NCBI GenBank assembly: GCA_018333535.1
Contig: JAGXTA010000003.1
Span: 19,989 to 83,988, forward strand
Direction of reading: 5' to 3'
From: Deltaproteobacteria bacterium
GTDB lineage: Bacteria; Desulfobacterota; BSN033; UBA1163
DNA length: 64,000 nucleotides
The translations under genes and the position numbers were made by a program. This document shows, in pieces, positions 1 through 64,000 of the stretch. The notes under the pieces are model-generated. The model had not been told where the DNA came from. It did not search any database and worked only from the letters and a program-made list of their open reading frames with translations. Each line of letters opens with the position of its first letter. Within the stretch, counting starts at the first letter, position 1.

Positions 1-1
1 T

Positions 2-580
2 CTGGAAGAAGAAGCAAAGGAACTGGTCTGGATGGTGCAGTATAATACGATCATCAAGGCCTATGAGGTGGCGGAGAAGTATGTTAAGGAGATCGATTAT
101 TCCGCGGAAGATATCGAGGATTTTTGCTTTGCTCTCGAAACCCCCCAGAAGGTCCCCTATCTCATTCCAGGGCCAGCGGGAATCTACATCTCCGCATTGT
201 GTAATTATGCGAAAGAGGAGGAGATCGTTCTAAAGCTTTCGGAGCTGAAGACAGAGATCAATCTCATCGGGTTTAGACTGCCGAGGGGGAAACGTCTGAT
301 GGTGGAGGGGGATACGGGCGATTTCACGGGCATTGGCCTTGAAGGCGGAGAATTGCTGGTGGAGGGAAACACAAAGAACTGGACCGGAGCAGGGATGAGG
401 GCCGGCAAGATACTGGTTAAAAAGAATATCGGCCTCCATACTGGGGAGTGGATGATGGGTGGTGAAATCTACGTGGAAGGAAGGGTAAGGGGGCTTGGAA
501 ATATCGTTGAAGGAAAAGTCTACGAGAGAGATAAGCTTGTTTATCCAGGAAAGGCCCGTTTCCCCAACCAATATTATTAG
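2..580 (+). CDS. FwdC/GltB-C-like GXGXG beta-helix protein, probably 5'-truncated by the window edge
   Basis: Repeated VEGxxxxxxGxGMxGGxIxV units (VEGDTGDFTGIGLEGGELLVEGNTKNWTGAGMRAGKILV). The frame is open from position 2, upstream of the ATG at 32. Confidence 0.6.
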   Translation: MEEEAKELVWMVQYNTIIKAYEVAEKYVKEIDYSAEDIEDFCFALETPQKVPYLIPGPAGIYISALCNYAKEEEIVLKLSELKTEINLIGFRLPRGKRLMVEGDTGDFTGIGLEGGELLVEGNTKNWTGAGMRAGKILVKKNIGLHTGEWMMGGEIYVEGRVRGLGNIVEGKVYERDKLVYPGKARFPNQYY

Positions 581-587
581 GCGATCC

Positions 588-2225
588 ATGGAAGAAAAAA
601 GACTTCAAACCCTCATTGAAGAGATCTGGCCCCGGCTCAAAAGGAAACATCTCTACCCGGAGATACCCATCCCGAAGGTCGGGAAGGTCAACGATCCTCC
701 GGATGAAGGGATGGAAAAGAATGACCCCGCGTTTCGCGGGGTCGGATTGGAGATGAAAGATAAACAGTTGACCATCAACCCGTCATTTCTCTCCACCATG
801 AAGGGCAAGATGTCGGAGGAGAACCTGATTGAGGCTCTTCTCGATCATGGAATTACTCATTACACCTTCTGCCCATGGGATTTTCAGACCCATCTCGCGC
901 TCTATGCGGAAGCCAAAAAGGTGATGGGCGATAAAGAGACAGCCAAACAGGCGGCCACTCACTTTATCGATGTCATTGCCGATACCCACTGCGTTAAAAG
1001 AAGGGTTACGGAAATTCCGGAATTGCATCGAAACCTGAAAAAAGGAGCTGTCGAGGAAGTGATCGCCTCTCTTTATCAGAGAATCTGGGGAATCGATCTG
1101 GGGATTTCCTCTCCTAAAAAAGGCAACGAGGAGGTGGTTCGAAGGCTCGCGAGGATTCCTTATCTCGATCGCTCCAGGTGGACTGAAAGCATCCGGAAAT
1201 TTTCCCGGTCCCTTAAACCCCTCCTCATCCTTGAGCAGAAGGAAAAGGAATCCGGGGGCGGCAAAGGAGATTCCAACCCCCTGGGGGAACATGATCTGAA
1301 TCACTATTCGTATGAAGAGATCGATCAGGGATTAAGGGATTATGCTCAGAAGACGATGGGACTTTCAGAATTCAAAGAGGTGGTCGAGGATTTTTCTGCT
1401 GAGCTGAAAGAGATGGGGTATGGAATCGAAGGCGGAATGGGAAGGGGAAGGGGGGCTCCGATTGATGCCGATATTCTCTTTTATATGAAGCTGGCCGAAA
1501 ATTATTCCATCCCCCTGAAAAAAATCCCCCTCGAAGAGGCAGGAACCCTCCACCCTCATTCCCATTCCCCGTGGGAAGTTGGGTCCCCGTTCCAGGACAT
1601 CGACATCTGGACCAGTTTTGGGAAAATCATGCCAGGGATCACGCAGATCTGGAAGAAGAAAGAGGGAAAAGGCCGGGGAAAGATCGAAGGGGCGCCGGAC
1701 TGTCTCATCATCATCGATTCGTCCGGGAGCATGATCAATCCTCGGAAAAACCTTTCCTATGCGGTTTTAGGGGCCGCCTGTGTCACCAATGCCTACCTGA
1801 GGAACCATTCAAAGGTGGCGGTCTATAATTTCAGCGATGCCCCTATGGGAGGCCGAGAGGTGCTCGATTATACCACCCACCGTGAAGAAGTCTACCGAAC
1901 GCTATGCAAATATTTCGGAGGTGGAACGGCATTGGATCTCGAAGATATCATGCCCATGATTAAGAAGAAGAAAGAGCTGGATCTCTTCATCATTACGGAT
2001 ATGAAGATTACCAACTTGGAGACCTTGATCGGGTTCTTCGGAAAGATCCAGAACAGGATCACCGCCGTCCATATCGGAGAAAATCCTTATGCTTCACGAT
2101 TCGAAAAGGCGGTGGAGAAAAGAAAGAATATCAACATCTTCACGGTAAAAAAGAAGGAAGATATTCCCCATATTGTTTTAGGAAGCATTCGGGAATATTT
2201 TAACCCGATTCATAAAGCCCGTTGA
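588..2225 (+). CDS. VWA-domain protein with N-terminal metallopeptidase-like region
   Basis: MIDAS DSSGS, GGGT and LFIITD motifs. N-terminal DHGITH resembles HExxH. ATG 588 follows the upstream stop at 580. Confidence 0.75.
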   Translation: MEEKRLQTLIEEIWPRLKRKHLYPEIPIPKVGKVNDPPDEGMEKNDPAFRGVGLEMKDKQLTINPSFLSTMKGKMSEENLIEALLDHGITHYTFCPWDFQTHLALYAEAKKVMGDKETAKQAATHFIDVIADTHCVKRRVTEIPELHRNLKKGAVEEVIASLYQRIWGIDLGISSPKKGNEEVVRRLARIPYLDRSRWTESIRKFSRSLKPLLILEQKEKESGGGKGDSNPLGEHDLNHYSYEEIDQGLRDYAQKTMGLSEFKEVVEDFSAELKEMGYGIEGGMGRGRGAPIDADILFYMKLAENYSIPLKKIPLEEAGTLHPHSHSPWEVGSPFQDIDIWTSFGKIMPGITQIWKKKEGKGRGKIEGAPDCLIIIDSSGSMINPRKNLSYAVLGAACVTNAYLRNHSKVAVYNFSDAPMGGREVLDYTTHREEVYRTLCKYFGGGTALDLEDIMPMIKKKKELDLFIITDMKITNLETLIGFFGKIQNRITAVHIGENPYASRFEKAVEKRKNINIFTVKKKEDIPHIVLGSIREYFNPIHKAR

Positions 2226-2546
2226 AGTCATCGAGAGGTCCATAAAAAACCTTGGCTCTCATCCTTAAAATCCTGTAAGTTAGCTAAAAGTTCAGCTAAT
2301 CCAATGAACTGAAGGGATTTCAAAGAGCGAAGCACATTATCGTTTTTAAATATCTAATGAGGCGACCTTCCGGAAGAATACAGATAACAAGTTGAAAATA
2401 TTAACTTGCTGATTGATTAAAAATTAGGCAAATTGTAAAAGAATTTAAGCGGCACGTCCTTTTAAAACCAAAAATTTTAAGTTATCAACAGGGTTTAAAC
2501 AAAAAATGTGGGAAATAAGGCTAGCCATTTAGAATCATTTGATAAA

Positions 2547-2645
2547 TAGAAAAGGGATCAGTTAGAGGAGGGCTTTAACTGATCCCGGCCAGTACATCAA
2601 TTGGGGGTGAAACAATGAGGTGATATGATTTGATGTACTGTTTGC
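2547..2645 (-). ncRNA. Candidate small RNA with two hairpins and C-rich loops
   Basis: Two perfect 11-bp stems (2590-2600/2630-2640 and 2554-2564/2576-2586), a minus-strand U-tract after the second, and a minus-strand extended -10 (TGtTAAAAT) just upstream. Confidence 0.5.
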
Positions 2646-2692
2646 ATTTATTTTAACAGATAACAGAAAAATATCAAATTTTAATTGTTTTT

Positions 2693-2716
2693 TGGCACAG
2701 GATTTGCTGATATAAT
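2693..2716 (+). promoter_or_regulatory. Overlapping sigma54 (-24/-12) and extended -10 promoters
   Basis: TGGCACAGGATTTGC (GG-N10-GC) at 2693-2707. TGaTATAAT at 2708-2716, 6 nt before the ATG at 2723. Confidence 0.6.
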
Positions 2717-2722
2717 TCAATT

Positions 2723-3250
2723 ATGAAGATTTTCTTCCTTATCATTCTTTTTATTTTTATTTCAACTCCTGGATACGCCCAGGTTTATAAATGGGTGGAC
2801 GATAAAGGGGTGGTCCATTTTACTGATGATGTGACCAAAATCCCTGATAAATATAGGCCTAAAACTGATAAGATTGGAATGTCCGAAGAAAAAAGCGAAA
2901 CAAAAACAGGGACAGATCCATCTCCGAAAAGAAAGGAAGACGCCTATAAAGACCAGCTGGGCAGGGGCGAGGAATACTGGAAGAACAGGGTCGAGGAATG
3001 GAAAAAGAAAATGAGAATGGCTCAGGAAAAAATGGAAGGGGCAAGGATAACATATAATGAATTGACAGAAAAGTTTAATGATTCAAAGAGTTCGGCAGAG
3101 AGAAACCATCTCAGGAGAGAAAGAGATCAGGTCAAACAAGAGATGGATCAGTATAAAAAACAACTTGAAGAAGCCAAGACCATGCTTGAAAAGAAGATAC
3201 CCGAAGAAGCAGATATCTATAAAGCGAAGCAGGAATGGATCAAGCAGTGA
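2723..3250 (+). CDS. DUF4124 secreted protein with C-terminal coiled coil
   Basis: Signal peptide followed by QVYKWVDDKGVVHFTDD. Confidence 0.8.
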   Translation: MKIFFLIILFIFISTPGYAQVYKWVDDKGVVHFTDDVTKIPDKYRPKTDKIGMSEEKSETKTGTDPSPKRKEDAYKDQLGRGEEYWKNRVEEWKKKMRMAQEKMEGARITYNELTEKFNDSKSSAERNHLRRERDQVKQEMDQYKKQLEEAKTMLEKKIPEEADIYKAKQEWIKQ

Positions 3251-3287
3251 AAAGATTTCATAGAAGCGTAAAAATGTACTTAACCAA

Positions 3288-3398
3288 TAAAAAGTTGATA
3301 ACCATTTGTTTTTTAAACTATATTCATTTCTACAACCTTTTTTTCAAAGTTATTTAAGAAGAATCATTTAAATAATTCGAAATTGGTATCATTTTTGC
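3288..3398 (+). promoter_or_regulatory. Sigma54 promoter with upstream IHF site
   Basis: TGGTATCATTTTTGC at 3384-3398. TATCAActttTTA (WATCAANNNNTTR) on the minus strand at 3288-3300. Confidence 0.55.
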
Positions 3399-3521
3399 GA
3401 ATTGATGATTTTACCAGTTTTGACCAAATATGACCATTCACATGGTAAAAAATTAGCCAAATTAAATCCAAACCTTTAATATCAAGAGAATGGCATTAAA
3501 AATGCAGTTATTAAAGTTGAT

Positions 3522-3908
3522 ATGAATAACCAAACGACAACAGAAAGAAAGATGGGCATACTTGCCGTTGAAAAGAGGCGGTATCCAAGATATACCGCCG
3601 AATTTCCCATGGACTATGCACGGATCGATGACAAGGGGACTTATGGCGGAATGGTAGCCAATGTGAGCGAAGGAGGGTTATTGGTCTACCTACCCCAACG
3701 GATGGAGATGGGATCTGTCTTAAAAATCGAAATCCTTTATGTCCAGGGTTTGGAATTTAACACGATCAAGGCTGTTGCCAAAATCGTTTGGTCTGACCTG
3801 ACGGCAAAAGAGAGCTACGGAGAGTATCGGTATGGTCTGCAATTTCTCCATATCGAAGAGAAGGAATTCGACAGATTGATCAATCTGCTAAAGGAGATCG
3901 GTAAATGA
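3522..3908 (+). CDS. Stand-alone PilZ domain protein
   Basis: RRYPR and NVSEGG c-di-GMP motifs, C-terminal YGLQF. Confidence 0.85.
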   Translation: MNNQTTTERKMGILAVEKRRYPRYTAEFPMDYARIDDKGTYGGMVANVSEGGLLVYLPQRMEMGSVLKIEILYVQGLEFNTIKAVAKIVWSDLTAKESYGEYRYGLQFLHIEEKEFDRLINLLKEIGK

Positions 3909-4128
3909 AAAGATGATCCCTGGATCATGAACAGTCCCGACCCATCCTGCTTGCCATTCCACGTTGTTTCAAACCCCTCTCTTAAAAAATTAAAAAAACC
4001 TCTTGAACTTTTTAAAAAAATTAATAAGAATAGAGTAGGTTTATGGATAGCAGAGGTGGGGAGAACGCCTATCCTTTTTTACGAGAAATCGAACCCTAAT
4101 ATAACAGGACACTAATACAAAAGGAATA

Positions 4129-6033
4129 ATGGTTCAATCTCATATGAAAGACGAAACGTATCGAGTCATCCTTCATCGAATCGGGGAAAATACCGAAGAG
4201 GAGAAGGCCCGTTTTTGCGAGGAGGTCTCAGAAAATCATGGGATCCCTCTCGACCTGATGAGAAAAATCGCTGATCGCTGTCCCATTGTCATTAAAAAAG
4301 ACCTCCCATTTAAAAAGGCTGAAATGTTGGCGATTGCCTTTAAATCATCCGGGGCCTCTGTCTCAGTGGAAAGAAAACGGGATTTGCCACCTATTTCCCT
4401 CGAGCTCATCACTGGAGGAACCTATCGTTTGGGATTGGAGTCGACCAGCCTCCGAAAGTCTCCCGGGGGAGCATGGCAGGTTTTCGGAAGGATTAAAAAT
4501 ATCTCTACCGAAGAACTCCGTGATGTCTGGACTCTGATTCAACTTTTTGACGAATATGAAGAGTTGGTCACCTTCGAAGAGATCCCTCTTCCCATCAATC
4601 CACTTCCTCCCAATGAATCTTCTCCGTTAAAGGCTATTTTTGAAGGGGACCTTCCTTTGCAGAAAGTTTCCATCGCTTTTAAGAACGCAGCAGGGAATCC
4701 GCTTCCGGCTATGGATAAGAGACAGAAGAAAGAATGGGTGGAGGTGAAAATTTCTGAGATCGGGGTAAGAAGTCGACCCCCTTCTTTGGTTGAAATATCT
4801 GAAGAGGTTCTTCACACCTTTGAGCTTCAACCCCCTCTTGTTCCCGAAGAGGGCGAAGAGAAGCCGGAAAGAGAAGGGGCTCTGATCGAAATCACACTGC
4901 CTGAAACGGAGGAAATCCCTTTAACGTCAAAAGAAAAAATAAAAAGCTCCGGAGAGGAGTTGGCTCTGGTTTTCTTTGAAAAAGACAGACAGCCATTAGA
5001 GGAGGAGAAAGAAAAAGAAGACGAGAGATTTCAAACGGTGGTCGGAGAGGATCGCTTACGGGAAGTGATTCATACTCTTAGGACCGAGGAAAGCTCTGAA
5101 GAAGAGCTTTATCTCGATGATCTTGCCGAAGATCGAATGGAGGATTTCCGCCAGATTGAATCAAGCCTCTCCTCATTTGAAATAGAAGAACCTGTCGCAG
5201 AAGAAAAAGCGGCAACCGTTGAAATAAAAACGGAGGAGGAAACATCTCTTTATCCCTGGTTGGAAGACTTCAAAAAAGGGATTGAGGCCTATGATCAAAC
5301 GAATCGGAACCCCTTCTTAATCTGGTTTGAAAATCTCCAGGAGGAAAAGCAATGGGGGGGCGTCTACCCGTCTCTCTTAACCCTATTGATTTACGCCCGC
5401 TTCAATCAAACTCCTTCCTCGGATACAGCGCTCGAAAATACTCAGAAGGTGTACCATCTGACCATCCAAGCGGACCAGTCCTACGAGGAATTCCCTCCCC
5501 TGAAAGGGGATCTCTTCTTTCCGTCAGATGTTTGGAGAGACCTATACATCAGGGCCATTCCTAAACTTCAGGAAGTGTCCCGTCGGATGATGGAGGGAAA
5601 GAATTGGGTCACATCCGATCTGGATCGACTCATTCGCGTCATCCCTCACATGACTGCACGGAATAGCCGTTGGGCCATTCGTGCCATCCATCACTGGATC
5701 CCAGGGATCATCCCTGATGTTTCAGATATGCCCATTGATATCACTGAAGGTCTCTACCGGGTGGCTTCCCGATTAGGCGTGATCAATCCCTTATTCGATT
5801 ATTATCAGGGGAAAAATTCAACGGGTGATCTGAGACTTCAATCCTTTGCAAGAGTTGCCTTTCCTGAGGATCCGGGAAAAATTGAGGAGCCGATGAGCCG
5901 ATTAGGAGCAACAGACGAAGGAGGGCATTGTTTGCCAACCCAACCTCAATGCCAGGACTGCCCCTTCGAGAGCTTCTGCCAAAAACGTTTTATCGATTTT
6001 GACCCGGCGGAAAAAGGGATGATTCTTCAATAA
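4129..6033 (+). CDS. Multidomain protein: L7/L12-like N-terminus, Ig-like (FxLYD-like) domain, acidic linker, degenerate HhH-GPD/endonuclease III-like C-terminus with 4Fe-4S motif
   Basis: CLPTQPQCQDCPFESFC matches C-X6-C-X2-C-X5-C. LYRVASRLG resembles the Nth segment. RBS aagga. Confidence 0.6.
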   Translation: MVQSHMKDETYRVILHRIGENTEEEKARFCEEVSENHGIPLDLMRKIADRCPIVIKKDLPFKKAEMLAIAFKSSGASVSVERKRDLPPISLELITGGTYRLGLESTSLRKSPGGAWQVFGRIKNISTEELRDVWTLIQLFDEYEELVTFEEIPLPINPLPPNESSPLKAIFEGDLPLQKVSIAFKNAAGNPLPAMDKRQKKEWVEVKISEIGVRSRPPSLVEISEEVLHTFELQPPLVPEEGEEKPEREGALIEITLPETEEIPLTSKEKIKSSGEELALVFFEKDRQPLEEEKEKEDERFQTVVGEDRLREVIHTLRTEESSEEELYLDDLAEDRMEDFRQIESSLSSFEIEEPVAEEKAATVEIKTEEETSLYPWLEDFKKGIEAYDQTNRNPFLIWFENLQEEKQWGGVYPSLLTLLIYARFNQTPSSDTALENTQKVYHLTIQADQSYEEFPPLKGDLFFPSDVWRDLYIRAIPKLQEVSRRMMEGKNWVTSDLDRLIRVIPHMTARNSRWAIRAIHHWIPGIIPDVSDMPIDITEGLYRVASRLGVINPLFDYYQGKNSTGDLRLQSFARVAFPEDPGKIEEPMSRLGATDEGGHCLPTQPQCQDCPFESFCQKRFIDFDPAEKGMILQ

Positions 6034-6056
6034 GGGTAGAACATTGGAGGAACGGA

Positions 6057-6446
6057 ATGGAGAAGTTGAAATCGATGAATGACAGAAGAAAATCCCAGAG
6101 AATGATACTGGACTTGCCCCTTGAATACCGCGTGATGGATGCGACTTATGGCCACGGAGGATTAGTGGTCAATGCAAGTGAACTGGGACTCCTTGTTCAA
6201 TCTATAAAAAACCTCCCCATTGGGACAAAATTAAATATAGCGGTCTTATTCCCCAAGGGATTTGAATTGGCCAACTTCGAAGTTCTGGCAGAGATCATCT
6301 GGAAGGACCTCCATTGGGAAGAGGATTGGGAGGGATATAAGTACGGGTTAAGATTCCTGCAGATTCTCGATAACGAGTATTGGAAATTAAAACAGCTATT
6401 AGACGACCAATTTCATTTGGAGGAGGTCCAGCGAAATTATCGATAG
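6057..6446 (+). CDS. Stand-alone PilZ domain protein
   Basis: RRKSQR, NASELG and YGLRF motifs; RBS ggagga. Confidence 0.85.
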   Translation: MEKLKSMNDRRKSQRMILDLPLEYRVMDATYGHGGLVVNASELGLLVQSIKNLPIGTKLNIAVLFPKGFELANFEVLAEIIWKDLHWEEDWEGYKYGLRFLQILDNEYWKLKQLLDDQFHLEEVQRNYR

Positions 6447-6459
6447 GGACAGGGGGGGG

Positions 6460-6846
6460 ATGACAGAGAAAAAGAATGGAAAACCTCGCATCGGAATTGC
6501 CAATATTGAAAGAAGGAAGTACCCGCGCTTTTCAATCGACCTGCCGATAGAATACCATTCAATCAGCTCTCCCGTCAGCCATGCCGGCCGGGCGCTCAAT
6601 GCGAGCGAAGGAGGATTGCTGGTGTACCTTCCGGAAAAGATGACCGTCGGCCAACACCTTGCCCTGAAGCTCTTCTTCCACTGCGGCGCTCAAATGAATA
6701 TCATCGAGATGACAGGAGAAGTCATCTGGATGGATATCCACCTGGACATGAACTGGGGGGATTATCGAACGGGCTTGAAGCTGATTGATATCTCTCCCGA
6801 AAATGTTCAACGACTGAAAGACTTCCTGCTATCCCTTACAAAGTAA
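6460..6846 (+). CDS. Stand-alone PilZ domain protein
   Basis: ERRKYPR and NASEGG motifs. Confidence 0.85.
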   Translation: MTEKKNGKPRIGIANIERRKYPRFSIDLPIEYHSISSPVSHAGRALNASEGGLLVYLPEKMTVGQHLALKLFFHCGAQMNIIEMTGEVIWMDIHLDMNWGDYRTGLKLIDISPENVQRLKDFLLSLTK

Positions 6847-6926
6847 AATCCCATCAGACAATCCATCGGTGCATTGAACCCTGCTCGAGTGATTTAGAAT
6901 GTAGCCCCGCCGAAGAACACGGGACA

Positions 6927-7159
6927 TTATTGTCTCACTCGGGGAGAAAAACCCTCGCCTTTCCGCCGGAGGCGGATCCGCTTTTTGCGGACAGGCGAAG
7001 ACTTTAGTATGCACACTGTGTGCAGGTTTTTTAGATTTCCCCTCGTGAGGATTTCTGTGCTGTTTGTTTTGTCTTTTCCGCCAGAGGCGGATCCGCTCCT
7101 GGCGGAAGCTGACTTCAGTCAGTAGAGAATCCACCAGCTTGTAGCTGGTGGTAGTTCAA
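6927..7159 (-). mobile_element. Non-autonomous IS200/IS605-like palindrome-ended element with two nested REP-like palindromes
   Basis: Minus strand begins TTGAACTACCACCAGCTACAAGCTGGTGG..GACTGAAGTC and ends ACTAAAGTC..GAGACAATAA, as I recall IS200-type ends. No tnpA is present. CCGCCRGAGGCGGATCCGC palindromes at 6962-6991 and 7076-7107. Confidence 0.55.
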
Positions 7160-7253
7160 TTCTTATAAGATAAATCCAAGTTTTTCTTACCTGTTTAAAT
7201 CTTCTTGTCAAAAAGAGAAATAGGACTTATAATTTTTTAAAAGGAGTAGAACA

Positions 7254-7442
7254 ATGAGCGGAAAAAGCAGCTTTCCATACCGCAAATTTGACAGGAAGCC
7301 ACATCCCCATATCGTCAAACAGATCTTAGAGGATGAGGAACTGGTTGAGATGATGAAGGAGATGCTCGTTAAGGAAGGCAAACCCTGTCCTTTTTGCCAC
7401 CGAAAACTGAAGGATGAAGTAAAGGCCCGGGAGATCTGGTAA
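7254..7442 (+). CDS. Small hypothetical protein (62 aa) with CPFC motif
   Basis: Strong RBS aaggag, clean ORF in otherwise intergenic space. Confidence 0.6.
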   Translation: MSGKSSFPYRKFDRKPHPHIVKQILEDEELVEMMKEMLVKEGKPCPFCHRKLKDEVKAREIW

Positions 7443-7471
7443 TCATTGCCGGCCTGAGAACAACTCATTCC

Positions 7472-7813
7472 CTACATATTTTCGTCCGGGAATTCCCTGG
7501 TAAAAGAAAATTTTAAAGGATTGAGCATAAGCATTTTTGCTGAATCTTTTACTGCATTTGCAGGCTTATCTCCTTTTCGCGAGAAAATATCAACCGTAAG
7601 GGTAAAAGGAAGTGAAACGGAAAAAAGCCCCAATCCCACAACCGCTGCAGCAACCCCTAAGGGTCTTGCAACTATTAAATCAATCGTATTCCATTCGTCT
7701 GTAAATGGATCATCCTTTTTCCATTTATCCGAGGCCAATGCATTCGGATAAATACTTCCCATTATCATTGCGGAAATCAAAAGCATTGAAAAGGCTTTTT
7801 TATATCTCTTCAT
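7472..7813 (-). CDS. Exported/membrane hypothetical protein
   Basis: Signal peptide, hydrophobic DLIVARPLG..SLPFT segment, RBS aaaggagg and its own promoter. Confidence 0.75.
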   Translation of the reverse strand: MKRYKKAFSMLLISAMIMGSIYPNALASDKWKKDDPFTDEWNTIDLIVARPLGVAAAVVGLGLFSVSLPFTLTVDIFSRKGDKPANAVKDSAKMLMLNPLKFSFTREFPDENM

Positions 7814-7839
7814 ATGCGCCTCCTTTCAAGTTTGAAAAA

Positions 7840-7868
7840 ATCATATCAGAACTTGACGTCTTTGTCAA
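7840..7868 (-). promoter_or_regulatory. Sigma70 promoter of the 7813-7472 gene
   Basis: TTGACA-N17-TATGAT with an extended TG. Confidence 0.75.
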
Positions 7869-8190
7869 TCATTTCAAAGAAATAGGCGGTTGAGGCAAAA
7901 AGGAGGGCGTTAACGCAAGGTTTTCATCAACCAGACAGAAATGATTTTAGCGATGAATAACTTGATTATCAGGAGATGAATCTTCAAAAGATAAAGATTG
8001 GCAAGTGTTTCTTCCTTGATTACTCTAAACATCTGTCAACACCTCTTAAACTCCAGCCCGCATAATGATAAAGTGAATGATCATAAACCCTGACCATGGC
8101 AGGAACAGGGGTTGATTTAAAAAAAAGGAGGAGGAAAGGGGAGATGAGTTTTTGAATCGTGTTCATCAATTGAATCATACAAGATATGAC

Positions 8191-8206
8191 TGCAACAATC
8201 CTGCCA
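8191..8206 (-). promoter_or_regulatory. Sigma54 promoter on the minus strand
   Basis: TGGCAGGATTGTTGCA (GG-N10-GC). A TGACA-N5-TGTCA palindrome lies upstream at 8283-8297. Confidence 0.6.
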
Positions 8207-8367
8207 AACCCAGAATGATACGACTACTTATTGATATCATTAAATATTTCCAATAACTCTTTTTAAAATGTTTTGAGTTTTGTGACATAGATTGTCAATA
8301 AATTGAAAAAGGGTCAGTTCCGGAAAGAGAGTGAAAAGGAGTCTTTCAGAGCTCTCTGAAAAAATCC

Positions 8368-8396
8368 TTGACAACCGGGAAGAAAATCGTTATTTA
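8368..8396 (+). promoter_or_regulatory. Possible sigma70 promoter of the HNH gene
   Basis: TTGACA-N17-TATTTA. Confidence 0.4.
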
Positions 8397-8438
8397 ACCT
8401 TAAAATTCAACAGGAATCTCAGATCATCTTCATAAGTT

Positions 8439-8963
8439 ATGGAGTGGACATTACTTCTGAATTCAACTTTCGAACCGTTGAGAGTGGTGACCTGGAAAAA
8501 AGCAATCATTATGGTCATGCTCGGGAAAGTGGAAGTGATCGAACAGTATGAACGGGCCATCAGGGGAATCAGCGTCTCGATTCATCTTCCGGCCGTCATT
8601 CGTTTAAATCGGTTTATCAGGAGAAAAACACCCATCATTAAATTTTCCAGACAAAATTTGTATGTCAGGGACAAGGGGATATGTCAATATTGCGGAACCC
8701 CTTTTGAGCATAAAGAGCTGACCTATGATCATGTTGTCCCCCGTTCCAAAGGCGGGCAGACAGAATGGACAAATGTCGTCACCTGTTGCACGGCTTGTAA
8801 TCTCAGAAAGGGAGGGAGAACGCCGGAAGAGGCAGGCATGATCTTAATGAAAAAGCCTAAGGCCCCTATCTGGATCCCTCTATTAACCAAGAGCCTAGGG
8901 ATCGACGAAACTCCTTCGCCTTGGAAGGATTATCTCTACCTTCATCAGGAATGGTCACTATAA
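8439..8963 (+). CDS. HNH endonuclease (McrA-like stand-alone family)
   Basis: LLLNSTFEPL; RD..CQYCG..TYDHVVPRSKGG..WTNVVTCC..CNLRKG. Confidence 0.9.
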   Translation: MEWTLLLNSTFEPLRVVTWKKAIIMVMLGKVEVIEQYERAIRGISVSIHLPAVIRLNRFIRRKTPIIKFSRQNLYVRDKGICQYCGTPFEHKELTYDHVVPRSKGGQTEWTNVVTCCTACNLRKGGRTPEEAGMILMKKPKAPIWIPLLTKSLGIDETPSPWKDYLYLHQEWSL

Positions 8964-9066
8964 ACGTTCATGGATACGATACCCGGTAACCCACCCTTCT
9001 ATTTTAGCCGCCTGTTTAAAAAAAAATGGGGAAAGAGGATTTGACGACTCACCAGAAGGAGAGGCC

Positions 9067-9585
9067 ATGAAACATCTTTGGGCTCCATGGAGAATGGATT
9101 ATATTCTGAGGCGAAAAGAAAAAGGGTGCATCTTCTGCCTTCATCCAAGGTGTGATGGAGACAGGGACAATCTCATTTTATATCGAGGGAATCATGCCTT
9201 TGTAATGATGAATAGATATCCTTACAATAATGGTCATCTGATGGTCGTCCCCCGTCGGCACTGCATCGACCTGGAATCTTTAAACCACTTTGAGTCAAAA
9301 GAACTCTTTGAACTATTAAGCGCTTCCATCAGGGTGTTAAAGAAATCCCTCTCCCCGGAAGGGTTCAATATCGGTGTCAATATCGGGAAGGTCGGGGGAG
9401 CCGGTGAGGACCATATCCATTTTCATATCGTTCCCCGCTGGCCGGGGGATACCAATTTTATGCCGATCCTGGGGGAGACGAAGATCGTTCCGGAGTATCT
9501 TTCAAACACTTACCAGAGGCTTCATTCTGCCTTTATCGAACATCTGAAAAAAAGACCGGGACAGAAAGGAGGAGGAAAAAAGTGA
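9067..9585 (+). CDS. HIT family hydrolase (Ap4A phosphorylase-like)
   Basis: LWAPWRM, CIFC, NRYPYNNGHLMV and HIHFHIVPRW motifs. Confidence 0.9.
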   Translation: MKHLWAPWRMDYILRRKEKGCIFCLHPRCDGDRDNLILYRGNHAFVMMNRYPYNNGHLMVVPRRHCIDLESLNHFESKELFELLSASIRVLKKSLSPEGFNIGVNIGKVGGAGEDHIHFHIVPRWPGDTNFMPILGETKIVPEYLSNTYQRLHSAFIEHLKKRPGQKGGGKK

Positions 9586-9914
9586 AATGGATTAAAACGC
9601 TTCTCATCATGATCATCTTCATCCTTGTCATCCTCTTCTCCCTTCAAAACAGGGAAGAAGTGGCTCTCCGATTTGGCCTTTATCCCATCCAAGATCAGTT
9701 TTGGGAGGTCCCCAGGCTTCCCCTTTTTTTAATCATTCTCTGCTCCGTCTTTTTGGGGGTGTTGATCGGAGGGATCGGAGACCTTTACCAAAGGTTTCAA
9801 CTTAAAAAATCCCTTCGCCAAAATGAAAAAATGATTGAGAGATTGAGTAGGGAAGTTGAAACCCTTCGGGGCTCAGGCGTGGAACCATCCTCGTATTTTA
9901 AAAAAGATGTTTGA
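9582..9914 (+). CDS. LapA-family lipopolysaccharide assembly protein A domain protein
   Basis: TM-FSLQN-TM-coiled coil layout; GTG start overlapping the HIT stop. Confidence 0.75.
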   Translation: MKWIKTLLIMIIFILVILFSLQNREEVALRFGLYPIQDQFWEVPRLPLFLIILCSVFLGVLIGGIGDLYQRFQLKKSLRQNEKMIERLSREVETLRGSGVEPSSYFKKDV

Positions 9915-9967
9915 TCTATTCAAGAAATTCATGAAAGCAATCTGCCCTTACTTTGAAAAATATTCTC

Positions 9968-9996
9968 TTGCATTTAGGATGAATTTGTAGTATAGT
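9968..9996 (+). promoter_or_regulatory. Sigma70 promoter of the rimP operon
   Basis: TTGCAT-N17-TATAGT. Confidence 0.65.
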
Positions 9997-10020
9997 TTTT
10001 CCAAAGAGTCGGGTCTGCTG

Positions 10021-10051
10021 AAAAAGCGGGCTATTTGCCCGCTTTTTTTTT
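10021..10051 (+). terminator. rimP leader terminator-like hairpin (attenuator)
   Basis: AAAAAGCGGGC-tattt-GCCCGCTTTTTTTTT between the promoter and the rimP start. Confidence 0.7.
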
Positions 10052-10080
10052 AGGACTCCTCTTTTAAAAGAGAAAGAAAG

Positions 10081-10539
10081 ATGTCAGAGGAGATGATCCA
10101 TCGGTTGATGAAAATGATCGACCCCATCCTTTTAGATGAAGGGATGGAATGCGTTGATCTGGAATACCGGAGGGAGGCCAGAGGATGGATCTTGCGCATT
10201 TATATCGATAAAGAGGGCCGGGTCACGCTCGACGATTGCGCCCGAATCAACCAAAAAGTAGGAAGAACGTTAGATGTGGAAAACCCCATCGAGTCCCCTT
10301 ATCACTTAGAAGTTTCTTCTCCAGGTTTAACAAGACCCCTCAAGACGGAAAAAGATTTCGTAAGATATCAGAATCGACTGGTGAGGGTTAAGACCGTTGA
10401 GCCCATTGAGAATCAACGACAGTTCAAAGGAAGGCTTTTAAGGGTTATCGATAAGGGGATTGAAATCGAAATGGATGAAACGATCGTCCATATCCCTTTT
10501 CAAAGCATTGCAAAGGCCCGTTTAGAGTTGGAGTTTTAA
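10081..10539 (+). CDS. rimP: Ribosome maturation factor RimP
   Basis: LRIYIDK and YHLEVSSPGLTRPL motifs; operon position. Confidence 0.95.
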   Translation: MSEEMIHRLMKMIDPILLDEGMECVDLEYRREARGWILRIYIDKEGRVTLDDCARINQKVGRTLDVENPIESPYHLEVSSPGLTRPLKTEKDFVRYQNRLVRVKTVEPIENQRQFKGRLLRVIDKGIEIEMDETIVHIPFQSIAKARLELEF

Positions 10540-10564
10540 GAAGGATAAGAAGGAGAGATCGACC

Positions 10565-12043
10565 ATGCCGACCAATCTAAATTTTGTGATTGACCAGGTG
10601 GGAAAGGACAAAGGGATCGACCGGAGGGTGATCATCGAAGCCCTGGAACAAGCGGTCCTGACCGCCTCCAGAAAAAAATACGGTCAACAGGGAGAGATTG
10701 AGGTTCACTATAACGAGGAAATTGGCGAGGTGGAGTTATTTCAATTTAAACAGGTCGTCGAAGAAGTGATCGACCCCTCAACGGAAATCTTGCTTGAAGA
10801 GGCAAAGGAACTGGACAGCGAGGTCCAGATTGGGGACAGCCTGGGTGTCAAACTCAATACCGATTTTGGTCGGATCGGCGCCCAGACGGCGAAACAGGTG
10901 ATCATCCAGAAGGTTCGCGATGCCGAAAGGGATAATGTCTTTAATGAGTTTAAAGACCGCAAAGGAGATCTTGTTAGTGGAATGGTCCAGAGGATGGAGA
11001 AAGGAAATCTTTTCGTCAATATTGGAAGAGCGGAAGCCGTCCTATTATCCAAAGAGCAGATTCCGGGTGAGGTCTACCGACAGGGAGAACGGATCAGAGC
11101 CTATATTCTTGATGTTCAGAAGAATGCCAAGGGACCCCAGGTCTTTCTTTCCAGAACGCATCCGGGGTTTGTCATCAAGCTTTTCGAAATGGAGGTGCCG
11201 GAGATCGCCGAAGGGGTGATCAAGATCATCAGCGCCGCCCGGGAACCAGGAGAGAGGGCGAAGATCTCCGTCTACAGCTCAAGCCGTGATGTCGATCCAG
11301 TCGGAGCCTGTGTAGGAATGAAAGGTTCCAGGGTCCAGAATGTGGTTCAGGAACTCCGCGGCGAACGGATCGATATCATCCCGTGGTCACAGGATCAGGC
11401 CAAATATATTTGCAGCGCGCTTGCTCCTGCCAAGGTCTCAAGAGTTTATATCGATGAGGAAAACCGTCATATGGAGGTGGTGGTTGCGGATGACCAGCTT
11501 TCCCTTTCCATAGGGAAAAAAGGGCAGAATGTTCGTTTGACCTCCAAATTAACAGGCTGGAAGATTGACATCAAGAGCGAATCAAAGATGGAAAAGATTT
11601 CGGGCGAGATTCTGGAGAGCTTTAAGGGCCTTCCGCATATCGGCGATGTGGGAAGCCGCATCCTTTATAGCGAAGGGTTTCGATCTCTCCAGGAGCTTGG
11701 GGAAGCGGATCCCGAAGAATTGGCCAAGATTTTAGGGACCGAGAAGGGGAAGGCAGCCGAAATTGTTCAAATCGCATTGCGGATGGTTCAGGCGAAGGGG
11801 CCTGAAGAAGGTGCTATGGAATCTCCACAAGCTGTCGAAGCATCGGGCCTCGACGCTCTGGAAAGAATAGAAGGGGTCGGAAAGAAACTTGCAGAAATCC
11901 TTAAAAGCCATGGATTTCATACCATCCAGGACATTCTGAAGTCAGACGTGGAAAAACTTTCAAACCTTCCGGGAATTGGTGAAAAAAAGGCGGATAAATT
12001 GATCCGCTCAGCGAAAGAGTTTCTTGAAAGCAACCCCTCATGA
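10565..12043 (+). CDS. nusA: Transcription factor NusA with C-terminal HhH repeats
   Basis: FGRIGAQTAKQ, S1 and KH domains (DPVGACVGMKGSRV). Confidence 0.97.
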   Translation: MPTNLNFVIDQVGKDKGIDRRVIIEALEQAVLTASRKKYGQQGEIEVHYNEEIGEVELFQFKQVVEEVIDPSTEILLEEAKELDSEVQIGDSLGVKLNTDFGRIGAQTAKQVIIQKVRDAERDNVFNEFKDRKGDLVSGMVQRMEKGNLFVNIGRAEAVLLSKEQIPGEVYRQGERIRAYILDVQKNAKGPQVFLSRTHPGFVIKLFEMEVPEIAEGVIKIISAAREPGERAKISVYSSSRDVDPVGACVGMKGSRVQNVVQELRGERIDIIPWSQDQAKYICSALAPAKVSRVYIDEENRHMEVVVADDQLSLSIGKKGQNVRLTSKLTGWKIDIKSESKMEKISGEILESFKGLPHIGDVGSRILYSEGFRSLQELGEADPEELAKILGTEKGKAAEIVQIALRMVQAKGPEEGAMESPQAVEASGLDALERIEGVGKKLAEILKSHGFHTIQDILKSDVEKLSNLPGIGEKKADKLIRSAKEFLESNPS

Positions 12044-12279
12044 GCCATAGGGGATATGTCCCGATTCGCATGTGCATGGGATGCGGAAAGAGAAGAAAGA
12101 AAGAGGAAATGATTCGCTTTACCCGGACCGCCGGCGATCAAGCTCTGGTTCCCGCTGGAAAGAATCAGGATGGGCGAGGGTTTTATCTCTGCCCGGATGC
12201 ATCCTGTTTAAAAGCCGCAAAGAAGAAGCGGCGGTTAGAACCCTTTAAAGATAATTGCAAAATGCAAATTGAAAAATGA
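12040..12279 (+). CDS. ylxR: YlxR/DUF448 RNA-binding protein
   Basis: PIRMCMGC..GRGFYLC..C; lies between nusA and infB. Confidence 0.85.
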   Translation: MSHRGYVPIRMCMGCGKRRKKEEMIRFTRTAGDQALVPAGKNQDGRGFYLCPDASCLKAAKKKRRLEPFKDNCKMQIEK

Positions 12280-12310
12280 GCGAACAAAGCTAATTTTCTA
12301 ATTTGCATTG
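12252..12310. repeat. Inverted degenerate heptamer arms (AATGCAA type)
   Basis: aattgcaaaatgcaaattgaaaaat ... attttctaatttgcatt; related copy at 22112-22222. Confidence 0.55.
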
Positions 12311-12347
12311 ATCTCTTGAAAAGGGTTGTTATAAAGGAGGAAGTTGA

Positions 12348-14894
12348 ATGGCGAAGGTAAAAGTCCTCGACCTTGCAGGTGAAGTTGGGGTAGGGGACGA
12401 CAAACTGCTTCAGAAATTAAAACGGATGGGGTTGAAGGTTAAGGATAAAAAGCCTGAACCTTCCGAGAAGGCCGCCCCGCTCTCTGATGAGAAGATCATT
12501 GAAAAGGATGCTGAGAAAGAGGTCGTCGAGAAGCGGGTCAAACCCACGGTCATCCGAAGAAGAACGAGAAGTCTCGAGATTCCGCCCCCGCCCCCTCCTC
12601 CTGTCTCTGTCGCACCCGAGATTGTCGTTCCAAAAGAAGTGACCAAACATGAAGTGATTCCCCCTAAATTGGAGGCAGAGGCAAAGTTCGCGAAGAAAGG
12701 GGAGAAAAGGGAAGAAAAGGGAAGCAAACCCTCCCCAAAATTCCAGAAGGCAGAGAAGAAACCGGAAGGAATCATCGAGGTGAAAGCCGAAGTCAAAGAG
12801 GTTGAGCCATCCAAGCCGGTCGCCGCTCCTGCCAGACCTGTAGTCAGAGAAGGTGCGGAAGGCCCCAAGAAGGCTGCGGAAGCGGTAAAACAGAAGGAAG
12901 TCCCTGCTAAAAAGTTGGAGACAAAATTTCCCACGAAAGAAGAACTCCTTCAAGCGAAGAAAAAGGGGATCATTAAGAAACGAAAACTGATCGAAGAGAG
13001 GATGGTGCAGGAGGAGGATTTTACAGAAGATAAAAAACATGAAAAAGAAGGGGAGTTGATAGGCAGACCCTTTAAACCTTTTAAGAAGAAGCTCGTTCTG
13101 AAGTCACCCAAAAAGACGGAGATCACGGTCCCCAAACCCATCAAGAGAATCATTCGGATTGCCGAGGTCATCTCGGTCGGCGACCTTGCCAAAAGGATGG
13201 GCGTCAAGGGGGGGGATTTGATTAAAAAATTGATGGATATCGGCGTCATGGTCACGATCAACCAGATGATTGATGCGGATGTGGCTTCCCTGGCGGCGAG
13301 TGAGTTCGGATATGAAGTGGAACGCGTTTCCATTGAACGTCAGGAGCTTCTCGAAAGGAAAGAGGATCGCCCCGAAGAATTACAGGCCAGGCCTCCCGTG
13401 GTCACGATCATGGGCCATGTCGATCACGGTAAAACCATGCTCCTGGACGCCATCCGGAAGACGAACGTGTTGGAAGGCGAGGCGGGTGGAATCACCCAGC
13501 ATATCGGGGCCTATGATGTCCAGCTGGAAAACGGGCATGTCGTTTTTATCGATACTCCCGGCCATGAGGCATTTACGGCAATGAGGGCCAGGGGAGCACA
13601 GGTGACCGATGTGGTTGTCCTGGTGGTCGCTGCGGATGACGGGGTCATGCCGCAGACCAAAGAGGCCATCGATCATGCCAGGGCAGCGAAGGTTCCCATC
13701 CTCGTCGCCATCAACAAAATTGACAAACAGAATGCCAATCCCGAAAAAGTGAAAAAAGAAATGTCAGAATATGGATTGGCTCCCGAACAATGGGGAGGCA
13801 GCACGCTCTATGCGGAAATATCCGCCAAACAGAAGATCGGAATCAAAGAATTGCTCGAACTCGTTTTACTTCAGGCGGAGATTCTGGAGTTGAAAGCCAA
13901 CCCCAATAAGCCGGCTCGGGGGATTGTGATTGAAGCCAAGCTTGACAAGGGAAGAGGACCCGTTGCAACCGTTCTGGTTCAAGAGGGGACCTTGAAGGCA
14001 GGGGATGTCTTCATTGCAGGCTCTCACTATGGAAGGGTAAGGGCCATGCTCAACGATAAAGGGCAGAAGATCGAAAAGGCAGACCCCTCCACCCCGGTGG
14101 AAGTGTTGGGTTTTACGGATGTTCCGGATGCCGGAGAGACGTTCATCGTGGTTACGGAAGAGAGGATGGCCAAACAGATCAGCCTCTATCGACAGGAGAA
14201 GATTCGCGACAAAGAACTCTCCAAGCTGAGCAAGGTCTCTCTTGAAGAGCTCTATGAAAAGATCAAGAAGGGTGAGATCAAAGAGCTTAATACGGTCATC
14301 AAAGCGGACGTCCAGGGATCGATCGAAGCGATGAAGGAGGCTTTGAAAAAACTTTCCAACGATGAAGTAAAAGTGAACATCATCCATGACGGAGTCGGCG
14401 GAATCACGGAAACCGATGTGAACCTCGCTTCCGCCTCCAATGCGATCATCATCGGGTTCAATGTGAGGCCAGGCCCCAAGGCCCAATCTCTCGCCGAGCA
14501 GGAAAGCGTCGATCTCCGGTCCTATTCGGTTATTTACGATGCTGTCTCGGATATCAAGAAAGCCATGGAGGGCCTCTTAGAACCGACCTACAAGGAGCAT
14601 CTTCTGGGCAGAGCCCAGGTGCTTCAGCTCTTCAATGTCCGTAAAATGGGGACCGTTGCCGGGAGCTTGATCACCGACGGGAAAGTGGTCAGGGGATCCC
14701 ACGCCAGACTTCTCAGGGACAACGTCGTCATTTACGACGGACGGATTTCCTCGCTCAAACGATTTAAAGACGATATGAAGGAGTGCACTCAGGGTCTTGA
14801 ATGCGGCATCTGGATGGAGAATTTTAACGACATCAAACCCGGGGATATCATTGAATCCTATGAGATGGAGGAAATTCAGTCTCACTTGTCTTGA
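12348..14894 (+). CDS. infB: Translation initiation factor IF-2
   Basis: [16 protein letters not shown] and NKID motifs. Confidence 0.98.
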
Positions 14895-14926
14895 GCCCCA
14901 ATGGGTTGAAACGGGAGGAAAAAGGG

Positions 14927-15214
14927 ATGGTCGTTGGAATTTGTCAGCTTGATTTTCGAATTCCGGAGAATCATTCGCTCAAAGGAAAGCGCCATGTCCT
15001 CCGAAAAATGATCGACAGAGTGAGACATCGATTCAATGTATCCATCTCGGAGGTCGGGGACCAGGATCTCTGGCAGAGGGCGCAGATCGGGATCTGCGCG
15101 GTGGGAAATGACCGCAGGCATATTAACTCCAGTCTGGACAAGGTGGTTGATTTCATCGAAAAGATGAGCCTCGGAGAGCTGGTTCATACGGAGATGGAGA
15201 TCCTTTCGGTCTGA
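14927..15214 (+). CDS. DUF503 (YlxP) protein
   Basis: MVVG..SLKGKR..FNVSISEVGDQDLWQR. Confidence 0.9.
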   Translation: MVVGICQLDFRIPENHSLKGKRHVLRKMIDRVRHRFNVSISEVGDQDLWQRAQIGICAVGNDRRHINSSLDKVVDFIEKMSLGELVHTEMEILSV

Positions 15215-15221
15215 ACCTTGG

Positions 15222-15293
15222 GACATACAATGAACGATGGACAATGAACAAAAAAGATGCCTTATCGTTCATCGTATATCGTTTAACGTTCAT
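15222..15293. repeat. Inverted heptamer arms (ACAATGA/ACGATGG family), copy 1
   Basis: The 23-mer gacatacaatgaacgatggacaa is also at 30460-30482; a 17-mer is shared with 26920. Confidence 0.7.
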
Positions 15294-15302
15294 GGTAAGA
15301 AA

Positions 15303-15671
15303 ATGGAAGGAAAACGTTCCGATAAAGTGGCAGACCTGATCCGCAAGGAGGTCTCTGAGATGTTTGTGAGATCGGTCAAGGATCCCCGGATCGGTTTGAT
15401 CACCATTACCAGGGTGACGGTGACCCAGGACTGCCGTTCGGCCAGGATCCATTTCAGTGTGCCGGGCTCTATGGAGGAGAGGGAAAGGGCCATCAAAGGC
15501 CTTGATAGCGCCAAAGGATATATCCGGAGAGAACTGGCCCGGAGGATCAACCTTCGCTATACCCCTGAGATATTATTTGAATTTGATCCTTCGATTGAGT
15601 ATGCCATCCATATTGGAGAAGTTTTGCAATCCCTTCAAAAAGAGAGAGAGGAGAACCCCGATGAGAATTGA
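15303..15671 (+). CDS. rbfA: Ribosome-binding factor A
   Basis: KDPRIG..TITRV..LRYTPEILFEFD. Confidence 0.95.
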   Translation: MEGKRSDKVADLIRKEVSEMFVRSVKDPRIGLITITRVTVTQDCRSARIHFSVPGSMEERERAIKGLDSAKGYIRRELARRINLRYTPEILFEFDPSIEYAIHIGEVLQSLQKEREENPDEN

Positions 15672-16602
15672 CGGCCTTCTCGTCGTGGATAAGCCTGAGG
15701 GAATGACCTCTCTTGATGTTGTAAGGGAGATCAAGGCCAGATTTTTAATCAAGAAGGCGGGTCATATTGGAACGCTTGACCCTTTTGCCACGGGTGTCCT
15801 GCCCATCGTCATCAATGAGGGAACAAAGCTGGTTCCTTTCCTGCACGATGATCCGAAGGATTACGAAGCAGTGATGAAGCTCGGAGAAGAGACCAGAACA
15901 GACGACCTCACCGGCGAAATCGTTAAGAAAGGGGTCTGGGAAGGCCTCTCAACGGAAGTCATCCGGATGGTTTTTAAATCATTCTCAGGAAAAATCCGCC
16001 AGACTCCGCCGATGTTTTCGGCCGTGAAGGTAAAAGGAAAACCCCTCTACCGGATGGCCAGAAAAGGAATTGAGATCGAACGGGAGGAGAGGGAGATTCA
16101 TCTCTACGATCTCCAGATACAAAAGATCGACCTTCCTATCATCCATTTCAGAGTTTCCTGTTCAAGAGGGACTTATATCCGCGCTCTGGCAAGGGACATT
16201 GGGAAACGGATCGGGTGCGGGGCTCATCTCATCTCTTTGAGACGAACCCGCAGCGGTCCCTTTACTCTCGAACAGGCCATTCCGATGGATGGATTGAAGG
16301 CGCTTACGGGGAACGAAGCCTTCCATTCCTCGCTCATTCCAATGAGAGAGGTTCTGTTGGGTCTCCCCGAAGTGATCGGAGATGAGCGGATGATCCGGAA
16401 GGTCCGTTATGGAAAAGAGATGATCGTGAGAGACCTCGACCCGCAAACGCTTCCTCCCTTTGAGGAAGGACAGTGGCTCAAGATGTCCTCTCCTGAAGAA
16501 GGATTGGTGGCTATTTTACAGTCGGTTTTAAGGGGCGGAGAGATCGGAAAGGCGGACCCGGACAGGATCGCCCTTCGTCCATTAAGAGTTTTTAGGCCTT
16601 AA
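15661..16602 (+). CDS. truB: tRNA pseudouridine(55) synthase
   Basis: DKPEGMTS, GHIGTLDPFATG and CSRGTYIR motifs. Confidence 0.96.
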   Translation: MRIDGLLVVDKPEGMTSLDVVREIKARFLIKKAGHIGTLDPFATGVLPIVINEGTKLVPFLHDDPKDYEAVMKLGEETRTDDLTGEIVKKGVWEGLSTEVIRMVFKSFSGKIRQTPPMFSAVKVKGKPLYRMARKGIEIEREEREIHLYDLQIQKIDLPIIHFRVSCSRGTYIRALARDIGKRIGCGAHLISLRRTRSGPFTLEQAIPMDGLKALTGNEAFHSSLIPMREVLLGLPEVIGDERMIRKVRYGKEMIVRDLDPQTLPPFEEGQWLKMSSPEEGLVAILQSVLRGGEIGKADPDRIALRPLRVFRP

Positions 16603-16696
16603 CCCCATCCTTCCGGTGGCCACCCCGCCTTGCGGGATGCTACTGAGAGAGAGAAGGTGAGGGGAAAGATCCTATTTAAATTGAAGGAGGAATTTC

Positions 16697-16966
16697 ATGG
16701 CATTGGTTCAAGACAAGAAAAAAGAGATCATTGACAAATTTAGGGCTCACGAGAAGGACACCGGATCACCGGAGGTTCAAGTTGCCCTTCTCAGTGAACG
16801 GATCCGTTATCTCACCGACCATTTCAAAGGGCACAAGAAGGATCATCACTCAAGGAGAGGCCTCTTGAAGCTGGTGGGACAGCGAAGAAGGCTTCTCAAC
16901 TACCTGAAGGAGAACAGGATGGATCGTTATCGAATGATCATCGAACAATTAGGGCTCCGAAAATAA
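16697..16966 (+). CDS. rpsO: 30S ribosomal protein S15
   Basis: [19 protein letters not shown]. Confidence 0.98.
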
Positions 16967-17017
16967 AGCGGATGCTTTTTAAAAAAATTGAATAAACGAA
17001 GGAGAGTGAACAAGCCT

Positions 17018-19111
17018 ATGATGCAAAAGTTGCAGATCGAATTGGGTGGAAGGCCCTTTTCCATAGAGACAGGAAAGGTGGCCAAGCAGGCCAACGGCTC
17101 GGTGGTGGTTCAGTATGGCGAGACCGTGGTATTGGTTACAGCGGTGTCATCGGAGGAGAAGAGAGAGGGGATTGATTTCCTCCCCCTTACGGTGAACTAT
17201 CAGGAGATGACCTATGCGGCGGGAAGAATCCCTGGAGGATTTTTTAAGAGGGAGGGAAGGGCGACCGACCGTGAGATCCTCATCTCCCGATTCATCGACC
17301 GACCCTTGAGGCCTCTCTTCCCGAAAGGATTCCAGAACGAGACACAGATTATTGCAACGGTTCTCTCTGCAGATTCGGGGAATGATCCCTCTGTTCTGGG
17401 AATGATCGGGGCTTCGACCGCCCTCTATCTCTCCGATATTCCCTTCGATGTTCCCATCGCGGGAGCAAAAGTGGGAAGAATCGATGGGGAATATGTCCTC
17501 AACCCCGCGCCCGACGAATTGGAGCTGAGCGATATCGATCTCTTTGTCGCCGGAAGCGAGGATGCGATTATCATGGTCGAGGGCAGTGCAAAGGAGGTGA
17601 AAGAGGAGGTCATCCTGGAGGCCATCCTATTCGGCCACCAGTCCCTTAAGCCTGTCATCGAACTCCAAAAACAGCTCAGAGAAGTTTGTGGAACGAAGAA
17701 GAGGGAGTTCGACTTCAAAAAAACCGACGTGGCCCTTCTCGAAAAGGTGACGGGGATCACGCAAGAGAAATTACGGGAGGCCTATCGGATCCCGGAAAAG
17801 GCGAAGAGGCGGGAGCAATTGGAGGACATCTTTAATTTCGCCCTGAAGGAATGCCAGGCCGAAGATGAACCGGCCCGGAAGATGGTGAAGAAAGTTTTCG
17901 AGGAGTTGGACCGCAAACTGAAGAGAAAATGGATCCTGGAGAAGAGAGAGAGGATCGATGGGAGGGGCCTGCCGGAGATTCGCCCCATCTCATGCGAAGT
18001 CGGAATCCTTCCCCGAACCCATGGCTCCGCCCTTTTCACGCGCGGAGAAACCCAGGTACTGGCCGTGGTCACTTTTGGCACATCCGAAGACGAACAGAAG
18101 ATCAACTCCTTATTGGGAGAGACCTATAAATCGTTTATGCTTCACTACAACTTTCCTCCGTTCAGCACCGGGGAAGTCTCTCCTTTGAGATCGCCTTCTC
18201 GAAGGGAGATTGGCCATGGAGCCCTGGCGGAGCGGGCGATCCTTCCCATCCTTCCCTCCAGTGAGAAATTTCCTTACACGATTCGAATTGTCTCAGAGGT
18301 CCTGGAGTCGAATGGCTCTTCTTCGATGGCCACCGTATGTGGGGCGACCCTCTCCTTGATGGATGCGGGCGTTCCCATCAAAGCGCCTGTCGCCGGCATC
18401 GCCATGGGGTTGATTCTTGAAAACGGAGGAGAGGCGATTCTCTCCGACATCCTGGGAGACGAAGATCATATCGGCGATATGGATTTCAAGATGGCGGGCA
18501 CAGCCGAAGGGGTAACGGCCATTCAGATGGACATCAAGATCAAGGGGATATCCAAAGAGGTGCTGGGCCGTGTCCTCCAGCAGTCGCGCGAGGGAAGACT
18601 CTTTATCCTTGAAAAGATGAGGGAGACCCTCCCTGACCCCCGGAAGGACCTTTCCCGGCATGCCCCGAGGATTGTTACCCTCCAGGTCAAACAGGAGAAG
18701 ATACGCGATATCATCGGACCAGGGGGAAAGAATATTCGGTCTATTGTCGATCAGACCGGCGTGAAAATCGATGTGGAGGATTCCGGCACCGTCAAGTTAG
18801 CCTCTCCCAATTATGAATCGATTGAAAAAGCAATCCTGATCATCAAAAGGCTCACCCAGGAAGTGGAAGTAGGGGGAATCTACAAGGGCAAGGTGATAAG
18901 GATCATGGGGTTTGGCGCCTTTGTCGAGATCTTTCCTGGGACGGATGGTCTGGTCCACATCTCTCAATTAGCGGATCACCATGTCAAAGAGGTGACCGAT
19001 ATCGTGAAGGAAGGGGATGAGATCACTGTCAAGGTGATCGAGGTTGATCCGGGGGGTCGAATACGTCTCAGCCGAAAGGCCGCCATGAAAGAGGCCACGC
19101 CTTCGAAATAG
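17018..19111 (+). CDS. pnp: Polyribonucleotide nucleotidyltransferase
   Basis: RIPGGFFKRE and RREIGHG motifs, KH and S1 domains. Confidence 0.98.
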   Translation: MMQKLQIELGGRPFSIETGKVAKQANGSVVVQYGETVVLVTAVSSEEKREGIDFLPLTVNYQEMTYAAGRIPGGFFKREGRATDREILISRFIDRPLRPLFPKGFQNETQIIATVLSADSGNDPSVLGMIGASTALYLSDIPFDVPIAGAKVGRIDGEYVLNPAPDELELSDIDLFVAGSEDAIIMVEGSAKEVKEEVILEAILFGHQSLKPVIELQKQLREVCGTKKREFDFKKTDVALLEKVTGITQEKLREAYRIPEKAKRREQLEDIFNFALKECQAEDEPARKMVKKVFEELDRKLKRKWILEKRERIDGRGLPEIRPISCEVGILPRTHGSALFTRGETQVLAVVTFGTSEDEQKINSLLGETYKSFMLHYNFPPFSTGEVSPLRSPSRREIGHGALAERAILPILPSSEKFPYTIRIVSEVLESNGSSSMATVCGATLSLMDAGVPIKAPVAGIAMGLILENGGEAILSDILGDEDHIGDMDFKMAGTAEGVTAIQMDIKIKGISKEVLGRVLQQSREGRLFILEKMRETLPDPRKDLSRHAPRIVTLQVKQEKIRDIIGPGGKNIRSIVDQTGVKIDVEDSGTVKLASPNYESIEKAILIIKRLTQEVEVGGIYKGKVIRIMGFGAFVEIFPGTDGLVHISQLADHHVKEVTDIVKEGDEITVKVIEVDPGGRIRLSRKAAMKEATPSK

Positions 19112-19136
19112 GGAAAGGGATCGGAAAAGGGTAACC

Positions 19137-20471
19137 ATGGATCAGATCAAGGGAAATAGGCTCTCTTCATTAAAATCCATATCGATGCCCGATGAACCGG
19201 GTTATCAGAAAACCGTTTTGAACAACGGGATCAAAGTGATCACCGAAAAAATCCCCTACCTGAAATCGGTCTCCATTGGCGTCTGGGTCACCACAGGCTC
19301 CAGGGATGAGCACCCGGACGAAAACGGCATCTCTCATTTGATCGAGCATCTCCTCTTCAAAGGGACCGAGAGGAGAACCGCACTGGACATCGCCAAAGAG
19401 ATCGATTCGGTGGGGGGCACGCTGAACGCCTTTACCGGCAGGGAGTACACCTGTTTTTATGCCAAAGTGATCGACAAGAATTTACCCCTTGCCATCGACC
19501 TCCTCTCGGATATCTTTCTTCATTCCCTCATGGACGAAAAGGATGTGGAGAAGGAAAGGATGGTCATCCTTCAGGAGATCAAGATGGTGGAAGATACTCC
19601 CGATGATTATGTCCACGATCTTTTTAACCGGACCTGTTGGGGAGATCACCCCCTTGGCTTTCCCATCTGCGGAACCGTAGAACGGGTTCAATCGTTCAGC
19701 CGGAATCAAATCGAGCAATTTTTCAGAGCCCATTATCAACCGGACCGGGTCATCGTCTGTGCGGCAGGAAACCTCCACCATCAGGAAGTGGTTGACCTCA
19801 TCGAGGCCACGTTTGGCCAAATTTCGAAATCGAACAGGGCAAAGGAAAGGGTGAAACCCCTTTCGATCTCCACCACCCATATCTCAAAGCGGGACCTGGA
19901 ACAGGTCCACTTCTGCCTGGGCACCCATGGACTTCATTACAACCACTCCCTTCGGTTTGCCTCGTATGTGTTGAATACCATTTTAGGAGGGGGGATGAGT
20001 TCGAGGTTATTTCAGGAGATCAGGGAGAACCGCGGTCTGGCCTATTCTGTCTATTCCTATCTCCCTACCTACATCGACACCGGTCTGGTCGTGGTCTATG
20101 CGGGGACGGATCAAAACTCATTCGAAGAGGTCTTTCGACTCATCCTCCAGGAGTTTAAAAGGCTTAAAGCGGAGCCTTTCAAGAACGGAGAACTGGAAAT
20201 CGCCAAAGAACAGTTGAAGGGAAATCTTCTCCTCAGCCTGGAAAGCTCTGACAATTTAATGACCCGACTGGCAAAGAATGAAATCTACTTTGAAACCTAT
20301 CAAACGGTGGATTCCATCTTAAAGGGCATTGATGGGGTCGACGAGCGGATGGTTAAAAGCCTGGCAAGCCATCTCTTCGATGAACAGTACTTCTGCCTTA
20401 CCGTTCTGGGACCCATGGATGGAAGCCATCTTGACGGGAATCCGCAACCCTGGTGTCAATGGAACAGGTAA
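19137..20471 (+). CDS. M16 family zinc peptidase
   Basis: HLIEH (HxxEH), [14 protein letters not shown]. Confidence 0.93.
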
Positions 20472-20908
20472 AGATCCATATCAAACGCCTTAAAAAAAGC
20501 CAACCCATCTCCCTTCCTCAATATATGACCGAAGGGGCTTCCGGAATGGACCTCTTTGCCTCTCTCGAAGAGGAGGTCACCCTGATGCCAGGAGAGAGAA
20601 GACTGATCCCAACCGGGATTTCGGTGGCTCTCCCTGAAGGGTTTGAAGGACAGGTTCGACCCCGCAGCGGCTTGGCTATTCAAAAAGGAATTGGACTGGT
20701 CAATGGTCCCGGGACGATCGATTCGGATTATCGCGGAGAGGTGGGAGTCCTCTTGATCAATTTCGGGAAGGAACCCTTTGTCGTCCGTAACGGTGAGCGA
20801 ATCGCCCAGATGGTCATCTCCCGCGTGTCCCGTTCGATTCTATTGGAGGTGGACGATCTTCCCCCCACTCAGCGACAGGGAGGAGGGTTTGGCCACACCG
20901 GCGTCTAA
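20459..20908 (+). CDS. dut: dUTP diphosphatase
   Basis: [22 protein letters not shown] and [10 protein letters not shown] motifs. Confidence 0.96.
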
Positions 20909-20979
20909 CAGAATACGAGCAAAGATACGAATAAGATTGTGCGCAAAAGGGAACAAAATATTATTGATCGAGCGGGGTC

Positions 20980-21140
20980 TAAATCCGAAGCACGAAATCC
21001 GGGCGAAGCATCCCAGCAGGGATCAATTCGAAACAATTTCTAATGTTCAAAATTCGAAACATCAAAATCTTTTTGTTTGAATCATTTGAACATTTGGATT
21101 TCGGATTTGTTTCGGATTTCGATATTCGGATTTCGAATTT
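20980..21140. repeat. Inverted degenerate arrays (AAATCCG/TTCGGAT)
   Basis: aaatccgaagcacgaaatccg ... tttcggatttcgatattcggatttcgaattt. Confidence 0.7.
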
Positions 21141-21217
21141 ATTCAACTCACGATTTATTTTGGTTCTGGCTACGCCAGGTTAGATAAAAATAAAAACATC
21201 GTCTGCCCAAAAGAACG

Positions 21218-22105
21218 ATGCATCAATCGTTGGATCGATTTCTCCATTACCTCGTCGTCGAAAAAGGTCTTTCTAAGAATACGATCGAAGCCTACAGCCA
21301 TGGCCTGAGTCGGTTTTTAAATCATTTGCGGGCAAAAGGCCTGGAAGAAGTCGGAGAGATCACCAAACTTGACATCAGGGAATTTCTTCTCTTCCTGAAA
21401 AAGAAGCGCCTTTCAAGCAAAACCCTGGCGAGGAATCTGGTCTCCATCCGGGTCTTTCTGCGGTTTCTGAACGAAGAGGGCATTCTGAGCGCCAATCCTG
21501 CCGAAGAGATCGAATCTCCGAAGATTGCAAAGACGTTGCCGGAAATCCTTTCCCTGGAAGAAGTGGAAACCTTGCTGGAGGAACCTGACATTCAGATTCC
21601 TCAGGGGATGCGGGACCGGGCCATGCTGGAGATGCTCTATGCTACGGGGATGAGGGTGTCTGAACTGACCCGGCTCCAGGTCAATCATCTCCGTCTCGAG
21701 GCGGGCTATGTCCTCCTTTACGGAAAGGGATCAAAGGAGAGAATCGTTCCCATTGGCAACGAAGCGATGCAATGGGCGCGTCGCTATATGGGGGAGGCCA
21801 GGAAAAGGCTTCTAAAGAAGGGAGAGAGTCCCTTTCTCTTTGTCAATCGATCCGGAAAGCCGATGAGCCGACAGCATTTCTGGAAGAGCATCAAAACCCA
21901 CGGAAGGAGGGCTGGAATCAAAAAGAGGATCACCCCCCATCTCCTCCGCCATTCCTTCGCCAGCCACCTCCTGGAAAGGGGAGCGGATCTTCGCTCCGTG
22001 CAACTGATGCTCGGCCATGTCGACATCTCCACCACACAGATCTATACCCATGTGGCAGGGGAACGGCTGAAAAAGATTCATCAACAGTATCATCCGAGAG
22101 GCTAA
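21218..22105 (+). CDS. xerD: Site-specific tyrosine recombinase XerD
   Basis: LYATGMRVSEL, GKGSKER, TPHLLRHSFASHLL, LGH..TTQIYTHV and HPRG motifs. Confidence 0.93.
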   Translation: MHQSLDRFLHYLVVEKGLSKNTIEAYSHGLSRFLNHLRAKGLEEVGEITKLDIREFLLFLKKKRLSSKTLARNLVSIRVFLRFLNEEGILSANPAEEIESPKIAKTLPEILSLEEVETLLEEPDIQIPQGMRDRAMLEMLYATGMRVSELTRLQVNHLRLEAGYVLLYGKGSKERIVPIGNEAMQWARRYMGEARKRLLKKGESPFLFVNRSGKPMSRQHFWKSIKTHGRRAGIKKRITPHLLRHSFASHLLERGADLRSVQLMLGHVDISTTQIYTHVAGERLKKIHQQYHPRG

Positions 22106-22111
22106 TGAAGA

Positions 22112-22222
22112 ATCATTGCAAAATGCAAAATAGTCAATTAGCAATTAGCATTAAAAAATGAATTCAAGTGGTTTTAATATTGCTAACTTTGCACTGTTAA
22201 TTTTTCATTGCTAATTGATTAT
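22112..22222. repeat. Inverted degenerate heptamer arms (AATGCAA/AATTAGC type)
   Basis: ttgcaaaatgcaaaatagtcaattagcaattagc ... ttgctaactttgcactgttaatttttcattgctaatt. Confidence 0.6.
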
Positions 22223-22225
22223 TTT

Positions 22226-24853
22226 ATGGAAGTGATCACCACCCATACGAATGCGGATTTCGATTCCCTGGCTTCCATGCTGGCGGCCAAAAAGCTTTAT
22301 CCGGGAGCCGTATTGGTCTTCCCCGGATCCCAGGAGCGCAGCCTGCGGGAGTTCTTCATCCACTCCACCCTTTATGCCCTTGAGGTGGAGCGGGTGAAAA
22401 ATATTGACCTCCGGGAGGTTGAACGATTGGTCCTGGTCGATACCCGTCAGATCAGCCGGATCGGAAAATTTTCTGAAATCGTCCTGAAACCCGGCCTCGA
22501 TATCCATATTTACGATCACCATCCTCCATCTTCGGAGGATATCCATGGCTCTTTCGAAGTGATCTCCGAAGTCGGGGCGACGGTCACGCTCCTTCTGGAC
22601 CTCCTGAGAAAAAAGGGAATTGACATCACGCCGGATGAAGCCACGGTGATGCTCCTCGGCATCTACGAGGATACGGGAAACCTGACCTTCTCCTCGGCCA
22701 AAGAGGAGGATTTTCAGGCGGCGGGATATCTCGTGGGCAAAGGAGCCAACCTCAACATCCTGTCGAATGTGATCACCAAAGAGCTCACCTCGGAACAGAT
22801 CTTCCTGCTCAACGACCTGATCCAATCGGCTACACGGTACGATGTCCACGGAATCGACGTGGTGATTGCCCAGGCCTCTGTGGACCGGTATATCGGAGAC
22901 ATTGCCATCCTCGTCCATAAATTAAAGGATATGGAGAATCTCGATGTTCTCTTCGTCCTCGTCCAGATGGAGGGTCGTGTCTACCTGATCGGAAGGAGCA
23001 GGATCGAGGAAGTCAATGTCTCAGAGATTGCCGCTGAGTTTGGAGGCGGCGGCCACCCCACTGCCGCTTCAGCCACCATCAAGGAAATGGCGCTCATAGA
23101 GGCGCACGGGCAGTTGCTCAAGAGATTGAGACAGATCGTTAGGCCCAGAAGGGTGGCCAGGGACCTCATGGTCTATCCGGTCAAGACCGTGGAACCCGAC
23201 CGCACCCTGGAGGAGGCAGGGGAGATCCTCTCACGGTACCTCCTCGATATCCTCCCGGTCTTTAAAGAGGAGAGGGTGGTCGGGCTCATCTCCAAGGAGG
23301 TAGTGGACAGGGCCGTTCGTCACGGGCTAAAGGATGCCCTTGTCAAAGAGTATATGACAACCGAGTTCTCCGCCATCTCTCCGGAAACCCCTTTCTCTCG
23401 AATTCAGGAATTAGCCATCGGACAGAACCAGAGTCTCATCCCTGTCATCGAGAAGGAACGGCTCGTCGGGGTTGTGGCCCTGGGTGACGTGATGCAGGTC
23501 CTTCACGAGGGGATGATCAAAACGGTGAGAGAGATCCAGCCCCTTTATGCGCGAAAGAAGATGATCTCCAAATTGATTGGGGAGCGATTTCCGGAAAGGA
23601 TCCGTAACCTCCTTGAGGAATTTGGCCGGGTAGGGGATGACCTGGGATATTCGGTCTTCGGCGTGGGAGGTTTTGTGCGCGACCTCCTGATGAGGGTGGA
23701 AAATTACGATCTGGATATCGTCGTGGAGGGCGATGGGATCCGGTTCGCAGAAGAATTTGAGAAGAGGTTCCCTTGCCGGATTCGAACTCATAAAAAATTC
23801 GGGACCGCGCTCATTCTCTTCTCGGATGGCCTTAAGGTGGATGTGGCGACCGCGCGTCTGGAGGTCTACGACTCTCCGGCTGCTCTTCCCACGGTGGAAA
23901 GGGGGTCGATCAAGGCAGATCTCTATCGCAGGGACTTTACCATCAACACGCTGGCGATCCACCTCAATCCCCGGTCGTTTGGAGAATTGATCGATTTCTT
24001 CGGCGGGGTCAAAGACATCAAGGAGAAGGTGATCCGCGTCCTTCATAATCTCTCTTTTGTAGAGGATCCGACACGCGTCTTTCGTGCGATCCGTTTTGAA
24101 CAACGGTTCAGATTCCAGATCGGGAAGCCTACCCAGAATCTGATGAAGAATGCGGTTAAGATGTCCATCTTTGATCAACTTTCAGGAGGGCGGATCCTCT
24201 CAGAGTTTATCCTCATCTGCCAGGAAGAGGATCCGATCCCCGCCTTGAAACGGATGAGAGATTTCAACCTCTTTCATTTTCTCCATCCCCAACTTAAATT
24301 GGACGAGGAGAAGATCGCCCTCTTTGAGCAGATCCATCATGTCATCTCCTGGTTTGATCTTCTCTTTCTTGAAGAAAGATATGAACGTTGGCTCATCTAT
24401 TTTTATGGCCTCATCGATTCTCTTAAAGAAAAGGAAGGCATGGAGATCTGCGAGCGATTGGCGATGAACGATCGGCTGAAAAAGAGCGTGATGGAGGGAA
24501 AACGACAGGGCGATCTGAGCCTGTTCCAGATCTACTCCTGGATCAGCGCCGGCAGAGAGCCCAAACGTTCGGAGATTTATATGGTTCTTGATTCCCTTTC
24601 GACGGAGATCAAGCTCTTGATGATGGCCAAGACAACCCAGGTGGCCACCCGGCGATACATCTCGCTCTACTTTACCCAGTTGAAGGATACGAAACCGATC
24701 CTGAAAGGAGCCGACCTGGTTCAAATGGGAATCAAACCCGGACCTTCCATCCGGAAGGGATTGGAGGACCTTCTCAAAGCCCGATTGGACGAGCAGGTGA
24801 TCACGCGACAGGATGAATTTCAATACTTGACCAAATCTCTTGGAGTGAAATGA
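22226..24853 (+). CDS. DHH + CBS + tRNA nucleotidyltransferase (A-adding-type architecture)
   Basis: NADFD, DHH, GGGGH, a CBS pair, VGGFVRD..DLD, RRDFTINT and EDPTR motifs. Confidence 0.9.
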   Translation: MEVITTHTNADFDSLASMLAAKKLYPGAVLVFPGSQERSLREFFIHSTLYALEVERVKNIDLREVERLVLVDTRQISRIGKFSEIVLKPGLDIHIYDHHPPSSEDIHGSFEVISEVGATVTLLLDLLRKKGIDITPDEATVMLLGIYEDTGNLTFSSAKEEDFQAAGYLVGKGANLNILSNVITKELTSEQIFLLNDLIQSATRYDVHGIDVVIAQASVDRYIGDIAILVHKLKDMENLDVLFVLVQMEGRVYLIGRSRIEEVNVSEIAAEFGGGGHPTAASATIKEMALIEAHGQLLKRLRQIVRPRRVARDLMVYPVKTVEPDRTLEEAGEILSRYLLDILPVFKEERVVGLISKEVVDRAVRHGLKDALVKEYMTTEFSAISPETPFSRIQELAIGQNQSLIPVIEKERLVGVVALGDVMQVLHEGMIKTVREIQPLYARKKMISKLIGERFPERIRNLLEEFGRVGDDLGYSVFGVGGFVRDLLMRVENYDLDIVVEGDGIRFAEEFEKRFPCRIRTHKKFGTALILFSDGLKVDVATARLEVYDSPAALPTVERGSIKADLYRRDFTINTLAIHLNPRSFGELIDFFGGVKDIKEKVIRVLHNLSFVEDPTRVFRAIRFEQRFRFQIGKPTQNLMKNAVKMSIFDQLSGGRILSEFILICQEEDPIPALKRMRDFNLFHFLHPQLKLDEEKIALFEQIHHVISWFDLLFLEERYERWLIYFYGLIDSLKEKEGMEICERLAMNDRLKKSVMEGKRQGDLSLFQIYSWISAGREPKRSEIYMVLDSLSTEIKLLMMAKTTQVATRRYISLYFTQLKDTKPILKGADLVQMGIKPGPSIRKGLEDLLKARLDEQVITRQDEFQYLTKSLGVK

Positions 24854-25590
24854 TGTCCGAAAATAGCTTCTACGCAGAGGAAAACTCTCCTTATACGGTC
24901 CGGCTCGAGGCCTTTGAAGGCCCTCTCGATCTCCTGCTCCATCTCATTCAGAAAAATGAGATGGATATCTTCAACATTCCCATTGCCTTGATCACGGAAC
25001 AATATCTGGAATATCTAAAATGGATGAAGACCCTCAATCTTGACATTGCGGGTGACTACCTTCTGATGGCCTCCACCCTCCTCCATATCAAATCGAGGAT
25101 GCTCCTTCCCCAGCCTTCCGTGGAAGAAGAGGAGGAGGGGGACGATCCCAGGGCGGAGCTGGTGCGAAGGCTGTTGGAATATCAGAAATATAAGATGGCG
25201 GCCACCGAACTGGTCCAGAGACCCATGCTGGACCGGGATGTCTTTATCCGTTTAATATCAACGGAAGAAAGAGCCCCCGAAGAGGAGAGGATCGAGGCGA
25301 ACCTTTTTGATCTCATCGATGCTTTTCGAAAGGCAATTGAAAGGGCAAAGGAGGAGTCCTTTCATGAAGTGATCCTGGATCGTCTCAGTGTCGAAGATAA
25401 GGTTCAGGAAATCCTTCTCCTTCTTCAGAAGGAGAAGAGGAGCCTTCCTTTTCATCTCCTCTTTCACGAACAGGCTTCGCGCAGAGTGATCGTCATCACT
25501 TTTCTTGCCGTCCTCGAACTGGTTAAAATGAAATGGATACGGGTCTTTCAGGCAGCTCCTTTTGAAACGATTCGAATATCACCGGTTTAA
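24850..25590 (+). CDS. scpA: Segregation and condensation protein A
   Basis: FEGPLDLLLHLI..IKSRMLLP..TFLAVLEL. Confidence 0.95.
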   Translation: MMSENSFYAEENSPYTVRLEAFEGPLDLLLHLIQKNEMDIFNIPIALITEQYLEYLKWMKTLNLDIAGDYLLMASTLLHIKSRMLLPQPSVEEEEEGDDPRAELVRRLLEYQKYKMAATELVQRPMLDRDVFIRLISTEERAPEEERIEANLFDLIDAFRKAIERAKEESFHEVILDRLSVEDKVQEILLLLQKEKRSLPFHLLFHEQASRRVIVITFLAVLELVKMKWIRVFQAAPFETIRISPV

Positions 25591-25591
25591 C

Positions 25592-25810
25592 ACCCCAATT
25601 GAGTGAAAAATTATTGCTTGATTGAGCTGCAAACATGATAGCGAGACTATTTAAAGGTTTGTTAAACCCCATATTAAAATCCCCCTTATTCCCCCTTTGC
25701 CCCATATTGACGGGGAAAAAGATTCCCAAAGGGGGATAATAATAAGTCCTCCCCTTTGGCAAAGGGGAGTTAGAGGGGATTTTGTCAAAATATTTTCACT
25801 CGATTGGAGT
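25592..25810. mobile_element. MITE with 18-bp terminal inverted repeats and internal CCCCTTT/AAAGGGG palindromes
   Basis: accccaattgagtgaaaa (25592-25609) versus the reverse complement of 25793-25810, 2 mismatches. AAC flanks both ends (possible target duplication). Confidence 0.6.
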
Positions 25811-25920
25811 AACATATTTAGTAAAAAGAGGTTTATGGTGACGATGCTCGTATCGAGGTTAGACGCAATAAGCTCGAAGCTCGATAATAATCCGAGCCTC
25901 CAGTTTCAACAAGCGAGCCT

Positions 25921-25942
25921 CCCTGCCTACCGGCGGGCAGGG
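25921..25942. repeat. Small palindromic element CCCTGCC..GGCAGGG
   Basis: ccctgcctaccggcgggcaggg within a GCTCG/CGAGC-rich stretch. Confidence 0.45.
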
Positions 25943-26024
25943 ATACGAGTTTCGACAACGACAAACGTTGGGTCTTTGCCGTTGCTGTAAGACGAAACCT
26001 ATTTTCTAAACAAGGGAGATCTCT

Positions 26025-26915
26025 ATGAAACGGAAAAGAATTCTGGTGGGTTTGGTTGCGATCGTCGGATTACTGGCCTTCTTTTTTATTCTCCTCTTCG
26101 CCATCGGTCAATTTACCTCCAGGTTGGGATCTGCGAAATTTGCCTTCGGAGATAAGATCGCGGTCATTGAGGTCCGCGGACTGATCACTCAATCCCAGGG
26201 CGTCATCGAAGAGCTTCACCGTTACACCGAGGATGAAGGGGTGAAAGCCATCATCTTGAGAATCGATTCTCCAGGCGGAGGGGTAGGGCCTTCACAGGAA
26301 ATTTACCGGGAGGTCTTGAAGATCAAATCAAATCAGAAAAAGAAGGTGATCACCTCCATGGGTTCGGTCGCGGCCTCGGGCGGATACTATATCGCGAGCG
26401 CCTCCGATCTGATCGTGGCCAATCCAGGAACGATTACGGGCTCCATAGGCGTTCTGATGGAGTTCACCAACATTGAAGAGCTTTTCAAGAAGATCGGGGT
26501 CAAGGGTGTGGTATTAAAAAGCGGCGAGCATAAGGATATTGGGTCGCCTTTCAGGGAAATGACCCCTGAAGAGAAAAAGCTCATGCAGTCGGTCATTGAC
26601 AATGTCCATCAGCAATTCATCCAGGCTGTCGCTGAGGGGAGAAAGATGGACCGCTTAAAAGTCGCACAGGTGGCCGACGGTCGAATCTTAACCGGAGAAC
26701 AGGCCAAACAGTTGGGGCTGGTGGATCAGCTTGGAAATCTTCAAGACGCTATCGATACAGCCGCCAAATTGGTGGGGATCGAGGGGAAACCTCTCGTCCT
26801 CTATCCAAAAAGAAAATTTTCCCTTCTCGAACTCCTGATCGAAGGGGTGACGGAGGCGATCCTGAAAACCTTAAGCGAAAAGGGTGTTCAGCTAAACTAT
26901 CGCCTCCACCCTTAA
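26025..26915 (+). CDS. sppA: Signal peptide peptidase SppA (36K type)
   Basis: RIDSPGG, AASGGYY, TITGSIGV and KSGEHKD motifs. Confidence 0.94.
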   Translation: MKRKRILVGLVAIVGLLAFFFILLFAIGQFTSRLGSAKFAFGDKIAVIEVRGLITQSQGVIEELHRYTEDEGVKAIILRIDSPGGGVGPSQEIYREVLKIKSNQKKKVITSMGSVAASGGYYIASASDLIVANPGTITGSIGVLMEFTNIEELFKKIGVKGVVLKSGEHKDIGSPFREMTPEEKKLMQSVIDNVHQQFIQAVAEGRKMDRLKVAQVADGRILTGEQAKQLGLVDQLGNLQDAIDTAAKLVGIEGKPLVLYPKRKFSLLELLIEGVTEAILKTLSEKGVQLNYRLHP

Positions 26916-26919
26916 AATG

Positions 26920-26998
26920 TACAATGAACGATGGACGGTGAACAATGAACAAAAATAATTATCTACTGTTCAACGTTCATCGTTTAACGTCCATCGTC
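26920..26998. repeat. Inverted heptamer arms (ACAATGA/ACGATGG family), copy 2; contains the UDG stop codon
   Basis: tacaatgaacgatggacggtgaacaatgaac ... tgttcaacgttcatcgtttaacgtccatcgt. Confidence 0.7.
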
Positions 26999-27736
26999 AG
27001 CAAGAGCTTTGGCGATCTGTTTCATATCCTCCCAGACTTCCCTTTTCTTTTCAGGATTCCGGAGCAAATAGGCGGGATGGTAGGTCGGAAAGAGCTGGAT
27101 GCCCGAGAAGTCGTAGGCCTTCCCGCGAAGCGCTGTGATCTTGACATCGGTCCTGAGAAGGGTCTGGGCGGAAAACGTTCCAAGGGCACAGATGATCCTT
27201 GGCCGAATCGCCTGAATCTGTTTTAAAAGGAAAGGATAACAAGTCTCTATCTCATCGGGTTCAGGGTTTCTGTTCTGAGGAGGCCGGCATTTGATGATAT
27301 TGGCAATATAAACCTCCTCTCGATCGACGCCAATGGATTGAAGAATTTTGGTTAGCAGCTGTCCAGCCTTCCCCACAAAGGGTCTTCCCTGAACATCTTC
27401 GTCATTGCCAGGTCCTTCCCCGATGAGCATCAACCGTGCCTTTTCGTTTCCCTCTCCAAAAACAATCGTGCGCCGTGTTCGATGAAGCTTGCATCTCTGA
27501 CAATTCCCCAATTCGCTTCGTATTGCTTCAAGGTGTTGAGCCTCGGAATGAGAAAGATCAGGTGTTCCGTACGATCGAAGCGATTCATGAATCGCCCCTG
27601 CGCTGCCGGAAGCCTCTGAGGAATAGACTTTATCATCCCCGTCACCCAGGAGGGGCAATTCGGTGATCCCCAGCCCCTTAAGATATTCAAGATAAGATTT
27701 AAGATCCCCGATCATTTCCCCGACATCTCCATTCAT
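26984..27736 (-). CDS. Uracil-DNA glycosylase family 4 (Fe-S)
   Basis: CQRCKL, GEGPG, PFVGKAG, KCRPPQNR and TYHPAYLLR motifs. The ATG at 27736 has an RBS. Confidence 0.93.
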   Translation of the reverse strand: MNGDVGEMIGDLKSYLEYLKGLGITELPLLGDGDDKVYSSEASGSAGAIHESLRSYGTPDLSHSEAQHLEAIRSELGNCQRCKLHRTRRTIVFGEGNEKARLMLIGEGPGNDEDVQGRPFVGKAGQLLTKILQSIGVDREEVYIANIIKCRPPQNRNPEPDEIETCYPFLLKQIQAIRPRIICALGTFSAQTLLRTDVKITALRGKAYDFSGIQLFPTYHPAYLLRNPEKKREVWEDMKQIAKALADDGR

Positions 27737-27920
27737 CGAATCTTTCCCTTTCCGGCCGGACCATCCTGTTCCGGGCGACGTCCTTTGCCTTGATTGAGTC
27801 GAACCGTTTCCCCTTTCTTTCGGTTCTCCATAGCCTTTTCTCGCTTCCATGTCAAGAAACAAAAAAGCCGAAAAGGTTTTAGTTGATTGTCATCGAGTTT
27901 TATTATAATATAGAGTTGAT

Positions 27921-29030
27921 ATGATCAAAAAAGAAAGAAAACTTTTAGTCGTAGATGATAACATCGACTTTATTCATTTCATACGGAGAGCCTTGGAACG
28001 GGAGGATTACCGGATCTCCATCGCCCTGGATGGGAAAACAGCCATTGAAAAAACATCGACGGAGAATCCGGAGCTTATTCTCCTTGACATGAAACTGCCC
28101 GACATATCTGGAGAAGAGGTATTGGAGAGGGTTAAGGAGGTCAATAAAGATATTCCCGTGATAGTCATCACCGGTTATGGAGGAGACCAGGTGGCCATCG
28201 ACATGATGAGAAAAGGGGCTATCGATTTTCTCACAAAACCTGTGGAACCCCGGATTCTTATCAAGGCGATAGCGAGCGCCTTGGCGATTCACGACGCCCA
28301 GAAGAAGGATAAAAAGAACCCCTATCCCTCTCTTGAAATATTTTTTCCTTTTCTCGCCCATGAGATTCGCAACCCGCTCCATGCCATTGCTGGCGCCATG
28401 GCCATCATCCAAAAGCGCTGTAATTTAGAAGATGAATTTCTCACCCAATCCATCAAGATCATCCACGAGGAAGTCAACCACTTAAATGATTTTGTTCAGG
28501 GGTGCCTCAATTTCGTAAGACCCCCCGATTTCATTCGTTTCAGCGAGGTCAACCTCCGGGAGTTGATTTCCGTGACCACGAGCATGATGACTCACACGTT
28601 GGAACCCGAATCAAATAAAATCAAGATCGACATCAAGGCGGATCCTGATCTCCCAAAGGTTTATATAAATTACGAAGAGATAAAACAAGCCTTTTTAAAC
28701 ATCGTCAAAAATGCCTTTGAAGCGATGCCTGAAGGAGGGGAATTGTTGATCGAGGCCTCCCAGACCCATGAATCTCCGAAAGCGGTGGAAATCGTTTTTA
28801 AGGATCAGGGGGTAGGCATCAAGAAGGAAGCGATGGACCTTCTCTTTAGTCCTTTTTTTACCAACAAACCGAGGGGAAATGGGTTAGGGTTGGCCCTCTG
28901 TCGAAGAATTATTGTCGAACGTCATCAAGGGACCATCCATGTCGAAAGCGAAGAAAACAAGGGGACAACGGTTAAGGTGAGATTGCCCATCGACCGCCCA
29001 CAACAGGATCAACCGGGAGAGGCATCGTGA
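27921..29030 (+). CDS. Hybrid receiver-histidine kinase without sensor domain
   Basis: REC (VVDD..LLDM..KP), AHEIRNPL, NAFEA, DQGVG and GNGLGL motifs. Confidence 0.92.
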   Translation: MIKKERKLLVVDDNIDFIHFIRRALEREDYRISIALDGKTAIEKTSTENPELILLDMKLPDISGEEVLERVKEVNKDIPVIVITGYGGDQVAIDMMRKGAIDFLTKPVEPRILIKAIASALAIHDAQKKDKKNPYPSLEIFFPFLAHEIRNPLHAIAGAMAIIQKRCNLEDEFLTQSIKIIHEEVNHLNDFVQGCLNFVRPPDFIRFSEVNLRELISVTTSMMTHTLEPESNKIKIDIKADPDLPKVYINYEEIKQAFLNIVKNAFEAMPEGGELLIEASQTHESPKAVEIVFKDQGVGIKKEAMDLLFSPFFTNKPRGNGLGLALCRRIIVERHQGTIHVESEENKGTTVKVRLPIDRPQQDQPGEAS

Positions 29031-30406
29031 CGTCTCAAGCTTCTATTTTGGTAGTCGATGACGAACCCAATTCCCTTTTCGGGATCTGTGAGGTTCTCAC
29101 CGATGAGGGCTTTAATGTCCTTCCAGCCGGAAACGGAAAGGAGGCATTGGAGTTGCTCCATGCGAATCCCATCAATGTGATCGTGACCGACGAGAAAATG
29201 CCTGACCTGAGCGGCATGGAGCTCCTCGCCGAGATAAAGAAGAACTACCCGAATATCCCGGTGATCCTCATCACGGCCTACGGGTCCGTTTCAATGGCGG
29301 TTGAGAGCCTCAAACGGGGGGCATTCTATTTCTTTGAAAAACCGATTTTTAATAACTTGGAGAGATTTGTCACCATCATCCGGAAAGCCATCAAAACTCA
29401 GGAGATGGAGAAAGAAATCGACTCTCTAAGGAGGGAGGTCACTGAAAAATATTCTTTCCCCAACATCATCGGGAATCACCCCAAAATGGTTGAGGTGTTT
29501 GAGACGATTGGAAAAGTATCCAAGACCGATGCGACCATTCTCATCCAGGGGGAAAGCGGGACGGGGAAAGACCTCATTGCAAAAGCGATCCATTACAATA
29601 GTTCGAGGCGGGAAAAACCGTTGGTGACCGTCAATTGTGGAGCGCTCACGGAAAGCCTTCTCACGACGGAATTATTCGGTCACAAAAGGGGTGCGTTTAC
29701 GGGTGCGGTTAAGGACACGATCGGACGCTTTCAGGCCGCGCACGAAGGGACCTTGATCTTGGATGAAATCAGCGAAATTGTGGTCAATCTTCAAAAAACC
29801 CTTTTAAGGGTGATCGAAGAAAAGGAGTTTGAAAGGGTGGGAGATTCGAGGTCGACCAAGGTCGATGTGCGAATCATCTCGACGACCAATCGGAACCTTA
29901 GGGAAGAGGTGGTCAAAGGAAATTTCAGGGAAGACCTTTATTACCGGTTGGGGATCGTTCCAATAACGCTCCCCCCCTTGAGGGAGCGCCTCTCTGACCT
30001 CCCCTTGCTGGTCAAGCACTTTATTAAGAAGTTCCAGGAAAACAACGTTCCGATAAAAATTGAACCGGAGGCGATCGAACGTCTCAAGACTTTTCCCTGG
30101 TCTGGAAATGTGAGGGAATTGGCCAATGTGATTCAGCAGATGGCGGTTTTCTGCAGAGATCATACCATCAGGGTCGAAGACCTTCCCTACCAACAACTCC
30201 TCAAGGCAGATGAGGTCCGTGTTGAAAACAAAGGGAAGGTGCACTTAATGCGGGCCATTGAACATCTTGAGAAAAAAACAATTCTTGCCAAATTAAAGGA
30301 GACCAACTGGAATCAAGGGAAGACAGCTCAACTGCTTGGAATAACAAGGAAAATGCTGGCGAATCGAATAAATAAATATCACCTCAAGCCATTGAGAAAG
30401 AGGTGA
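29027..30406 (+). CDS. NtrC-family sigma54-dependent response regulator
   Basis: REC, GESGTGKD, GAFTGA, ILDEI and Fis HTH. Confidence 0.95.
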   Translation: MTSQASILVVDDEPNSLFGICEVLTDEGFNVLPAGNGKEALELLHANPINVIVTDEKMPDLSGMELLAEIKKNYPNIPVILITAYGSVSMAVESLKRGAFYFFEKPIFNNLERFVTIIRKAIKTQEMEKEIDSLRREVTEKYSFPNIIGNHPKMVEVFETIGKVSKTDATILIQGESGTGKDLIAKAIHYNSSRREKPLVTVNCGALTESLLTTELFGHKRGAFTGAVKDTIGRFQAAHEGTLILDEISEIVVNLQKTLLRVIEEKEFERVGDSRSTKVDVRIISTTNRNLREEVVKGNFREDLYYRLGIVPITLPPLRERLSDLPLLVKHFIKKFQENNVPIKIEPEAIERLKTFPWSGNVRELANVIQQMAVFCRDHTIRVEDLPYQQLLKADEVRVENKGKVHLMRAIEHLEKKTILAKLKETNWNQGKTAQLLGITRKMLANRINKYHLKPLRKR

Positions 30407-30459
30407 TCTTTATGTTTGGGTAATAGTCAATGGGTTAAGATTACGGTCACGAACCCCTT

Positions 30460-30564
30460 GACATACAATGAACGATGGACAACAAACATCCGTAATAATG
30501 GAATGTTGGGTAATACTAAAAGATAACTTCTCCTAACCCATTATTCCACTATTCCATCATTCCA
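30460..30564. repeat. Partial ACAATGA/ACGATGG copy 3 plus octamer (ATTCCA-core) inverted array
   Basis: 23-nt identity to 15222; ataatggaatgttggg ... cccattattccactattccatcattcca. Confidence 0.6.
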
Positions 30565-30580
30565 CTTAAGGATATAACCT

Positions 30581-31435
30581 ATGGACTCACACTGGATTCT
30601 TCTGATCGATCCCTTCAAAAACCTCCTGAATGCCTACCGGATGATTTTGGAGGAGGAGAATTACTGTATTGATACAGCCCTCAATACGAAAGATGCCCAT
30701 TCTCTTTTTGATAAAAGGCCATACTCGGCTATCCTGATGGAATATATCCCTCCCCTTGAGCATTTGCAGGGACTGATCCGGGGGATGAAAGAAAAATCTC
30801 CAGAAATCTATATCCTGTTGGTGACGAATGCGGCGGTGGACGAAACCACCTATGAGAAACTTTTTGAGATAGGGGTCGATGACTTTATTCTGAAACCCTA
30901 TTCACCACAAAAAATTATTGCCCATATTAAGAAGGGGTTGAGACAACGGGAGGTGACCTCAAAAGTGCGAGGTTTGGAAAGATTGAATCTCCTCGACCCC
31001 ATCTCAGGCGAGATGGAGGGAGTGGTTTTTAACAAAATCTTTTTGAACCGCTGTCTGAGACAGGAGATCAAGAAAGCGAGAAGGCACAGTCGTTTTTTCA
31101 CGATTCTTCTCGTCGGGATCCCGACGGAAGACAGGGCAGGGGAACGATATGTCCATTTCCATGGGGAACTCTTGAAGATGATCAGAAGCTTCATCAGAGA
31201 AGAAGACGTCGTGGCAAGGAATAACGGGGAGATCGCCCTCCTCCTTCCCGAAACAGACCAGATGGGTTCAAAAGCTCTTGGAGGGAGGCTTTCCCATTTA
31301 ATCCGAAATCATCCCCCATTTCAACATGACGATCTCTTCCAGGCAATGGCTCAAATACTATCTTTTCAATACTTTACCTATCCTAATCCTTTTGATCTAC
31401 CCGAACCTCTCGCAGCCGCGGTTAAAGATCTGTAG
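30581..31435 (+). CDS. Atypical receiver + degenerate GGDEF protein
   Basis: Phospho-Asp position reads ILMEY; REED I-site; GGDEF position reads NNGEI, followed by LLLPET. Confidence 0.75.
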   Translation: MDSHWILLIDPFKNLLNAYRMILEEENYCIDTALNTKDAHSLFDKRPYSAILMEYIPPLEHLQGLIRGMKEKSPEIYILLVTNAAVDETTYEKLFEIGVDDFILKPYSPQKIIAHIKKGLRQREVTSKVRGLERLNLLDPISGEMEGVVFNKIFLNRCLRQEIKKARRHSRFFTILLVGIPTEDRAGERYVHFHGELLKMIRSFIREEDVVARNNGEIALLLPETDQMGSKALGGRLSHLIRNHPPFQHDDLFQAMAQILSFQYFTYPNPFDLPEPLAAAVKDL

Positions 31436-31647
31436 AAGGAATATCCCCATCATTAGTTTGCCTTTTTATTCCAGAGCCGAAACTCCTCGAAATGATTTAA
31501 ATTAATTCTCTCCCATGTGCCATTTGGCTCACTAAATGTGCCCAATGGTTGATCTGAACAATGATCGAAATATTTCTCAAAAACTTTCTCTCATCAATCA
31601 TCAATCAAATCGATAGATTGCAAAGTTTTTAGGAAAAACCAATAGAT

Positions 31648-31662
31648 TGGTATTGTTATTGC
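31648..31662 (+). promoter_or_regulatory. Sigma54 promoter
   Basis: TGGTATTGTTATTGC (GG-N10-GC) upstream of the receiver/activator/EPS run. Confidence 0.6.
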
Positions 31663-31776
31663 TATATAATACGAAACTAAGGTCAATTGGTTAAGGTTAC
31701 GCTTAAATGATTAAAAGACTATCTTTTTATTAACGATATAGGCCTCGTAACCGCTAAACTTAACCTTTTTCTACCC

Positions 31777-32214
31777 ATGTCAAAAGAAACTATTCTCATC
31801 CTCAATAAAGAATGTAGGGATTCCTCTCACCTAAAAACCTTTTTAGAAAAAGAGAAATATATTGTGCTCCCGGTCAATACCATTAATAGGCTATTAACCA
31901 ATTTTCAAGAATTCGAAGTTTCAGGGGTCATTATTGATCTTAATGTGGATCATTTTTACCTTTTTGAAATCATTAAAAAAATAAGGGAAAGGTTTCCCAA
32001 ACTCTATATCATGATGATGGCGGATGGGAAGATTGGTGAAAAGGAGCATCAGCAGGTGATCGAGACAGGGGTTCAAGATTTCTTTGTCAAGCCGATGTCT
32101 TACGAAAAAATCCTTTTTCACCTTAAAAGCGGATTGAAACAACGCAAGAAATATCTTCAAAAAAGAGCGGAAAACTATTCCAATCAGATAGTTCGAAAAA
32201 TGATTTCGGAGTGA
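31777..32214 (+). CDS. Single-domain atypical response regulator
   Basis: VIIDL and FVKP are present; the N-terminal acidic pair is missing (ILILNKE). Confidence 0.75.
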   Translation: MSKETILILNKECRDSSHLKTFLEKEKYIVLPVNTINRLLTNFQEFEVSGVIIDLNVDHFYLFEIIKKIRERFPKLYIMMMADGKIGEKEHQQVIETGVQDFFVKPMSYEKILFHLKSGLKQRKKYLQKRAENYSNQIVRKMISE

Positions 32215-32218
32215 AAAA

Positions 32219-33880
32219 ATGAAACTCGATACCTTATCAAAAAGATTTGAAAACGCTTCAGAAATTCCTTTTTGGGTCGGAAAAGAGAATAGGACCTTCG
32301 GCCTCTTCCAGAAAATTCAGGGAGCGATGCGTCATGTGCCTGATTTTGGCGAAACCTGCAGGGCCATTTTGGACGTGGTGATTGAAGAGACCGATGCCGA
32401 AAACTGCTCGCTGATGTTGAAAGACCCCGTTTCCGGATATCTCGTGGTTCGTTCAGCCCGAGGGAAGGGTGAAAAAAAGAGTGTTTTTTACCCCGAACAG
32501 CCTGAAAATGGAGAAAGATTTAAATCTGGAGATGGCATTGCGGGGAAAGTTCTCAAAGAAGGACAGGCCATCATGCTGAATGATGTGAAAAAAGAGCCTC
32601 ATTTCTTAAAGGCAGATGGCTTAAGCGAAAAAGTAAATTCCCTGATCTGTTTCCCCATCCGGGAAGAGGATCAAGTCGTGGGAGTATTTAATATCAGTCA
32701 TTCCCAAAAAGGAGCCTTCGATGAAGGAGACAAGTGGGTGCTGTCCTATATCTCCAACCAGGTCGGAATGGCTCTCACCTCCTCTCGGTTCTTTTTAGAG
32801 ATAAATGAAATACACCGTTTAATGAAGCGTTCCGAAAAGGTTCCTTCTGTCGCTCTCCCTGCTTTTGTGGAAGTCGGCGAAATGACTCGTGAGAATGGGA
32901 TTTTTATCTATGCAAGCGAAAAAATGCATCGAATTAAAGAGCTGATTGATCAGGTCGCCGATACAGATGTAACGATCCTGATTCAGGGGGAAAGCGGCGT
33001 TGGAAAAGAGGTGGTTGCCCGCTCGATCCATCTCAATTCGTTTCGGAAAGAAAAACCCTTTGTCAAAGTCAATTGCGCGGCCCTCCCGCAAGAACTTCTG
33101 GAGAGTGAACTCTTTGGCTATGAGAAGGGTGCGTTTACAGGGGCTTACCGGCAGAAACCGGGGAAATTTGAACTCGCCCACACTGGGACGATCTTTTTAG
33201 ATGAAATTTCAGAGATGAGCCCCTCTCTCCAGGGCAAGCTTTTACAAGTGCTTCAGGACAGAGAATTTTCGAGATTAGGAGGGAAGAAAGACATATGGGT
33301 GGATGTTAGGGTATTGGCCGCTACCAATAAAAATATTGAAGAAATGGTGAACCATCAACGATTTCGCGAAGATCTCTATTATCGTCTCAATGTTGTCAAC
33401 ATTACCCTTCCTCCCCTGAGAGAGAGGAAGGAGGAGATTCCTGTTTTTATCGAATATTTTCTAGATAAATTCAGCAAAAAATACCAGAAAAAGGTAAACC
33501 CCATTTCGAGCAAGATCATGAAGATTTTTAAACAACATCATTGGCTGGGAAATGTTCGAGAACTGGAGAATGTCATTCAACGTTACGTGATTCTTGAAAA
33601 CGAAAAGATGATTATGGATGAACTAACCCATGGGATCATTGAGAATGCGGCCATCGAAAGAGAAAAATCCGTCGCCCATACCCAGGCCTGGCCTTCGTTA
33701 AAAGAGGTCTATCGGGAAGCCACGATCAAAGCCGAATCCGCAACGATTCTCAAGACATTGCAGATAACGAACTGGAATAGAAAAAGGGCAGCCCAACTTC
33801 TCAATATTAGCTATAAAGCCCTCCTTTATAAAATTAAAGATGGCGGTCTTGACAAACTCATTCTCCCTATGACGGCTTAA
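32219..33880 (+). CDS. GAF-domain sigma54 enhancer-binding protein
   Basis: GAF (GDGIAGKV..SLICFPI), GESGVGKE, GAFTGA, FLDEI and HTH. Confidence 0.93.
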   Translation: MKLDTLSKRFENASEIPFWVGKENRTFGLFQKIQGAMRHVPDFGETCRAILDVVIEETDAENCSLMLKDPVSGYLVVRSARGKGEKKSVFYPEQPENGERFKSGDGIAGKVLKEGQAIMLNDVKKEPHFLKADGLSEKVNSLICFPIREEDQVVGVFNISHSQKGAFDEGDKWVLSYISNQVGMALTSSRFFLEINEIHRLMKRSEKVPSVALPAFVEVGEMTRENGIFIYASEKMHRIKELIDQVADTDVTILIQGESGVGKEVVARSIHLNSFRKEKPFVKVNCAALPQELLESELFGYEKGAFTGAYRQKPGKFELAHTGTIFLDEISEMSPSLQGKLLQVLQDREFSRLGGKKDIWVDVRVLAATNKNIEEMVNHQRFREDLYYRLNVVNITLPPLRERKEEIPVFIEYFLDKFSKKYQKKVNPISSKIMKIFKQHHWLGNVRELENVIQRYVILENEKMIMDELTHGIIENAAIEREKSVAHTQAWPSLKEVYREATIKAESATILKTLQITNWNRKRAAQLLNISYKALLYKIKDGGLDKLILPMTA

Positions 33881-33909
33881 TTTCCATATCATATTTCAGT
33901 TCAATTGTT

Positions 33910-34965
33910 ATGAATAACATTTCTAAAATCATTTTTTCTGACTGTTTAAAGATGGAAAAAGTCAAAACCATTATCGATCAAATCGCGCAGACCGATATCA
34001 CGGTTTTAATAAAAGGCGAAAGCGGAACGGGGAAGGAATTAATAGCCAAGACAATTCACGATATTTCTCCGAGGGCAAAAAACCATTTTGTAAAACTGAA
34101 TTGCGCTGCCATTCCTAAAAGCCTTATTGAAAGCGAGCTTTTTGGGTTTGAAAAGGGGGCCTTTACAGGGGCCCACCTCAAGAAGCCGGGGAAGTTCGAA
34201 TTAGCCGATGGTGGAACAATAGTGCTAAATGACATCGGTGAAATAGATATTTCCATTCAGGGCAAACTTCTACAAGTCCTCCAGGATGGAAAATTTTCTC
34301 GATTGGGAGGAGATGAGGATGTCCTGATCGATGCCCGGATCATCGTCACCACTAAAAATCATTTGGAAAGGTCTATGATGGAAGGGCTTTTTCGTGAGGA
34401 CCTCTTCTACCGGATCAATATCATCAGCATCACGATTCCTCCGTTAAGAGAACGGAAGGAGCAAATCCTTCCACTTACCCACTATTTTTTAAATTTTTTT
34501 AAAGAGAAATATAGACGGGAGGTCCACCCCTTCTCGCCGAAAGCCACCAAGATATTCAAAGAATACCATTGGCCGGGAAACATCCGGGAATTAGAGAATA
34601 TCGTCAAGCGGAGGGTCGTCACATCGGATGAAGAGGCGGTCATTCAAATGCTTCTCGGAAAAAAGGAAAATGGCGGGATCGGAGTCGAATCCTTAGGGTC
34701 CTACGGCATCCGAGAACCGCTCCTCAATTTGAAGGAAGTGGGAAGAAAAGCGGGTGAAGAAGCGGAGAAAGATCTCATTCACGCCACCCTCCATGAAACC
34801 CATTGGAATCGAAAGGAGGCGGCCAAATTGCTCTGTATCAGTTACAGGGCGTTGCTCTATAAAATTGAGAAATACCATTTGAATACAGGGAGGGAGTATC
34901 AGGTAAAGGGAGAGATGGTCGGTTCAATCGTTAGACCCATTTCAAACAAGACTGGAGGGATGTGA
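33910..34965 (+). CDS. Sensor-less sigma54 enhancer-binding protein with altered Walker B
   Basis: GESGTGKE, GAFTGA and HTH are present. Walker B reads IVLNDI and sensor I reads IVTTK. Confidence 0.9.
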   Translation: MNNISKIIFSDCLKMEKVKTIIDQIAQTDITVLIKGESGTGKELIAKTIHDISPRAKNHFVKLNCAAIPKSLIESELFGFEKGAFTGAHLKKPGKFELADGGTIVLNDIGEIDISIQGKLLQVLQDGKFSRLGGDEDVLIDARIIVTTKNHLERSMMEGLFREDLFYRINIISITIPPLRERKEQILPLTHYFLNFFKEKYRREVHPFSPKATKIFKEYHWPGNIRELENIVKRRVVTSDEEAVIQMLLGKKENGGIGVESLGSYGIREPLLNLKEVGRKAGEEAEKDLIHATLHETHWNRKEAAKLLCISYRALLYKIEKYHLNTGREYQVKGEMVGSIVRPISNKTGGM

Positions 34966-35009
34966 TGGCGGGTGACAGGGGGGCAAAATCTAAAGGGAGG
35001 GGTTGGAAA

Positions 35010-35636
35010 ATGAAAAAATTAATGTCCTTTGGAATCATTGGGATAGGAATCCTTTTGATCGGTCATTCCTTGGCTTTCTCTCAAACAGAGAAAGCGGAGA
35101 AAGAGACCCTTTTAAAAAAGCAGGCTCAAGCCGAGGTGGTTGCCGATAGCGAAAACTATATCATTGGGTCTGAGGATATTCTTTATATCCACATTTGGAA
35201 GGAAGAGCATCTGTCAAGAACCGTTCCGGTAAGGCGGGACGGCATTATTTCTTTGCCCCTGGTGGACGAAATTAAAGCCGAAGGCCTGACTCCTCTTCAA
35301 TTGAAAGAGATATTGGCCCAGCGATTTAAAGAATTTATAGGGGATCCGAATATCACGGTGATGGTGATGGAGGCCAATAGTTTCAAGGTCTATCTCTCTG
35401 GCCAGATAAGAAATCCCGGGGTATATCGGTTGCGAAGTGAAACGTCTCTCCTTCAGATCATTTCCATGGCAGGAGGATTTACGGATTGGGCCAATCAAAA
35501 GAAAATTTTGATCATCCGGAAAGAAGGCGGGAAAGAAAAACGAATCACCGTCAATTATAAAAAGATTGTCAAAGGGGAGGATCCGGGTTCAAACATCATC
35601 CTCAAGGCGGGCGACACCATCATCGTGCCGGATTAA
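35010..35636 (+). CDS. Polysaccharide export protein (Wza/SLBB)
   Basis: YIIGSED..VRRDGIISLPLV..AGGFT..GDTIIVP. Confidence 0.92.
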   Translation: MKKLMSFGIIGIGILLIGHSLAFSQTEKAEKETLLKKQAQAEVVADSENYIIGSEDILYIHIWKEEHLSRTVPVRRDGIISLPLVDEIKAEGLTPLQLKEILAQRFKEFIGDPNITVMVMEANSFKVYLSGQIRNPGVYRLRSETSLLQIISMAGGFTDWANQKKILIIRKEGGKEKRITVNYKKIVKGEDPGSNIILKAGDTIIVPD

Positions 35637-35695
35637 GAAGTCTGATATCGAGTGATAGCCGTAATGATAAAAGGCTGATAGGAGGGATAAATAAA

Positions 35696-37030
35696 ATGGA
35701 TAAAATGAAGTGGTTGATCTGTACTCTGTTTCTTTTGGTGATTTTCCCTGCAGGGGCCGATGCGGAGTCAAAGGATATTCTCCTCCATTTCCAACCCTAT
35801 ATCACCCTCCAGGAAGAATACAACAGCAATATCGACCTGACCCCGAACCGGGGCAAACGGGACGACTACATCACCACGATTACTCCGGGTCTGAAATTTT
35901 CCACTGCGACCAGATCCCCGGTGACGGGAGAATTCCGACCCACCCCCACGGCCGAAGAGAGGTATGGGGTGGATTTGGACGTTCGGGCGGGGTTCAACTT
36001 TTATGCGAAAGAGGAGGATTATAACTATACCAGCCTTCATGGAACACTCAACGCCTGGTATGCCGCCACTCCAAGGCTGATCTTTCGGGTCAGGGATTAT
36101 GTCCTCCGATCGGATGAGATCAGAGAGGCAGAATATGCTTCCCCCATCGAGGGCGGATATCTTCTCTCAAGGACACGGAAGAGGACGCCCTATGTCCGGA
36201 ATGTTTTTGAGCCCTCGGTCCAGTATCAGTTCGGCAGGGAAAACGTGATTTCCCTGAATTACCGTAATAACCTCTACGAGATTCAAGGGCGGACGAATGA
36301 AGATAGTATCGAGAATTTCATCAACCCCAGAATCACGTATTGGTTCGACATCCGAAATGGAGTGTCCTTCGAATATGGCCTCACGCTTGGACATTTTGAG
36401 AGATCCCCGGATTTAACCGGTCATATGGCGATGGGACGATACACCCATCGCTTCAATCCGAAAACCTCCCTCTTCGGAGAATATACTCAACTCTGGAGGA
36501 ATTTCGATTCCCCCTCGGTTGATTATGCGGTCTATCGACCGAGCCTCGGACTGGAACATGCCTTCAATCCAACACTAAGCGGAAGGATCCAGGGGGGGTA
36601 CTACTGGAAAAATCCTGCGCGTGGGGCAACCCGGGGCGGCCCTTTTTATGACGTTCTCGTCACGCAGCGGGCCCAAAAAACAACCTATGCCCTCTCTTTG
36701 CAAGGCGGATACACGGAGGACTACTTCTCTGCTGAAAACAAAGGCTTCACTCAATACCACCGGGTCCTGGGAAGGGTGAACTATCAGCTTCTTAAAAAGA
36801 TGAATCTTGGACTTTTTAACAGTTATGAATGGGCCAAGCTTCCTGGAGATGTTATCGGAGGGAGAAAAGAGACCCATCACATATGGGGGATCGGAGGAAA
36901 TGGTTCCTACCGGCTTTTCCATTGGTTAACGTTGGCCCTCGAGGCTTCTCATCGTGAAAACCATTCCAACCTTGACGGAAATGACTATAGCGAGTATCGA
37001 GGAGTGCTTAGGGTGACAGCAACCTATTAA
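35696..37030 (+). CDS. EPS-associated outer-membrane beta-barrel
   Basis: Signal peptide, EEYNSNI, alternating beta strands, terminal Y; operon context. Confidence 0.8.
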   Translation: MDKMKWLICTLFLLVIFPAGADAESKDILLHFQPYITLQEEYNSNIDLTPNRGKRDDYITTITPGLKFSTATRSPVTGEFRPTPTAEERYGVDLDVRAGFNFYAKEEDYNYTSLHGTLNAWYAATPRLIFRVRDYVLRSDEIREAEYASPIEGGYLLSRTRKRTPYVRNVFEPSVQYQFGRENVISLNYRNNLYEIQGRTNEDSIENFINPRITYWFDIRNGVSFEYGLTLGHFERSPDLTGHMAMGRYTHRFNPKTSLFGEYTQLWRNFDSPSVDYAVYRPSLGLEHAFNPTLSGRIQGGYYWKNPARGATRGGPFYDVLVTQRAQKTTYALSLQGGYTEDYFSAENKGFTQYHRVLGRVNYQLLKKMNLGLFNSYEWAKLPGDVIGGRKETHHIWGIGGNGSYRLFHWLTLALEASHRENHSNLDGNDYSEYRGVLRVTATY

Positions 37031-37097
37031 TTTTTAAATTGGGGTTAACCCTTGAACCCTGGACCTCTTGAATCCAGAGGGACATTGGAGGAGTAAA

Positions 37098-38654
37098 ATG
37101 ATCAATCCTGAGAAATCATTCGATATCCATGACTATATTGAAATCTTTTGGAGACGAATCTGGTATATTGCCATCCCTTTTGTCCTGATTCTGTCCGGAG
37201 CCGTCCTTTATGCAGTTACCTCTCCCAAGGAATATCGCTCCGCCACGCTGATCCTGGTCACCCCTCAGAAAGTTCCGGAGAGCTTCATTCGACCCACCGT
37301 GACCTCAAAGATTGAAGACCGCCTCCAGTCCATCGGCCAGGAGATTATGAGCCGGACCCGTTTGGAACGGTTGATCTCCGAATTAAAACTCTATCCCGAG
37401 GAGGCCAAGTCAAAAAGCAAGGAAGAGGTTTATGAATTGATGCGCAAAAACATCCGTGTGGAGATAAAAGGAAAAGAAGGTTACTTCACGATCTCCTATA
37501 TTGGAAAGGACCCCAGGGTGGTAACGACCGTTACGAACAAGTTGGCCTCTCTTTTTATTGAAGAGAATCTTAAATTAAGGGAGCAACAGGCCCAGGGAAC
37601 CTCAGAGTTCGTTATGATTGAGTTGAATGCGACAAGGGTTAAACTGGAAGAACAGGAGAAGACCGTCACGCATTTCAAAAGACAGTTTATGGGTGAACTT
37701 CCGGAACAGCGGGAGGCCAACCTTAAAGTCCTCGAACAACTCCAGTTGCAGAGTCAGAGGATCGGTGAAAATATCAGGGCGGCCCATGATCGAAAACTGA
37801 TCATCCAGAAGCAACTTGCCGACACCGAACTTCTCATCGCCTCGAGCATTAAAAAAGAGGAGGGTTTCCTTTCTTCCTCATCACCTATTCAAACCGAAAA
37901 GGTCTCGAGATCCGTTGTCAGGGACCCGCTGGAAGTTCAATTGGAACAGATGAAGTACTACCTGATCGATCTTCAATCCAAATACACGGAGAAACATCCT
38001 GACATTATGATCGCTAAGAAGAGGATCTCGGAACTCGAAGCGAGGATCGAGAGGGAAAGGTCAGAAAAGGGGGCCGCGGAGAAGAAGGAGTCTGAATCAA
38101 ACATTGTGACCACGCCATTGTCTCCGCCCAAAATCGTTACCAAGAAGGAGGAGAAGGAGGCCGTTAAACTGAACCCGCGTTATAAAGAGATGGAGAATCA
38201 ACTCATTGCCACTGAGCTGGAGATCAACAGGCTGAAGGAAGATGAGGAGAAGATGAAAGCCCAGATCACGAAATATCGGGAGAGAATCGAAAACACGCCC
38301 ATGCGGGAACTGGCCATGACTAACCTGAACAGGGATTATCAAAACACGAAAGATCTCTATCAAACCCTCTTAAGGAAGAGTGAGGAGGCACAGCAGGCGG
38401 AGAATCTGGAGCGCCGGCAGAAAGGGGAGCAATTTAAAATCATCGATCCAGGGAGAATTCCTGAGAAACCCTTTCGGCCTGATATCCCCAAAATTCTCCT
38501 TTTCGGGGTTTTAATAGGTTTGGGTTCAGGTTTTGGACTGGCCTTCTTTAGGGAGCAGATGGATCGTTCATTCAGGGATGCTGAAGATCTGGAAGCCACC
38601 TTGGGGTTTAAGGTGCTGGCGAACATCCCAACCATTCAAAAGGAGGCGGCTTAA
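37098..38654 (+). CDS. Polysaccharide chain-length determinant (GumC/Wzz, PEP-CTERM-locus type)
   Basis: TM-coiled coil-TM layout; YTEKHPD and FKIIDP..P..P motifs. Confidence 0.9.
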   Translation: MINPEKSFDIHDYIEIFWRRIWYIAIPFVLILSGAVLYAVTSPKEYRSATLILVTPQKVPESFIRPTVTSKIEDRLQSIGQEIMSRTRLERLISELKLYPEEAKSKSKEEVYELMRKNIRVEIKGKEGYFTISYIGKDPRVVTTVTNKLASLFIEENLKLREQQAQGTSEFVMIELNATRVKLEEQEKTVTHFKRQFMGELPEQREANLKVLEQLQLQSQRIGENIRAAHDRKLIIQKQLADTELLIASSIKKEEGFLSSSSPIQTEKVSRSVVRDPLEVQLEQMKYYLIDLQSKYTEKHPDIMIAKKRISELEARIERERSEKGAAEKKESESNIVTTPLSPPKIVTKKEEKEAVKLNPRYKEMENQLIATELEINRLKEDEEKMKAQITKYRERIENTPMRELAMTNLNRDYQNTKDLYQTLLRKSEEAQQAENLERRQKGEQFKIIDPGRIPEKPFRPDIPKILLFGVLIGLGSGFGLAFFREQMDRSFRDAEDLEATLGFKVLANIPTIQKEAA

Positions 38655-38659
38655 CGGAG

Positions 38660-39661
38660 ATGTATACCAAGTTTTACGGTTTTAAAACAAAACCCTTTGA
38701 GATCACTCCGGATCCCAAATTTCTCTTTCTAAGCGAAGGCCATAGAGAGGCGTTGGCTCACCTCACCTATTCGGTTAGAGAGAGAAAGGGGTTTACCGTG
38801 ATTACCGGAGAGGTGGGGACCGGCAAAACCACACTCGTCCAGACTCTTTTAAGCAGATTGAATGGGAACACAAGGACGGCTTACCTCTTCAACCCGAAAT
38901 TGGGCTCCACCGATTTTATTAGCTATATCTGCGAGGATTTAGGGCTCAAAGGACAGAAAAGATCGAAGGGGCAATATCTGACCATGCTCCACAATTTTTT
39001 ATTGGAACGTTATGCTCAAAATGAAAATGTCGTTTTGATCATCGATGAGGCCCATACCCTTGATCCGAAATTGCTCGAAGAGGTGCGTCTGCTTACCAAT
39101 CTGGAGACACCCAAGTCCAAACTCCTCCAGGTGATCCTGATCGGCCAGCCGGAGCTGAACGGTGTTTTGAACGATCCGCAATATCGCCAGTTGAAACAGA
39201 GGGTGAGCCTCCGTTACCATCTCCAGCCTCTCAATCAGGAGGAGACAAAAGAATTCATTGGCAAAAGGTTGAGGGTCGCAGGCTTAGCCGATCCTCATCT
39301 TTTCACCGCCAAAGCCTTGGAGGAGATTTATCGGTATTCAAAGGGAATCCCACGGCTGATCAATATCGTTTGCGATAATGCGTTGTTAACTGGGTATGCG
39401 ACCGACCATAAGGTCATCGGACCCAAAATCATCCTTGAGGTGATTGACCATCTGGAGGGGACCGGGAAGAAACGAAAGCGAAGACGATCCATCTTCTTTG
39501 CCGCCGTATTGATCATCTTTCTTACCTTTGGGATCTCCTCCTATATTTTATGGAAAGAGTCTTTTCCGAGAGTGAAATGGGAGATTGGGGAACGGATCCA
39601 ATCTCTCGGGGAAATGGTCGAAAAGGTTTACGAGGAGACCCTGAGAAAATATTTTAGATGA
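38660..39661 (+). CDS. ExeA-like AAA ATPase of PEP-CTERM/EPS loci
   Basis: PFEITPDP, TGEVGTGKT, IIDEAH, GQPEL and GIPRLIN motifs. Confidence 0.9.
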   Translation: MYTKFYGFKTKPFEITPDPKFLFLSEGHREALAHLTYSVRERKGFTVITGEVGTGKTTLVQTLLSRLNGNTRTAYLFNPKLGSTDFISYICEDLGLKGQKRSKGQYLTMLHNFLLERYAQNENVVLIIDEAHTLDPKLLEEVRLLTNLETPKSKLLQVILIGQPELNGVLNDPQYRQLKQRVSLRYHLQPLNQEETKEFIGKRLRVAGLADPHLFTAKALEEIYRYSKGIPRLINIVCDNALLTGYATDHKVIGPKIILEVIDHLEGTGKKRKRRRSIFFAAVLIIFLTFGISSYILWKESFPRVKWEIGERIQSLGEMVEKVYEETLRKYFR

Positions 39662-39674
39662 ACGGAGAGGTGAA

Positions 39675-40592
39675 ATGAGCAAAATATACAAGGCGTTGGA
39701 AAAAGCGGAAAAGGAAAGGGAACGGGTGGATCATCCACCCCCCTCACGGGAGGGTCAGGAAGAAAGAAAAGGGGAATCTTATGAACTGAGGCCTGAGGTC
39801 TCAAAGACCGAGCCATGGGTTTCCGACCGGAGCCTCGTTTCCATCTTGCAACCCGGATCCCTGGCCGCGGAACAATTCAGAAAACTGAGGACTTACCTTC
39901 TTCGGGGAAAAAACTCGGAATTTCCAAAAACGGTCATGGTGACGAGCGCGACCAATGCTGAAGGAAAAACATTTGTTTCAGCAAACCTTGCCGCGGGTAT
40001 TGTCCAGGACCTTCATGCCCATGCCCTGATGGTGGACTGTGATATGCGCAGCCCCCAGCTATCACGATGGTTTGGGTTGAGTGAGGACAAAGGTCTCTCC
40101 GAATATCTCGCAGGAGATGGAAAGCTGGACAATCTGTTGAAGAAGACCGGCGTGGAGAAGCTGAGCATCCTCTCAGGTGGAGCTGTTCGGGACAATCCCA
40201 CCGAATTGATCGCATCGAAGAAGATGGAAACGCTCATCGATGAATTAAAAACACGGTATCGGGACCGGTATATCATCTTCGATTCCACTCCCCTCCTTGC
40301 CACTACCGAACCGGAAGTATTGGCCAAGTTGGTCGATGGAATCATCATCGTCATTAAGGCTGGCGTAACCCCAAGAGAGACGGTCAAACAAGCCATCGCC
40401 TCTTTGGATAAGGAAAAGATCATAGGATTTGTCCTGAATGGTTTAGAGTTTAAATCCTCAGGACTTTCCACACGTTACTTTGGTTCAAATGGATATTATT
40501 ACACATATGGCTATGGCTACGGCAAAGGAAAGTCAAATGGTGAGAGCAGATGGAAGAAAATCTTTCCTTTTGCTCGGAAAGGTGGGGGATGA
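39675..40592 (+). CDS. Polysaccharide biosynthesis tyrosine autokinase (CpsD/CapB)
   Basis: EQFRKLRT, EGKT, DCDMR, FDSTP and a Tyr-rich tail. Confidence 0.92.
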   Translation: MSKIYKALEKAEKERERVDHPPPSREGQEERKGESYELRPEVSKTEPWVSDRSLVSILQPGSLAAEQFRKLRTYLLRGKNSEFPKTVMVTSATNAEGKTFVSANLAAGIVQDLHAHALMVDCDMRSPQLSRWFGLSEDKGLSEYLAGDGKLDNLLKKTGVEKLSILSGGAVRDNPTELIASKKMETLIDELKTRYRDRYIIFDSTPLLATTEPEVLAKLVDGIIIVIKAGVTPRETVKQAIASLDKEKIIGFVLNGLEFKSSGLSTRYFGSNGYYYTYGYGYGKGKSNGESRWKKIFPFARKGGG

Positions 40593-40647
40593 GGAGCGCT
40601 GAACCGCAGCACGTGATTTCATAACTCATAACTCCGAACTTAAAACT

Positions 40648-41142
40648 ATGAACTGGTACGTCATCCAAACGAAACCCAAGAAAGAAGAAGAGGCGACCTC
40701 CTATCTCACCACGAAAGGAGTCGATATCTTCGGCCCTAAAATTGAAGCCTATTCCCTGAGGGCAGGGAAAATGGTGAGGGAGCTGAAGCCTCTCTTCCCG
40801 GGGTATCTCTTCGGGAAGCTCAATCTGGAGCAGGACTATTCCCTGGTCAGATGGGGGAGGGGGGTTAAGAAAATCCTTGGTTTTGGTGGATATTCAATCC
40901 CCGTATCGGAAGAAGTGATTGAGATCATCAAGAATCGAGTGGACAGCAGCGGGGTCGTAAGAAAAACGGCTCACTTTAAACCCAATGATTTGGTGAGAGT
41001 CAAATCAGGGCCCTTAAAGGATCTAATCGGGATCTTTGACCGGTGGGTTTCAGACAGTGAAAGGGTCAGAATTCTCATGAACCTTATCGGATACCAGCCG
41101 GCCATAGAAATCCATTGCTCCATGCTTGAGAAAGTAGCGTAA
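40648..41142 (+). CDS. NusG/RfaH-paralog antiterminator
   Basis: WYVIQTKPKKE, PLFPGYLF and a KOW-like VRVKSGP segment. Confidence 0.9.
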   Translation: MNWYVIQTKPKKEEEATSYLTTKGVDIFGPKIEAYSLRAGKMVRELKPLFPGYLFGKLNLEQDYSLVRWGRGVKKILGFGGYSIPVSEEVIEIIKNRVDSSGVVRKTAHFKPNDLVRVKSGPLKDLIGIFDRWVSDSERVRILMNLIGYQPAIEIHCSMLEKVA

Positions 41143-41226
41143 AAAGCAAGTGAATAAGGTAATGAGGTAATAAGTTAATGTATGGGAAAAATTATTAAAT
41201 TAATTAACGATCAACTTATTAACATA

Positions 41227-41378
41227 TTATACACAGCGTCATTAATCTCAAGAGAGCACGTCATTCCCGCGAAAGCGGGAATCCAGGAAAACACTGGATT
41301 CCCCCGTATCAAGTACGGGGCAGGCTTAGTCAAGCCCGGAATGACAGAAAAGGAAAAGACTTCTGTCGTTGTGTATAA
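41227..41378. mobile_element. MITE with TTATACAC termini and internal GTCATTCCCGCGAAAGCGGGAATCC REP-like unit
   Basis: ttatacacagcg (41227) / cgttgtgtataa (41367-41378); internal palindromes at 41260-41345. Confidence 0.65.
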
Positions 41379-41511
41379 CCTATTAACTCGTTTATTGTAG
41401 TAAACTTTTTTCCACTCAAACGTGGCTGCCAGATCTAACATTTTTAAAATATTTTGTAGGAAATACTTCATTTCCAAAAGGGCGGGAGCCTATCCAAATG
41501 AAAGAGGGAAA

Positions 41512-42234
41512 ATGAACTTTCAGAAATATTTTTTACTTCAGACCGCTATCCTGTTGTTCCTCCTTCCTGTTTCTGTTTTCCCGGCCGATTTATCTCTATT
41601 TGCCGGAGGTGAAATCGACACGAGAGGTCAGGGGTTTTCTTACCTGGGTGTCGATATCACCCAAAAATTCACTCAAAATCTATCCCTGGCCGGAAGAATC
41701 ACTCCGAATTACCTGACCTACAGATACCGGGATGGAAATCATCTCATCCGGGCGAAATCACTTGGGATATATACGGTCGTTGGACTGAAATACTCTCTGA
41801 ACCAAACAACGCTCGGCATTTTTGGCGGAGCCGAATATAGAAATACCGATCTAAATCCCGATGTGAGAACGGCAGAGGTGAGGGGGAGCACTTGGGCTGG
41901 TTTGATTCAGGGAGAATTCGATACCTGGTTTGCAAGCCGGACCAATATAAACCTTTCCGCAAGCTTCAGCGGCACAGATAGCTTTTTTTATGAAAGAGGA
42001 AGAATTAAACGGCAGATCTCGAATTTTGAATTTAAGAAACCCAATACGATCAATCTTGGAATCGAACAATTTTATGGAAGGAACCCGGACTTTCGAATGG
42101 CAGGAGGGGGACTCCTGTTGGAAGTCTATCATATTCCGAAGAAGTTATCCCTTGCCCTCAAGGGGGGCTATAAACATGATTCGACTTTTGGCAGCGGAGG
42201 CTATGGAGGGCTGGAGCTATTTGTTAGTTTTTAA
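41512..42234 (+). CDS. BcsS-like outer-membrane beta-barrel (cellulose biosynthesis associated)
   Basis: Signal peptide, beta-strand pattern, YRY, terminal F; directly precedes a BcsA-like gene. Confidence 0.65.
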   Translation: MNFQKYFLLQTAILLFLLPVSVFPADLSLFAGGEIDTRGQGFSYLGVDITQKFTQNLSLAGRITPNYLTYRYRDGNHLIRAKSLGIYTVVGLKYSLNQTTLGIFGGAEYRNTDLNPDVRTAEVRGSTWAGLIQGEFDTWFASRTNINLSASFSGTDSFFYERGRIKRQISNFEFKKPNTINLGIEQFYGRNPDFRMAGGGLLLEVYHIPKKLSLALKGGYKHDSTFGSGGYGGLELFVSF

Positions 42235-42298
42235 ATAGAAAAGAGGAGATGCCAATCTCTCCCTTTTAAATTTTCAAATGATTGGTCCTGTCTGAAAA

Positions 42299-44467
42299 AT
42301 GATTTTATTAGGATTAAAAACATGGTGGTCCGATGTTAAAGGGACTCAGTCCTATCTCCGGTACTTCGAGAGAGAGGACCGCAGGAGACGCTTAGCCGGC
42401 CAATTCCTAACCATCATCACCATCGGTCTGGGAATTTACTACCTCGCCTGGCATGCTCAGCATATTAACTGGGAGGCAAAACTTTTTTCCTTTATCTTCT
42501 TTCTGGCAGAATTCATAGGACTTATCCTGTTTACTTTCTTTGCCTTCAACGCCTGGTTTTTAAGATATCACTCCCCCCAAGGGGTTTCTGTTGAAAAGCC
42601 TGAATCCATCGATGTCTTTATCACGGTTGCCGGCGAGCCGGTTAACATTGTTGTCGAAACCGTTCGGGCTGCCGTGAATATCGATTATCCCATCAAGAAA
42701 ATATATCTCCTCGATGAAAAGGGAGATATCGCCTATCAAAACATTGCGGAGAAATTTGGATGTGGATACTTTGCGAGGGAAGACCATAGCCATGCAAAAG
42801 CAGGGAATCTCAATTATGCCTTTGAAAGGACTCACAGCGACCTGATCCTCACCCTCGACGCCGATCAGATCCCTCAACCTCAGATCATCTCCACCCTCAT
42901 CGGCTACTTCAAATTTCCCATGATCGGGTTTATCCAATCCAAGCAGGATTTCAAAGTTCCCGTTGGAGATCCATTCGGAAACACGGACCGGGTTTTTTAT
43001 AATGTCATGCAGTTGGGAAAGGATATGGATAATTCCGCCTTCTCCTGCGGGTCAGGGGTGATCTACCGAAGAAAGGCGTTAGAGGATATTGGGGGGTTCA
43101 GCACCTGGAACCTGGTGGAAGATGTCCACACCTCAATACTCCTCCATGACCGGGGCTGGAGGTCGGTCTATCACCATTACCCCTTAAGCAAAGGCACTGC
43201 CCCTGCTGATATTTACGGGGTTTACAGACAGCGCAGGCAGTGGGCCGCCGATTCTCTGAGGATCCTCTTTTGGGACAACCCCTTCAGACGAAAGGGCCTG
43301 ACGTTCAAGCAGAAGCTCCAGTACTTTAACCTGGGTTTTGTCTATCTCGTTTCGGCCTTTGTGATGCCTCTCTTCTTCCTGACGCCGATCTGGGCTCTTC
43401 TTACCCATCAGTTTGTCCTGATCGCTCCTGTAAAAAGTTATGTTCTCCATCGATTTCCATATTTCATCGCCATGTCACTTGCCTATGGGATTATAAATTA
43501 TCCGACCCATTATATGCATGCCTTTAAAATGTGGACAGGCCTCTTTCCTGCCTTCATTCATGCCACCTGGATCGCCATTAGGTCAAGAAAGAGAAAACCT
43601 GCTTATCGTGTGAATGTGAAGCCGGGAGGAAGGGTGAAACAGAAAAACCCATTCCTGGCCGTTCTCCCACAGCAGGGTATTATATTTCTTTCCATTTTTG
43701 CTGTTCTTTATGCATTCATCAAGGGAGTGGAGACCTGGGATTATTATCTTTTAAATGTTGTTTGGAGCACGTGGTCCATTTGGACCATGAGTGGGATTTG
43801 TCTTGCCGCCTTTAAAACCCGTCGTTGGATAGAAGAGGTTTCTTTAAAAAACCAGAAAGAGCCCTCTTTTATTTTAAGAGCGAGGGAGCTTTTTATTACC
43901 ATGATCGTGACGCTTTTCATCGCCTTTTTCTTTTTAGTTGCAGATACGTCCGCAGTGAATCAAACGCTCAGCAACTTTCGGCAAAGGGTTTTATCCATAG
44001 GAGGAGAGAAAAAAGAGGCCACGATCATCCCCGAGAAATTCATTCCCATTCGCGATGTTCCTACGGTTTTTCCTGAGGAGAAAAGCGAACGGCCGAAAGA
44101 CGAAAGTGATGTTACTGGAGAAAAAGAAGGGGCAGGGCTTAAGAAGCTAATTGAAACGCAGGCGCCGGCGGAAGAGAAAAAGGCTTCCGTTAAAGAAGAT
44201 CAATGGATTGTGCAGGTAGCCGCCGTGAGGACTCAACAGGATGCCATGGCCTGGAAGGAAAAATTGATGACATCAGGCTTTCAGGCCTATTACGTATCTT
44301 CAAAGGTGAAAGAGGAAGAGTGGATTCGAGTTCGGGTGGGATTTTTTAAAGACAGGGATGAGGCTTGGAAAGCCGGAGAGGGAATAAGGGAGAAGGGCTA
44401 TCTCAAAGGCCCCTTCTGGATTACCAGAATTTCACAAAAGGAGATGGAGGTCCGGGTTGGTAAGTGA
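42299..44467 (+). CDS. Cellulose-synthase-like processive GT2 lacking PilZ, fused to a C-terminal SPOR domain
   Basis: HAKAGNLN, DAD, FSCGSG, VED and QRRQW motifs with several TMs; SPOR-like WIVQVAA..WIRVRVGFF..EA. Confidence 0.88.
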   Translation: MILLGLKTWWSDVKGTQSYLRYFEREDRRRRLAGQFLTIITIGLGIYYLAWHAQHINWEAKLFSFIFFLAEFIGLILFTFFAFNAWFLRYHSPQGVSVEKPESIDVFITVAGEPVNIVVETVRAAVNIDYPIKKIYLLDEKGDIAYQNIAEKFGCGYFAREDHSHAKAGNLNYAFERTHSDLILTLDADQIPQPQIISTLIGYFKFPMIGFIQSKQDFKVPVGDPFGNTDRVFYNVMQLGKDMDNSAFSCGSGVIYRRKALEDIGGFSTWNLVEDVHTSILLHDRGWRSVYHHYPLSKGTAPADIYGVYRQRRQWAADSLRILFWDNPFRRKGLTFKQKLQYFNLGFVYLVSAFVMPLFFLTPIWALLTHQFVLIAPVKSYVLHRFPYFIAMSLAYGIINYPTHYMHAFKMWTGLFPAFIHATWIAIRSRKRKPAYRVNVKPGGRVKQKNPFLAVLPQQGIIFLSIFAVLYAFIKGVETWDYYLLNVVWSTWSIWTMSGICLAAFKTRRWIEEVSLKNQKEPSFILRARELFITMIVTLFIAFFFLVADTSAVNQTLSNFRQRVLSIGGEKKEATIIPEKFIPIRDVPTVFPEEKSERPKDESDVTGEKEGAGLKKLIETQAPAEEKKASVKEDQWIVQVAAVRTQQDAMAWKEKLMTSGFQAYYVSSKVKEEEWIRVRVGFFKDRDEAWKAGEGIREKGYLKGPFWITRISQKEMEVRVGK

Positions 44468-45395
44468 TCTGATTGAACCACGGGTGGGCCTTTACCTTCC
44501 TGACGATGTCCATTCAGCGATGGAAGGAGCCTTTCAATACACACAGCTCCTGGGAGAAAGGGTTCAGATACTTTCCTTCTATGTCGCCTGGGGTTCCGGA
44601 AGAAGGAATCTCGATATTTCAGGGTTTCAGGAGGTCTTAAGGCGCGGATGCATCCCAATGATTACCTGGGAACCATGGCAGTGGCCCCTGGAAGATGCCC
44701 GGCCTGAAGATCAACCCGATTTTTCACTCTCAGAAATATTGAAAGGGAAATATGACGATTATATTCGGAGCTGGGCTCGTGATTTGAAGCAAATTTCAGG
44801 ACCTATCTTCTTACGGCCCATGCATGAAATGAATGGAAATTGGTATCCCTGGTGCGGAAAAGTAAACGGAAATCGACCCGAGGAATATATCGAAACCTGG
44901 CGGTATATCCGGTCCATTTTTAGAGAGGCCCAAATTTGTCAATTGATCTGGGTTTGGTCGCCCTATGCCCATTCTGTGCCGAAGGAATCGGACAATGAAG
45001 TTTGGCGATACTATCCGGGGGACAAAGAAGTCGATTGGTTGGCTTTGGATGGATATAACTGGGGTGAAACCCGGGATGGGTCAACATGGCAGAGCTTTGA
45101 AGAGATCTTTAAAGAGGGATATGAAACCTTAACCGAACTCGATTCTGAGAAACCACTCATGGTGGGAGAGGTGGGCTGTGCGGAAGATGGTGGAAACAAA
45201 GGAAAGTGGATTGAGGAAGCCTTTCAGTCATTGGGGCAACGTTTTCCGAGAATCAGGGCTTGCATATGGTTTAATGTCAATAAGGAGTGTGACTGGAGGA
45301 TTGAATCTTCTCCCCGTTCTATAAAAGCTTTTAAGGAGAATATCAGGGCCTGGACTTTTTTAAATTCCAACAAAAAACTGGGGGTACTTCATTGA
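44457..45395 (+). CDS. Glycoside hydrolase family 26
   Basis: PMITWEP, LRPMHEMNGNWYPW, YYPGD..VDW..DGYN and KPLMVGE motifs. TTG start with RBS ggagg. Confidence 0.9.
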   Translation: MVSDLIEPRVGLYLPDDVHSAMEGAFQYTQLLGERVQILSFYVAWGSGRRNLDISGFQEVLRRGCIPMITWEPWQWPLEDARPEDQPDFSLSEILKGKYDDYIRSWARDLKQISGPIFLRPMHEMNGNWYPWCGKVNGNRPEEYIETWRYIRSIFREAQICQLIWVWSPYAHSVPKESDNEVWRYYPGDKEVDWLALDGYNWGETRDGSTWQSFEEIFKEGYETLTELDSEKPLMVGEVGCAEDGGNKGKWIEEAFQSLGQRFPRIRACIWFNVNKECDWRIESSPRSIKAFKENIRAWTFLNSNKKLGVLH

Positions 45396-45415
45396 AACAA
45401 GAAGGAGGGGGAAAA

Positions 45416-46150
45416 ATGAAAACCTGTGCAATCAGGCATTGTTTAGTGATGGCGTTGTTTGTCATTTCATTAATAGGAGTTCTGCAGAGTCCTGCCTTTG
45501 GCCTTCAGATGACGATTGGCGGGATAGATGATGCCGGTCAATTCGCCGGACAAGACGCCTATCTTAAATTTGTTGATTCTGACGGAAATACACTGAAGGA
45601 GATTACCAAGGCCGGCTTCCCGACCCCTTGGACCTTTGCCTCTCAGGTTTATGCCGATGCCCCTGGCGGTATATGGTATTTACAATCCGCTGGCAATATC
45701 TGGTCTTCCGACACAATTGTGGGAGACACTTTTACAGCCCCCTATGCAGGAGTATATAGGATATCACCCGCGGACGGAGCCTTTACATACGATTCTTTTC
45801 TCTGGAGTGGGGTAGCGGACAAATGGTTGTGGGAGCTTCAGATTTATGTGGTCGAGGATGATGTTAATTACACGTTAGGGTCTAAGAATCTTTATGATCA
45901 AGGATACCTGGCTTTAGGGGCAACCCTTGGGAAGCATATAGATATAACCTTAGTTGAAGGGGAAAAGCTGGTTTTTTGGATTGCCGATGGGAGTCTCGAT
46001 GGCCCTCCAAACGAACGCAACACCATTGACAACTCCGGGAGCCTGACCTTTAATGTCGTGCTTATTCCTGAACCTTCGACCCTCATCCTTGCCGGAACCG
46101 GATTGCTTCTTCTCTTGAGGCGATACCGAAAATACATATCGGCTCATTAA
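45416..46150 (+). CDS. PEP-CTERM sorting domain protein
   Basis: Signal peptide; C-terminus IPEPSTLILAGTGLLLLLRRYRK. Confidence 0.92.
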   Translation: MKTCAIRHCLVMALFVISLIGVLQSPAFGLQMTIGGIDDAGQFAGQDAYLKFVDSDGNTLKEITKAGFPTPWTFASQVYADAPGGIWYLQSAGNIWSSDTIVGDTFTAPYAGVYRISPADGAFTYDSFLWSGVADKWLWELQIYVVEDDVNYTLGSKNLYDQGYLALGATLGKHIDITLVEGEKLVFWIADGSLDGPPNERNTIDNSGSLTFNVVLIPEPSTLILAGTGLLLLLRRYRKYISAH

Positions 46151-46199
46151 CCTAATTTGGTCCAGCTGCACAACAACGCTTAACTCGCCTGGAGCCCCC

Positions 46200-46376
46200 A
46201 TGAAAGACATCCTTGACCAGATGGAGGAACATATTGCAGCGATTCGAAACCTTCAGATGAATTTTAACTTCCATTCGAAGAAACTCGAAAAATTGATGAG
46301 GGCTTTGATTGATATTCAACCGCAAAATCAAAACGTGGATGAGGATCATACTATCCCATCACAAGGAAATAATTAA
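46200..46376 (+). CDS. Small hypothetical protein (58 aa), below the ORF-track cutoff
   Basis: GGAG 5 nt before the ATG; MKDILDQMEEHIAAIRNLQMNFNFHSKKLEKLMRALIDIQ..; fills the gap before the priming GT. Confidence 0.5.
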   Translation: MKDILDQMEEHIAAIRNLQMNFNFHSKKLEKLMRALIDIQPQNQNVDEDHTIPSQGNN

Positions 46377-46388
46377 TCACCTGAGCCT

Positions 46389-47465
46389 ATGAACATGAAC
46401 GATTCCCGATCCATAGAGAAAACCATATTGTCAAAACCCCATTTCCTTGACCGGTTACGGGTTGAGCAACGGCGAGCCGATCGATCCAAATTGCCTTTGT
46501 CAATTGTGCTTTTATCTTTTCGGGCAGGAGCGATCCCTGACAAAAAGCTCTTTAGAGAACTTTTAGAAATGCTGCAGAGAAATACACGAGAAACAGACAT
46601 TAAGGGTTGGATTGATAATTGTGCCATAGGGCTTATTCTTCCAGATACAAACGAAAATGGAGTTCAATGTTTCGTTGAGAAAATCTTTAATGGAAATGGA
46701 GAACTGGCTTATTCGGTCATTAAAGGAACCTACCCAGACGATCTTTTTCGGGAGCTGCTTAAGGAGACACAAGGTCAACCAAACCTTTTTCCTGTCGACG
46801 TTGTTGAATCCCATACTTCGCATGGCATCCAGGATGTCCTCAAAAGAGTTATGGATATCGTAGGGTCACTCATTGGGCTAATGCTCTTTTCACCTCTCAT
46901 GCTCATCACAGCTGTTGCAATAAAAATAACCTCCCCGGGACCGATCATTTTTAAACAATTTCGTTTGGGAAAGAAAGGCCTACGGTTTCCATTCTATAAA
47001 TTCAGATCCATGTACTGGAATGCGGATGATTCGATTCACCGGGAGTACGTAAACAGTTTAATACAGGGCGACCTCAAAAAAATCAATCAGGGGGATAAGG
47101 AGACGCCCCTTTACAAGATGAAATCCGATCCTCGGGTCACTCTTGTCGGAAAAATCATTCGTAAGACAAGCATCGACGAACTTCCACAGTTTTTCAACGT
47201 ATTAAAGGGAGAGATGAGCCTGGTGGGGCCTCGTCCCCCTATCCCTTATGAAATTGAGAAATATAAACCCTGGCATCTCAGGAGGATCCTGGAAGTCAAA
47301 CCCGGCATCACTGGACTCTGGCAGGTGGATGGAAGGAGTAGGACATCGTTTGATGGTATGGTGCGTTTGGATCTGAGATATGCGCAAAATTGGTCTCTCT
47401 GGCTCGACCTGAAGATATTGCTGAAGACGGTAAGAGCCGTCATTCGTCCCCAAGGCGCCCTCTAA
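46389..47465 (+). CDS. Priming (polyprenyl-phosphate) sugar transferase with N-terminal degenerate GGDEF-like domain
   Basis: [27 protein letters not shown] and [10 protein letters not shown] motifs. N-terminus [24 protein letters not shown]. Confidence 0.9.
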
Positions 47466-47484
47466 CTTCGATAGGATAAGCGGC

Positions 47485-47607
47485 TTAAGGTTAGAGATCA
47501 GAGGCAAAAAAATAGATATGTTTGAGGTTTGAGATTGAAGGCCGAAGGCAAAAGGGAAACTATTTTTCCCGCTAACCTGAAGCGTAGCGTTCCTCAAACC
47601 TCAAACA
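47485..47607. repeat. Inverted heptamer arms (GTTTGAG/CTCAAAC)
   Basis: gtttgaggtttgagattgaaggccgaagg ... cctcaaacctcaaac. Confidence 0.6.
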
Positions 47608-47624
47608 GTTAAAAGGAGGAAAAA

Positions 47625-48701
47625 ATGAAAATCGCAGTGATCGGATGTGGCTATTGGGGTCCAAATCTTATCAGGAATTTTGTCCAGTCTAACAAGATTG
47701 AGGAATTGACCTGTTGTGATTTAGACCAGAAAAGGTTAGACCGGATGAAGAGCCTCTATCCCTCCGTCAAGTTGGCATCAAATTACGAAGAGCTCCTTCA
47801 GAAGCCCGACCTTGATTCAGTGGCCATTGCAACCCCCGTAAAGACCCATTACCCGATTGCAAAGGAATTCCTTTCCGAGGGGAAACATGTCTTTATTGAG
47901 AAACCTCTAACCCATTCGTTTGATACGGCATTAGAGTTAGTGAAATTGGCTGAAGAGAAGCAAAAGGTGTTGATGGTGGGACATACCTTTGAATATACGG
48001 CGGCTGTCAACAAGATTAAAGATATCGTCGACAGTGGCGAGATTGGAAAGATCCTCTATATTAGTTGCACTCGCGTAAATCTTGGTCTCTTTCAGCCGGA
48101 TATTAATGTCATATGGGATCTCGCCCCTCATGATATTTCAATCATTCTTTACATTCTTGGGGAGGCTCCGGTTTCCGTCAATAGCCAGGGGAGGGCCCAT
48201 TTCAAAGCCGGGATTGAAGATGTGGCCACCACCACGCTCAATTTTAAAGATGGTGTGATTGCGTTTATCCACAATAGTTGGCTCGATCCCAACAAGATCC
48301 GCCGAACCACCATTGTGGGAACAAAGAAAATGCTGGTTTATGATGACATTGAGCCTCAGGAAAAGATCAAAATATTCGATAAGGGAGTTGACGTTCCTCC
48401 TTACTATGATACCTTTGCAGAATTTCATTTATCTTACCGCTATGGCGATATTCACAGCCCAAGAATTGAGGACTATGAACCCCTTAAAAAGGAATGTGAC
48501 CATTTTCTCACATGTATTCAGAATGGCGTGTCTCCATTAAGTGATGGGTATAGCGGGGTAAGGGTGGTTTCGATTTTGGAGGCCGCAAGCAAATCCCTGA
48601 GGCTCTCGGGGAGATCCGTCCAGACTCAGGGTCTTAAGTTATTAAACAAAAAATCGAAAAACAATGGAAACGGGTTTTTAATGGCAAGCAGCTGGAGGTG
48701 A
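47625..48701 (+). CDS. Gfo/Idh/MocA oxidoreductase (nucleotide-sugar dehydrogenase)
   Basis: GCGYWG, HVFIEKP and WDLAPHD motifs. Confidence 0.92.
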   Translation: MKIAVIGCGYWGPNLIRNFVQSNKIEELTCCDLDQKRLDRMKSLYPSVKLASNYEELLQKPDLDSVAIATPVKTHYPIAKEFLSEGKHVFIEKPLTHSFDTALELVKLAEEKQKVLMVGHTFEYTAAVNKIKDIVDSGEIGKILYISCTRVNLGLFQPDINVIWDLAPHDISIILYILGEAPVSVNSQGRAHFKAGIEDVATTTLNFKDGVIAFIHNSWLDPNKIRRTTIVGTKKMLVYDDIEPQEKIKIFDKGVDVPPYYDTFAEFHLSYRYGDIHSPRIEDYEPLKKECDHFLTCIQNGVSPLSDGYSGVRVVSILEAASKSLRLSGRSVQTQGLKLLNKKSKNNGNGFLMASSWR

Positions 48702-48704
48702 AAA

Positions 48705-49247
48705 ATGGAATTTCAAAGCATTGCAGCCGATGTAAAACTTGGCGAAAATGTGAAGATCCACAAATTCGTGAACCTCTACGGTTGCGAGGTGGGAGACAAC
48801 ACCAAAATTGGCGTCTTTGTCGAAATTCAGAAAAATGCCAGGGTAGGGAAGAACTGCAAAATATCGAGTCACACCTTTATCTGCGAGGGAGTGACGATTG
48901 AAGATAATGTGTTCATCGGGCATAGCGTTGTTTTCATAAACGATATGTATCCCAGGGCGACCAACGGCAATGGAGGGCTTCAAACCGAAAAAGATTGGAA
49001 AGTGGAACGCATTCTCGTTAAAAAGGGCGCCTCCATCGGCTCCAATTGCACCATATTGAGCAATGTCGTAATAGGTGAAAATGCAATTATTGGCGCGGGG
49101 AGCGTAGTTACAAAAGATGTTCCGCCCAATGTGATTGTTGCCGGCAACCCAGCCCGCTTCTTTCGTACAATCGATTTTCTATCTCAACCAGACGTCAACG
49201 AACAATATGTTTTGTATGAATTTCTTAAAGAAAGGATAAAGGTTTGA
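48705..49247 (+). CDS. Hexapeptide-repeat N-acyltransferase (WbpD/WlbB-like)
   Basis: LbH repeats, FINDMYPR, GAGSVVTKDVP and GNPAR motifs. Confidence 0.9.
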   Translation: MEFQSIAADVKLGENVKIHKFVNLYGCEVGDNTKIGVFVEIQKNARVGKNCKISSHTFICEGVTIEDNVFIGHSVVFINDMYPRATNGNGGLQTEKDWKVERILVKKGASIGSNCTILSNVVIGENAIIGAGSVVTKDVPPNVIVAGNPARFFRTIDFLSQPDVNEQYVLYEFLKERIKV

Positions 49248-49381
49248 GGTTAGAGGTTTAAGGTTTGAGGTTATAAAATGTTACGGGTTCAAGGTTGCAA
49301 GTTACAAGTTAATCTACACCCTACACTCTGTGTTTTTAAGAACTCGTAACTCGCAACATTTAACACTCAACACTTAAAACT
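49241..49381. repeat. Compound heptamer arrays of several unit types
   Basis: ggtttga/ggttaga/ggtttaa, gttacgg/gttgcaa/gttacaa, ctacacc, aactcgt/aactcgc and aacactc units. Confidence 0.75.
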
Positions 49382-49406
49382 CCCCCTTGCGCCTAACGAG
49401 GTAAAT

Positions 49407-50657
49407 ATGGAAATCCCCTTTTTAGATCTGAAGATTCCACATCGTGAACTCGAGGAAGAGCTGGTGCAAGTTTTCCGCGACGGCCTCAGAAACGCCTCAT
49501 TTATAGGGGGCATGCAGGTCGAATCTTTTGAGAAGGAATTTGCCCAGTTTTGCGAGACCCAACACTGCATTGCCGTAAATAGCGGAACCGATGCCCTTCG
49601 GTTTGCCTTAATCGCTGCCGGCATCGGGCCAGGTGATGAAGTGATCACGGTTCCAAATACTTTTATCGCAACCACAGAGGCCATCTCCCAAACTGGTGCG
49701 ACTCCAGTTTTTGTAGATATCGATGAACGCACCTACAACATCGACCCCAACAAACTCGAAGACTACCTGAAAAACCGCCTCCAGCCTCCAGCCTCCAGCC
49801 TCCAACCACGTCCTCGTGCTGTGCTCCCCGTCCATCTCTATGGCCAACCCGCTGATATGGACTCGATTCAGGAGATCGCAGATCGATACGGTCTGATGGT
49901 GATCGAGGACGCCTGCCAGGCTCATGGAGCGCTCTATCATTCAAAAAAAGATGATCAATGGAAAAAGGCCGGTTCGATGGGATTGGCTTCAGCCTTCAGT
50001 TTCTATCCCGGGAAAAATCTTGGGGCCTGCGGGGAGGGCGGAGCGGTCACTACAAATGATGAGGGTATCGCACAGAAAATAAGGATGCTCCGTGACCACG
50101 GCCAGGCGAAAAAATACTACCATGAATTCGAAGGGTATAATGGAAGGCTGGATGCCATCCAGGCCGGGATTCTCAGGGTCAAACTGAGATGTCTCAATGA
50201 ATGGAACGAAAAACGCCGCCACAACGCCTCTCTTTACACTCAACTCTTATTACCCTACACCCTACACTCTACTCCCAACACCCGGCATTTATCACTTATC
50301 ACCCCCCATGAGCCTGAATGGGCAAAAGCTGTTTACCACCTTTATATTATTCGAACCAAGAAAAGGGATGAGCTTCAGAAATATCTTTCAGAAAATGGAA
50401 TTCATACGGGCCTTCACTACCCCGTTCCACTTCACCTTCAAGGGGCCTATGCGAATAACGGATTCAAGAAAGGCGATTTCCCTGTAACCGAGGAGGTTTC
50501 TTCTGAGATCCTTTCTCTCCCCATGTTCCCGCAATTGACGGAGCAGCAAATCCGGTATGTCGCCGACAATATCAAGCAGTTTTTAAAACTTCGTCTAGAT
50601 TTTAACACGCAACACGTAACTCGTAACACTCAATACTTAACCCCCAAACCCCTATGA
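49407..50657 (+). CDS. DegT/DnrJ/EryC1/StrS aminotransferase
   Basis: [21 protein letters not shown] and [10 protein letters not shown] motifs. Confidence 0.95.
49777..49804 (+). repeat. (GCCTCCA)4 inside the DegT ORF
   Basis: Four perfect copies; the reading frame is intact. Confidence 0.9.
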
Positions 50658-50672
50658 TATGCCTCAAACCTC

Positions 50673-50714
50673 AAGCGCTTGCCTGCCGAAGCTTTGCATA
50701 GGTAGGAAGCGCTT
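50673..50714. repeat. Small palindromic element flanked by AAGCGCTT
   Basis: aagcgctt-g-cctgccgaagctttgcataggtagg-aagcgctt. Confidence 0.5.
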
Positions 50715-50781
50715 TTTTAGTCTTTATCCTTCCTCCTTGGCACGTCAAAACGTTTTTATCTTTTAACCTGTAACACTCTTT

Positions 50782-51822
50782 ATGGACGATAGCATTCAAA
50801 TCATTAATCCCACTCAACATAAAGGTTGGGAGGATCTCATCCTTTCCCATCCGGAAGCCTCCTTCTTCCATTCTTCGGCCTGGGCTAGGGTACTCTCGGA
50901 ATCTTACGGTTATGTTCCGAAATACTTTGCGATGATCAGGAACGAAAAGCTGGTTTCCCTCCTGCCCGTCATGGAAGTCAATAGCCTTTTTACAGGGAAG
51001 AGGGGAGTCTCGCTGCCTTTTACGGACTACTGTGAACCCATCGTCGGTCCGGAGGTTTCTTTGGACGATTTGCTTAATTGTGTCGTTGACACCGGCAAAA
51101 GATCGGACTGGAAATCTCTGGAGTTAAGGATCGGGCAGAAAGCGCTGCCGAACCGCCGGATCGCGTTAAAGTATCTTGGACATGAGCTCAAACTTGGGCA
51201 GGATGAGGAAAGGCTCCTCTCAGGGTTTCGGGACAGCACAAGGCGGAATATCCGGAAGGCGATCGGGGAGGGGGTGGAGGTAAAGAGTTCGAATACAACG
51301 GAGGGGATGAAGGAATTCTACCGGTTAAACAGCTTAACAAGAAAGGAACACGGCCTCCCTCCCCAGCCCTACCGGTTTTTTGTGAAGGTCTTGGAACACA
51401 TCATTTCAAGGGATCTTGGACAGGTTTATCTGGCATCGCGTGCCGGAAAAAACATTGCGGGCGCCATCTATTTCCATTTCAATGGAAAGGCCTATTACAA
51501 ATATGGAGCATCTGATAAAAACTATCAACATCTCAGGCCAAACAACCTGGTCATGTGGGAGGCCATCCGGTGTTATTCCGGAAATGGGACAAGGAGCCTC
51601 TGCATGGGCCGGACCGAACCCGATCATGAGGGACTTCTTCAATTTAAATCCGGCTGGGGAACGACGGAACAACCGATCCGTTATTACCGGTATGACTTTA
51701 AAAAGGGTTCTTTTGTTTCAGGTTCTTCAAAGGTTACGGGCTTTCATAATAAGATTTTCAAGAATATGCCCATCCCTATTTTGAACAAAATAGGAGCCTT
51801 ACTCTATAAACATGTCGCCTAA
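50782..51822 (+). CDS. FemAB-related GNAT acyltransferase
   Basis: SLPFTDY, RRNIRKA, HGLPPQP, PNNLVMWE and GL..FKSGWG motifs. Confidence 0.88.
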   Translation: MDDSIQIINPTQHKGWEDLILSHPEASFFHSSAWARVLSESYGYVPKYFAMIRNEKLVSLLPVMEVNSLFTGKRGVSLPFTDYCEPIVGPEVSLDDLLNCVVDTGKRSDWKSLELRIGQKALPNRRIALKYLGHELKLGQDEERLLSGFRDSTRRNIRKAIGEGVEVKSSNTTEGMKEFYRLNSLTRKEHGLPPQPYRFFVKVLEHIISRDLGQVYLASRAGKNIAGAIYFHFNGKAYYKYGASDKNYQHLRPNNLVMWEAIRCYSGNGTRSLCMGRTEPDHEGLLQFKSGWGTTEQPIRYYRYDFKKGSFVSGSSKVTGFHNKIFKNMPIPILNKIGALLYKHVA

Positions 51823-51952
51823 CGTTTTAGGCTTGTAACAGCAACACCGCAGCGCAGCAACATAGCGGCACTCAAAATTAACTCAATAGATAACTCACAA
51901 CTCATAACTGATTAACTCCTTAACCCAAGCAACTCAATCGATTGAAAAAATG

Positions 51953-51984
51953 TTGACATTTCATCTTTAAAAGTGTACACTTTT
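51953..51984 (+). promoter_or_regulatory. Sigma70 promoter and operator of the TA module
   Basis: TTGACA-N17-TACACT. The perfect palindrome AAAAGTGTACACTTTT (51969-51984) covers the -10. Confidence 0.75.
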
Positions 51985-52011
51985 TTGAAAATTGCAGTTT
52001 GAGGGCTAACA

Positions 52012-52245
52012 ATGGAAATAAACGTAAAAGAAGCAAGGGCGAGGCTAAGCTTCCTGCTTAAAAAAGTTGAAAAAGGAGATGAGATTCTGCTTCTGCGCAG
52101 GGGCAAGAAAGTGGCACGGCTTGTTCCGGTACAAACTCCGCAACGCTCCCTGCCCAGTTTGAAAGAGTTCCGATCTTCTATCCAATTGAAGGGGAAGCCT
52201 TTGAGTGCTGTCGTTGTAGAAAGTAGGGAAAAGGAACGGTTCTGA
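52012..52245 (+). CDS. Phd/YefM-family antitoxin
   Basis: INVKEARARLS.LL..VEKGDEI...RRGK.VARLVP. Confidence 0.9.
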   Translation: MEINVKEARARLSFLLKKVEKGDEILLLRRGKKVARLVPVQTPQRSLPSLKEFRSSIQLKGKPLSAVVVESREKERF

Positions 52246-52667
52246 TGGTTTATGTCGACACAAGTGTTTTGGTGGGATATTACTGTCCGGAGCCAATTAG
52301 CGAAAAAGTCGAAAGATTTCTCATGGCTCAGAAACGACCGGCAATCAGCCTTCTTACAGAGGTCGAACTCTTTTCAGCCTTATCAAAAAAGATACGAGGT
52401 AAGGAAATGAACCGGAGGGACGCCAGCAAGGTGTCAGCCAGGTTCCTAACTCATTTGGATAATGATTATTATACGAATATCCCTGTTGAAACACATCACT
52501 ACCGATTGGCAAGAGATTGGATCGGCCTGTTTAACACAGACCTTAAAAGCCTCGATGCGCTCCATTTAGCTATCTCTTCGGCGGAGAATTTAACCCTGGT
52601 AACCGTTGATAAGTCCCTTTTTAAATCAGCGAGAGCCCTTACCAGAGATGCTATCTTGCTGGAATAG
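52245..52667 (+). CDS. VapC PIN-domain toxin
   Basis: YVDTS, E..SA, LDALHLA and LVTVD motifs; coupled to the antitoxin. Confidence 0.9.
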   Translation: MVYVDTSVLVGYYCPEPISEKVERFLMAQKRPAISLLTEVELFSALSKKIRGKEMNRRDASKVSARFLTHLDNDYYTNIPVETHHYRLARDWIGLFNTDLKSLDALHLAISSAENLTLVTVDKSLFKSARALTRDAILLE

Positions 52668-52677
52668 ATGCCTTCCG

Positions 52678-52803
52678 CTTTAACCTTTAACGCCCTTACT
52701 CCTAACGCCTTATCTTCTTTTAAACCTTTAGCCTCGAACCTCGAACCTCAAACCTCCGACAGGCGCTGATAGAACTCGCAACTCGAAACCCGTAACTTTG
52801 AAC
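52678..52803. repeat. Heptamer arrays downstream of the TA cassette
   Basis: ctttaac, cctcgaa x2 with cctcaaa, and aactcgc/aactcga/aacccgt units. Confidence 0.7.
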
Positions 52804-54810
52804 ATGAGCCTCATCAACCATATCTACTACCAACTTAAACCCCTGATTCCGAGATCGCTCCAGATTGCTCTTCGGAGGATGGTGGCCCAAGGGAAGCGAA
52901 AACGTTACAGCCGTGTCTGGCCCATAGACGAAGGGGCCGGGAAGCCGCCCGAAAACTGGAGAGGTTGGCCCGATGGAAAGAAGTTTGCCCTGGTTCTCAT
53001 GCACGATGTCGACACCGCGAAAGGTCACGAGAAGTGCCTTGAATTGGCCCAGGTTGATGAAAAAATGGGTTTTCGATCCTCCTTCAACTTCGTGCCTGAA
53101 AGATACAATGTCTCATCCGAGGTGCGTCGGATACTGGTCGAAAAGGGCTTTGAAGTTGGAGTCCACGGCCTCAAGCACGACGGAAAATTATTCTCATCGA
53201 GAAAAACATTCCTGGAGCAGGCAGCTCGTATTAATCACTACTTGAAAGACTGGAAATCTGTGGGATTTGTCTCCCCCTCCATGCATAGAAATCTCGACTG
53301 GATTCACGATTTAAACGTCGAATACGACGCCTCGACCTTCGATACCGATCCCTTCGAACCCCAGCCGGATGGCATTAGAACAATTTTCCCTTTTGTCGTG
53401 AACGGGAATTTGATCTCAAAAGGGTACATTGAGCTCCCGTATACGCTCTCCCAGGATCACACGCTATTTGTAATCATGGGTGAAAAGGGCATTGATCTCT
53501 GGAAGCAGAAACTGGATTGGATCGTCAAAAATGGCGGCATGGCATTATTGATTACCCATCCCGATTACATGAGCTTTAATGGGAAGAAACTGGCGTCGGA
53601 TGAATATCCGGCTGAATACTACAAAGAATTTTTAGAATACATCAAAAAAATTTATAAAGATCAGTATTGGAACGCATTGCCCAGGGACGTCGCTTGTTTC
53701 TGGCGTGAGAGACAGTCCCACAAGGGAAAGAAAGCCGTTAATCAGAAATACGAGGTTACATTGATCGACCCAATCAAAGACCCGAGATGGGACGCCTTTG
53801 TTGAAAACCATCCCTTTGGATGGATTTGCCACCTTTCAGGCTGGAAAAAGGTCCTGGAGACTAGCTTCCCCCACATGAAAGGCCATTACTTGGTTCTTGT
53901 TGATGGTGAGAACAAGATTCGAGCGGGACTGCCCGTTTTTGAAGTAAGAAGCTGGCTCACCGGTAATCGTTTGGTCAGTATTCCTTTCGCAACAGTTTCC
54001 GATCCCCTCATCTCCTCACAAGAAGAGTTTCGCGAATTATTTGATGCCACCCTCGAACTTTCTACCAAGTTGAAAATATTTAACATTCAAATTAAGGCAC
54101 TTACTTCTCAAAAGCTGGTAGAAGAAATACCGCTAAAATTTCAAAGATATTATGTACACCATTACCTACTCCTCAATAAAGGTCTTGATGAAATTAAAAA
54201 GTCATTCCATCTTACTGCAGTACAGCAGCCGATTCAGAAACTTCATAAAGCAAATTTGAGATTATATATCGGTAATGCGAAAGCAGACTTATATGACTTT
54301 TATCACCTCTATGATCAGACAAGGAAGAGGTTGGGTCTTCCAACCCAGCCGTATAATCTTTTTGAGGTATTGTGGGAAACGTTTATGCCCATAAACAAGA
54401 TCTTGGTCTTGTTAGCCAAACAAGAAGGCCATGTTGTGGCTGGACATATTTATTTTAAGTTTAATAAGCGTATGTCAATGGAATTTGAAGGATGGGATAG
54501 AAACTATCATTACCTTACCCCCAATCATTTTATAATCTGGGAAGCTATCAAAATGGCCCATTCCGAAGGATATCAAATATTCGACTTCGGTAGGACATCA
54601 CCCGAAGACACTGGTTTAATAAAATTCAAGGAACGTTGGGGGACAAAAACGGCCACTTTTATGGAAATCGTTTACCCGCCCCATCATTTGCAAGTCTCTG
54701 ATAGCAAGGAGAAATCATTAAAATATAGATTAGCGAGAAAAGTATGCCAGACAGTACCCAATCCTGGCAGAAAGATTATTAGCCATTTTTGTTATCGACA
54801 TTTAGGATGA
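52804..54810 (+). CDS. Polysaccharide deacetylase-like domain fused to FemAB-type GNAT
   Basis: HDVD, GVHG..HD and HPDY in the N-half. SIPF, GLPTQP, FDFGRT and FKERWG in the C-half. Confidence 0.8.
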   Translation: MSLINHIYYQLKPLIPRSLQIALRRMVAQGKRKRYSRVWPIDEGAGKPPENWRGWPDGKKFALVLMHDVDTAKGHEKCLELAQVDEKMGFRSSFNFVPERYNVSSEVRRILVEKGFEVGVHGLKHDGKLFSSRKTFLEQAARINHYLKDWKSVGFVSPSMHRNLDWIHDLNVEYDASTFDTDPFEPQPDGIRTIFPFVVNGNLISKGYIELPYTLSQDHTLFVIMGEKGIDLWKQKLDWIVKNGGMALLITHPDYMSFNGKKLASDEYPAEYYKEFLEYIKKIYKDQYWNALPRDVACFWRERQSHKGKKAVNQKYEVTLIDPIKDPRWDAFVENHPFGWICHLSGWKKVLETSFPHMKGHYLVLVDGENKIRAGLPVFEVRSWLTGNRLVSIPFATVSDPLISSQEEFRELFDATLELSTKLKIFNIQIKALTSQKLVEEIPLKFQRYYVHHYLLLNKGLDEIKKSFHLTAVQQPIQKLHKANLRLYIGNAKADLYDFYHLYDQTRKRLGLPTQPYNLFEVLWETFMPINKILVLLAKQEGHVVAGHIYFKFNKRMSMEFEGWDRNYHYLTPNHFIIWEAIKMAHSEGYQIFDFGRTSPEDTGLIKFKERWGTKTATFMEIVYPPHHLQVSDSKEKSLKYRLARKVCQTVPNPGRKIISHFCYRHLG

Positions 54811-55904
54811 ACGGGAAAGAATCGAAGACTGGAATGAACCAGTCCTTTTTCCAGATAAGAGTGTCTGAATCGGTTCGAGACGATGAATGGGATGCCTTCG
54901 TTGAATCCGAAGCGCAGGGGTCATTTGAACAAACGAGTGGATGGGCTGAGGCAAAGTGGAGTGCGGGTTGGAAATCTATAAGAGTTGTTGTTCTACTTGA
55001 GGATCGCATCTTGGGCGGAAGCCAGATCTTGGTGAAGCAGCTTCCGTTTGGATTCCGGGTGGGCTATCTCCCGAGGGGGCCCGTTTGTGATAATGGGAGG
55101 GACGATGTTCTCACGCTGATTCTGGCTGCATTGAAGAAGGTCTGTAAGGATTCTCATCTATCATGTCTCATTGTCCAGCCTGCAAACAACGGAAGTTTAA
55201 CCGAAGATTCATTAATTCGATCAGGTTTCCGTAGAGACGCAACACTGGGCATTATTAGCGCAACAACAGCCATCGATTTGATTCAGACCTATGAAGCGAT
55301 TCTATCCAGGATGACCAGGAATTTCAGATACAATATCCGGTTTGCAGAACGTAACGGCGTAATCATTCGGGATGGGAAGAGAGAAGAGATTGGTCTTTTT
55401 TTTAGATTGATGCTTGAAACATGCAGACGCCAGGGAGTCAGTCCAAACCCCTCGACGGAATCGTTTATACAGAAACTGTGGGACGTATTTTCCCCCCACG
55501 GGAATATAAGGTTTTTCTTGGCTGAGTATAATGGAGAAGTCGTTTCAGGGCTAATGTGTATCCCATTCGGTAAAGTCTGTAACGCCTGGAAAATGGGATG
55601 GTCAGGGAAGCATGAGAATTCAAGGGCAGTTCATTTTTTGCACTGGAAAGCAATTCAGTGGGCCAAAGATAACGGGTATCATTCTTATGACTTCATGGGA
55701 ATAAACCGGGCTTTGGCTGAAACCATTCTCGAAGGGAATCATTTTTATAAAGTGGCAAAGGGGGCTAATCTGTTTAAGCTATCGTTCGGAGGGGAAGTGC
55801 GTTTACTTCCTGAAGCGTATTATTATTTTAAGAGCCCGCTGCTCGGGTTACTTTACACTAAAGTTTATCCCTACTTCAGAAAAATAAAAGGAGCTATCGT
55901 TTAA
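54807..55904 (+). CDS. FemABX-like peptidyl/acyltransferase
   Basis: FEQT..WAEAK, YLPRGP, RYNIR.A, YDFMG and FKLSFGG motifs; ATGA overlap. Confidence 0.85.
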   Translation: MNGKESKTGMNQSFFQIRVSESVRDDEWDAFVESEAQGSFEQTSGWAEAKWSAGWKSIRVVVLLEDRILGGSQILVKQLPFGFRVGYLPRGPVCDNGRDDVLTLILAALKKVCKDSHLSCLIVQPANNGSLTEDSLIRSGFRRDATLGIISATTAIDLIQTYEAILSRMTRNFRYNIRFAERNGVIIRDGKREEIGLFFRLMLETCRRQGVSPNPSTESFIQKLWDVFSPHGNIRFFLAEYNGEVVSGLMCIPFGKVCNAWKMGWSGKHENSRAVHFLHWKAIQWAKDNGYHSYDFMGINRALAETILEGNHFYKVAKGANLFKLSFGGEVRLLPEAYYYFKSPLLGLLYTKVYPYFRKIKGAIV

Positions 55905-55916
55905 GAGCATTGAATT

Positions 55917-57212
55917 ATGCATAGTGATAAACAACAAGGAATCATTAATAAAATACCTGATAAAAAAAGCCAGGAAGAAAAAAATATAATACCCTATAAA
56001 CCTCGCAGGGTTTGTATGCTGGCATATTCGTTCTATGAATCCGACGGGCGTATAAGGCGTTATGCAGAGACATTGGCAAAGCGGGGCGACTGGGTTGATG
56101 CTGTCGCGTTAAGAGAAGAAGGCCAGTCACATTATGAACTCATAGAAGGGGTGCATGTATACCGGATACAGAAGCGCCTGATTGATGAAAAAGGTGAATT
56201 CTCCTATCTTTTGAAATTGATCAAATTCTTTATCTTATCCATGGCCTTTATCACCAGGAGGCATTATAAAAATCCTTACGATTTGATACATGTTCATTCA
56301 GTTCCCGATTTCGAGGTGTTCACGACTTTATTTCCAAAACTGCTCGGCGCGAAAGTTATTTTGGATATTCATGATATTGTGCCTGAATTTTACGCCAGTA
56401 AATTCAATAAAACCTCTAAAAGCCTCATTTTTAAAGCATTGGCAGGCCTTGAAAAAGCGTCTATTGCATTTTCCGACCATGTTATTATTTCCAATCATAT
56501 TTGGGAAAAAACCTTGCTGTCACGCTCCGTATCAAAAAACAGGTGCAGCGTCATAATGAATTATCCGGATCCTTCTGTTTTTTTCAGAAGAGATAAAAGC
56601 CCAAAAGACGGCCGCTTTATCATTATCTACCCGGGATCACTTAACTGGCATCAGGGGCTGGATATAGCTATAAAGGCATTTGCCCGGATAAAAGATCAGG
56701 TTCCGTCGGCTGATTTTTATATTTACGGGAACGGTCCGGAAAAAAATAATTTAATCGGTCTTGTGGAAACCCTCGGTTTGAACAATAGAGTCTTTATCAA
56801 AGATACGGTTCCCCTAAATCAGATCGCAGATATTATCGCGAATGCCGATCTTGGTATCATTCCCAAGAGAAATAATTCCTTCGGCGACGAGGCGTTCAGC
56901 ACGAAGATATTGGAATTCATGTCTTTAAGCATACCGGTGCTTGTCTCGGAAACCACTATTGACAGATATTATTTTAACGACTCTGTTAGTAAATTTTTCA
57001 CACCCGATGATGTAAATCATCTCTCCCTATGTATGCTGGAGCTTATCAATAATAGGGATATACGCCGTAATTTAACGGATAATGCTCTGAGCTTTGTCGA
57101 AAACTTTAATTGGGATAGAAAAAAATCAGAGTATTTAAACCTGGTCGATTCACTGGTAAGCGACAATAAAAAGAAACCACCGCAACCGCATCATAATCCC
57201 CACGCCAAATGA
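55917..57212 (+). CDS. Glycosyltransferase family 4
   Basis: DGRIRR, DIHD..PE and STKILEFM motifs. Confidence 0.9.
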   Translation: MHSDKQQGIINKIPDKKSQEEKNIIPYKPRRVCMLAYSFYESDGRIRRYAETLAKRGDWVDAVALREEGQSHYELIEGVHVYRIQKRLIDEKGEFSYLLKLIKFFILSMAFITRRHYKNPYDLIHVHSVPDFEVFTTLFPKLLGAKVILDIHDIVPEFYASKFNKTSKSLIFKALAGLEKASIAFSDHVIISNHIWEKTLLSRSVSKNRCSVIMNYPDPSVFFRRDKSPKDGRFIIIYPGSLNWHQGLDIAIKAFARIKDQVPSADFYIYGNGPEKNNLIGLVETLGLNNRVFIKDTVPLNQIADIIANADLGIIPKRNNSFGDEAFSTKILEFMSLSIPVLVSETTIDRYYFNDSVSKFFTPDDVNHLSLCMLELINNRDIRRNLTDNALSFVENFNWDRKKSEYLNLVDSLVSDNKKKPPQPHHNPHAK

Positions 57213-57233
57213 AATTACGTTGTTACTAACCCG

Positions 57234-58112
57234 ATGGATTCCAAAAACATTTCATACGTTTTGATAACTCCCGCGCACAATGAAGAGGACTTCATAGAGA
57301 AAACGATCCAGTCGGTCATTTATCAGACTGTTTTGCCGAAGAAGTGGGCGATCGTCAACGACGGATCAACAGACGGAACGGATGATATTATAAAACGATA
57401 TGCAAAGCGCCATGACTGGATAGAATTTATCAGATTGTCGCAACACACTGATCGGCAATTTGCCGCCAAGGTACACGCATTCAATGCAGGTTATGAAAGA
57501 ATCAAGAATAGTGAATATGCGATAATCGGGAACCTCGATGCCGACATATCCTTTGAAAAAGATTACTTTGAATTTCTGCTCAGTAAATTCAATGAAAACG
57601 GCAAACTCGGTGTTGCCGGCACGCCGTTTGTCGAAGAATCATTCAAAGGGTATGATTTTAAATTCGCCAATATCGAGCATGTCTCCGGCGCATGCCAGTT
57701 ATTCAGACGAGAATGTTTCGAAAGTATCGGGGGATACAAACCCATTCGCGGTGGTGGCATCGACTGGATTGCCGTCACAACAGCCAGGATGAAGGGGTGG
57801 AAGACAAGAACCTTTACGGAAAGGACCTGCCTTCACCATCGGAAAATAGGGACCGGAAATAACAGCGCCCTGATGGCCTTGTTCAAACAGGGCCGTAAAG
57901 ACTATTTTTTGGGAAACCATCCCTTGTGGGAAATATTTAGAACCTTTTACCAGATGAGTAGAAAACCTTACGTCATGGGAGGATTACTTCTATTCTTCGG
58001 ATTTGCATGGGCGGGCATTAAAAGAACAGAGAGGCCTATTTCCAAAGAACTTATGGAATTCATACGCAGAGAGCAAATGCAACGATTAAAGAATATTTTT
58101 AGGAAATTATAG
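57234..58112 (+). CDS. Glycosyltransferase family 2
   Basis: ITPAHNE, NDGSTD and NLDAD motifs. Confidence 0.92.
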   Translation: MDSKNISYVLITPAHNEEDFIEKTIQSVIYQTVLPKKWAIVNDGSTDGTDDIIKRYAKRHDWIEFIRLSQHTDRQFAAKVHAFNAGYERIKNSEYAIIGNLDADISFEKDYFEFLLSKFNENGKLGVAGTPFVEESFKGYDFKFANIEHVSGACQLFRRECFESIGGYKPIRGGGIDWIAVTTARMKGWKTRTFTERTCLHHRKIGTGNNSALMALFKQGRKDYFLGNHPLWEIFRTFYQMSRKPYVMGGLLLFFGFAWAGIKRTERPISKELMEFIRREQMQRLKNIFRKL

Positions 58113-58249
58113 TAGCAGCCCATACCGTATAATTAAGAACATGTAAAATGTAGCCGTATCTTTTATGTTATCTACACCCTACACCCTTTAACCAACCCCC
58201 TTTTTAATAACATGTAACCCGCAACCCGTAACGTATTTATCTCTTTAAC
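58030..58249 (+). repeat. 220-bp direct repeat, copy 1 (GT2 3' end plus downstream spacer)
   Basis: Matches 59085-59304; I count 3 substitutions by eye. Confidence 0.9.
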
Positions 58250-58395
58250 TTGCAACTCGTAACCTGTAACCTGAAACGGTTTTTTAACCCGCAACTCATA
58301 ACTCGTAACATCCTTAAAATGTTCCATGTTTCACGTTTCGAGTCGTCTGGGAGGGTTGACTTGGACTCTATACTATGATAAATTTTCAATATATT

Positions 58396-58549
58396 ATGGA
58401 CGCCTTAGCAAAACAGTTGGATGCCAAACTGCGTAAGTGGCAGCCTGAGAAGGCGGACCAGGTGCGGTGACGTTTGGATATGATCGATGCACCCACAACC
58501 CGGTGAAGTCTGGCTTGTTGATCTAGGATTAGCAGCAAAGACACGGCCG
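58396..58549 (+). pseudogene. Deleted antitoxin/MazF-PemK remnant
   Basis: A 24-aa fragment MDALAKQLDAKLRKWQPEKADQVR*, then only the MazF N-terminus MHPQPGEVWLVDLGLAAKTRP. Confidence 0.6.
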
Positions 58550-58591
58550 ATGGATGCAATGTCATTCCAAATCATTCATGAGGAGGAATAT

Positions 58592-58828
58592 ATGACAGTT
58601 AAGCAACAATTGATAAGAGAGATAGAAGACTTACCACTTGATGCGCAGGAAAAAGTACTCAAGTTAATCCATTTTGTTAAGGAAGAAATATTTGTCTTGC
58701 GCGAGAAAATGTCCACGGAAAAGAAGATGAATGCTCTTACAGATGTGGACAAAATAGCGATCGAAACCGGGATTCAAGATCTGGCAGAGCATCATGATCA
58801 TTACCTATACGGTGTTTCGAAGAGATGA
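58592..58828 (+). CDS. Putative antitoxin (DUF2281-like)
   Basis: RBS gaggagg; REIEDLP..QEKVL and DLAEHHDHYLYG motifs; overlaps the PIN gene. Confidence 0.7.
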   Translation: MTVKQQLIREIEDLPLDAQEKVLKLIHFVKEEIFVLREKMSTEKKMNALTDVDKIAIETGIQDLAEHHDHYLYGVSKR

Positions 58829-59100
58829 AGCGTAAGGTATTTGTAGATACCAGTGCATGGTTGGCTCTCGTCAATAAATCAGATGCTGCCCACCAGAAGG
58901 CAAAGAAGGTACGCGATGCCCTTTTAAAAGATCACATCCAATTCGTAGTTACCAATTATGTGATGGTTGAGATAGCAAATGCACTATGCAGAATTCCTCA
59001 CAGAGAAACAGCAGTGAAGCTTATAAATTTTATAGAAATGACCGAAAATATTCAGATCGTGGAAATTGACAAGGCAATTTATAAAGAGGCCTATTTCTAA
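58825..59100 (+). pseudogene. C-terminally truncated VapC PIN toxin
   Basis: VFVDTSAW and TNYVMVE are present, but it is only 91 aa and is cut off where the duplicated segment begins. Confidence 0.75.
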
Positions 59101-59304
59101 AGAACTTATGGAATTCATACGCAGAGAGCAAATGCAACGATTAAAGAATATTTTTAGGAAATTATAGTAGCAGCCCATACCGTATAATTAAGAACATGTA
59201 AAATGTAGCCGTATCTTTTATGTTATCTACACCCTACACCCTTTAACCAACCCCCTTTTTAATAACATGTAACTCGCAACCCGTAACGTCTTTATCTCTT
59301 TAAC
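59085..59304 (+). repeat. 220-bp direct repeat, copy 2
   Basis: Offset 1055 from copy 1. A C-to-T difference at 59098 creates the PIN stop codon. Confidence 0.9.
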
Positions 59305-59530
59305 ACATAACTCGCAACTTTCGCAGCTTTCCTTGAACCTTTTTCCTTGCACCTTTAACCTTATCCCCTACACCCAATACGCTACACCCTATATGTTTAA
59401 ACCCGTAACTCGTAACATCCTTAAAATATTCCAGGTTTCAGGTTCCAGGTTTCAGGTTCTGTAACGTAATATTTTTTAACTTGTAACTTGTAACGGGTTT
59501 TTATTATTAACTTGCAACATTCTCTCTAAC
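59305..59530. repeat. Heptamer arrays upstream of the four-helix-bundle gene
   Basis: aactcgc, ccctaca, aacccgt, (caggttt/caggttc)4 and aacttgt units. Confidence 0.75.
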
Positions 59531-59532
59531 CC

Positions 59533-59913
59533 ATGAAATCCTACCGCGACTTAGAAATTTACAAAATATCTTATGATTTGGCCGTCAAGATCCACAATGC
59601 CTCATTAAAGCTTCCTCAGTATGAACTGTACGAAGAAGGTAGTCAAATGAGACGATCTTCAAAAGGGGTTCCTGGATGCATTGCTGAGGGATACGGTAGA
59701 AGGCGGTATAAAGCTGAATTCGTTAGATATCTCATTTTCGCTCATGCCTCCTGTGATGAAACCATTTTTCATTTAAATATGGTGAAGGATACACATCAGG
59801 ATATGGCCAGCCTTTTCGAACCCTTCATCAAACCCTACGAAAACTTGAGCCCTAAGATTCACAAATTCATTGAATATGTAGATAAGCATTGGAACAAAGA
59901 TTTTAGAATTTGA
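59533..59913 (+). CDS. Four helix bundle protein (23S rRNA IVS / TIGR02436-like)
   Basis: SYRDLEIYK, LP.YELYE.GSQMRRSS..V...IAEGYGRR and A.ASCDET motifs. Confidence 0.9.
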   Translation: MKSYRDLEIYKISYDLAVKIHNASLKLPQYELYEEGSQMRRSSKGVPGCIAEGYGRRRYKAEFVRYLIFAHASCDETIFHLNMVKDTHQDMASLFEPFIKPYENLSPKIHKFIEYVDKHWNKDFRI

Positions 59914-60067
59914 ACTTGTAACTTGTAACTTGTAACCTGTTTTTTCTGTAATCTGTTTTTCTTCAAACTTGCAACTTGTAACTTGAAACCTGTAATAGTT
60001 TTTTAACCTGCAACGTGTAACCCGTAACTCGCAACGGTTTTTTAACACATAACCTGTAACTTGTAAC
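59912..60067 (+). repeat. Dense AAC(T/C)(T/C)GT heptamer array downstream of the four-helix-bundle gene
   Basis: aacttgt x3, then aacttgc/aacttgt/aacttga/aacctgt, then aacctgc/aacgtgt/aacccgt/aactcgc, separated by T-tracts. Confidence 0.85.
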
Positions 60068-60088
60068 GTTTGAGCGGTGATCTGAACG

Positions 60089-61261
60089 TTGTCATTAGCT
60101 GATTTCAAACCCCTCCTCGAACAAAGCATCCGTAAGCTTGAGAGATGGATCGAAGATCATAACTACAAAGGTTACGATCCCGCCGACGGTCTGACCTCAT
60201 ACCTGAGGCCCTTGACCTTCGGCAATTTGTTCCTCGACCGACTGCTCATGCAACTCATTTGGAGAAGCCCCATCAACCTCCGGCCTCTTTTAGGCGTGAA
60301 GCCCTTAGACTCAAACATCGGCCGCGGCTACATGGCGTGGGGCTACCTCACCATGTTCAAAATGAACGGCAATGAAGCTTATAAGGATAAGGCGGCTTCA
60401 TGCCTTGAATGGCTGAAGAATAATAAGGCGCCGGGGTTTGAGCATTACAGTTGGGGGAAAATGTTTGATTTCGCCAGCCGTGGCGGTCGTCAGGGGAAAT
60501 ATAAACCCATCACTGTCTGGACAAGCCTTATCGGGCAAGCTTTTCTTGATGCCCATGAAGTCATTGGTGACGCAGAATATTTGGATATAGCCTCCGACAT
60601 ATGCGAATGGATCCTCGAACTCCCCAGAAACCATACAGGTTCAGGCTTGTGCTTAAATTATACGGCTTTTTGGGATGGGGACTGCACCATTCACAACCAG
60701 AGCATGCTGGCCGCGGCAATGTTGGCAAGGACAGCAAAATATAGTGGCAATTCAGACTACTTAAAAGTCGCTAAAGAGGCCATTACTTACACGTGTACGC
60801 GACAGCTTCCCGATGGTTCCTGGTATTATGGTGAGGACTCCACATACCACTGGATTGATAACTTCCACACAGGGTATAATCTCGATGCTCTTAAGTGCTA
60901 TATCGAAAACACAAATGATAAAACGTATGAAAATAACTTAAAGCAGGGCTTTGACTTCTTTAAAAACAATTTCTTTGAATCAACAGGAAGACCCAAATAC
61001 TATCATAACAGGACATATCCCATAGACAGTCAGTGTTGTTCCCAGGCAATTGAAACATTGGCTAATTTTTCCGACTACGATCAATCATCTCTGGAACTGG
61101 GAATGCGCGTAGCAAGGTGGACGATTGAAAATATGCAAGACCGAACCGGCTATTTCTATTTCATGCGGTATCCGCTTATGACCCTGAAAGTGCCCATGAT
61201 TCACTGGGCGCAAGCCACTACATATAAAGCTTTGACGGCACTCCTCTTGAAATTGAACTGA
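60089..61261 (+). CDS. EPS-locus (alpha/alpha)6-barrel-like hypothetical protein
   Basis: GYDP.DG, QLPDGSWYY, WIDNFHTG.NL and MQD.TGYF motifs; TTG start uncertain. Confidence 0.65.
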   Translation: MSLADFKPLLEQSIRKLERWIEDHNYKGYDPADGLTSYLRPLTFGNLFLDRLLMQLIWRSPINLRPLLGVKPLDSNIGRGYMAWGYLTMFKMNGNEAYKDKAASCLEWLKNNKAPGFEHYSWGKMFDFASRGGRQGKYKPITVWTSLIGQAFLDAHEVIGDAEYLDIASDICEWILELPRNHTGSGLCLNYTAFWDGDCTIHNQSMLAAAMLARTAKYSGNSDYLKVAKEAITYTCTRQLPDGSWYYGEDSTYHWIDNFHTGYNLDALKCYIENTNDKTYENNLKQGFDFFKNNFFESTGRPKYYHNRTYPIDSQCCSQAIETLANFSDYDQSSLELGMRVARWTIENMQDRTGYFYFMRYPLMTLKVPMIHWAQATTYKALTALLLKLN

Positions 61262-61286
61262 GAATAAAATCCAAAAGGTAATTGCC

Positions 61287-62195
61287 ATGACGGTAGTGGA
61301 CGATAAGGAAATCATTGTAAAAGGCAGACTCATCAGAACCGCCGAGTTGAAAGAAGAATGGGATGAAGATATCGAAGATCCAGAAACATTTATTAAAAAG
61401 CTAAAAAGCAGCGGCATCAAAGCGGATATATTTACCTTTATGCAGAGATTGCCCGAATCCAAACCGAAATACAACTACCACATGGAATGGGATAGCATCG
61501 CCGCCATTCCAATCACAAGTTATGAAAATTGGATAAAAAAACAAATCGTTCAAAACTCAAGGAAAAAAATAGGCTTAGCCCAAAGAAAAGGGGTCGTAAT
61601 CAAACTGATTGATTTTGATGATGAGCTCGTAAAAGGTATTTTGGACATTTATCATGAAACGCCGATCATGCAAGGCAAGCCCAATAGGCAGTATAATACA
61701 GTCTTTGAGACCGCAAAAAGATTGAATGCCACTTTTTTAGATAGAGCTCAGTTCATAGGCGCTTTCTACAACGATGAACTCATTGCATATATAAAATTGG
61801 TCTCAGCGGGAAGAATTATGAGAACCATGGGTATTCTTGCAAAAGTAGCTCATCGAGACAAGGGCCCAATGAATCTTCTGATCGCAAAAGCCGTGGAAAT
61901 TTGTGTCGAGAAAAAGATGCCCTATCTTATATACGCTAAGTTCAATTATGGAAAGCGTGGAAGCCAAACATTGAAAGATTTTAAAAGAAATCTCGGATTT
62001 GAAAGCATAATTTTACCGAGATATTACATCCCTCTAAATGCCCGGGGGAAAATAATTTTAAAACTGAAGTTACATCGTGAAATTGCCGAGTATTTTCCAA
62101 CAAAAATAATAAGAATTGCAATACAGTTGAGAAGTTACTGGTATTCAAAGAAGTTTGCTGCACAATTGCGAACAAGCAATTATGCACCCGAATGA
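61287..62195 (+). CDS. GNAT/FemAB-like hypothetical protein
   Basis: RKKI..A..KGV, FIGAF, P.NLLIAKAVE and L.DFKR motifs. Confidence 0.65.
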   Translation: MTVVDDKEIIVKGRLIRTAELKEEWDEDIEDPETFIKKLKSSGIKADIFTFMQRLPESKPKYNYHMEWDSIAAIPITSYENWIKKQIVQNSRKKIGLAQRKGVVIKLIDFDDELVKGILDIYHETPIMQGKPNRQYNTVFETAKRLNATFLDRAQFIGAFYNDELIAYIKLVSAGRIMRTMGILAKVAHRDKGPMNLLIAKAVEICVEKKMPYLIYAKFNYGKRGSQTLKDFKRNLGFESIILPRYYIPLNARGKIILKLKLHREIAEYFPTKIIRIAIQLRSYWYSKKFAAQLRTSNYAPE

Positions 62196-62226
62196 CAATA
62201 CCAAGAAATAAACAACAGAGATTCTA

Positions 62227-64000
62227 ATGCCGGGAATTACCGGAATCATAAGTAAAACACCGAAAGAGAAAAGCGAAAAAGATCTGCAGCTTATGGTCGG
62301 TTCCATGCTGCATGAATCCTTCTATACCTCTGGCACATATATTAACTCTCAGATAGGCATTTATGCAGGCTGGGTTTGCCACGAAGGTTCATTTTCAGAT
62401 TGCATGCCTGTCTGGAATGAGAAGAAAAATGCGGTCTTGATATTTTTTGGTGAAAATTTTACAGATCTTGAATTATTTGACCAACTTAAAGCAAAGCATC
62501 ACAAATTTGATAATTCCAATGCCAGCTATTTGATACACCTCTACGAAGAAAAGGGCATCGATTTTCTTAAAGAACTGAACGGTTGGTTCAGCGGTATATT
62601 GGTGGATATTCAGGCGGGGAAAATCTTTTTGTTCAATGACCGATACGGGATGCAGAGAATCTTCTATTACGAGGGTAAGGATGCATTCTACTTTTCATCT
62701 GAAGCAAAGGCCTTGCTTAAAATTTGCCCGGAGTTGCGAGAAATCGACATGAAAGGGTTGGGCGAATTTCTCAGTTGCAACTGCGTTTTAGAGTATCGGA
62801 CATTGTTTAAAAATGTATTCCTTCTGCCAGGCGCCGCAGCCTGGATCTTTCAGCAGGATGGCAACCTGACCAAAAACTGCTACTTCAAGCCTGACATTTG
62901 GGAAAATCAACCCTGGCTTGAAAAAGAGTATTTTTATGAAAAATTGAAAGATACCTTTGCAAAAGTTCTTCCCCGTTATTTTCGCACTAATCAAAAAATA
63001 GGCATATCATTAACAGGCGGTTTGGATACCCGCGTCATTATGGCAAATGTTGACATGCCGGCCGGAAAATATCCTTGTTACACATTCGGCGGTATGTATC
63101 GCGACTGCTATGATGTCAAGATTGCCCGAAAAGTTACTGAAACATGTTATCAATCACACCAGACTTTGTATCTTGATAGAAAATTCCTGTCTGATTTTTC
63201 GAAATACGCCGAGAAAACCGTATATATTAGTGATGGATACTTCGATGTTTCCGGATCCTATGAGGTTTACCTTAATAGTTTGGCGAGAGAAATTGCCCCG
63301 ATCCGAATGACCGGTAATTACGGCGGCGAGATATTGCGGGGTATTGAAGGGATGTTGAAATCGGCGCTTCCAGGTGAAAAGCTTTATAATTCTGATATTA
63401 ACATTCATGTCAAGGATGCTGCTAACACGGTTTCCGGCCTTTATAAATCTTCAAGTCATCCTATGTCTTTCAACCTTTTTAAGGAAATACCATGGTTCAG
63501 AAATAACGGTTTCTTTTGTGAGCAGTCTCAGGTGACACTTCGTACTCCTTATATGGATATTGACCTTGTAGCGTTAATGTATAGAGCGCCCATGAACGTC
63601 AGAAATAATATGGAACTAACATTGCGGCTCATCGCTGATGGCAACCCGACATTAGGTGCCATGCCTTCAGATCGAGGCTTTGGAGGAGACAAAAAGTTCC
63701 CCTTATCGACTTTGATCGAGCAATATTACGAATTTTTATCCAAAGCAGAGTATGCGTATAACTATGGAATGCCCCAATGGTTGGCAAAAATTGATTATAT
63801 ATTTATGTTTATGCACTTCGAGAAGTTGTTTCTTGGCCGTCACAAATTTGCCCATTTCCGGTTATGGTATCGAGATGAATTGGCCGATTACATTAAAAGT
63901 ATCTTGTTGGATGAAAAATCATTAGGGCGGCCGTATTTAAACAGTAAAACGGTGGAAAAAATGGTGCAGGGCCATACAAAGGGTAACCGTAATTATACGA
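62227..64000 (+). CDS. Asparagine-synthetase-like amidotransferase, 3'-truncated by the window edge
   Basis: MPGITGII, FNDRYG, FSSEAKALL, SLTGGLDTR and RTPYMD motifs. Missing from the ORF track, presumably because it has no stop within the window. Confidence 0.85.
   Translation, partial: MPGITGIISKTPKEKSEKDLQLMVGSMLHESFYTSGTYINSQIGIYAGWVCHEGSFSDCMPVWNEKKNAVLIFFGENFTDLELFDQLKAKHHKFDNSNASYLIHLYEEKGIDFLKELNGWFSGILVDIQAGKIFLFNDRYGMQRIFYYEGKDAFYFSSEAKALLKICPELREIDMKGLGEFLSCNCVLEYRTLFKNVFLLPGAAAWIFQQDGNLTKNCYFKPDIWENQPWLEKEYFYEKLKDTFAKVLPRYFRTNQKIGISLTGGLDTRVIMANVDMPAGKYPCYTFGGMYRDCYDVKIARKVTETCYQSHQTLYLDRKFLSDFSKYAEKTVYISDGYFDVSGSYEVYLNSLAREIAPIRMTGNYGGEILRGIEGMLKSALPGEKLYNSDINIHVKDAANTVSGLYKSSSHPMSFNLFKEIPWFRNNGFFCEQSQVTLRTPYMDIDLVALMYRAPMNVRNNMELTLRLIADGNPTLGAMPSDRGFGGDKKFPLSTLIEQYYEFLSKAEYAYNYGMPQWLAKIDYIFMFMHFEKLFLGRHKFAHFRLWYRDELADYIKSILLDEKSLGRPYLNSKTVEKMVQGHTKGNRNYT

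Follow-up and report, generated by a model that had tools for sequence, protein, structure and literature searches.

The cellulose synthase BcsA-BcsB (E. coli 7lby/9b8v; R. sphaeroides 4hg6/4p00) is the closest described counterpart of the synthase presented here, with which it shares the GT2 fold and its D/DxD/ED residues, the KAG and QxPQ motifs, the gating loop, the interface helices and the TM channel. BgsA/BgsB, the mixed-linkage glucan (MLG) synthase of Sinorhizobium meliloti, is likewise described as featuring a PilZ-less BcsA-like GT2 with few N-terminal TM helices and makes the product class proposed below, but BgsA is described as keeping QxxRW and carrying a cytosolic, c-di-GMP-binding C-terminal region (PMC5567048; PMC6821405), and as working with BgsB and TolC (PMC13438883). 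Plant CesAs, according to PMC10374906, feature an extra C-terminal TM helix and do not need BcsB. Together with CslF6 (6wlb, 8g2j, 8dqk), they resemble our synthase in having seven TM helices and in lacking both BcsB and PilZ (fold TMq 0.50-0.55), but differ in their large plant-specific cytosolic inserts, their trimers and the lack of a SPOR tail, at an identity of 13-15%.

In Streptomyces, the tip-localized glucan synthase system CslA-GlxA-CslZ also features a PilZ-less, BcsB-less cellulose-synthase-like enzyme that acts at a defined growth zone and adjoins a glycoside hydrolase gene, but it is found in a Gram-positive host, localizes via the polarisome rather than a peptidoglycan-binding domain, and has other partners. 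In FtsN, DedD and RlpA, as in the synthase, a TM segment and a flexible linker lead to a C-terminal SPOR domain in the periplasm, but these proteins are division or peptidoglycan-remodelling factors and not polysaccharide synthases. A full-text literature search turned up no described GT2-SPOR synthase, in agreement with an earlier sequence-only reading of this DNA, whose author knew of none.

A four-gene cassette in an XrtA/PEP-CTERM locus

The window analysed here is a 64,000-nt stretch of Deltaproteobacteria bacterium assembly GCA_018333535.1 (contig JAGXTA010000003.1, 19,989-83,988, forward strand). Its positions 41512-46150 hold four co-directional forward-strand ORFs. In order, they encode a barrel of the BcsS family, a BcsA-like GT2 of 722 aa that carries a SPOR domain at its C-terminus, a hydrolase of family GH26 and a PEP-CTERM protein (Table 1). 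The sequence-only reading had proposed this same module, with the same coordinates, and had placed it inside a Wzy-type PEP-CTERM locus; all four members have Pfam support, and the cassette does sit within XrtA/PEP-CTERM (Wzx/Wzy-type) exopolysaccharide genes, on a single strand between XrtA-type chain-length, ATPase and tyrosine-kinase genes and a priming sugar transferase. An exosortase is encoded in the same genome.

Table 1. Features of the cassette and the gene preceding it (window positions).
Feature	Position	Strand	Evidence
RfaH/UpxY/LoaP-like NusG paralogue	40648-41142	+	directly 5' of cassette; Pfam NusG 1.6e-17
BcsS-family small outer-membrane beta-barrel, 240 aa	41512-42234	+	PF17036 (CBP_BcsS) 1.3e-14, 54.9 bits, cut-off 24
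Synthase, 722 aa	42299-44467	+	Glyco_tranf_2_3 7.4e-20; Cellulose_synt 1e-9; SPOR PF05036 2.3e-12
Synthase core, aa 1-547	42299-43939	+	phmmer, AF2, Foldseek, invariant motifs
Seventh TM helix, aa 524-547	43868-43939	+	AF2 model
Charged disordered linker, aa 573-631, predicted periplasmic	44015-44191	+	pLDDT <50 over residues 573-631
SPOR domain, aa 636-720, predicted periplasmic	44204-44458	+	PF05036 47.5 bits, cut-off 21; Pfam match residues 635-701
Lic26A-type GH26 glycoside hydrolase, 312 aa	44457-45395	+	PF02156 4.6e-17
PEP-CTERM protein	45392-46150	+	PF07589 2.7e-5, 24.5 bits, cut-off 20.7

The NusG paralogue, a probable operon antiterminator, scores 93.8 bits against the NCBIfam RfaH model and 73.4 bits against UpxY, both under the respective cut-offs, and a homologue is also found 5' of the cassette in loci L033, L041, L042, L043, L049 and L056. 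Because the cassette follows this RfaH/UpxY-like antiterminator in a sigma-54-controlled XrtA locus, its regulation is likely transcriptional rather than exerted by c-di-GMP on the synthase.

Among 14 loci with a synthase at least 46% identical, the GH26 gene adjoins the synthase in 12, with the contigs of the other two stopping inside the synthase gene, BcsS adjoins it in 12/14, and a PEP-CTERM homologue accompanies it in six; the association of the synthase with GH26 and BcsS thus extends well beyond the window. The cassette's position between XrtA-type genes, its own PEP-CTERM protein and the same placement after a NusG paralogue in L041, L042 and L049 would fit a subsystem of the surrounding machinery, one that adds glucan to, or remodels, the matrix polymer to which exosortase substrates attach. 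We nevertheless consider this unlikely: on L002, L044, L045 and L046, admittedly short contigs, tblastn with the window's 14 genes returned nothing but cassette genes, the cassette in L033/L043 lies about 5 kb from the NusG paralogue, and the synthase was found in none of the five other genomes of the window's genus that were searched, so that the cassette behaves as a portable unit. We propose instead, with moderate confidence, that the four genes constitute a conserved portable cassette, a minimal synthase-dependent exopolysaccharide pathway whose product is likely a mixed-linkage beta-glucan.

The BcsS protein begins with a signal peptide and ends in Phe, its ATG at 41512 is preceded by a ribosome-binding site, and it is the sole BcsS in the genome. 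It falls in BcsS clusters of the Atlas (score 0.99, TM 0.81), where its structural look-alikes include autotransporter barrels. Such a barrel would likely serve as outer-membrane exit or anchor for the polymer, although its roughly 12-strand look-alike architecture may be too narrow for an exit pore, which counts against our preferred scheme. The PEP-CTERM protein, whose start codon is likely the ATG at 45416, is composed of a signal peptide and a jelly-roll beta-sandwich of ~190 aa, after which come the PEP motif, a TM helix and a tail of basic residues (AF2 pLDDT 89.1). Fold matches are weak, C1q/TNF- or CBM-like with TM-scores never above 0.48, and all 91 members of its family are named hypothetical or PEP-CTERM.

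A PilZ-less synthase family with a SPOR tail

The synthase core opens with an N-terminal amphipathic helix and two TM helices; the GT2 domain follows, then the interface helices, a set of four TM helices with the gating loop, and finally TM helix 7 (TM7). Its best solved relative is E. coli BcsA (7lby; phmmer 7.1e-53, residues 31-501), followed by R. sphaeroides BcsA at about 1e-37, and the AF2 model (mean pLDDT 82.2, pTM 0.73) superposes on E. coli BcsA 9b8v_E with TMq 0.61 and an rmsd of 2.8 A over 509 columns. Compared to BcsA, however, the synthase has two N-terminal TM helices where BcsA has four, an extra C-terminal one, and a periplasmic SPOR tail in the model in place of PilZ, for which no Pfam match was found at E<=0.1; the NCBIfam CelA model TIGR03030 covers it over model positions 58-564 of 714 only, at 239.6 bits and thus far under the cut-off of 699.1. 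BgsA is set apart, on the basis of its published descriptions, by the shortness of the synthase's cytosolic C-terminal stretch, which reaches TM7 after only about 18 residues, and by the synthase's BcsS, GH26 and PEP-CTERM partners.

The DAD, VED, variant QRRQW and gating-loop-like YRVNVK motifs singled out by the sequence-only reading are all present, as is the extra TM helix; the last and the QRxQW pattern, however, are not peculiar to this one protein but shared by its entire family. An alignment of 56 family sequences shows no variation at D139, D187/A188/D189, E274/D275, Q311/R312/Q314/W315 or Y436, and conservation of at least 90% at V438 and K441. QRxQW, where Q takes the place of the R in QxxRW, is thus found throughout the family, and YxV[NT]xK replaces the FxVTxK of BcsA. 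By its sequence, the synthase belongs to a distinct PilZ-less family with an invariant QRxQW. The BcsA, CrdS and BgsA clades are reported to retain QxxRW without exception (PMC6821405). Because the family-wide substitution affects this very motif, catalysis or donor binding may differ, which counts against our preferred scheme.

The sequence-only reading had also reported bcsB, bcsC and the GH8 bcsZ as missing, and genome-wide searches bear this out: the genome that holds the window (4.39 Mb in 192 contigs, 97.2% complete) returned no match to BcsB, BCSC_C or GH8. BcsB was likewise not found in five further genomes carrying the synthase family (0/6 in all), whereas four of five genomes of the same phylum with an ordinary 770-aa BcsA encode it, adjoining bcsA.

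The model predicts seven TM helices (28-54, 62-84, 336-369, 378-400, 456-475, 480-505 and 524-547), beyond which lie the linker and a confidently modelled SPOR domain with the order strand-helix-strand-strand-helix-strand (10-residue block mean pLDDT about 79-94). Homology to BcsA stops at the sixth helix; since the matching helix in BcsA leads into the cytosolic PilZ domain, one more helix sets the SPOR domain in the periplasm. Homology to BcsA topology and the AF2 model thereby agree with the periplasmic placement, after a charged linker, that the sequence-only reading had suggested from TM parity. The linker is highly divergent relative to the otherwise near-identical contig L041. The tail matches NCBIfam models weakly (FtsN 5.4e-5, RlpA 2.3e-4, DedD 0.029) and gave no sequence match to solved SPOR chains at E<=1.

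The fusion does not stem from misassembly, as precomputed Pfam assignments place SPOR in 42 of the top 120 database homologues; the family HMM finds it in 46/121, four with tandem SPOR domains, and it recurs across many metagenomes and MAGs. Close relatives include SPOR-less forms of about 545 aa that stop at TM7 and one synthase (P0045) with an NTF2-like Cds6_C tail instead, and parsimony requires at least 11 changes of tail state on the tree, which argues that SPOR is an accessory, dispensable element; this, too, counts against our preferred scheme.

Such interchangeability on similar cores (none, single SPOR, tandem SPORs or Cds6_C) and the long disordered linker would suit a general peptidoglycan tether or periplasmic spacer under the wall or the BcsS barrel, with no septal or polar targeting, a reading that we regard as a serious if somewhat doubtful possibility. 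Against it, the SPOR domains studied so far (FtsN, DamX, DedD, RlpA) gather at septa via denuded glycans. Across 27 family rows W636, W675 and W707 are fully conserved, R677 is found in 25 and Q639 in 17, and the FtsN beta-sheet positions equivalent to Q639, W675 and R677 matter for septal localization. Division-site targeting of the synthase, as proposed in the sequence-only reading, would follow by analogy to SPOR behavior in other proteins; the same reading called the synthase self-contained, which may be so.

The GH26 hydrolase and the likely polymer

The synthase and GH26 genes share 11 nt where the first ends and the second starts, and the family assignment made in the sequence-only reading holds. 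By sequence comparison the enzyme falls in the lichenase branch: it aligns with CtLic26A (2bv9) at 1.4e-53 over residues 27-298, with both catalytic glutamates matched and an identity of roughly 35-40% by hand count of the midline. PDB 2BV9 is the beta-1,3/1,4-glucanase CtLic26A (PMC10470212). CtLic26A (2bv9, 2bvd, 2cip), the lichenase module of C. thermocellum endoglucanase H, aligns over its entire catalytic domain but belongs to an enzyme that is secreted as a cellulosome component and breaks down plant glucan, whereas the cassette GH26 is a standalone domain, translationally coupled to the synthase gene, with no signal peptide. No signal peptide or hydrophobic N-terminus was found in the window's enzyme, nor at the 11 related loci examined from its clade, so the predicted GH26 would miss a periplasmic or extracellular polymer; this counts against our preferred scheme, as does the finding of Lic26A-like GH26 genes (about 40% identity) apart from any synthase.

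Among the products suggested by the sequence-only reading, the GH26 favors mixed-linkage glucan over mannan. GH26 is described as including beta-1,4-mannanases, beta-1,3-xylanases and one beta-1,3/1,4-glucanase (PMC10470212), and the odd QRxQW motif leaves scope for another donor, but the mannanase chains match only at about 1e-10 to 1e-7, AlXyn26A, a xylanase of the mixed-linkage type, matches at 3.8e-5, and the synthase's closest match is the UDP-glucose-using BcsA. A beta-mannan, beta-1,3-xylan or other non-glucan product is thus very improbable. With GH26 far nearer CtLic26A than the mannanases, a mixed-linkage or other beta-glucan is indicated, and we consider a lichenase-cleavable, mixed beta-1,3/1,4-linkage glucan most likely.

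Plain cellulose, with GH26 as the lineage's BcsZ stand-in, is in our view rather unlikely, although several observations point toward it. The synthase's closest solved relatives are cellulose synthases, JGI labels its homologues 'cellulose synthase (UDP-forming)', and BcsS is a classical bcs operon accessory that adjoins ordinary QRxRW synthases in 11 loci (among them L020, L021, L067, L079, L090, L091, L098, L099, L111 and L114). A deeper, sister branch of the same PilZ-less clade is paired with TPR proteins and GH8, the classical cellulose set, and the clade's ancestral product may have been cellulose, which also counts against the scheme favored here; a precedent for the stand-in is CcsZ, described for clostridial cellulose as a GH5 enzyme (FEMS review PMC8892547) where BcsZ is a GH8. 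On the other hand, the nearest characterized enzyme to the cassette GH26 is a lichenase and not a cellulase (PMC10470212), the exchange of GH8 for GH26 and of TPR for BcsS within the lineage suggests an altered polymer or export route, and a BcsA-like bacterial GT2 is described as able to make mixed-linkage glucan, a product that models cannot distinguish from cellulose (PMC10374906).

Proposed route of the polymer

In light of these results, we propose that the synthase would act as a processive, inverting BcsA-like GT2 on a UDP-sugar donor, most probably UDP-glucose, and would thread the chain through its own 7-TM channel with neither a PilZ gate nor a BcsB partner. The family-wide TM7 would bring the C-terminus back to the periplasm, where the ~60-residue disordered linker would bear the SPOR domain and so hold the enzyme to peptidoglycan, probably by way of the denuded strands in which septa and new poles are enriched. 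The Lic26A-type GH26 may trim or release the polymer, and the jelly-roll protein, putatively sorted by the genome's exosortase, would probably bind or anchor it at the surface. The company that this SPOR-tailed, BcsA-like synthase keeps, with a barrel for the outer membrane, a glucanase of the lichenase type and a putatively sorted protein for the surface, suggests that an uncharacterized beta-glucan is probably secreted without the usual helpers.

A four-gene cassette within an XrtA/PEP-CTERM locus

Synthase-dependent exopolysaccharide (EPS) systems (cellulose, PNAG, alginate and Pel) are textbook biofilm machinery, whose defining parts are a c-di-GMP-gated synthase and a periplasmic co-polymerase or TPR-porin. 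The four tightly packed plus-strand ORFs at 41.4-46.2 kb form a real, conserved and undescribed variant of this pathway, and both the ORF calls and the Pfam/NCBIfam profiles confirm the gene content proposed by the sequence-only reading: BcsS, a GT2-SPOR synthase, a GH26 hydrolase and a PEP-CTERM protein (Table). That reading knew of no described GT2-SPOR synthase, and we likewise found no description of such an enzyme, of the cassette, of a GH26-BcsA pairing or of PEP-CTERM-linked exopolysaccharide in Syntrophorhabdus in a search of the open full-text literature; in the accessible part of the operon survey PMC7112194, neither 'BcsS' nor a SPOR domain appears.

Table. Genes of the cassette
Gene	Position	Strand	Remarks
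BcsS	ORF 41422-42234, ATG 41512	+	240 aa, signal peptide, C-terminal Phe, good RBS before the ATG
GT2-SPOR synthase	42299-44467	+	722 aa; GT2 families, Cellulose_synt, SPOR 635-701 (2.3e-12)
GH26 hydrolase	44457-45395	+	start overlaps synthase stop by 11 nt
PEP-CTERM protein	45392-46150	+	Pfam / NCBIfam

Upstream of the cassette, Pfam and NCBIfam place in order a response-regulator-GGDEF gene, two sigma-54 activators, XrtA/PEP-CTERM-type genes (export, barrel, chain-length, ATPase and tyrosine kinase) and, as the last gene before it, an RfaH/UpxY-like NusG paralogue. Beyond the cassette, on its downstream side, come a priming sugar transferase, an oxidoreductase, an acetyltransferase, an aminotransferase and three FemAB-like genes, followed further on by a GT4, a GT2 and an XrtA-type amidotransferase. 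Because the flanking genes include XrtA-type ones on both sides and all those listed share the plus strand, the cassette is nested in an XrtA/PEP-CTERM EPS locus, as had been read from the sequence. The exosortase sits outside the window contig (EpsH, 150.6 bits, contig C100), and Pfam scans of the window's larger ORFs returned no Wzx- or Wzy-like gene.

The same locus holds a PIN-domain ORF (52245-52667, 1.3e-13) directly after a 77-aa ORF, so that 52012-52667 looks like a VapBC-type toxin-antitoxin pair, and a stretch of about 2 kb (58113-60088) with short ORFs only (91-126 aa), perhaps a membrane-protein gene that is degraded or of an unusual kind. Pfam returns nothing at 1e-5 for two large ORFs nearer the window's start (495-2225, 576 aa; 4129-6033, 634 aa). 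A promoter/terminator scan of 40500-47700 gave counts at or below shuffled expectation, and Rfam at gathering threshold gave no match in 30000-64000. The intergenic region upstream of BcsS (41143-41511) carries a palindromic hairpin, CATTCCCGCGAAAGCGGGAATC, at 41261-41282, with 87 genome copies at no more than two mismatches, 46 of them forward and 41 reverse, against none for the reversed control; stem variants among these copies are compensatory, and the hairpin is therefore a REP-like dispersed element. Metagenome contigs aligned to the window, all of them DNA, reach a depth of 400-6450 in the bin 41182-41375 versus ~1-95 elsewhere, and one contig, from run X9, skips 41229-41402.

The absence of bcsB, bcsC and a GH8 bcsZ, first remarked for the window, is borne out genome-wide: BcsB (PF03170), BCSC_C and GH8 have no match each in the window's own genome, which is 97.2% complete. 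BcsB is also missing from all five other genomes with synthases of the family, while as a control it stands next to bcsA in four of five same-phylum genomes with ordinary BcsA. The genome encodes five stand-alone PilZ proteins, two of them in the window (~3570-3893 and ~6508-6831; 142 and 147 aa), ~35-38 kb upstream of the cassette and with no evident link to it.

A PilZ-less, BcsA-like synthase with a seventh helix and a SPOR tail

The closest solved relatives of the synthase are the BcsA proteins of E. coli (7.1e-53, query 31-501) and R. sphaeroides. On four tested features, however, it falls outside BcsA proper: the family cut-off, QxxRW, PilZ and BcsB. Against TIGR03030 (CelA) it scores 239.6 bits versus a cut-off of 699.1 and covers only model positions 58-564 of 714; against PRK11498 it scores 197.8 bits versus 992. 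Pfam finds no PilZ at E<=0.1, which, with the CelA match stopping at 564 of 714, upholds the earlier view that the domain is lacking.

The catalytic D139, D187/D189 and E274/D275 are all present. The window enzyme reads QRRQW, and since this motif aligns on E. coli QRIRW, with Q314 opposite the Arg, BcsA's conserved Arg is Gln here. Across the 56 members of a family alignment, Q311, R312, Q314 and W315 do not vary, nor do the catalytic residues listed, K167-A168-G169 or Y436, and QRxQW recurs in 95 of 95 database homologues kept for the tree. At the position of the gating loop, YRVNVK aligns with BcsA's FxVTxK: V438 and K441 are conserved in at least 90% of members and the fourth position is N or T. 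Both QxxRW and FxVTxK are given as fully conserved across the BcsA, CrdS and BgsA clades in the accessible part of PMC6821405; in these motifs the family departs from all three characterised groups of beta-glucan synthases. Compared by description, it also differs from BgsA in having no cytosolic C-terminal domain, the BgsA type combining a c-di-GMP-binding C-region with BgsB; Pfam scans of the flanking genes revealed no HlyD-like gene.

The sequence-only reading had called for a structural comparison with BcsA. AlphaFold2 on the 56-member alignment (mean pLDDT 82.2, pTM 0.73) yields a model whose best Foldseek match is indeed E. coli BcsA (rmsd 2.8 A over 509 columns), with plant CesA and CslF6 next. 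In spite of the four differences from BcsA proper, the synthase most likely catalyses and translocates in the manner of BcsA. Seven TM helices are modelled (28-54, 62-84, 336-369, 378-400, 456-475, 480-505 and 524-547), with only ~18 cytosolic residues separating the last two; after them come a disordered linker (573-631) and then, modelled with confidence, the SPOR domain (636-720). A Kyte-Doolittle scan missed the less hydrophobic TM4 and TM6, and the topology is taken from BcsA homology and the model. The stretch homologous to BcsA runs out at the sixth helix, after which BcsA continues into its cytosolic PilZ domain; here a seventh helix follows, and with the GT domain in the cytosol the linker and SPOR domain are therefore predicted to be periplasmic, in agreement with what had been argued from TM parity. 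SPOR-less members of ~545 aa end exactly at the seventh helix, which makes the latter a family trait and not a SPOR adaptor. At the other end, the cytosolic N-terminus before TM1 (residues 12-35) has D12, R21, D27, R28, R30, R31 and Q35 at 90% or more in 56 sequences; in a synthase without PilZ, this segment could serve regulation or the binding of a partner.

The SPOR assignment (PF05036, 47.5 bits versus a gathering threshold of 21) is matched by the predicted two-fold strand-helix-strand fold (E636-643, H646-658, E663-670, E673-683, H686-698, E707-710; pLDDT ~79-94 as 10-residue block means), while a sequence search of the tail against solved structures gave no match at E<=1. In 27 family rows W636, W675 and W707 are present in all and R677 in 25; Q639 is kept in 17 (H in seven) and position 642 is S in 22 and A in five. 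FtsN depends on the equivalent sheet residues for its septal localisation; by analogy, the domain would bind denuded glycan strands of peptidoglycan and localise to septa. Three other SPOR proteins are encoded in the genome.

Accessory proteins and the candidate product

In synthase-dependent systems the co-encoded hydrolase or lyase (BcsZ, PelA, PgaB, AlgL) acts on the system's own, cognate polymer. The cassette's hydrolase is a GH26 (PF02156, 62.8 bits versus 20.2). Its best match is CtLic26A, the GH26 module within endoglucanase H of C. thermocellum (2bv9, 2bvd, 2cip; 1.4e-53 over residues 27-298), and the catalytic Glu residues of HEMNG and GEVG align to E109 and E222 of 2bv9; mannanases match at ~1e-10 to 1e-7, and AlXyn26A, a mixed-linkage xylanase, at 3.8e-5. 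2BV9 is identified as the beta-1,3/1,4-glucanase CtLic26A in the accessible part of PMC10470212, and the window enzyme would, going by this similarity, hydrolyse beta-1,3/1,4-glucan. Taken with the cognate-polymer rule, the CtLic26A match makes a beta-glucan that lichenase can cut the favoured product. Mixed-linkage glucan can be made by a BcsA-like bacterial GT2, an activity that models cannot tell from cellulose synthesis, according to the part of PMC10374906 available to us. Against the favoured reading stand the use of GH8 in the sister clade and the wider occurrence of Lic26A-like genes, which 31 of 401 genomes of the phylum have and of which only the closest are synthase-linked; two distant ones (genomes G008 and G121) lie beside leuS, lptE and murJ and are uninformative. 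On balance, we would rank the product as MLG-like first, then cellulose, then others.

No signal peptide, TM segment or Tat motif was found in the GH26 of the window or of 11 related loci of its clade. The GH26 start overlaps the synthase stop in L001, L033, L042, L043 and L046 as in the window, and therefore suggests translational coupling. The signal-less enzyme may work at the cytoplasmic face of the complex, may leave the cell by an unrecognised route or may act only after lysis. A synthase-SPOR-GH26 fusion, sought as an explanation for the absent signal peptide, was rejected: the only fusions found are BcsA-TPR and BcsA-BcsB at 29-30% identity, and precomputed Pfam places PF02156 in none of 120 near-length synthase homologues. 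Nor does a frameshifted fusion hold, as in L002 the GH26 starts ~400 nt after the synthase and still has no signal peptide.

The PEP-CTERM protein passes PF07589 (24.5 bits versus 20.7) and falls just under the cut-off of TIGR02595 (15.6 versus 16); its tail, IPEPSTL...RRYRK, comprises the PEP motif, a TM helix and a basic cluster. AlphaFold2 (pLDDT 89.1) predicts a beta-sandwich (37-225) between a signal helix and a C-terminal TM helix. For this domain Foldseek against the PDB returns weak jelly-roll matches (C1q/TNF, CBM35 and a GH115 domain) with no TM-score above 0.48, and Atlas scores reach at most 0.78 with TM at most 0.48; the domain is left without a family assignment. All 91 members of the protein family are unnamed or labelled PEP-CTERM, and for several of them the longest contig listed has the same length as the one listed for a synthase homologue. 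A sugar-binding module would be in keeping with the many invariant or near-invariant Trp, Tyr, Asp and Asn residues. Complex prediction for the synthase core (aa 1-570) with this protein (aa 36-252), as a BcsB-like tail-anchored pairing, gave no answer (score 0.00) and speaks neither for nor against binding.

BcsS (PF17036, 54.9 bits versus a cut-off of 24; Pfam E 1.3e-14) is the sole one in the genome. In the Atlas it falls in BcsS clusters (0.99, TM 0.81), and the structural look-alikes of its model include autotransporter-type barrels. BcsS homologues stand beside ordinary BcsA genes too (L020, L021, L067, L079, L090, L091, L098, L099, L111 and L114), and the FEMS review PMC8892547, in its accessible part, mentions BcsS once, as an occasional accessory.

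Distribution of the cassette and implications

Conservation of the cassette was followed in 14 loci with synthases at least 46% identical to that of the window (L001, L002, L005, L033, L034, L041-L047, L049 and L056; L004 and L006 duplicate L033 and L034, and L033, L043 and L056 look like one species). As to the co-occurrence raised with the sequence-only reading, GH26 adjoins the synthase in 12 of 14, L047 and L049 ending inside the synthase gene, and BcsS likewise in 12, not being found in L034 and L047. A PEP-CTERM homologue is present in six, most others ending too early to tell. Gene order is BcsS-synthase-GH26-PEP or synthase-GH26-BcsS-PEP.

Nor is the fusion unique to this assembly. From 8000 scored candidates, 2369 proteins matched at E<=0.001, and precomputed Pfam assigns PF05036 to 42 of the best 120 of these. 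A family HMM detects SPOR in 46 of 121, including tandem domains in P0019, P0022, P0030 and P0075, a count that is an upper bound because it includes P0045, whose tail Pfam calls a Cds6_C NTF2-like domain in place of SPOR. The tail after TM7 is thus modular; P0051, like P0045 a 740-aa synthase, also carries Cds6_C in precomputed Pfam, and the synthase of L002, of the same length, clusters with both on the tree.

In a FastTree of 115 rows (local support only, several long branches flagged), all PilZ-less forms group together with support 100, separate from ordinary BcsA of ~770 aa. This clade comprises, in order, a QRGTW pair, a clade of eight, the pair of P0124 and L046, a clade of 39 rows with proteins of ~545 aa and another of 57 rows (support 100), to which every SPOR form belongs; SPOR presence requires at least 11 changes on the tree, some possibly stemming from truncated proteins. 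Beside the QRGTW synthase of L110 (1952-6516) stand a PMT_2-like membrane glycosyltransferase and a GH26 that has both a hydrophobic segment at its N-terminus and a long Pro/Thr-rich linker. In the clade of eight, three have QRGQW and two had their neighbours scanned: in L053 (8499-13528) a QRGQW synthase precedes TPR proteins and a GH8, and in L038 (10766-16249) the synthase precedes a 1423-aa TPR protein and an M48 peptidase. Both synthases are ~33-40% identical to that of the window (tblastn), and the two sets are BcsB-less, PilZ-less and otherwise cellulose-like.

The cassette is seen in subsurface, groundwater, lake and soil metagenomes. In the phylum sample 32 of 401 genomes match at E<=1e-30, whole-length in G246 and G316 only, and none of five other genomes of the window's genus has the synthase; so patchy an occurrence is what a portable cassette would be expected to show. 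The metagenome contig L041 is ~97-100% identical to the window in most 300-nt windows over 35.5-43.1 kb, apart from dips at 37.0-37.3 kb and within the intergenic repeat; identity then drops to 86-94% over 43.1-44.0 kb, 56-68% in the linker, SPOR and GH26 start, and ~85% in GH26. The two are mosaic, with a breakpoint inside the synthase gene, and the variable part is the periplasmic tail and the downstream genes.

Taken to its furthest extent, the cassette would represent an undescribed class of bacterial glycan synthase, needing neither BcsB nor c-di-GMP and with Gln for the diphosphate-binding Arg of QxxRW, whose SPOR domain couples it to the cell wall to lay mixed-linkage beta-glucan at division septa and new poles, with the PEP-CTERM jelly-roll as an exosortase-processed glucan anchor and the signal-less GH26 acting from the cytoplasmic face of the synthase complex; in its entirety we hold this to be rather unlikely. 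If true, the anchor role would for the first time connect a synthase-dependent pathway mechanistically with exosortase sorting. The co-inherited PEP-CTERM protein is a handle on exosortase-substrate function. The Lic26A-type partner makes the synthase a candidate bacterial mixed-linkage glucan synthase, of which, to our knowledge, very few are known, and the invariant QRxQW offers a natural experiment on a residue held essential in all processive beta-glucan synthases. The cassette is a widespread environmental alternative without c-di-GMP-gated, co-polymerase or TPR-porin parts and with SPOR on the synthase itself: if this tail places the enzyme at septa, it would provide a simple, transferable means of localising matrix secretion, and such localisation would bear on how syntrophic, aggregate-forming bacteria build flocs.

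What the first reader, a model, noticed from the sequence alone, without database searches (positions are those of the whole stretch)
47485..60067. Heptamer-array cassette system: TA modules and a four-helix-bundle gene enclosed by 7-nt arrays inside an EPS operon
Seen: compound degenerate arrays (AACTTGT/AACTCGT/AACCCGT, CCTCAAA/CCTCGAA, CCCTACA) at 47485, 49241, 50603, 51835, 52678, 58171, 59226 and 59912. They flank each non-EPS insert (Phd-VapC, MazF/PIN remnants, four-helix gene). A G-rich arm (caggtttcaggtt within 59431-59461) is complementary, with one mismatch, to 59980-59992, so the four-helix ORF could be looped out in RNA. Known: this protein family was first found in 23S rRNA intervening sequences and resembles the DGR accessory protein Avd; heptamer STRR repeats are known in cyanobacteria. 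Inference: a gene-capture or mobility system with no transposase or integrase, in which the four-helix protein binds or propagates the arrays.
Basis: partly seen in the sequence, partly recalled or inferred. Interest (0 to 1): 0.75.

Follow-up and report, generated by a model that had tools for sequence, protein, structure and literature searches.

The report
Heptamer-repeat hairpin cassettes in sugar-coat operon
Runs of 7-base repeats fill the gaps of a polysaccharide operon; one pair forms mirror-image arms around a small four-helix-bundle gene, a selfish-looking cassette like the intervening sequences of ribosomal RNA genes, and toxin-antitoxin genes and a local duplication sit at the same repeat-rich junctions.

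Summary
The arrays are real. TRF finds 7 of the 8 named sites. They belong to a genome-wide set of 335 heptamer or octamer arrays.

The solid core is the four-helix gene (PF05635/TIGR02436, 59533-59913). It lies between inverted arrays. So do 6 of this genome's 9 PF05635 genes, each in the top 0.73% of 3689 genes, and 11 of 25 in related genomes. Relatives 52-71% identical keep the same GTTNCNN arm core.

Related genomes fill the same EPS junctions differently. This is an IVS-like hairpin cassette outside rRNA. This scan has noted it on other DNA many times. I found no paper describing it.

The "gene-capture system" reading is only partly supported:
- Arrays also fill three EPS-EPS junctions that hold no insert.
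- The AACNNGN arrays lie next to PIN modules in this genome (5 of 7 clusters), but at only 1 of 21 loci in relatives.
- No recombinase is present in the region.
- The arms show no wobble bias.

Contig depths show that the 234-bp duplication is real. Other populations differ at array borders.

The parts
47485..47606 (+). Gene-less hairpin between the sugar transferase (Bac_transf) and GFO oxidoreductase genes. GTTTGAGGTTTGAG (about 47520-47533) faces CCTCAAACCTCAAAC (47592-47606).
   Evidence: Sequence. TRF row 47592-47606. The same junction in G025 holds a full four-helix cassette.
49232..49382 (+). Compound arrays between the hexapeptide acetyltransferase and DegT genes: AGGTTTG x4.7, a GTTACGGGTT... 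run facing AACTCGTAACTCGCAAC, CCCTACA and AACACTT x3.9. The upstream gene's stop codon lies inside the first array.
   Evidence: TRF rows 49232-49272 and 49354-49382. Sequence.
49777..49804 (+). GCCTCCA x4 (100% matches) inside the DegT reading frame, translated as a loop.
   Evidence: TRF. Alignments: this position is variable in length in three species.
50252..50283 (+). ACCCTAC x4.6 inside the DegT reading frame. It is an 11-residue insertion relative to the G025 orthologue.
   Evidence: TRF. BLASTP gap. Alignment A2.
50603..50675 (+). AACACGC/AACTCGT array, translated as a 22-residue C-terminal tail of DegT, followed by CCTCAAACCTCAAG.
   Evidence: TRF 50603-50633. ORF end 50657. Orthologues end earlier.
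51835..51930 (+). Degenerate AACTCA-like run upstream of Phd. Weak: neither TRF nor the lag detector calls it.
   Evidence: Sequence only. No row.
52012..52667 (+). Intact type II toxin-antitoxin module: Phd/YefM antitoxin (52012-52245) and PIN/VapC toxin (52245-52667).
   Evidence: PF02604 E=4.3e-10 and PF01850 E=1.3e-13. TIGR01552.
52678..52800 (+). Arrays downstream of VapC: CCTCGAA x3.6, then AACTCGCAACTCGAAACCCGT.
   Evidence: TRF 52732-52756. AAC..G. x3 site 52773-52793.
58030..58263 (+). First copy of a 234-nt direct repeat: the last 83 nt of the GT2 gene plus the arrays that follow it.
   Evidence: the repeat finder family D2, 97% identity, spacing 1055. The unitig of this segment has depth 215.6 against 82-107 for its neighbours.
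58171..58340 (+). Compound array block (CCCTACA; AACNNGN in units of about 39 nt that end in a T run).
   Evidence: TRF. Families D1, D3, D4. AAC..G. sites 58209-58229 and 58247-58274.
58398..59100 (+). Decayed toxin-antitoxin remnant: a short ORF, a 113-aa ORF with no family hit, and a PIN gene cut off at 59085 where the second repeat copy begins.
   Evidence: PF01850 E=1e-8 covering profile positions 1-80 of 120. No Pfam hit for the rest. Other populations carry 75-81 more letters at 58467/58474.
59085..59318 (+). Second copy of the 234-nt direct repeat. It is missing from contigs of three other runs, which join 59092 to 59330.
   Evidence: the joint has a 30-nt side in each of three runs.
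59226..59532 (+). Compound array block upstream of the four-helix gene. It includes the G-rich upstream arm CAGGTTT x3.9 (59423-59458).
   Evidence: TRF rows 59227-59494. Inverted repeat I1.
59533..59913 (+). Four-helix-bundle protein gene (126 aa) of the 23S-rRNA-IVS protein family.
   Evidence: PF05635 E=1.6e-20, 73.7 bits against a 33.8 cut-off. TIGR02436 76.2 bits against 24. Weak match to PDB 2gsc, E=2.6e-4. Homologues 46-71% identical.
59913..60070 (+). Downstream arrays (AACTTGT x4, then AACNNGN units). They include the downstream arm 59966-60001, complementary to 59423-59458.
   Evidence: TRF. I1, 36 nt and 81% complementary. The long-range stem is present in both the MFE and centroid folds.

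Best explanation
This is an accessory polysaccharide (EPS) operon whose gene junctions have been colonised by hairpin-type repeat elements built from tandem 7- or 8-base units.

The four-helix-bundle gene at 59533-59913 sits in the loop between inverted arrays. It is a full-length, IVS-like cassette of the kind known from 23S rRNA intervening sequences, here lodged between protein-coding genes. The other arrays in the region are gene-less hairpins and solo arms of this and other unit families.

I infer two further points. First, the cassette inserts at stop/start junctions and decays to gene-less arrays. Second, the arrays act as slippage- and recombination-prone borders where small selfish modules (VapBC-type TA genes) and local duplications accumulate. 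No dedicated capture enzyme is implied. I also infer that the protein recognises its own repeat arms.

Shown here: the anatomy, the genome-wide statistics, the conservation of arm type with protein clade, and the different occupancy of the same junctions in other genomes.

Not shown: mobility, protein binding and RNA processing.
For: - Arrays are a genome-wide feature at periods 7 and 8 only.
- Of 335 arrays, 157 have an inverted partner within 1.2 kb and 61 a direct one. 119 of the 157 inverted partners lie within 100 nt.
- 6 of 9 PF05635 genes have inverted flanks scoring 16 or more, the top 0.73% of 3689 genes. The unit differs per paralogue, and the paralogues are only 15-29% identical.
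- In 20 related genomes, 11 of 25 cassettes score 16 or more, against 3.3% of 600 mismatched flank pairs.
- Homologues of the window protein in other MAGs keep GTTNCNN upstream and NNGNAAC downstream arms. By eye this holds in 4 of the 5 loci that have both flanks (not in L057, 46% identical). L051, with only 26 nt of downstream flank, and L055, with no upstream flank, show the same unit type.
- Arms are alike in 17 of 67 cassette pairs with 45% or more protein identity, against 5 of 352 pairs below 35%.
- The conserved block Bac_transf-GFO-Hexapep-DegT is occupied differently in three genomes. G025 has another four-helix cassette at Bac_transf|GFO, where the window has a gene-less hairpin. 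L054 has a 71%-identical cassette at GFO|Hexapep, where the window has 3 nt.
- Depths of the source-like run show that the 234-bp repeat is two-copy and that both inserts have the depth of their flanks (96.9 and 107, against 82.3-96.1). Three other runs lack the second repeat copy, and one of them (X4) shows array-length indels.
- The long-range stem is present in the MFE and centroid folds.
- In Coxiella the IVS carries tandem heptamers before the S23p ORF and a terminal stem cut by RNase III (PMC4990558, passages read).
Against: - No enzyme for movement is present in the region, and no insertion event has been observed.
- Arm mismatches show no bias towards G.U on the sense strand (44 against 31, p=0.17; 94 transversions). 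Selection for RNA pairing is therefore not shown.
- The whole 691-nt RNA folds no better than shuffles (z=0.45).
- Arms and protein co-diverging is what common descent of the whole cassette would give, so it does not prove binding. Below about 60% protein identity the arms no longer align under strict scoring.
- Three of the 9 PF05635 genes lack strong inverted flanks (C108 scores 10, the C36 pseudogene 8.5, C71 12.5).
- Large array families such as AGATGGGG, AATCCGC and AACGATG have no four-helix gene in this 97%-complete assembly.
- Joints in other runs rest on contigs with sides of only 22-33 nt.
Confidence: 0.5

Rival explanations
1. RNA-level operon punctuation. The inverted arrays form stems in the polycistronic transcript. 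These stems are cut, for example by RNase III as in rRNA IVS, or bound by the four-helix protein. The primary role of the arrays would then be to separate or regulate the transcripts of neighbouring genes, and apparent mobility would be secondary.
For: - The long-range stem 59427-59458 with 59960-59996 appears in both the MFE and centroid folds.
- The single mismatch of the 13-mer is a G.U pair on the sense strand (sequence).
- RNase III excises the homologous Coxiella IVS at its heptamers (PMC4990558).
- Arrays sit at stop/start junctions of co-directional genes.
- In Beggiatoaceae, heptamer repeats lie just upstream of start codons and a translational role has been proposed (PMC4679880, abstract and passages).
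Against: - No wobble bias appears over 29 cassettes (44 against 31, p=0.17).
- Overall folding z-score is 0.45.
- There is no Rfam match at E<=0.1.
- Arrays also lie inside coding sequence.
- Different unit families occupy the same junction in different genomes, which fits insertion better than a conserved regulatory site.
Confidence: 0.2
2. One reading: a dedicated, integron-like gene-capture system. The compound heptamer blocks would be recombination sites that enclose captured cassettes (TA modules, the four-helix gene), served by an unknown recombinase or by the four-helix protein itself.
For: - AAC..G. x3 arrays form 7 clusters in the genome, and 5 lie within 600 bp of a PIN gene (P=2.7e-7 against the intergenic baseline).
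- The flanked PIN proteins are diverse. Only one pair is 79% identical; the rest are 41% or less.
- Contig C100 shows block-TA-block-TA-block with the same order of array types as the window.
- TumE and BrnT/antitoxin genes also lie between inverted arrays.
Against: - In 9 related genomes only 1 of 21 loci with AACNNGN x4 arrays has a PIN gene. Most are housekeeping or EPS junctions.
- Three of the five positive clusters lie in one locus, and the pattern was defined from this window.
- Arrays of any type lie near 8 of 37 PIN genes, against 8.3% of all genes, which is only a modest excess.
- There is no integrase, transposase or reverse transcriptase among the 17 ORFs.
- The blocks share array types but little sequence, 33 nt at 94%.
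- Arrays also fill junctions that hold no insert.
Confidence: 0.12
3. Neutral by-product. The arrays are microsatellite-like slippage products that build up in AT-rich, weakly constrained accessory DNA. Their closeness to small accessory genes is a side effect.
For: - The region is GC-poor: 0.36-0.41 at 58-60 kb, against 0.48 for the genome.
- Array-length indels occur between populations.
- Arrays expand in DegT surface loops.
Against: - Only periods 7 and 8 are enriched.
- Run lengths stop at 4 units in 4 of the 6 families tested.
- Arrays come in inverted pairs (157 inverted against 61 direct).
- The arm core and its orientation are kept at 52-71% protein identity across MAGs.
Confidence: 0.1

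Closest known systems
ORF-bearing intervening sequences (IVS) of 23S rRNA (Coxiella burnetii S23p IVS, PMC4990558; Leptospira and Xanthomonas as cited there)
   Same: - A protein of the same family (PF05635) lies in the loop.
- Terminal inverted repeats are predicted to form a stem.
- Tandem heptamers lie directly upstream of the ORF (three GACAGAT in Coxiella).
- The start context is weak: by eye no Shine-Dalgarno motif precedes 59533.
   Different: - It lies between protein-coding genes of an EPS operon, not in helix 25 or 45 of 23S rRNA.
- The arms are whole arrays of degenerate heptamers.
- Many gene-less copies and solo arrays surround it.
- RNase III cutting is not shown here.
Paired tandem-repeat 'global regulator binding sites', classes 1-3, of Geobacter metallireducens (PMC2700814)
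   Same: Three to five tandem 7-9-nt units occur as pairs on opposite strands at a variable distance, between and within genes, in tens of copies per genome (passages and legends read). This matches the 335 arrays here.
   Different: That paper reads them as IHF/HU-type binding sites and, in the text I searched, names no four-helix gene. The terms 'S23', 'four-helix' and 'intervening sequence' each occur 0 times. Its supplementary tables are PDFs that I did not open.
Cyanobacterial STRR heptamers and Beggiatoaceae TAACTGA repeats (PMC4679880)
   Same: Intergenic tandem heptamers in many copies that vary between strains, with a proposed role in translation or rearrangement.
   Different: Those are mainly direct repeats of one unit upstream of start codons; one inverted case in 170 sets is reported. 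Here there are many unit families, mostly inverted pairs, and a cognate small gene.
Integron cassettes with attC sites and integrase-less attC clusters (from my own knowledge, not from a call)
   Same: Co-oriented small cassettes, often TA modules, are separated by structured repeats of about 100 nt.
   Different: There is no IntI-type integrase in the region. The blocks are periodic arrays rather than the R''-L''/L'-R' palindrome. The TA association does not hold in relatives.
Avd, the accessory protein of diversity-generating retroelements
   Same: Related four-helix-bundle fold family. A G025 paralogue hits PF22296 bAvd at E=3e-6, below its cut-off.
   Different: No reverse transcriptase or template/variable repeat pair is present nearby.

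Membership tests
PF05635 / TIGR02436 four-helix-bundle (23S rRNA IVS) protein | Profile match above the curated cut-off over the whole domain | tested here: met
   PF05635 73.7 bits (cut-off 33.8), profile positions 1-104 of 106. TIGR02436 76.2 bits (cut-off 24).
ORF-bearing 23S rRNA intervening sequence | Inserted in a 23S rRNA helix | tested here: not met
   It lies between a truncated PIN gene plus GT2 repeat and a 390-aa EPS-locus gene. No rRNA or other Rfam match in 46000-62000.
ORF-bearing 23S rRNA intervening sequence | Terminal inverted repeats that form a stem enclosing the ORF | tested here: met
   36-nt arms, 81% complementary. The stem is present in the MFE and centroid folds. Flank score 18.5, top 0.35% of genes.
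ORF-bearing 23S rRNA intervening sequence | Excision by RNase III | not testable with these tools
   Only contigs of an RNA run from another population were available.
Integron / attC cassette array | Tyrosine-recombinase integrase next to the array | tested here: not met
   None of the 17 ORFs of 46389-63999 hits a recombinase family. The rest of the genome was not searched for IntI.
Integron / attC cassette array | attC-type imperfect palindrome at each cassette border | not tested
   No attC model was on hand. By eye the blocks are mostly direct periodic arrays.
Geobacter-type paired tandem-repeat sites | 3-5 tandem units of 7-9 nt, in pairs on opposite strands, dispersed | tested here: met
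   157 of 335 arrays have an inverted partner. Run lengths reach at most 4 in 4 of 6 families.
Type II toxin-antitoxin (Phd/YefM-VapC) | Adjacent antitoxin and PIN toxin genes, overlapping or abutting | tested here: met
   52012-52245 PF02604 and 52245-52667 PF01850, with overlapping stop and start.
MazF/PemK toxin (the claimed remnant at about 58487) | Match to the PemK/MazF profile | tested here: not met
   No family hit at E<=10 for residues 1-35, nor at E<=0.01 for the 113-aa ORF. The resemblance is by eye only.
Diversity-generating retroelement (Avd context) | Reverse transcriptase and TR/VR repeats nearby | tested here: not met
   No RT among the ORFs. The direct repeats found are the 234-nt duplication and the arrays.

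The most novel reading that the evidence does not exclude
Each PF05635 four-helix-bundle paralogue is a sequence-specific reader of its own 7- or 8-base repeat family. Protein plus arrays would form a self-propagating, integrase-free cassette system. It would seed gene junctions with cognate arrays, and those arrays would then serve as exchange borders for other small modules such as VapBC toxin-antitoxin pairs. That would give a function both to a very large orphan protein family and to the unexplained bacterial heptamer repeats.
Probability: 0.15. Interest if true: 0.85.

Novelty: new variant of a known kind. Interest (0 to 1): 0.6.

Why it matters
PF05635/TIGR02436 is a large family with no known function outside the DGR accessory protein Avd. 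Tandem heptamer repeats (STRR, TAACTGA, the Geobacter paired sites) have also lacked an explanation for decades. If the gene-plus-inverted-array unit is a real element, the rRNA intervening sequences become one special case of a dispersed cassette that targets gene junctions. The repeats would gain a candidate protein partner that can be tested by binding and processing assays. For this locus it also explains why a polysaccharide operon is littered with repeats, carries TA modules and a duplicated gene end, and has repeat-encoded loops inside an aminotransferase.

Tried and rejected
- RNA duplex energy between 170-nt flanks did not separate four-helix genes from other genes, because long GC-rich coding flanks dominate. 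I replaced it with strict local alignment.
- The search for related loci with the alignment of seven paralogues failed because no stretch was conserved enough. I used the single protein instead.
- The 390-aa neighbour gene has no orthologue in the 12 same-genus genomes and only one in 54 genomes of the family. A same-species presence/absence comparison of this exact junction was therefore not possible.
- Wobble-bias test for RNA-level selection: no signal.
- Rfam at E<=0.1: no match.
- A pentamer-to-five-repeats correspondence is not supported. Run lengths cap at 4, not 5, and the only PDB relative is a weak match to 2gsc, an entry with five chains.
- blastn of the spacers against the genome found only short shared pieces, so the compound blocks are not one conserved repeat.
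- The L054 PD-(D/E)XK gene has no evident heptamer flanks.
- Assembly artefact for the 234-bp duplication is rejected by depth: 215.6 for the repeat against 82-107 for all single-copy pieces.
- The RNA run X23 gave no cover over the four-helix gene. Shares of 0.19-0.31 in other runs were laid for only three runs. Neither is used as evidence of expression or habitat.
- Literature searches found no paper that links PF05635 genes outside rRNA, or TA modules, to heptamer arrays.

Full report
OBSERVATION

The window is G000:C3:19989-83988, from a 4.39-Mb, 192-contig assembly with 48% GC. It reports nothing at 51835, where the sequence shows only a degenerate AACTCA-like run. Of the 24 period-7 rows in the whole window, 14 fall in 47485-60067.

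A lag-autocorrelation scan of the whole genome (21-nt windows, at least 17 matches) finds 183 intergenic arrays at lag 7 and 116 at lag 8. Every other lag from 4 to 12 gives 0-20. The periodicity is therefore real and specific, and it is a property of the genome, not of this locus alone. Still, this 13-kb stretch is one of the three densest in the genome, and all three hold a PF05635 gene.

- EPS genes: Bac_transf, GFO oxidoreductase, hexapeptide transferase, DegT aminotransferase, three FemAB/GNAT-like genes, GT1, GT2 and an AsnB-like gene.
- An intact Phd-PIN pair.
- A PIN gene truncated at profile position 80 of 120.
- A 126-aa PF05635/TIGR02436 protein.

The 'MazF remnant' finds no profile support. 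The claimed complementarity is real: 59423-59458 and 59966-60001 are 36-nt arms, 81% complementary.

WHAT THE ARRAYS ARE

After merging there are 335 arrays. Of these, 157 have an inverted partner within 1.2 kb (score at least 12) and 61 have a direct one. For 119 of the 157 the inverted partner lies within 100 nt, which makes a short gene-less hairpin. A small group has loops of 400-600 nt.

Unit sequences fall into 58 families. A few are large and dispersed: the GGAATAAT type has 52 arrays on 31 contigs and the GAGTTCG type has 44 on 33. The window's AACTTGT/AACNNGN type is rare. With at most one mismatch per unit, run lengths reach no more than 4 in four of six families tested.

THE FOUR-HELIX GENE IS A HAIRPIN CASSETTE

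The genome has nine PF05635 matches above the cut-off. Six have an array within 150 bp, against 448 of 3855 crude gene models (Fisher p=1.6e-4).

I aligned 200 nt upstream against the reverse complement of 200 nt downstream under strict scoring. Six of the nine score 16 or more, a level reached by 0.73% of 3689 genes. C71 (a frameshifted copy) scores 12.5, C108 scores 10 and the C36 pseudogene scores 8.5.

By eye each copy has its own unit: CAGTRAT, GAGTTCG, CAGGTGAT, an AAGGAGCG-type unit, CAGGTTT/AACTTGT, GGAATAAT twice, and CAAATGT/CAAAGTT. The intact paralogues are only 15-29% identical to the window protein.

In 20 related genomes PF05635 is present in all, with 1-17 matches each. Of the 25 loci with usable flanks (out of 29 fetched), 11 score 16 or more on their own flanks. 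Only 3.3% of 600 mismatched upstream/downstream pairs do so.

The closest homologues of the window protein are 46-71% identical and come from seven loci in Deltaproteobacteria, Syntrophaceae and Syntrophorhabdus MAGs. Four of the five loci with both flanks carry GTTNCNN-type arrays upstream and the complementary NNGNAAC arrays downstream, in the same orientation as here; L057 (46% identical) does not. L051 has only 26 nt of downstream flank and L055 has no upstream flank, and the flanks they do have show the same unit type (by eye).

Over 595 pairs among 35 cassettes, arms are alike (score at least 14) in 17 of 67 pairs with 45% or more protein identity. They are alike in 5 of 352 pairs below 35%. 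Several of the high pairs are orthologous loci, so this shows co-descent of gene and arms, not binding.

JUNCTION OCCUPANCY DIFFERS BETWEEN GENOMES

The block Bac_transf-GFO-Hexapep-DegT recurs in G025 (another genus of the family) and in a Syntrophorhabdus MAG (L054).
- At Bac_transf|GFO the window has a 159-nt gene-less hairpin (GTTTGAGG.../...CCTCAAAC). G025 has a different PF05635 gene with AATGCAA/TTGCACT arms.
- At GFO|Hexapep the window has 3 nt. L054 has a cassette whose protein is 71% identical to the window's.
- Three other close homologues sit between a PrsK-like histidine kinase and a sigma-54 regulator. That is the same kind of junction that holds a different cassette (GGAATAAT arms) on G000:C108.

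The neighbour gene at 60089-61261 has no orthologue in the 12 same-genus genomes. This exact junction could not be compared.

THE TA MODULES AND THE 'CAPTURE' IDEA

Arrays occupy every spacer of 120 nt or more between 47466 and 60088 (8 of 8). That includes three spacers between EPS genes that hold no insert. They are therefore not markers of inserts as such.

Genome-wide, 8 of 37 PIN matches have an array within 400 bp, against 8.3% of all genes and 10% of small genes (p=0.01 and 0.047).

The window's own unit type gives a sharper picture. AAC..G. in three or more tandem units occurs 16 times, 11 of them on C3, in 7 clusters. Five clusters lie within 600 bp of a PIN match (binomial P=2.7e-7 against the intergenic baseline). 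The PINs concerned are diverse. Contig C100 shows block-TA-block-TA-block with the same order of array types as the window. TumE and BrnT/antitoxin genes also sit between inverted arrays, but so do HisF, IF3, a GTPase, a LOG-family gene and an acyltransferase.

Against a general capture system: three of the five positive clusters belong to this one locus, and the pattern was defined from the window. In nine related genomes, 21 loci with four AACNNGN units include only one with PIN genes and one with a PF05635 gene. The rest are housekeeping or EPS junctions such as SecA|ArgJ and aspartate kinase|TsaE. No recombinase or reverse transcriptase is in the region.

REARRANGEMENT AT THE ARRAYS

A 234-nt direct repeat (58030-58263 and 59085-59318, 97% identical) brackets the TA remnant. 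The PIN gene ends exactly where the second copy begins.

In the run that may be the source of this DNA, the repeat unitig has depth 215.6. The TA piece has 96.9, the four-helix piece 107 and the flanks 82-96. The duplication is therefore real, and both inserts have the same depth as their single-copy flanks, as expected if they sit in all genome copies. It is not a collapsed strain bubble.

Contigs of three other runs join 59092 to 59330, so they lack the second copy. They carry 75-81 extra letters at 58467/58474. One of them (X4) also shows many small indels in the arrays at 58195-58283. The joint sides are short (22-33 nt) and these are contigs, so I treat this as moderate evidence that related populations differ at array borders.

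RNA OR DNA?

The 691-nt RNA 59395-60085 folds with the long-range stem in both the MFE and the centroid structure, but no better overall than shuffles (z=0.45). Over the 29 of 40 cassettes whose arms align, mismatches comprise 44 G.U-compatible on the sense strand, 31 compatible on the antisense strand, and 94 transversions (p=0.17). There is thus no sign that pairing in the transcript is under selection. No Rfam family matches.

COMPARISON WITH WHAT IS KNOWN

The closest described object is the ORF-bearing 23S rRNA IVS. In Coxiella a 28-bp terminal stem encloses an S23p ORF preceded by three tandem GACAGAT heptamers of variable number, and RNase III cuts at the first repeat (PMC4990558, passages read).

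The Geobacter metallireducens genome paper lists paired opposite-strand sites made of four octamers, three nonamer-like units or five heptamers (24, 21 and 8 pairs). It reads them as regulator-binding sites. The searched text does not mention the four-helix family (PMC2700814). Its PDF supplements were not opened and may bear on this.

Beggiatoaceae TAACTGA repeats and cyanobacterial heptamers are further relatives in kind (PMC4679880).

Five literature searches found no paper that links PF05635 genes outside rRNA, or TA modules, to such arrays.

This scan has itself recorded the four-helix/heptamer cassette on other DNA. 351 notes hold the search words, including gene-less copies elsewhere in this same genome. 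One earlier claim of base-by-base reading was marked as partly fallen, which is why I rate binding as inference only.

VERDICT

The firm result is an IVS-like hairpin cassette outside rRNA, embedded in a repeat-colonised EPS operon whose junctions are rearrangement-prone.

The integron-like capture reading is not excluded, but it lacks an enzyme and fails to generalise to relatives.

I rate the finding a new variant of a known kind, with interest 0.6.

Noticed in passing
window 49777-49804 and 50252-50283; L079 (G012:C23) and L070 (G009:C267): Heptamer arrays are translated in frame at two loop positions of the DegT aminotransferase. Insert length differs between three species of the genus: 0 to 42 residues at the first site and about 8 to 29 at the second. 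Orthologues outside the genus have none at the second site.
   Followed up: partly
window 49225-49250 and 50590-50657: The arrays overlap gene ends. The hexapeptide transferase stop codon lies inside the AGGTTTG array. DegT carries a 22-residue C-terminal tail encoded by the AACACGC array, which orthologues lack.
   Followed up: partly
G000:C100:3770-6800: A toxin-antitoxin island in which two different antitoxin-PIN modules are separated by compound array blocks (AACTCGC - TTTCGCAGCTTT - CCTTGNN - CCCCTAC - AACNNGN). The order of array types is the same as at window 59290-59420.
   Followed up: partly
G000:C145:929-1876 (L007): A four-helix gene is fused in frame, through its upstream array, to the preceding gene of about 180 residues (cysteine-rich, not identified by any search), giving a 315-aa open frame. 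The array is translated as a KMSNDKVQMSNKVQSSN linker.
   Followed up: no
many contigs: PF05635 genes often lie within a few hundred bases of contig ends (for example G009:C164:53-370, G008:C114:134-448, G000:C108:390-695). This suggests that their repeat arms break short-read assemblies and that copy numbers are underestimated.
   Followed up: no
L054:4100-4528: In the homologous EPS block of a Syntrophorhabdus MAG, the Hexapep|DegT junction holds a small PD-(D/E)XK (PF13366) gene, another kind of small insert. I saw no heptamer arrays around it.
   Followed up: partly
window 58247-60070: The AACNNGN arrays are organised in larger modules of about 39 nt: three to four heptamers followed by GGTTTTTT or a similar T run (repeat finder family D4).
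   Followed up: no
runs X4-X11: Eight runs labelled with one organism code each hold about a quarter of the sampled words of 57000-61000. When one of them (X4) was laid, the cover was 90-99% identical sequence over GT2, the TA remnant and part of the next gene, in partly different contexts.
   Followed up: partly
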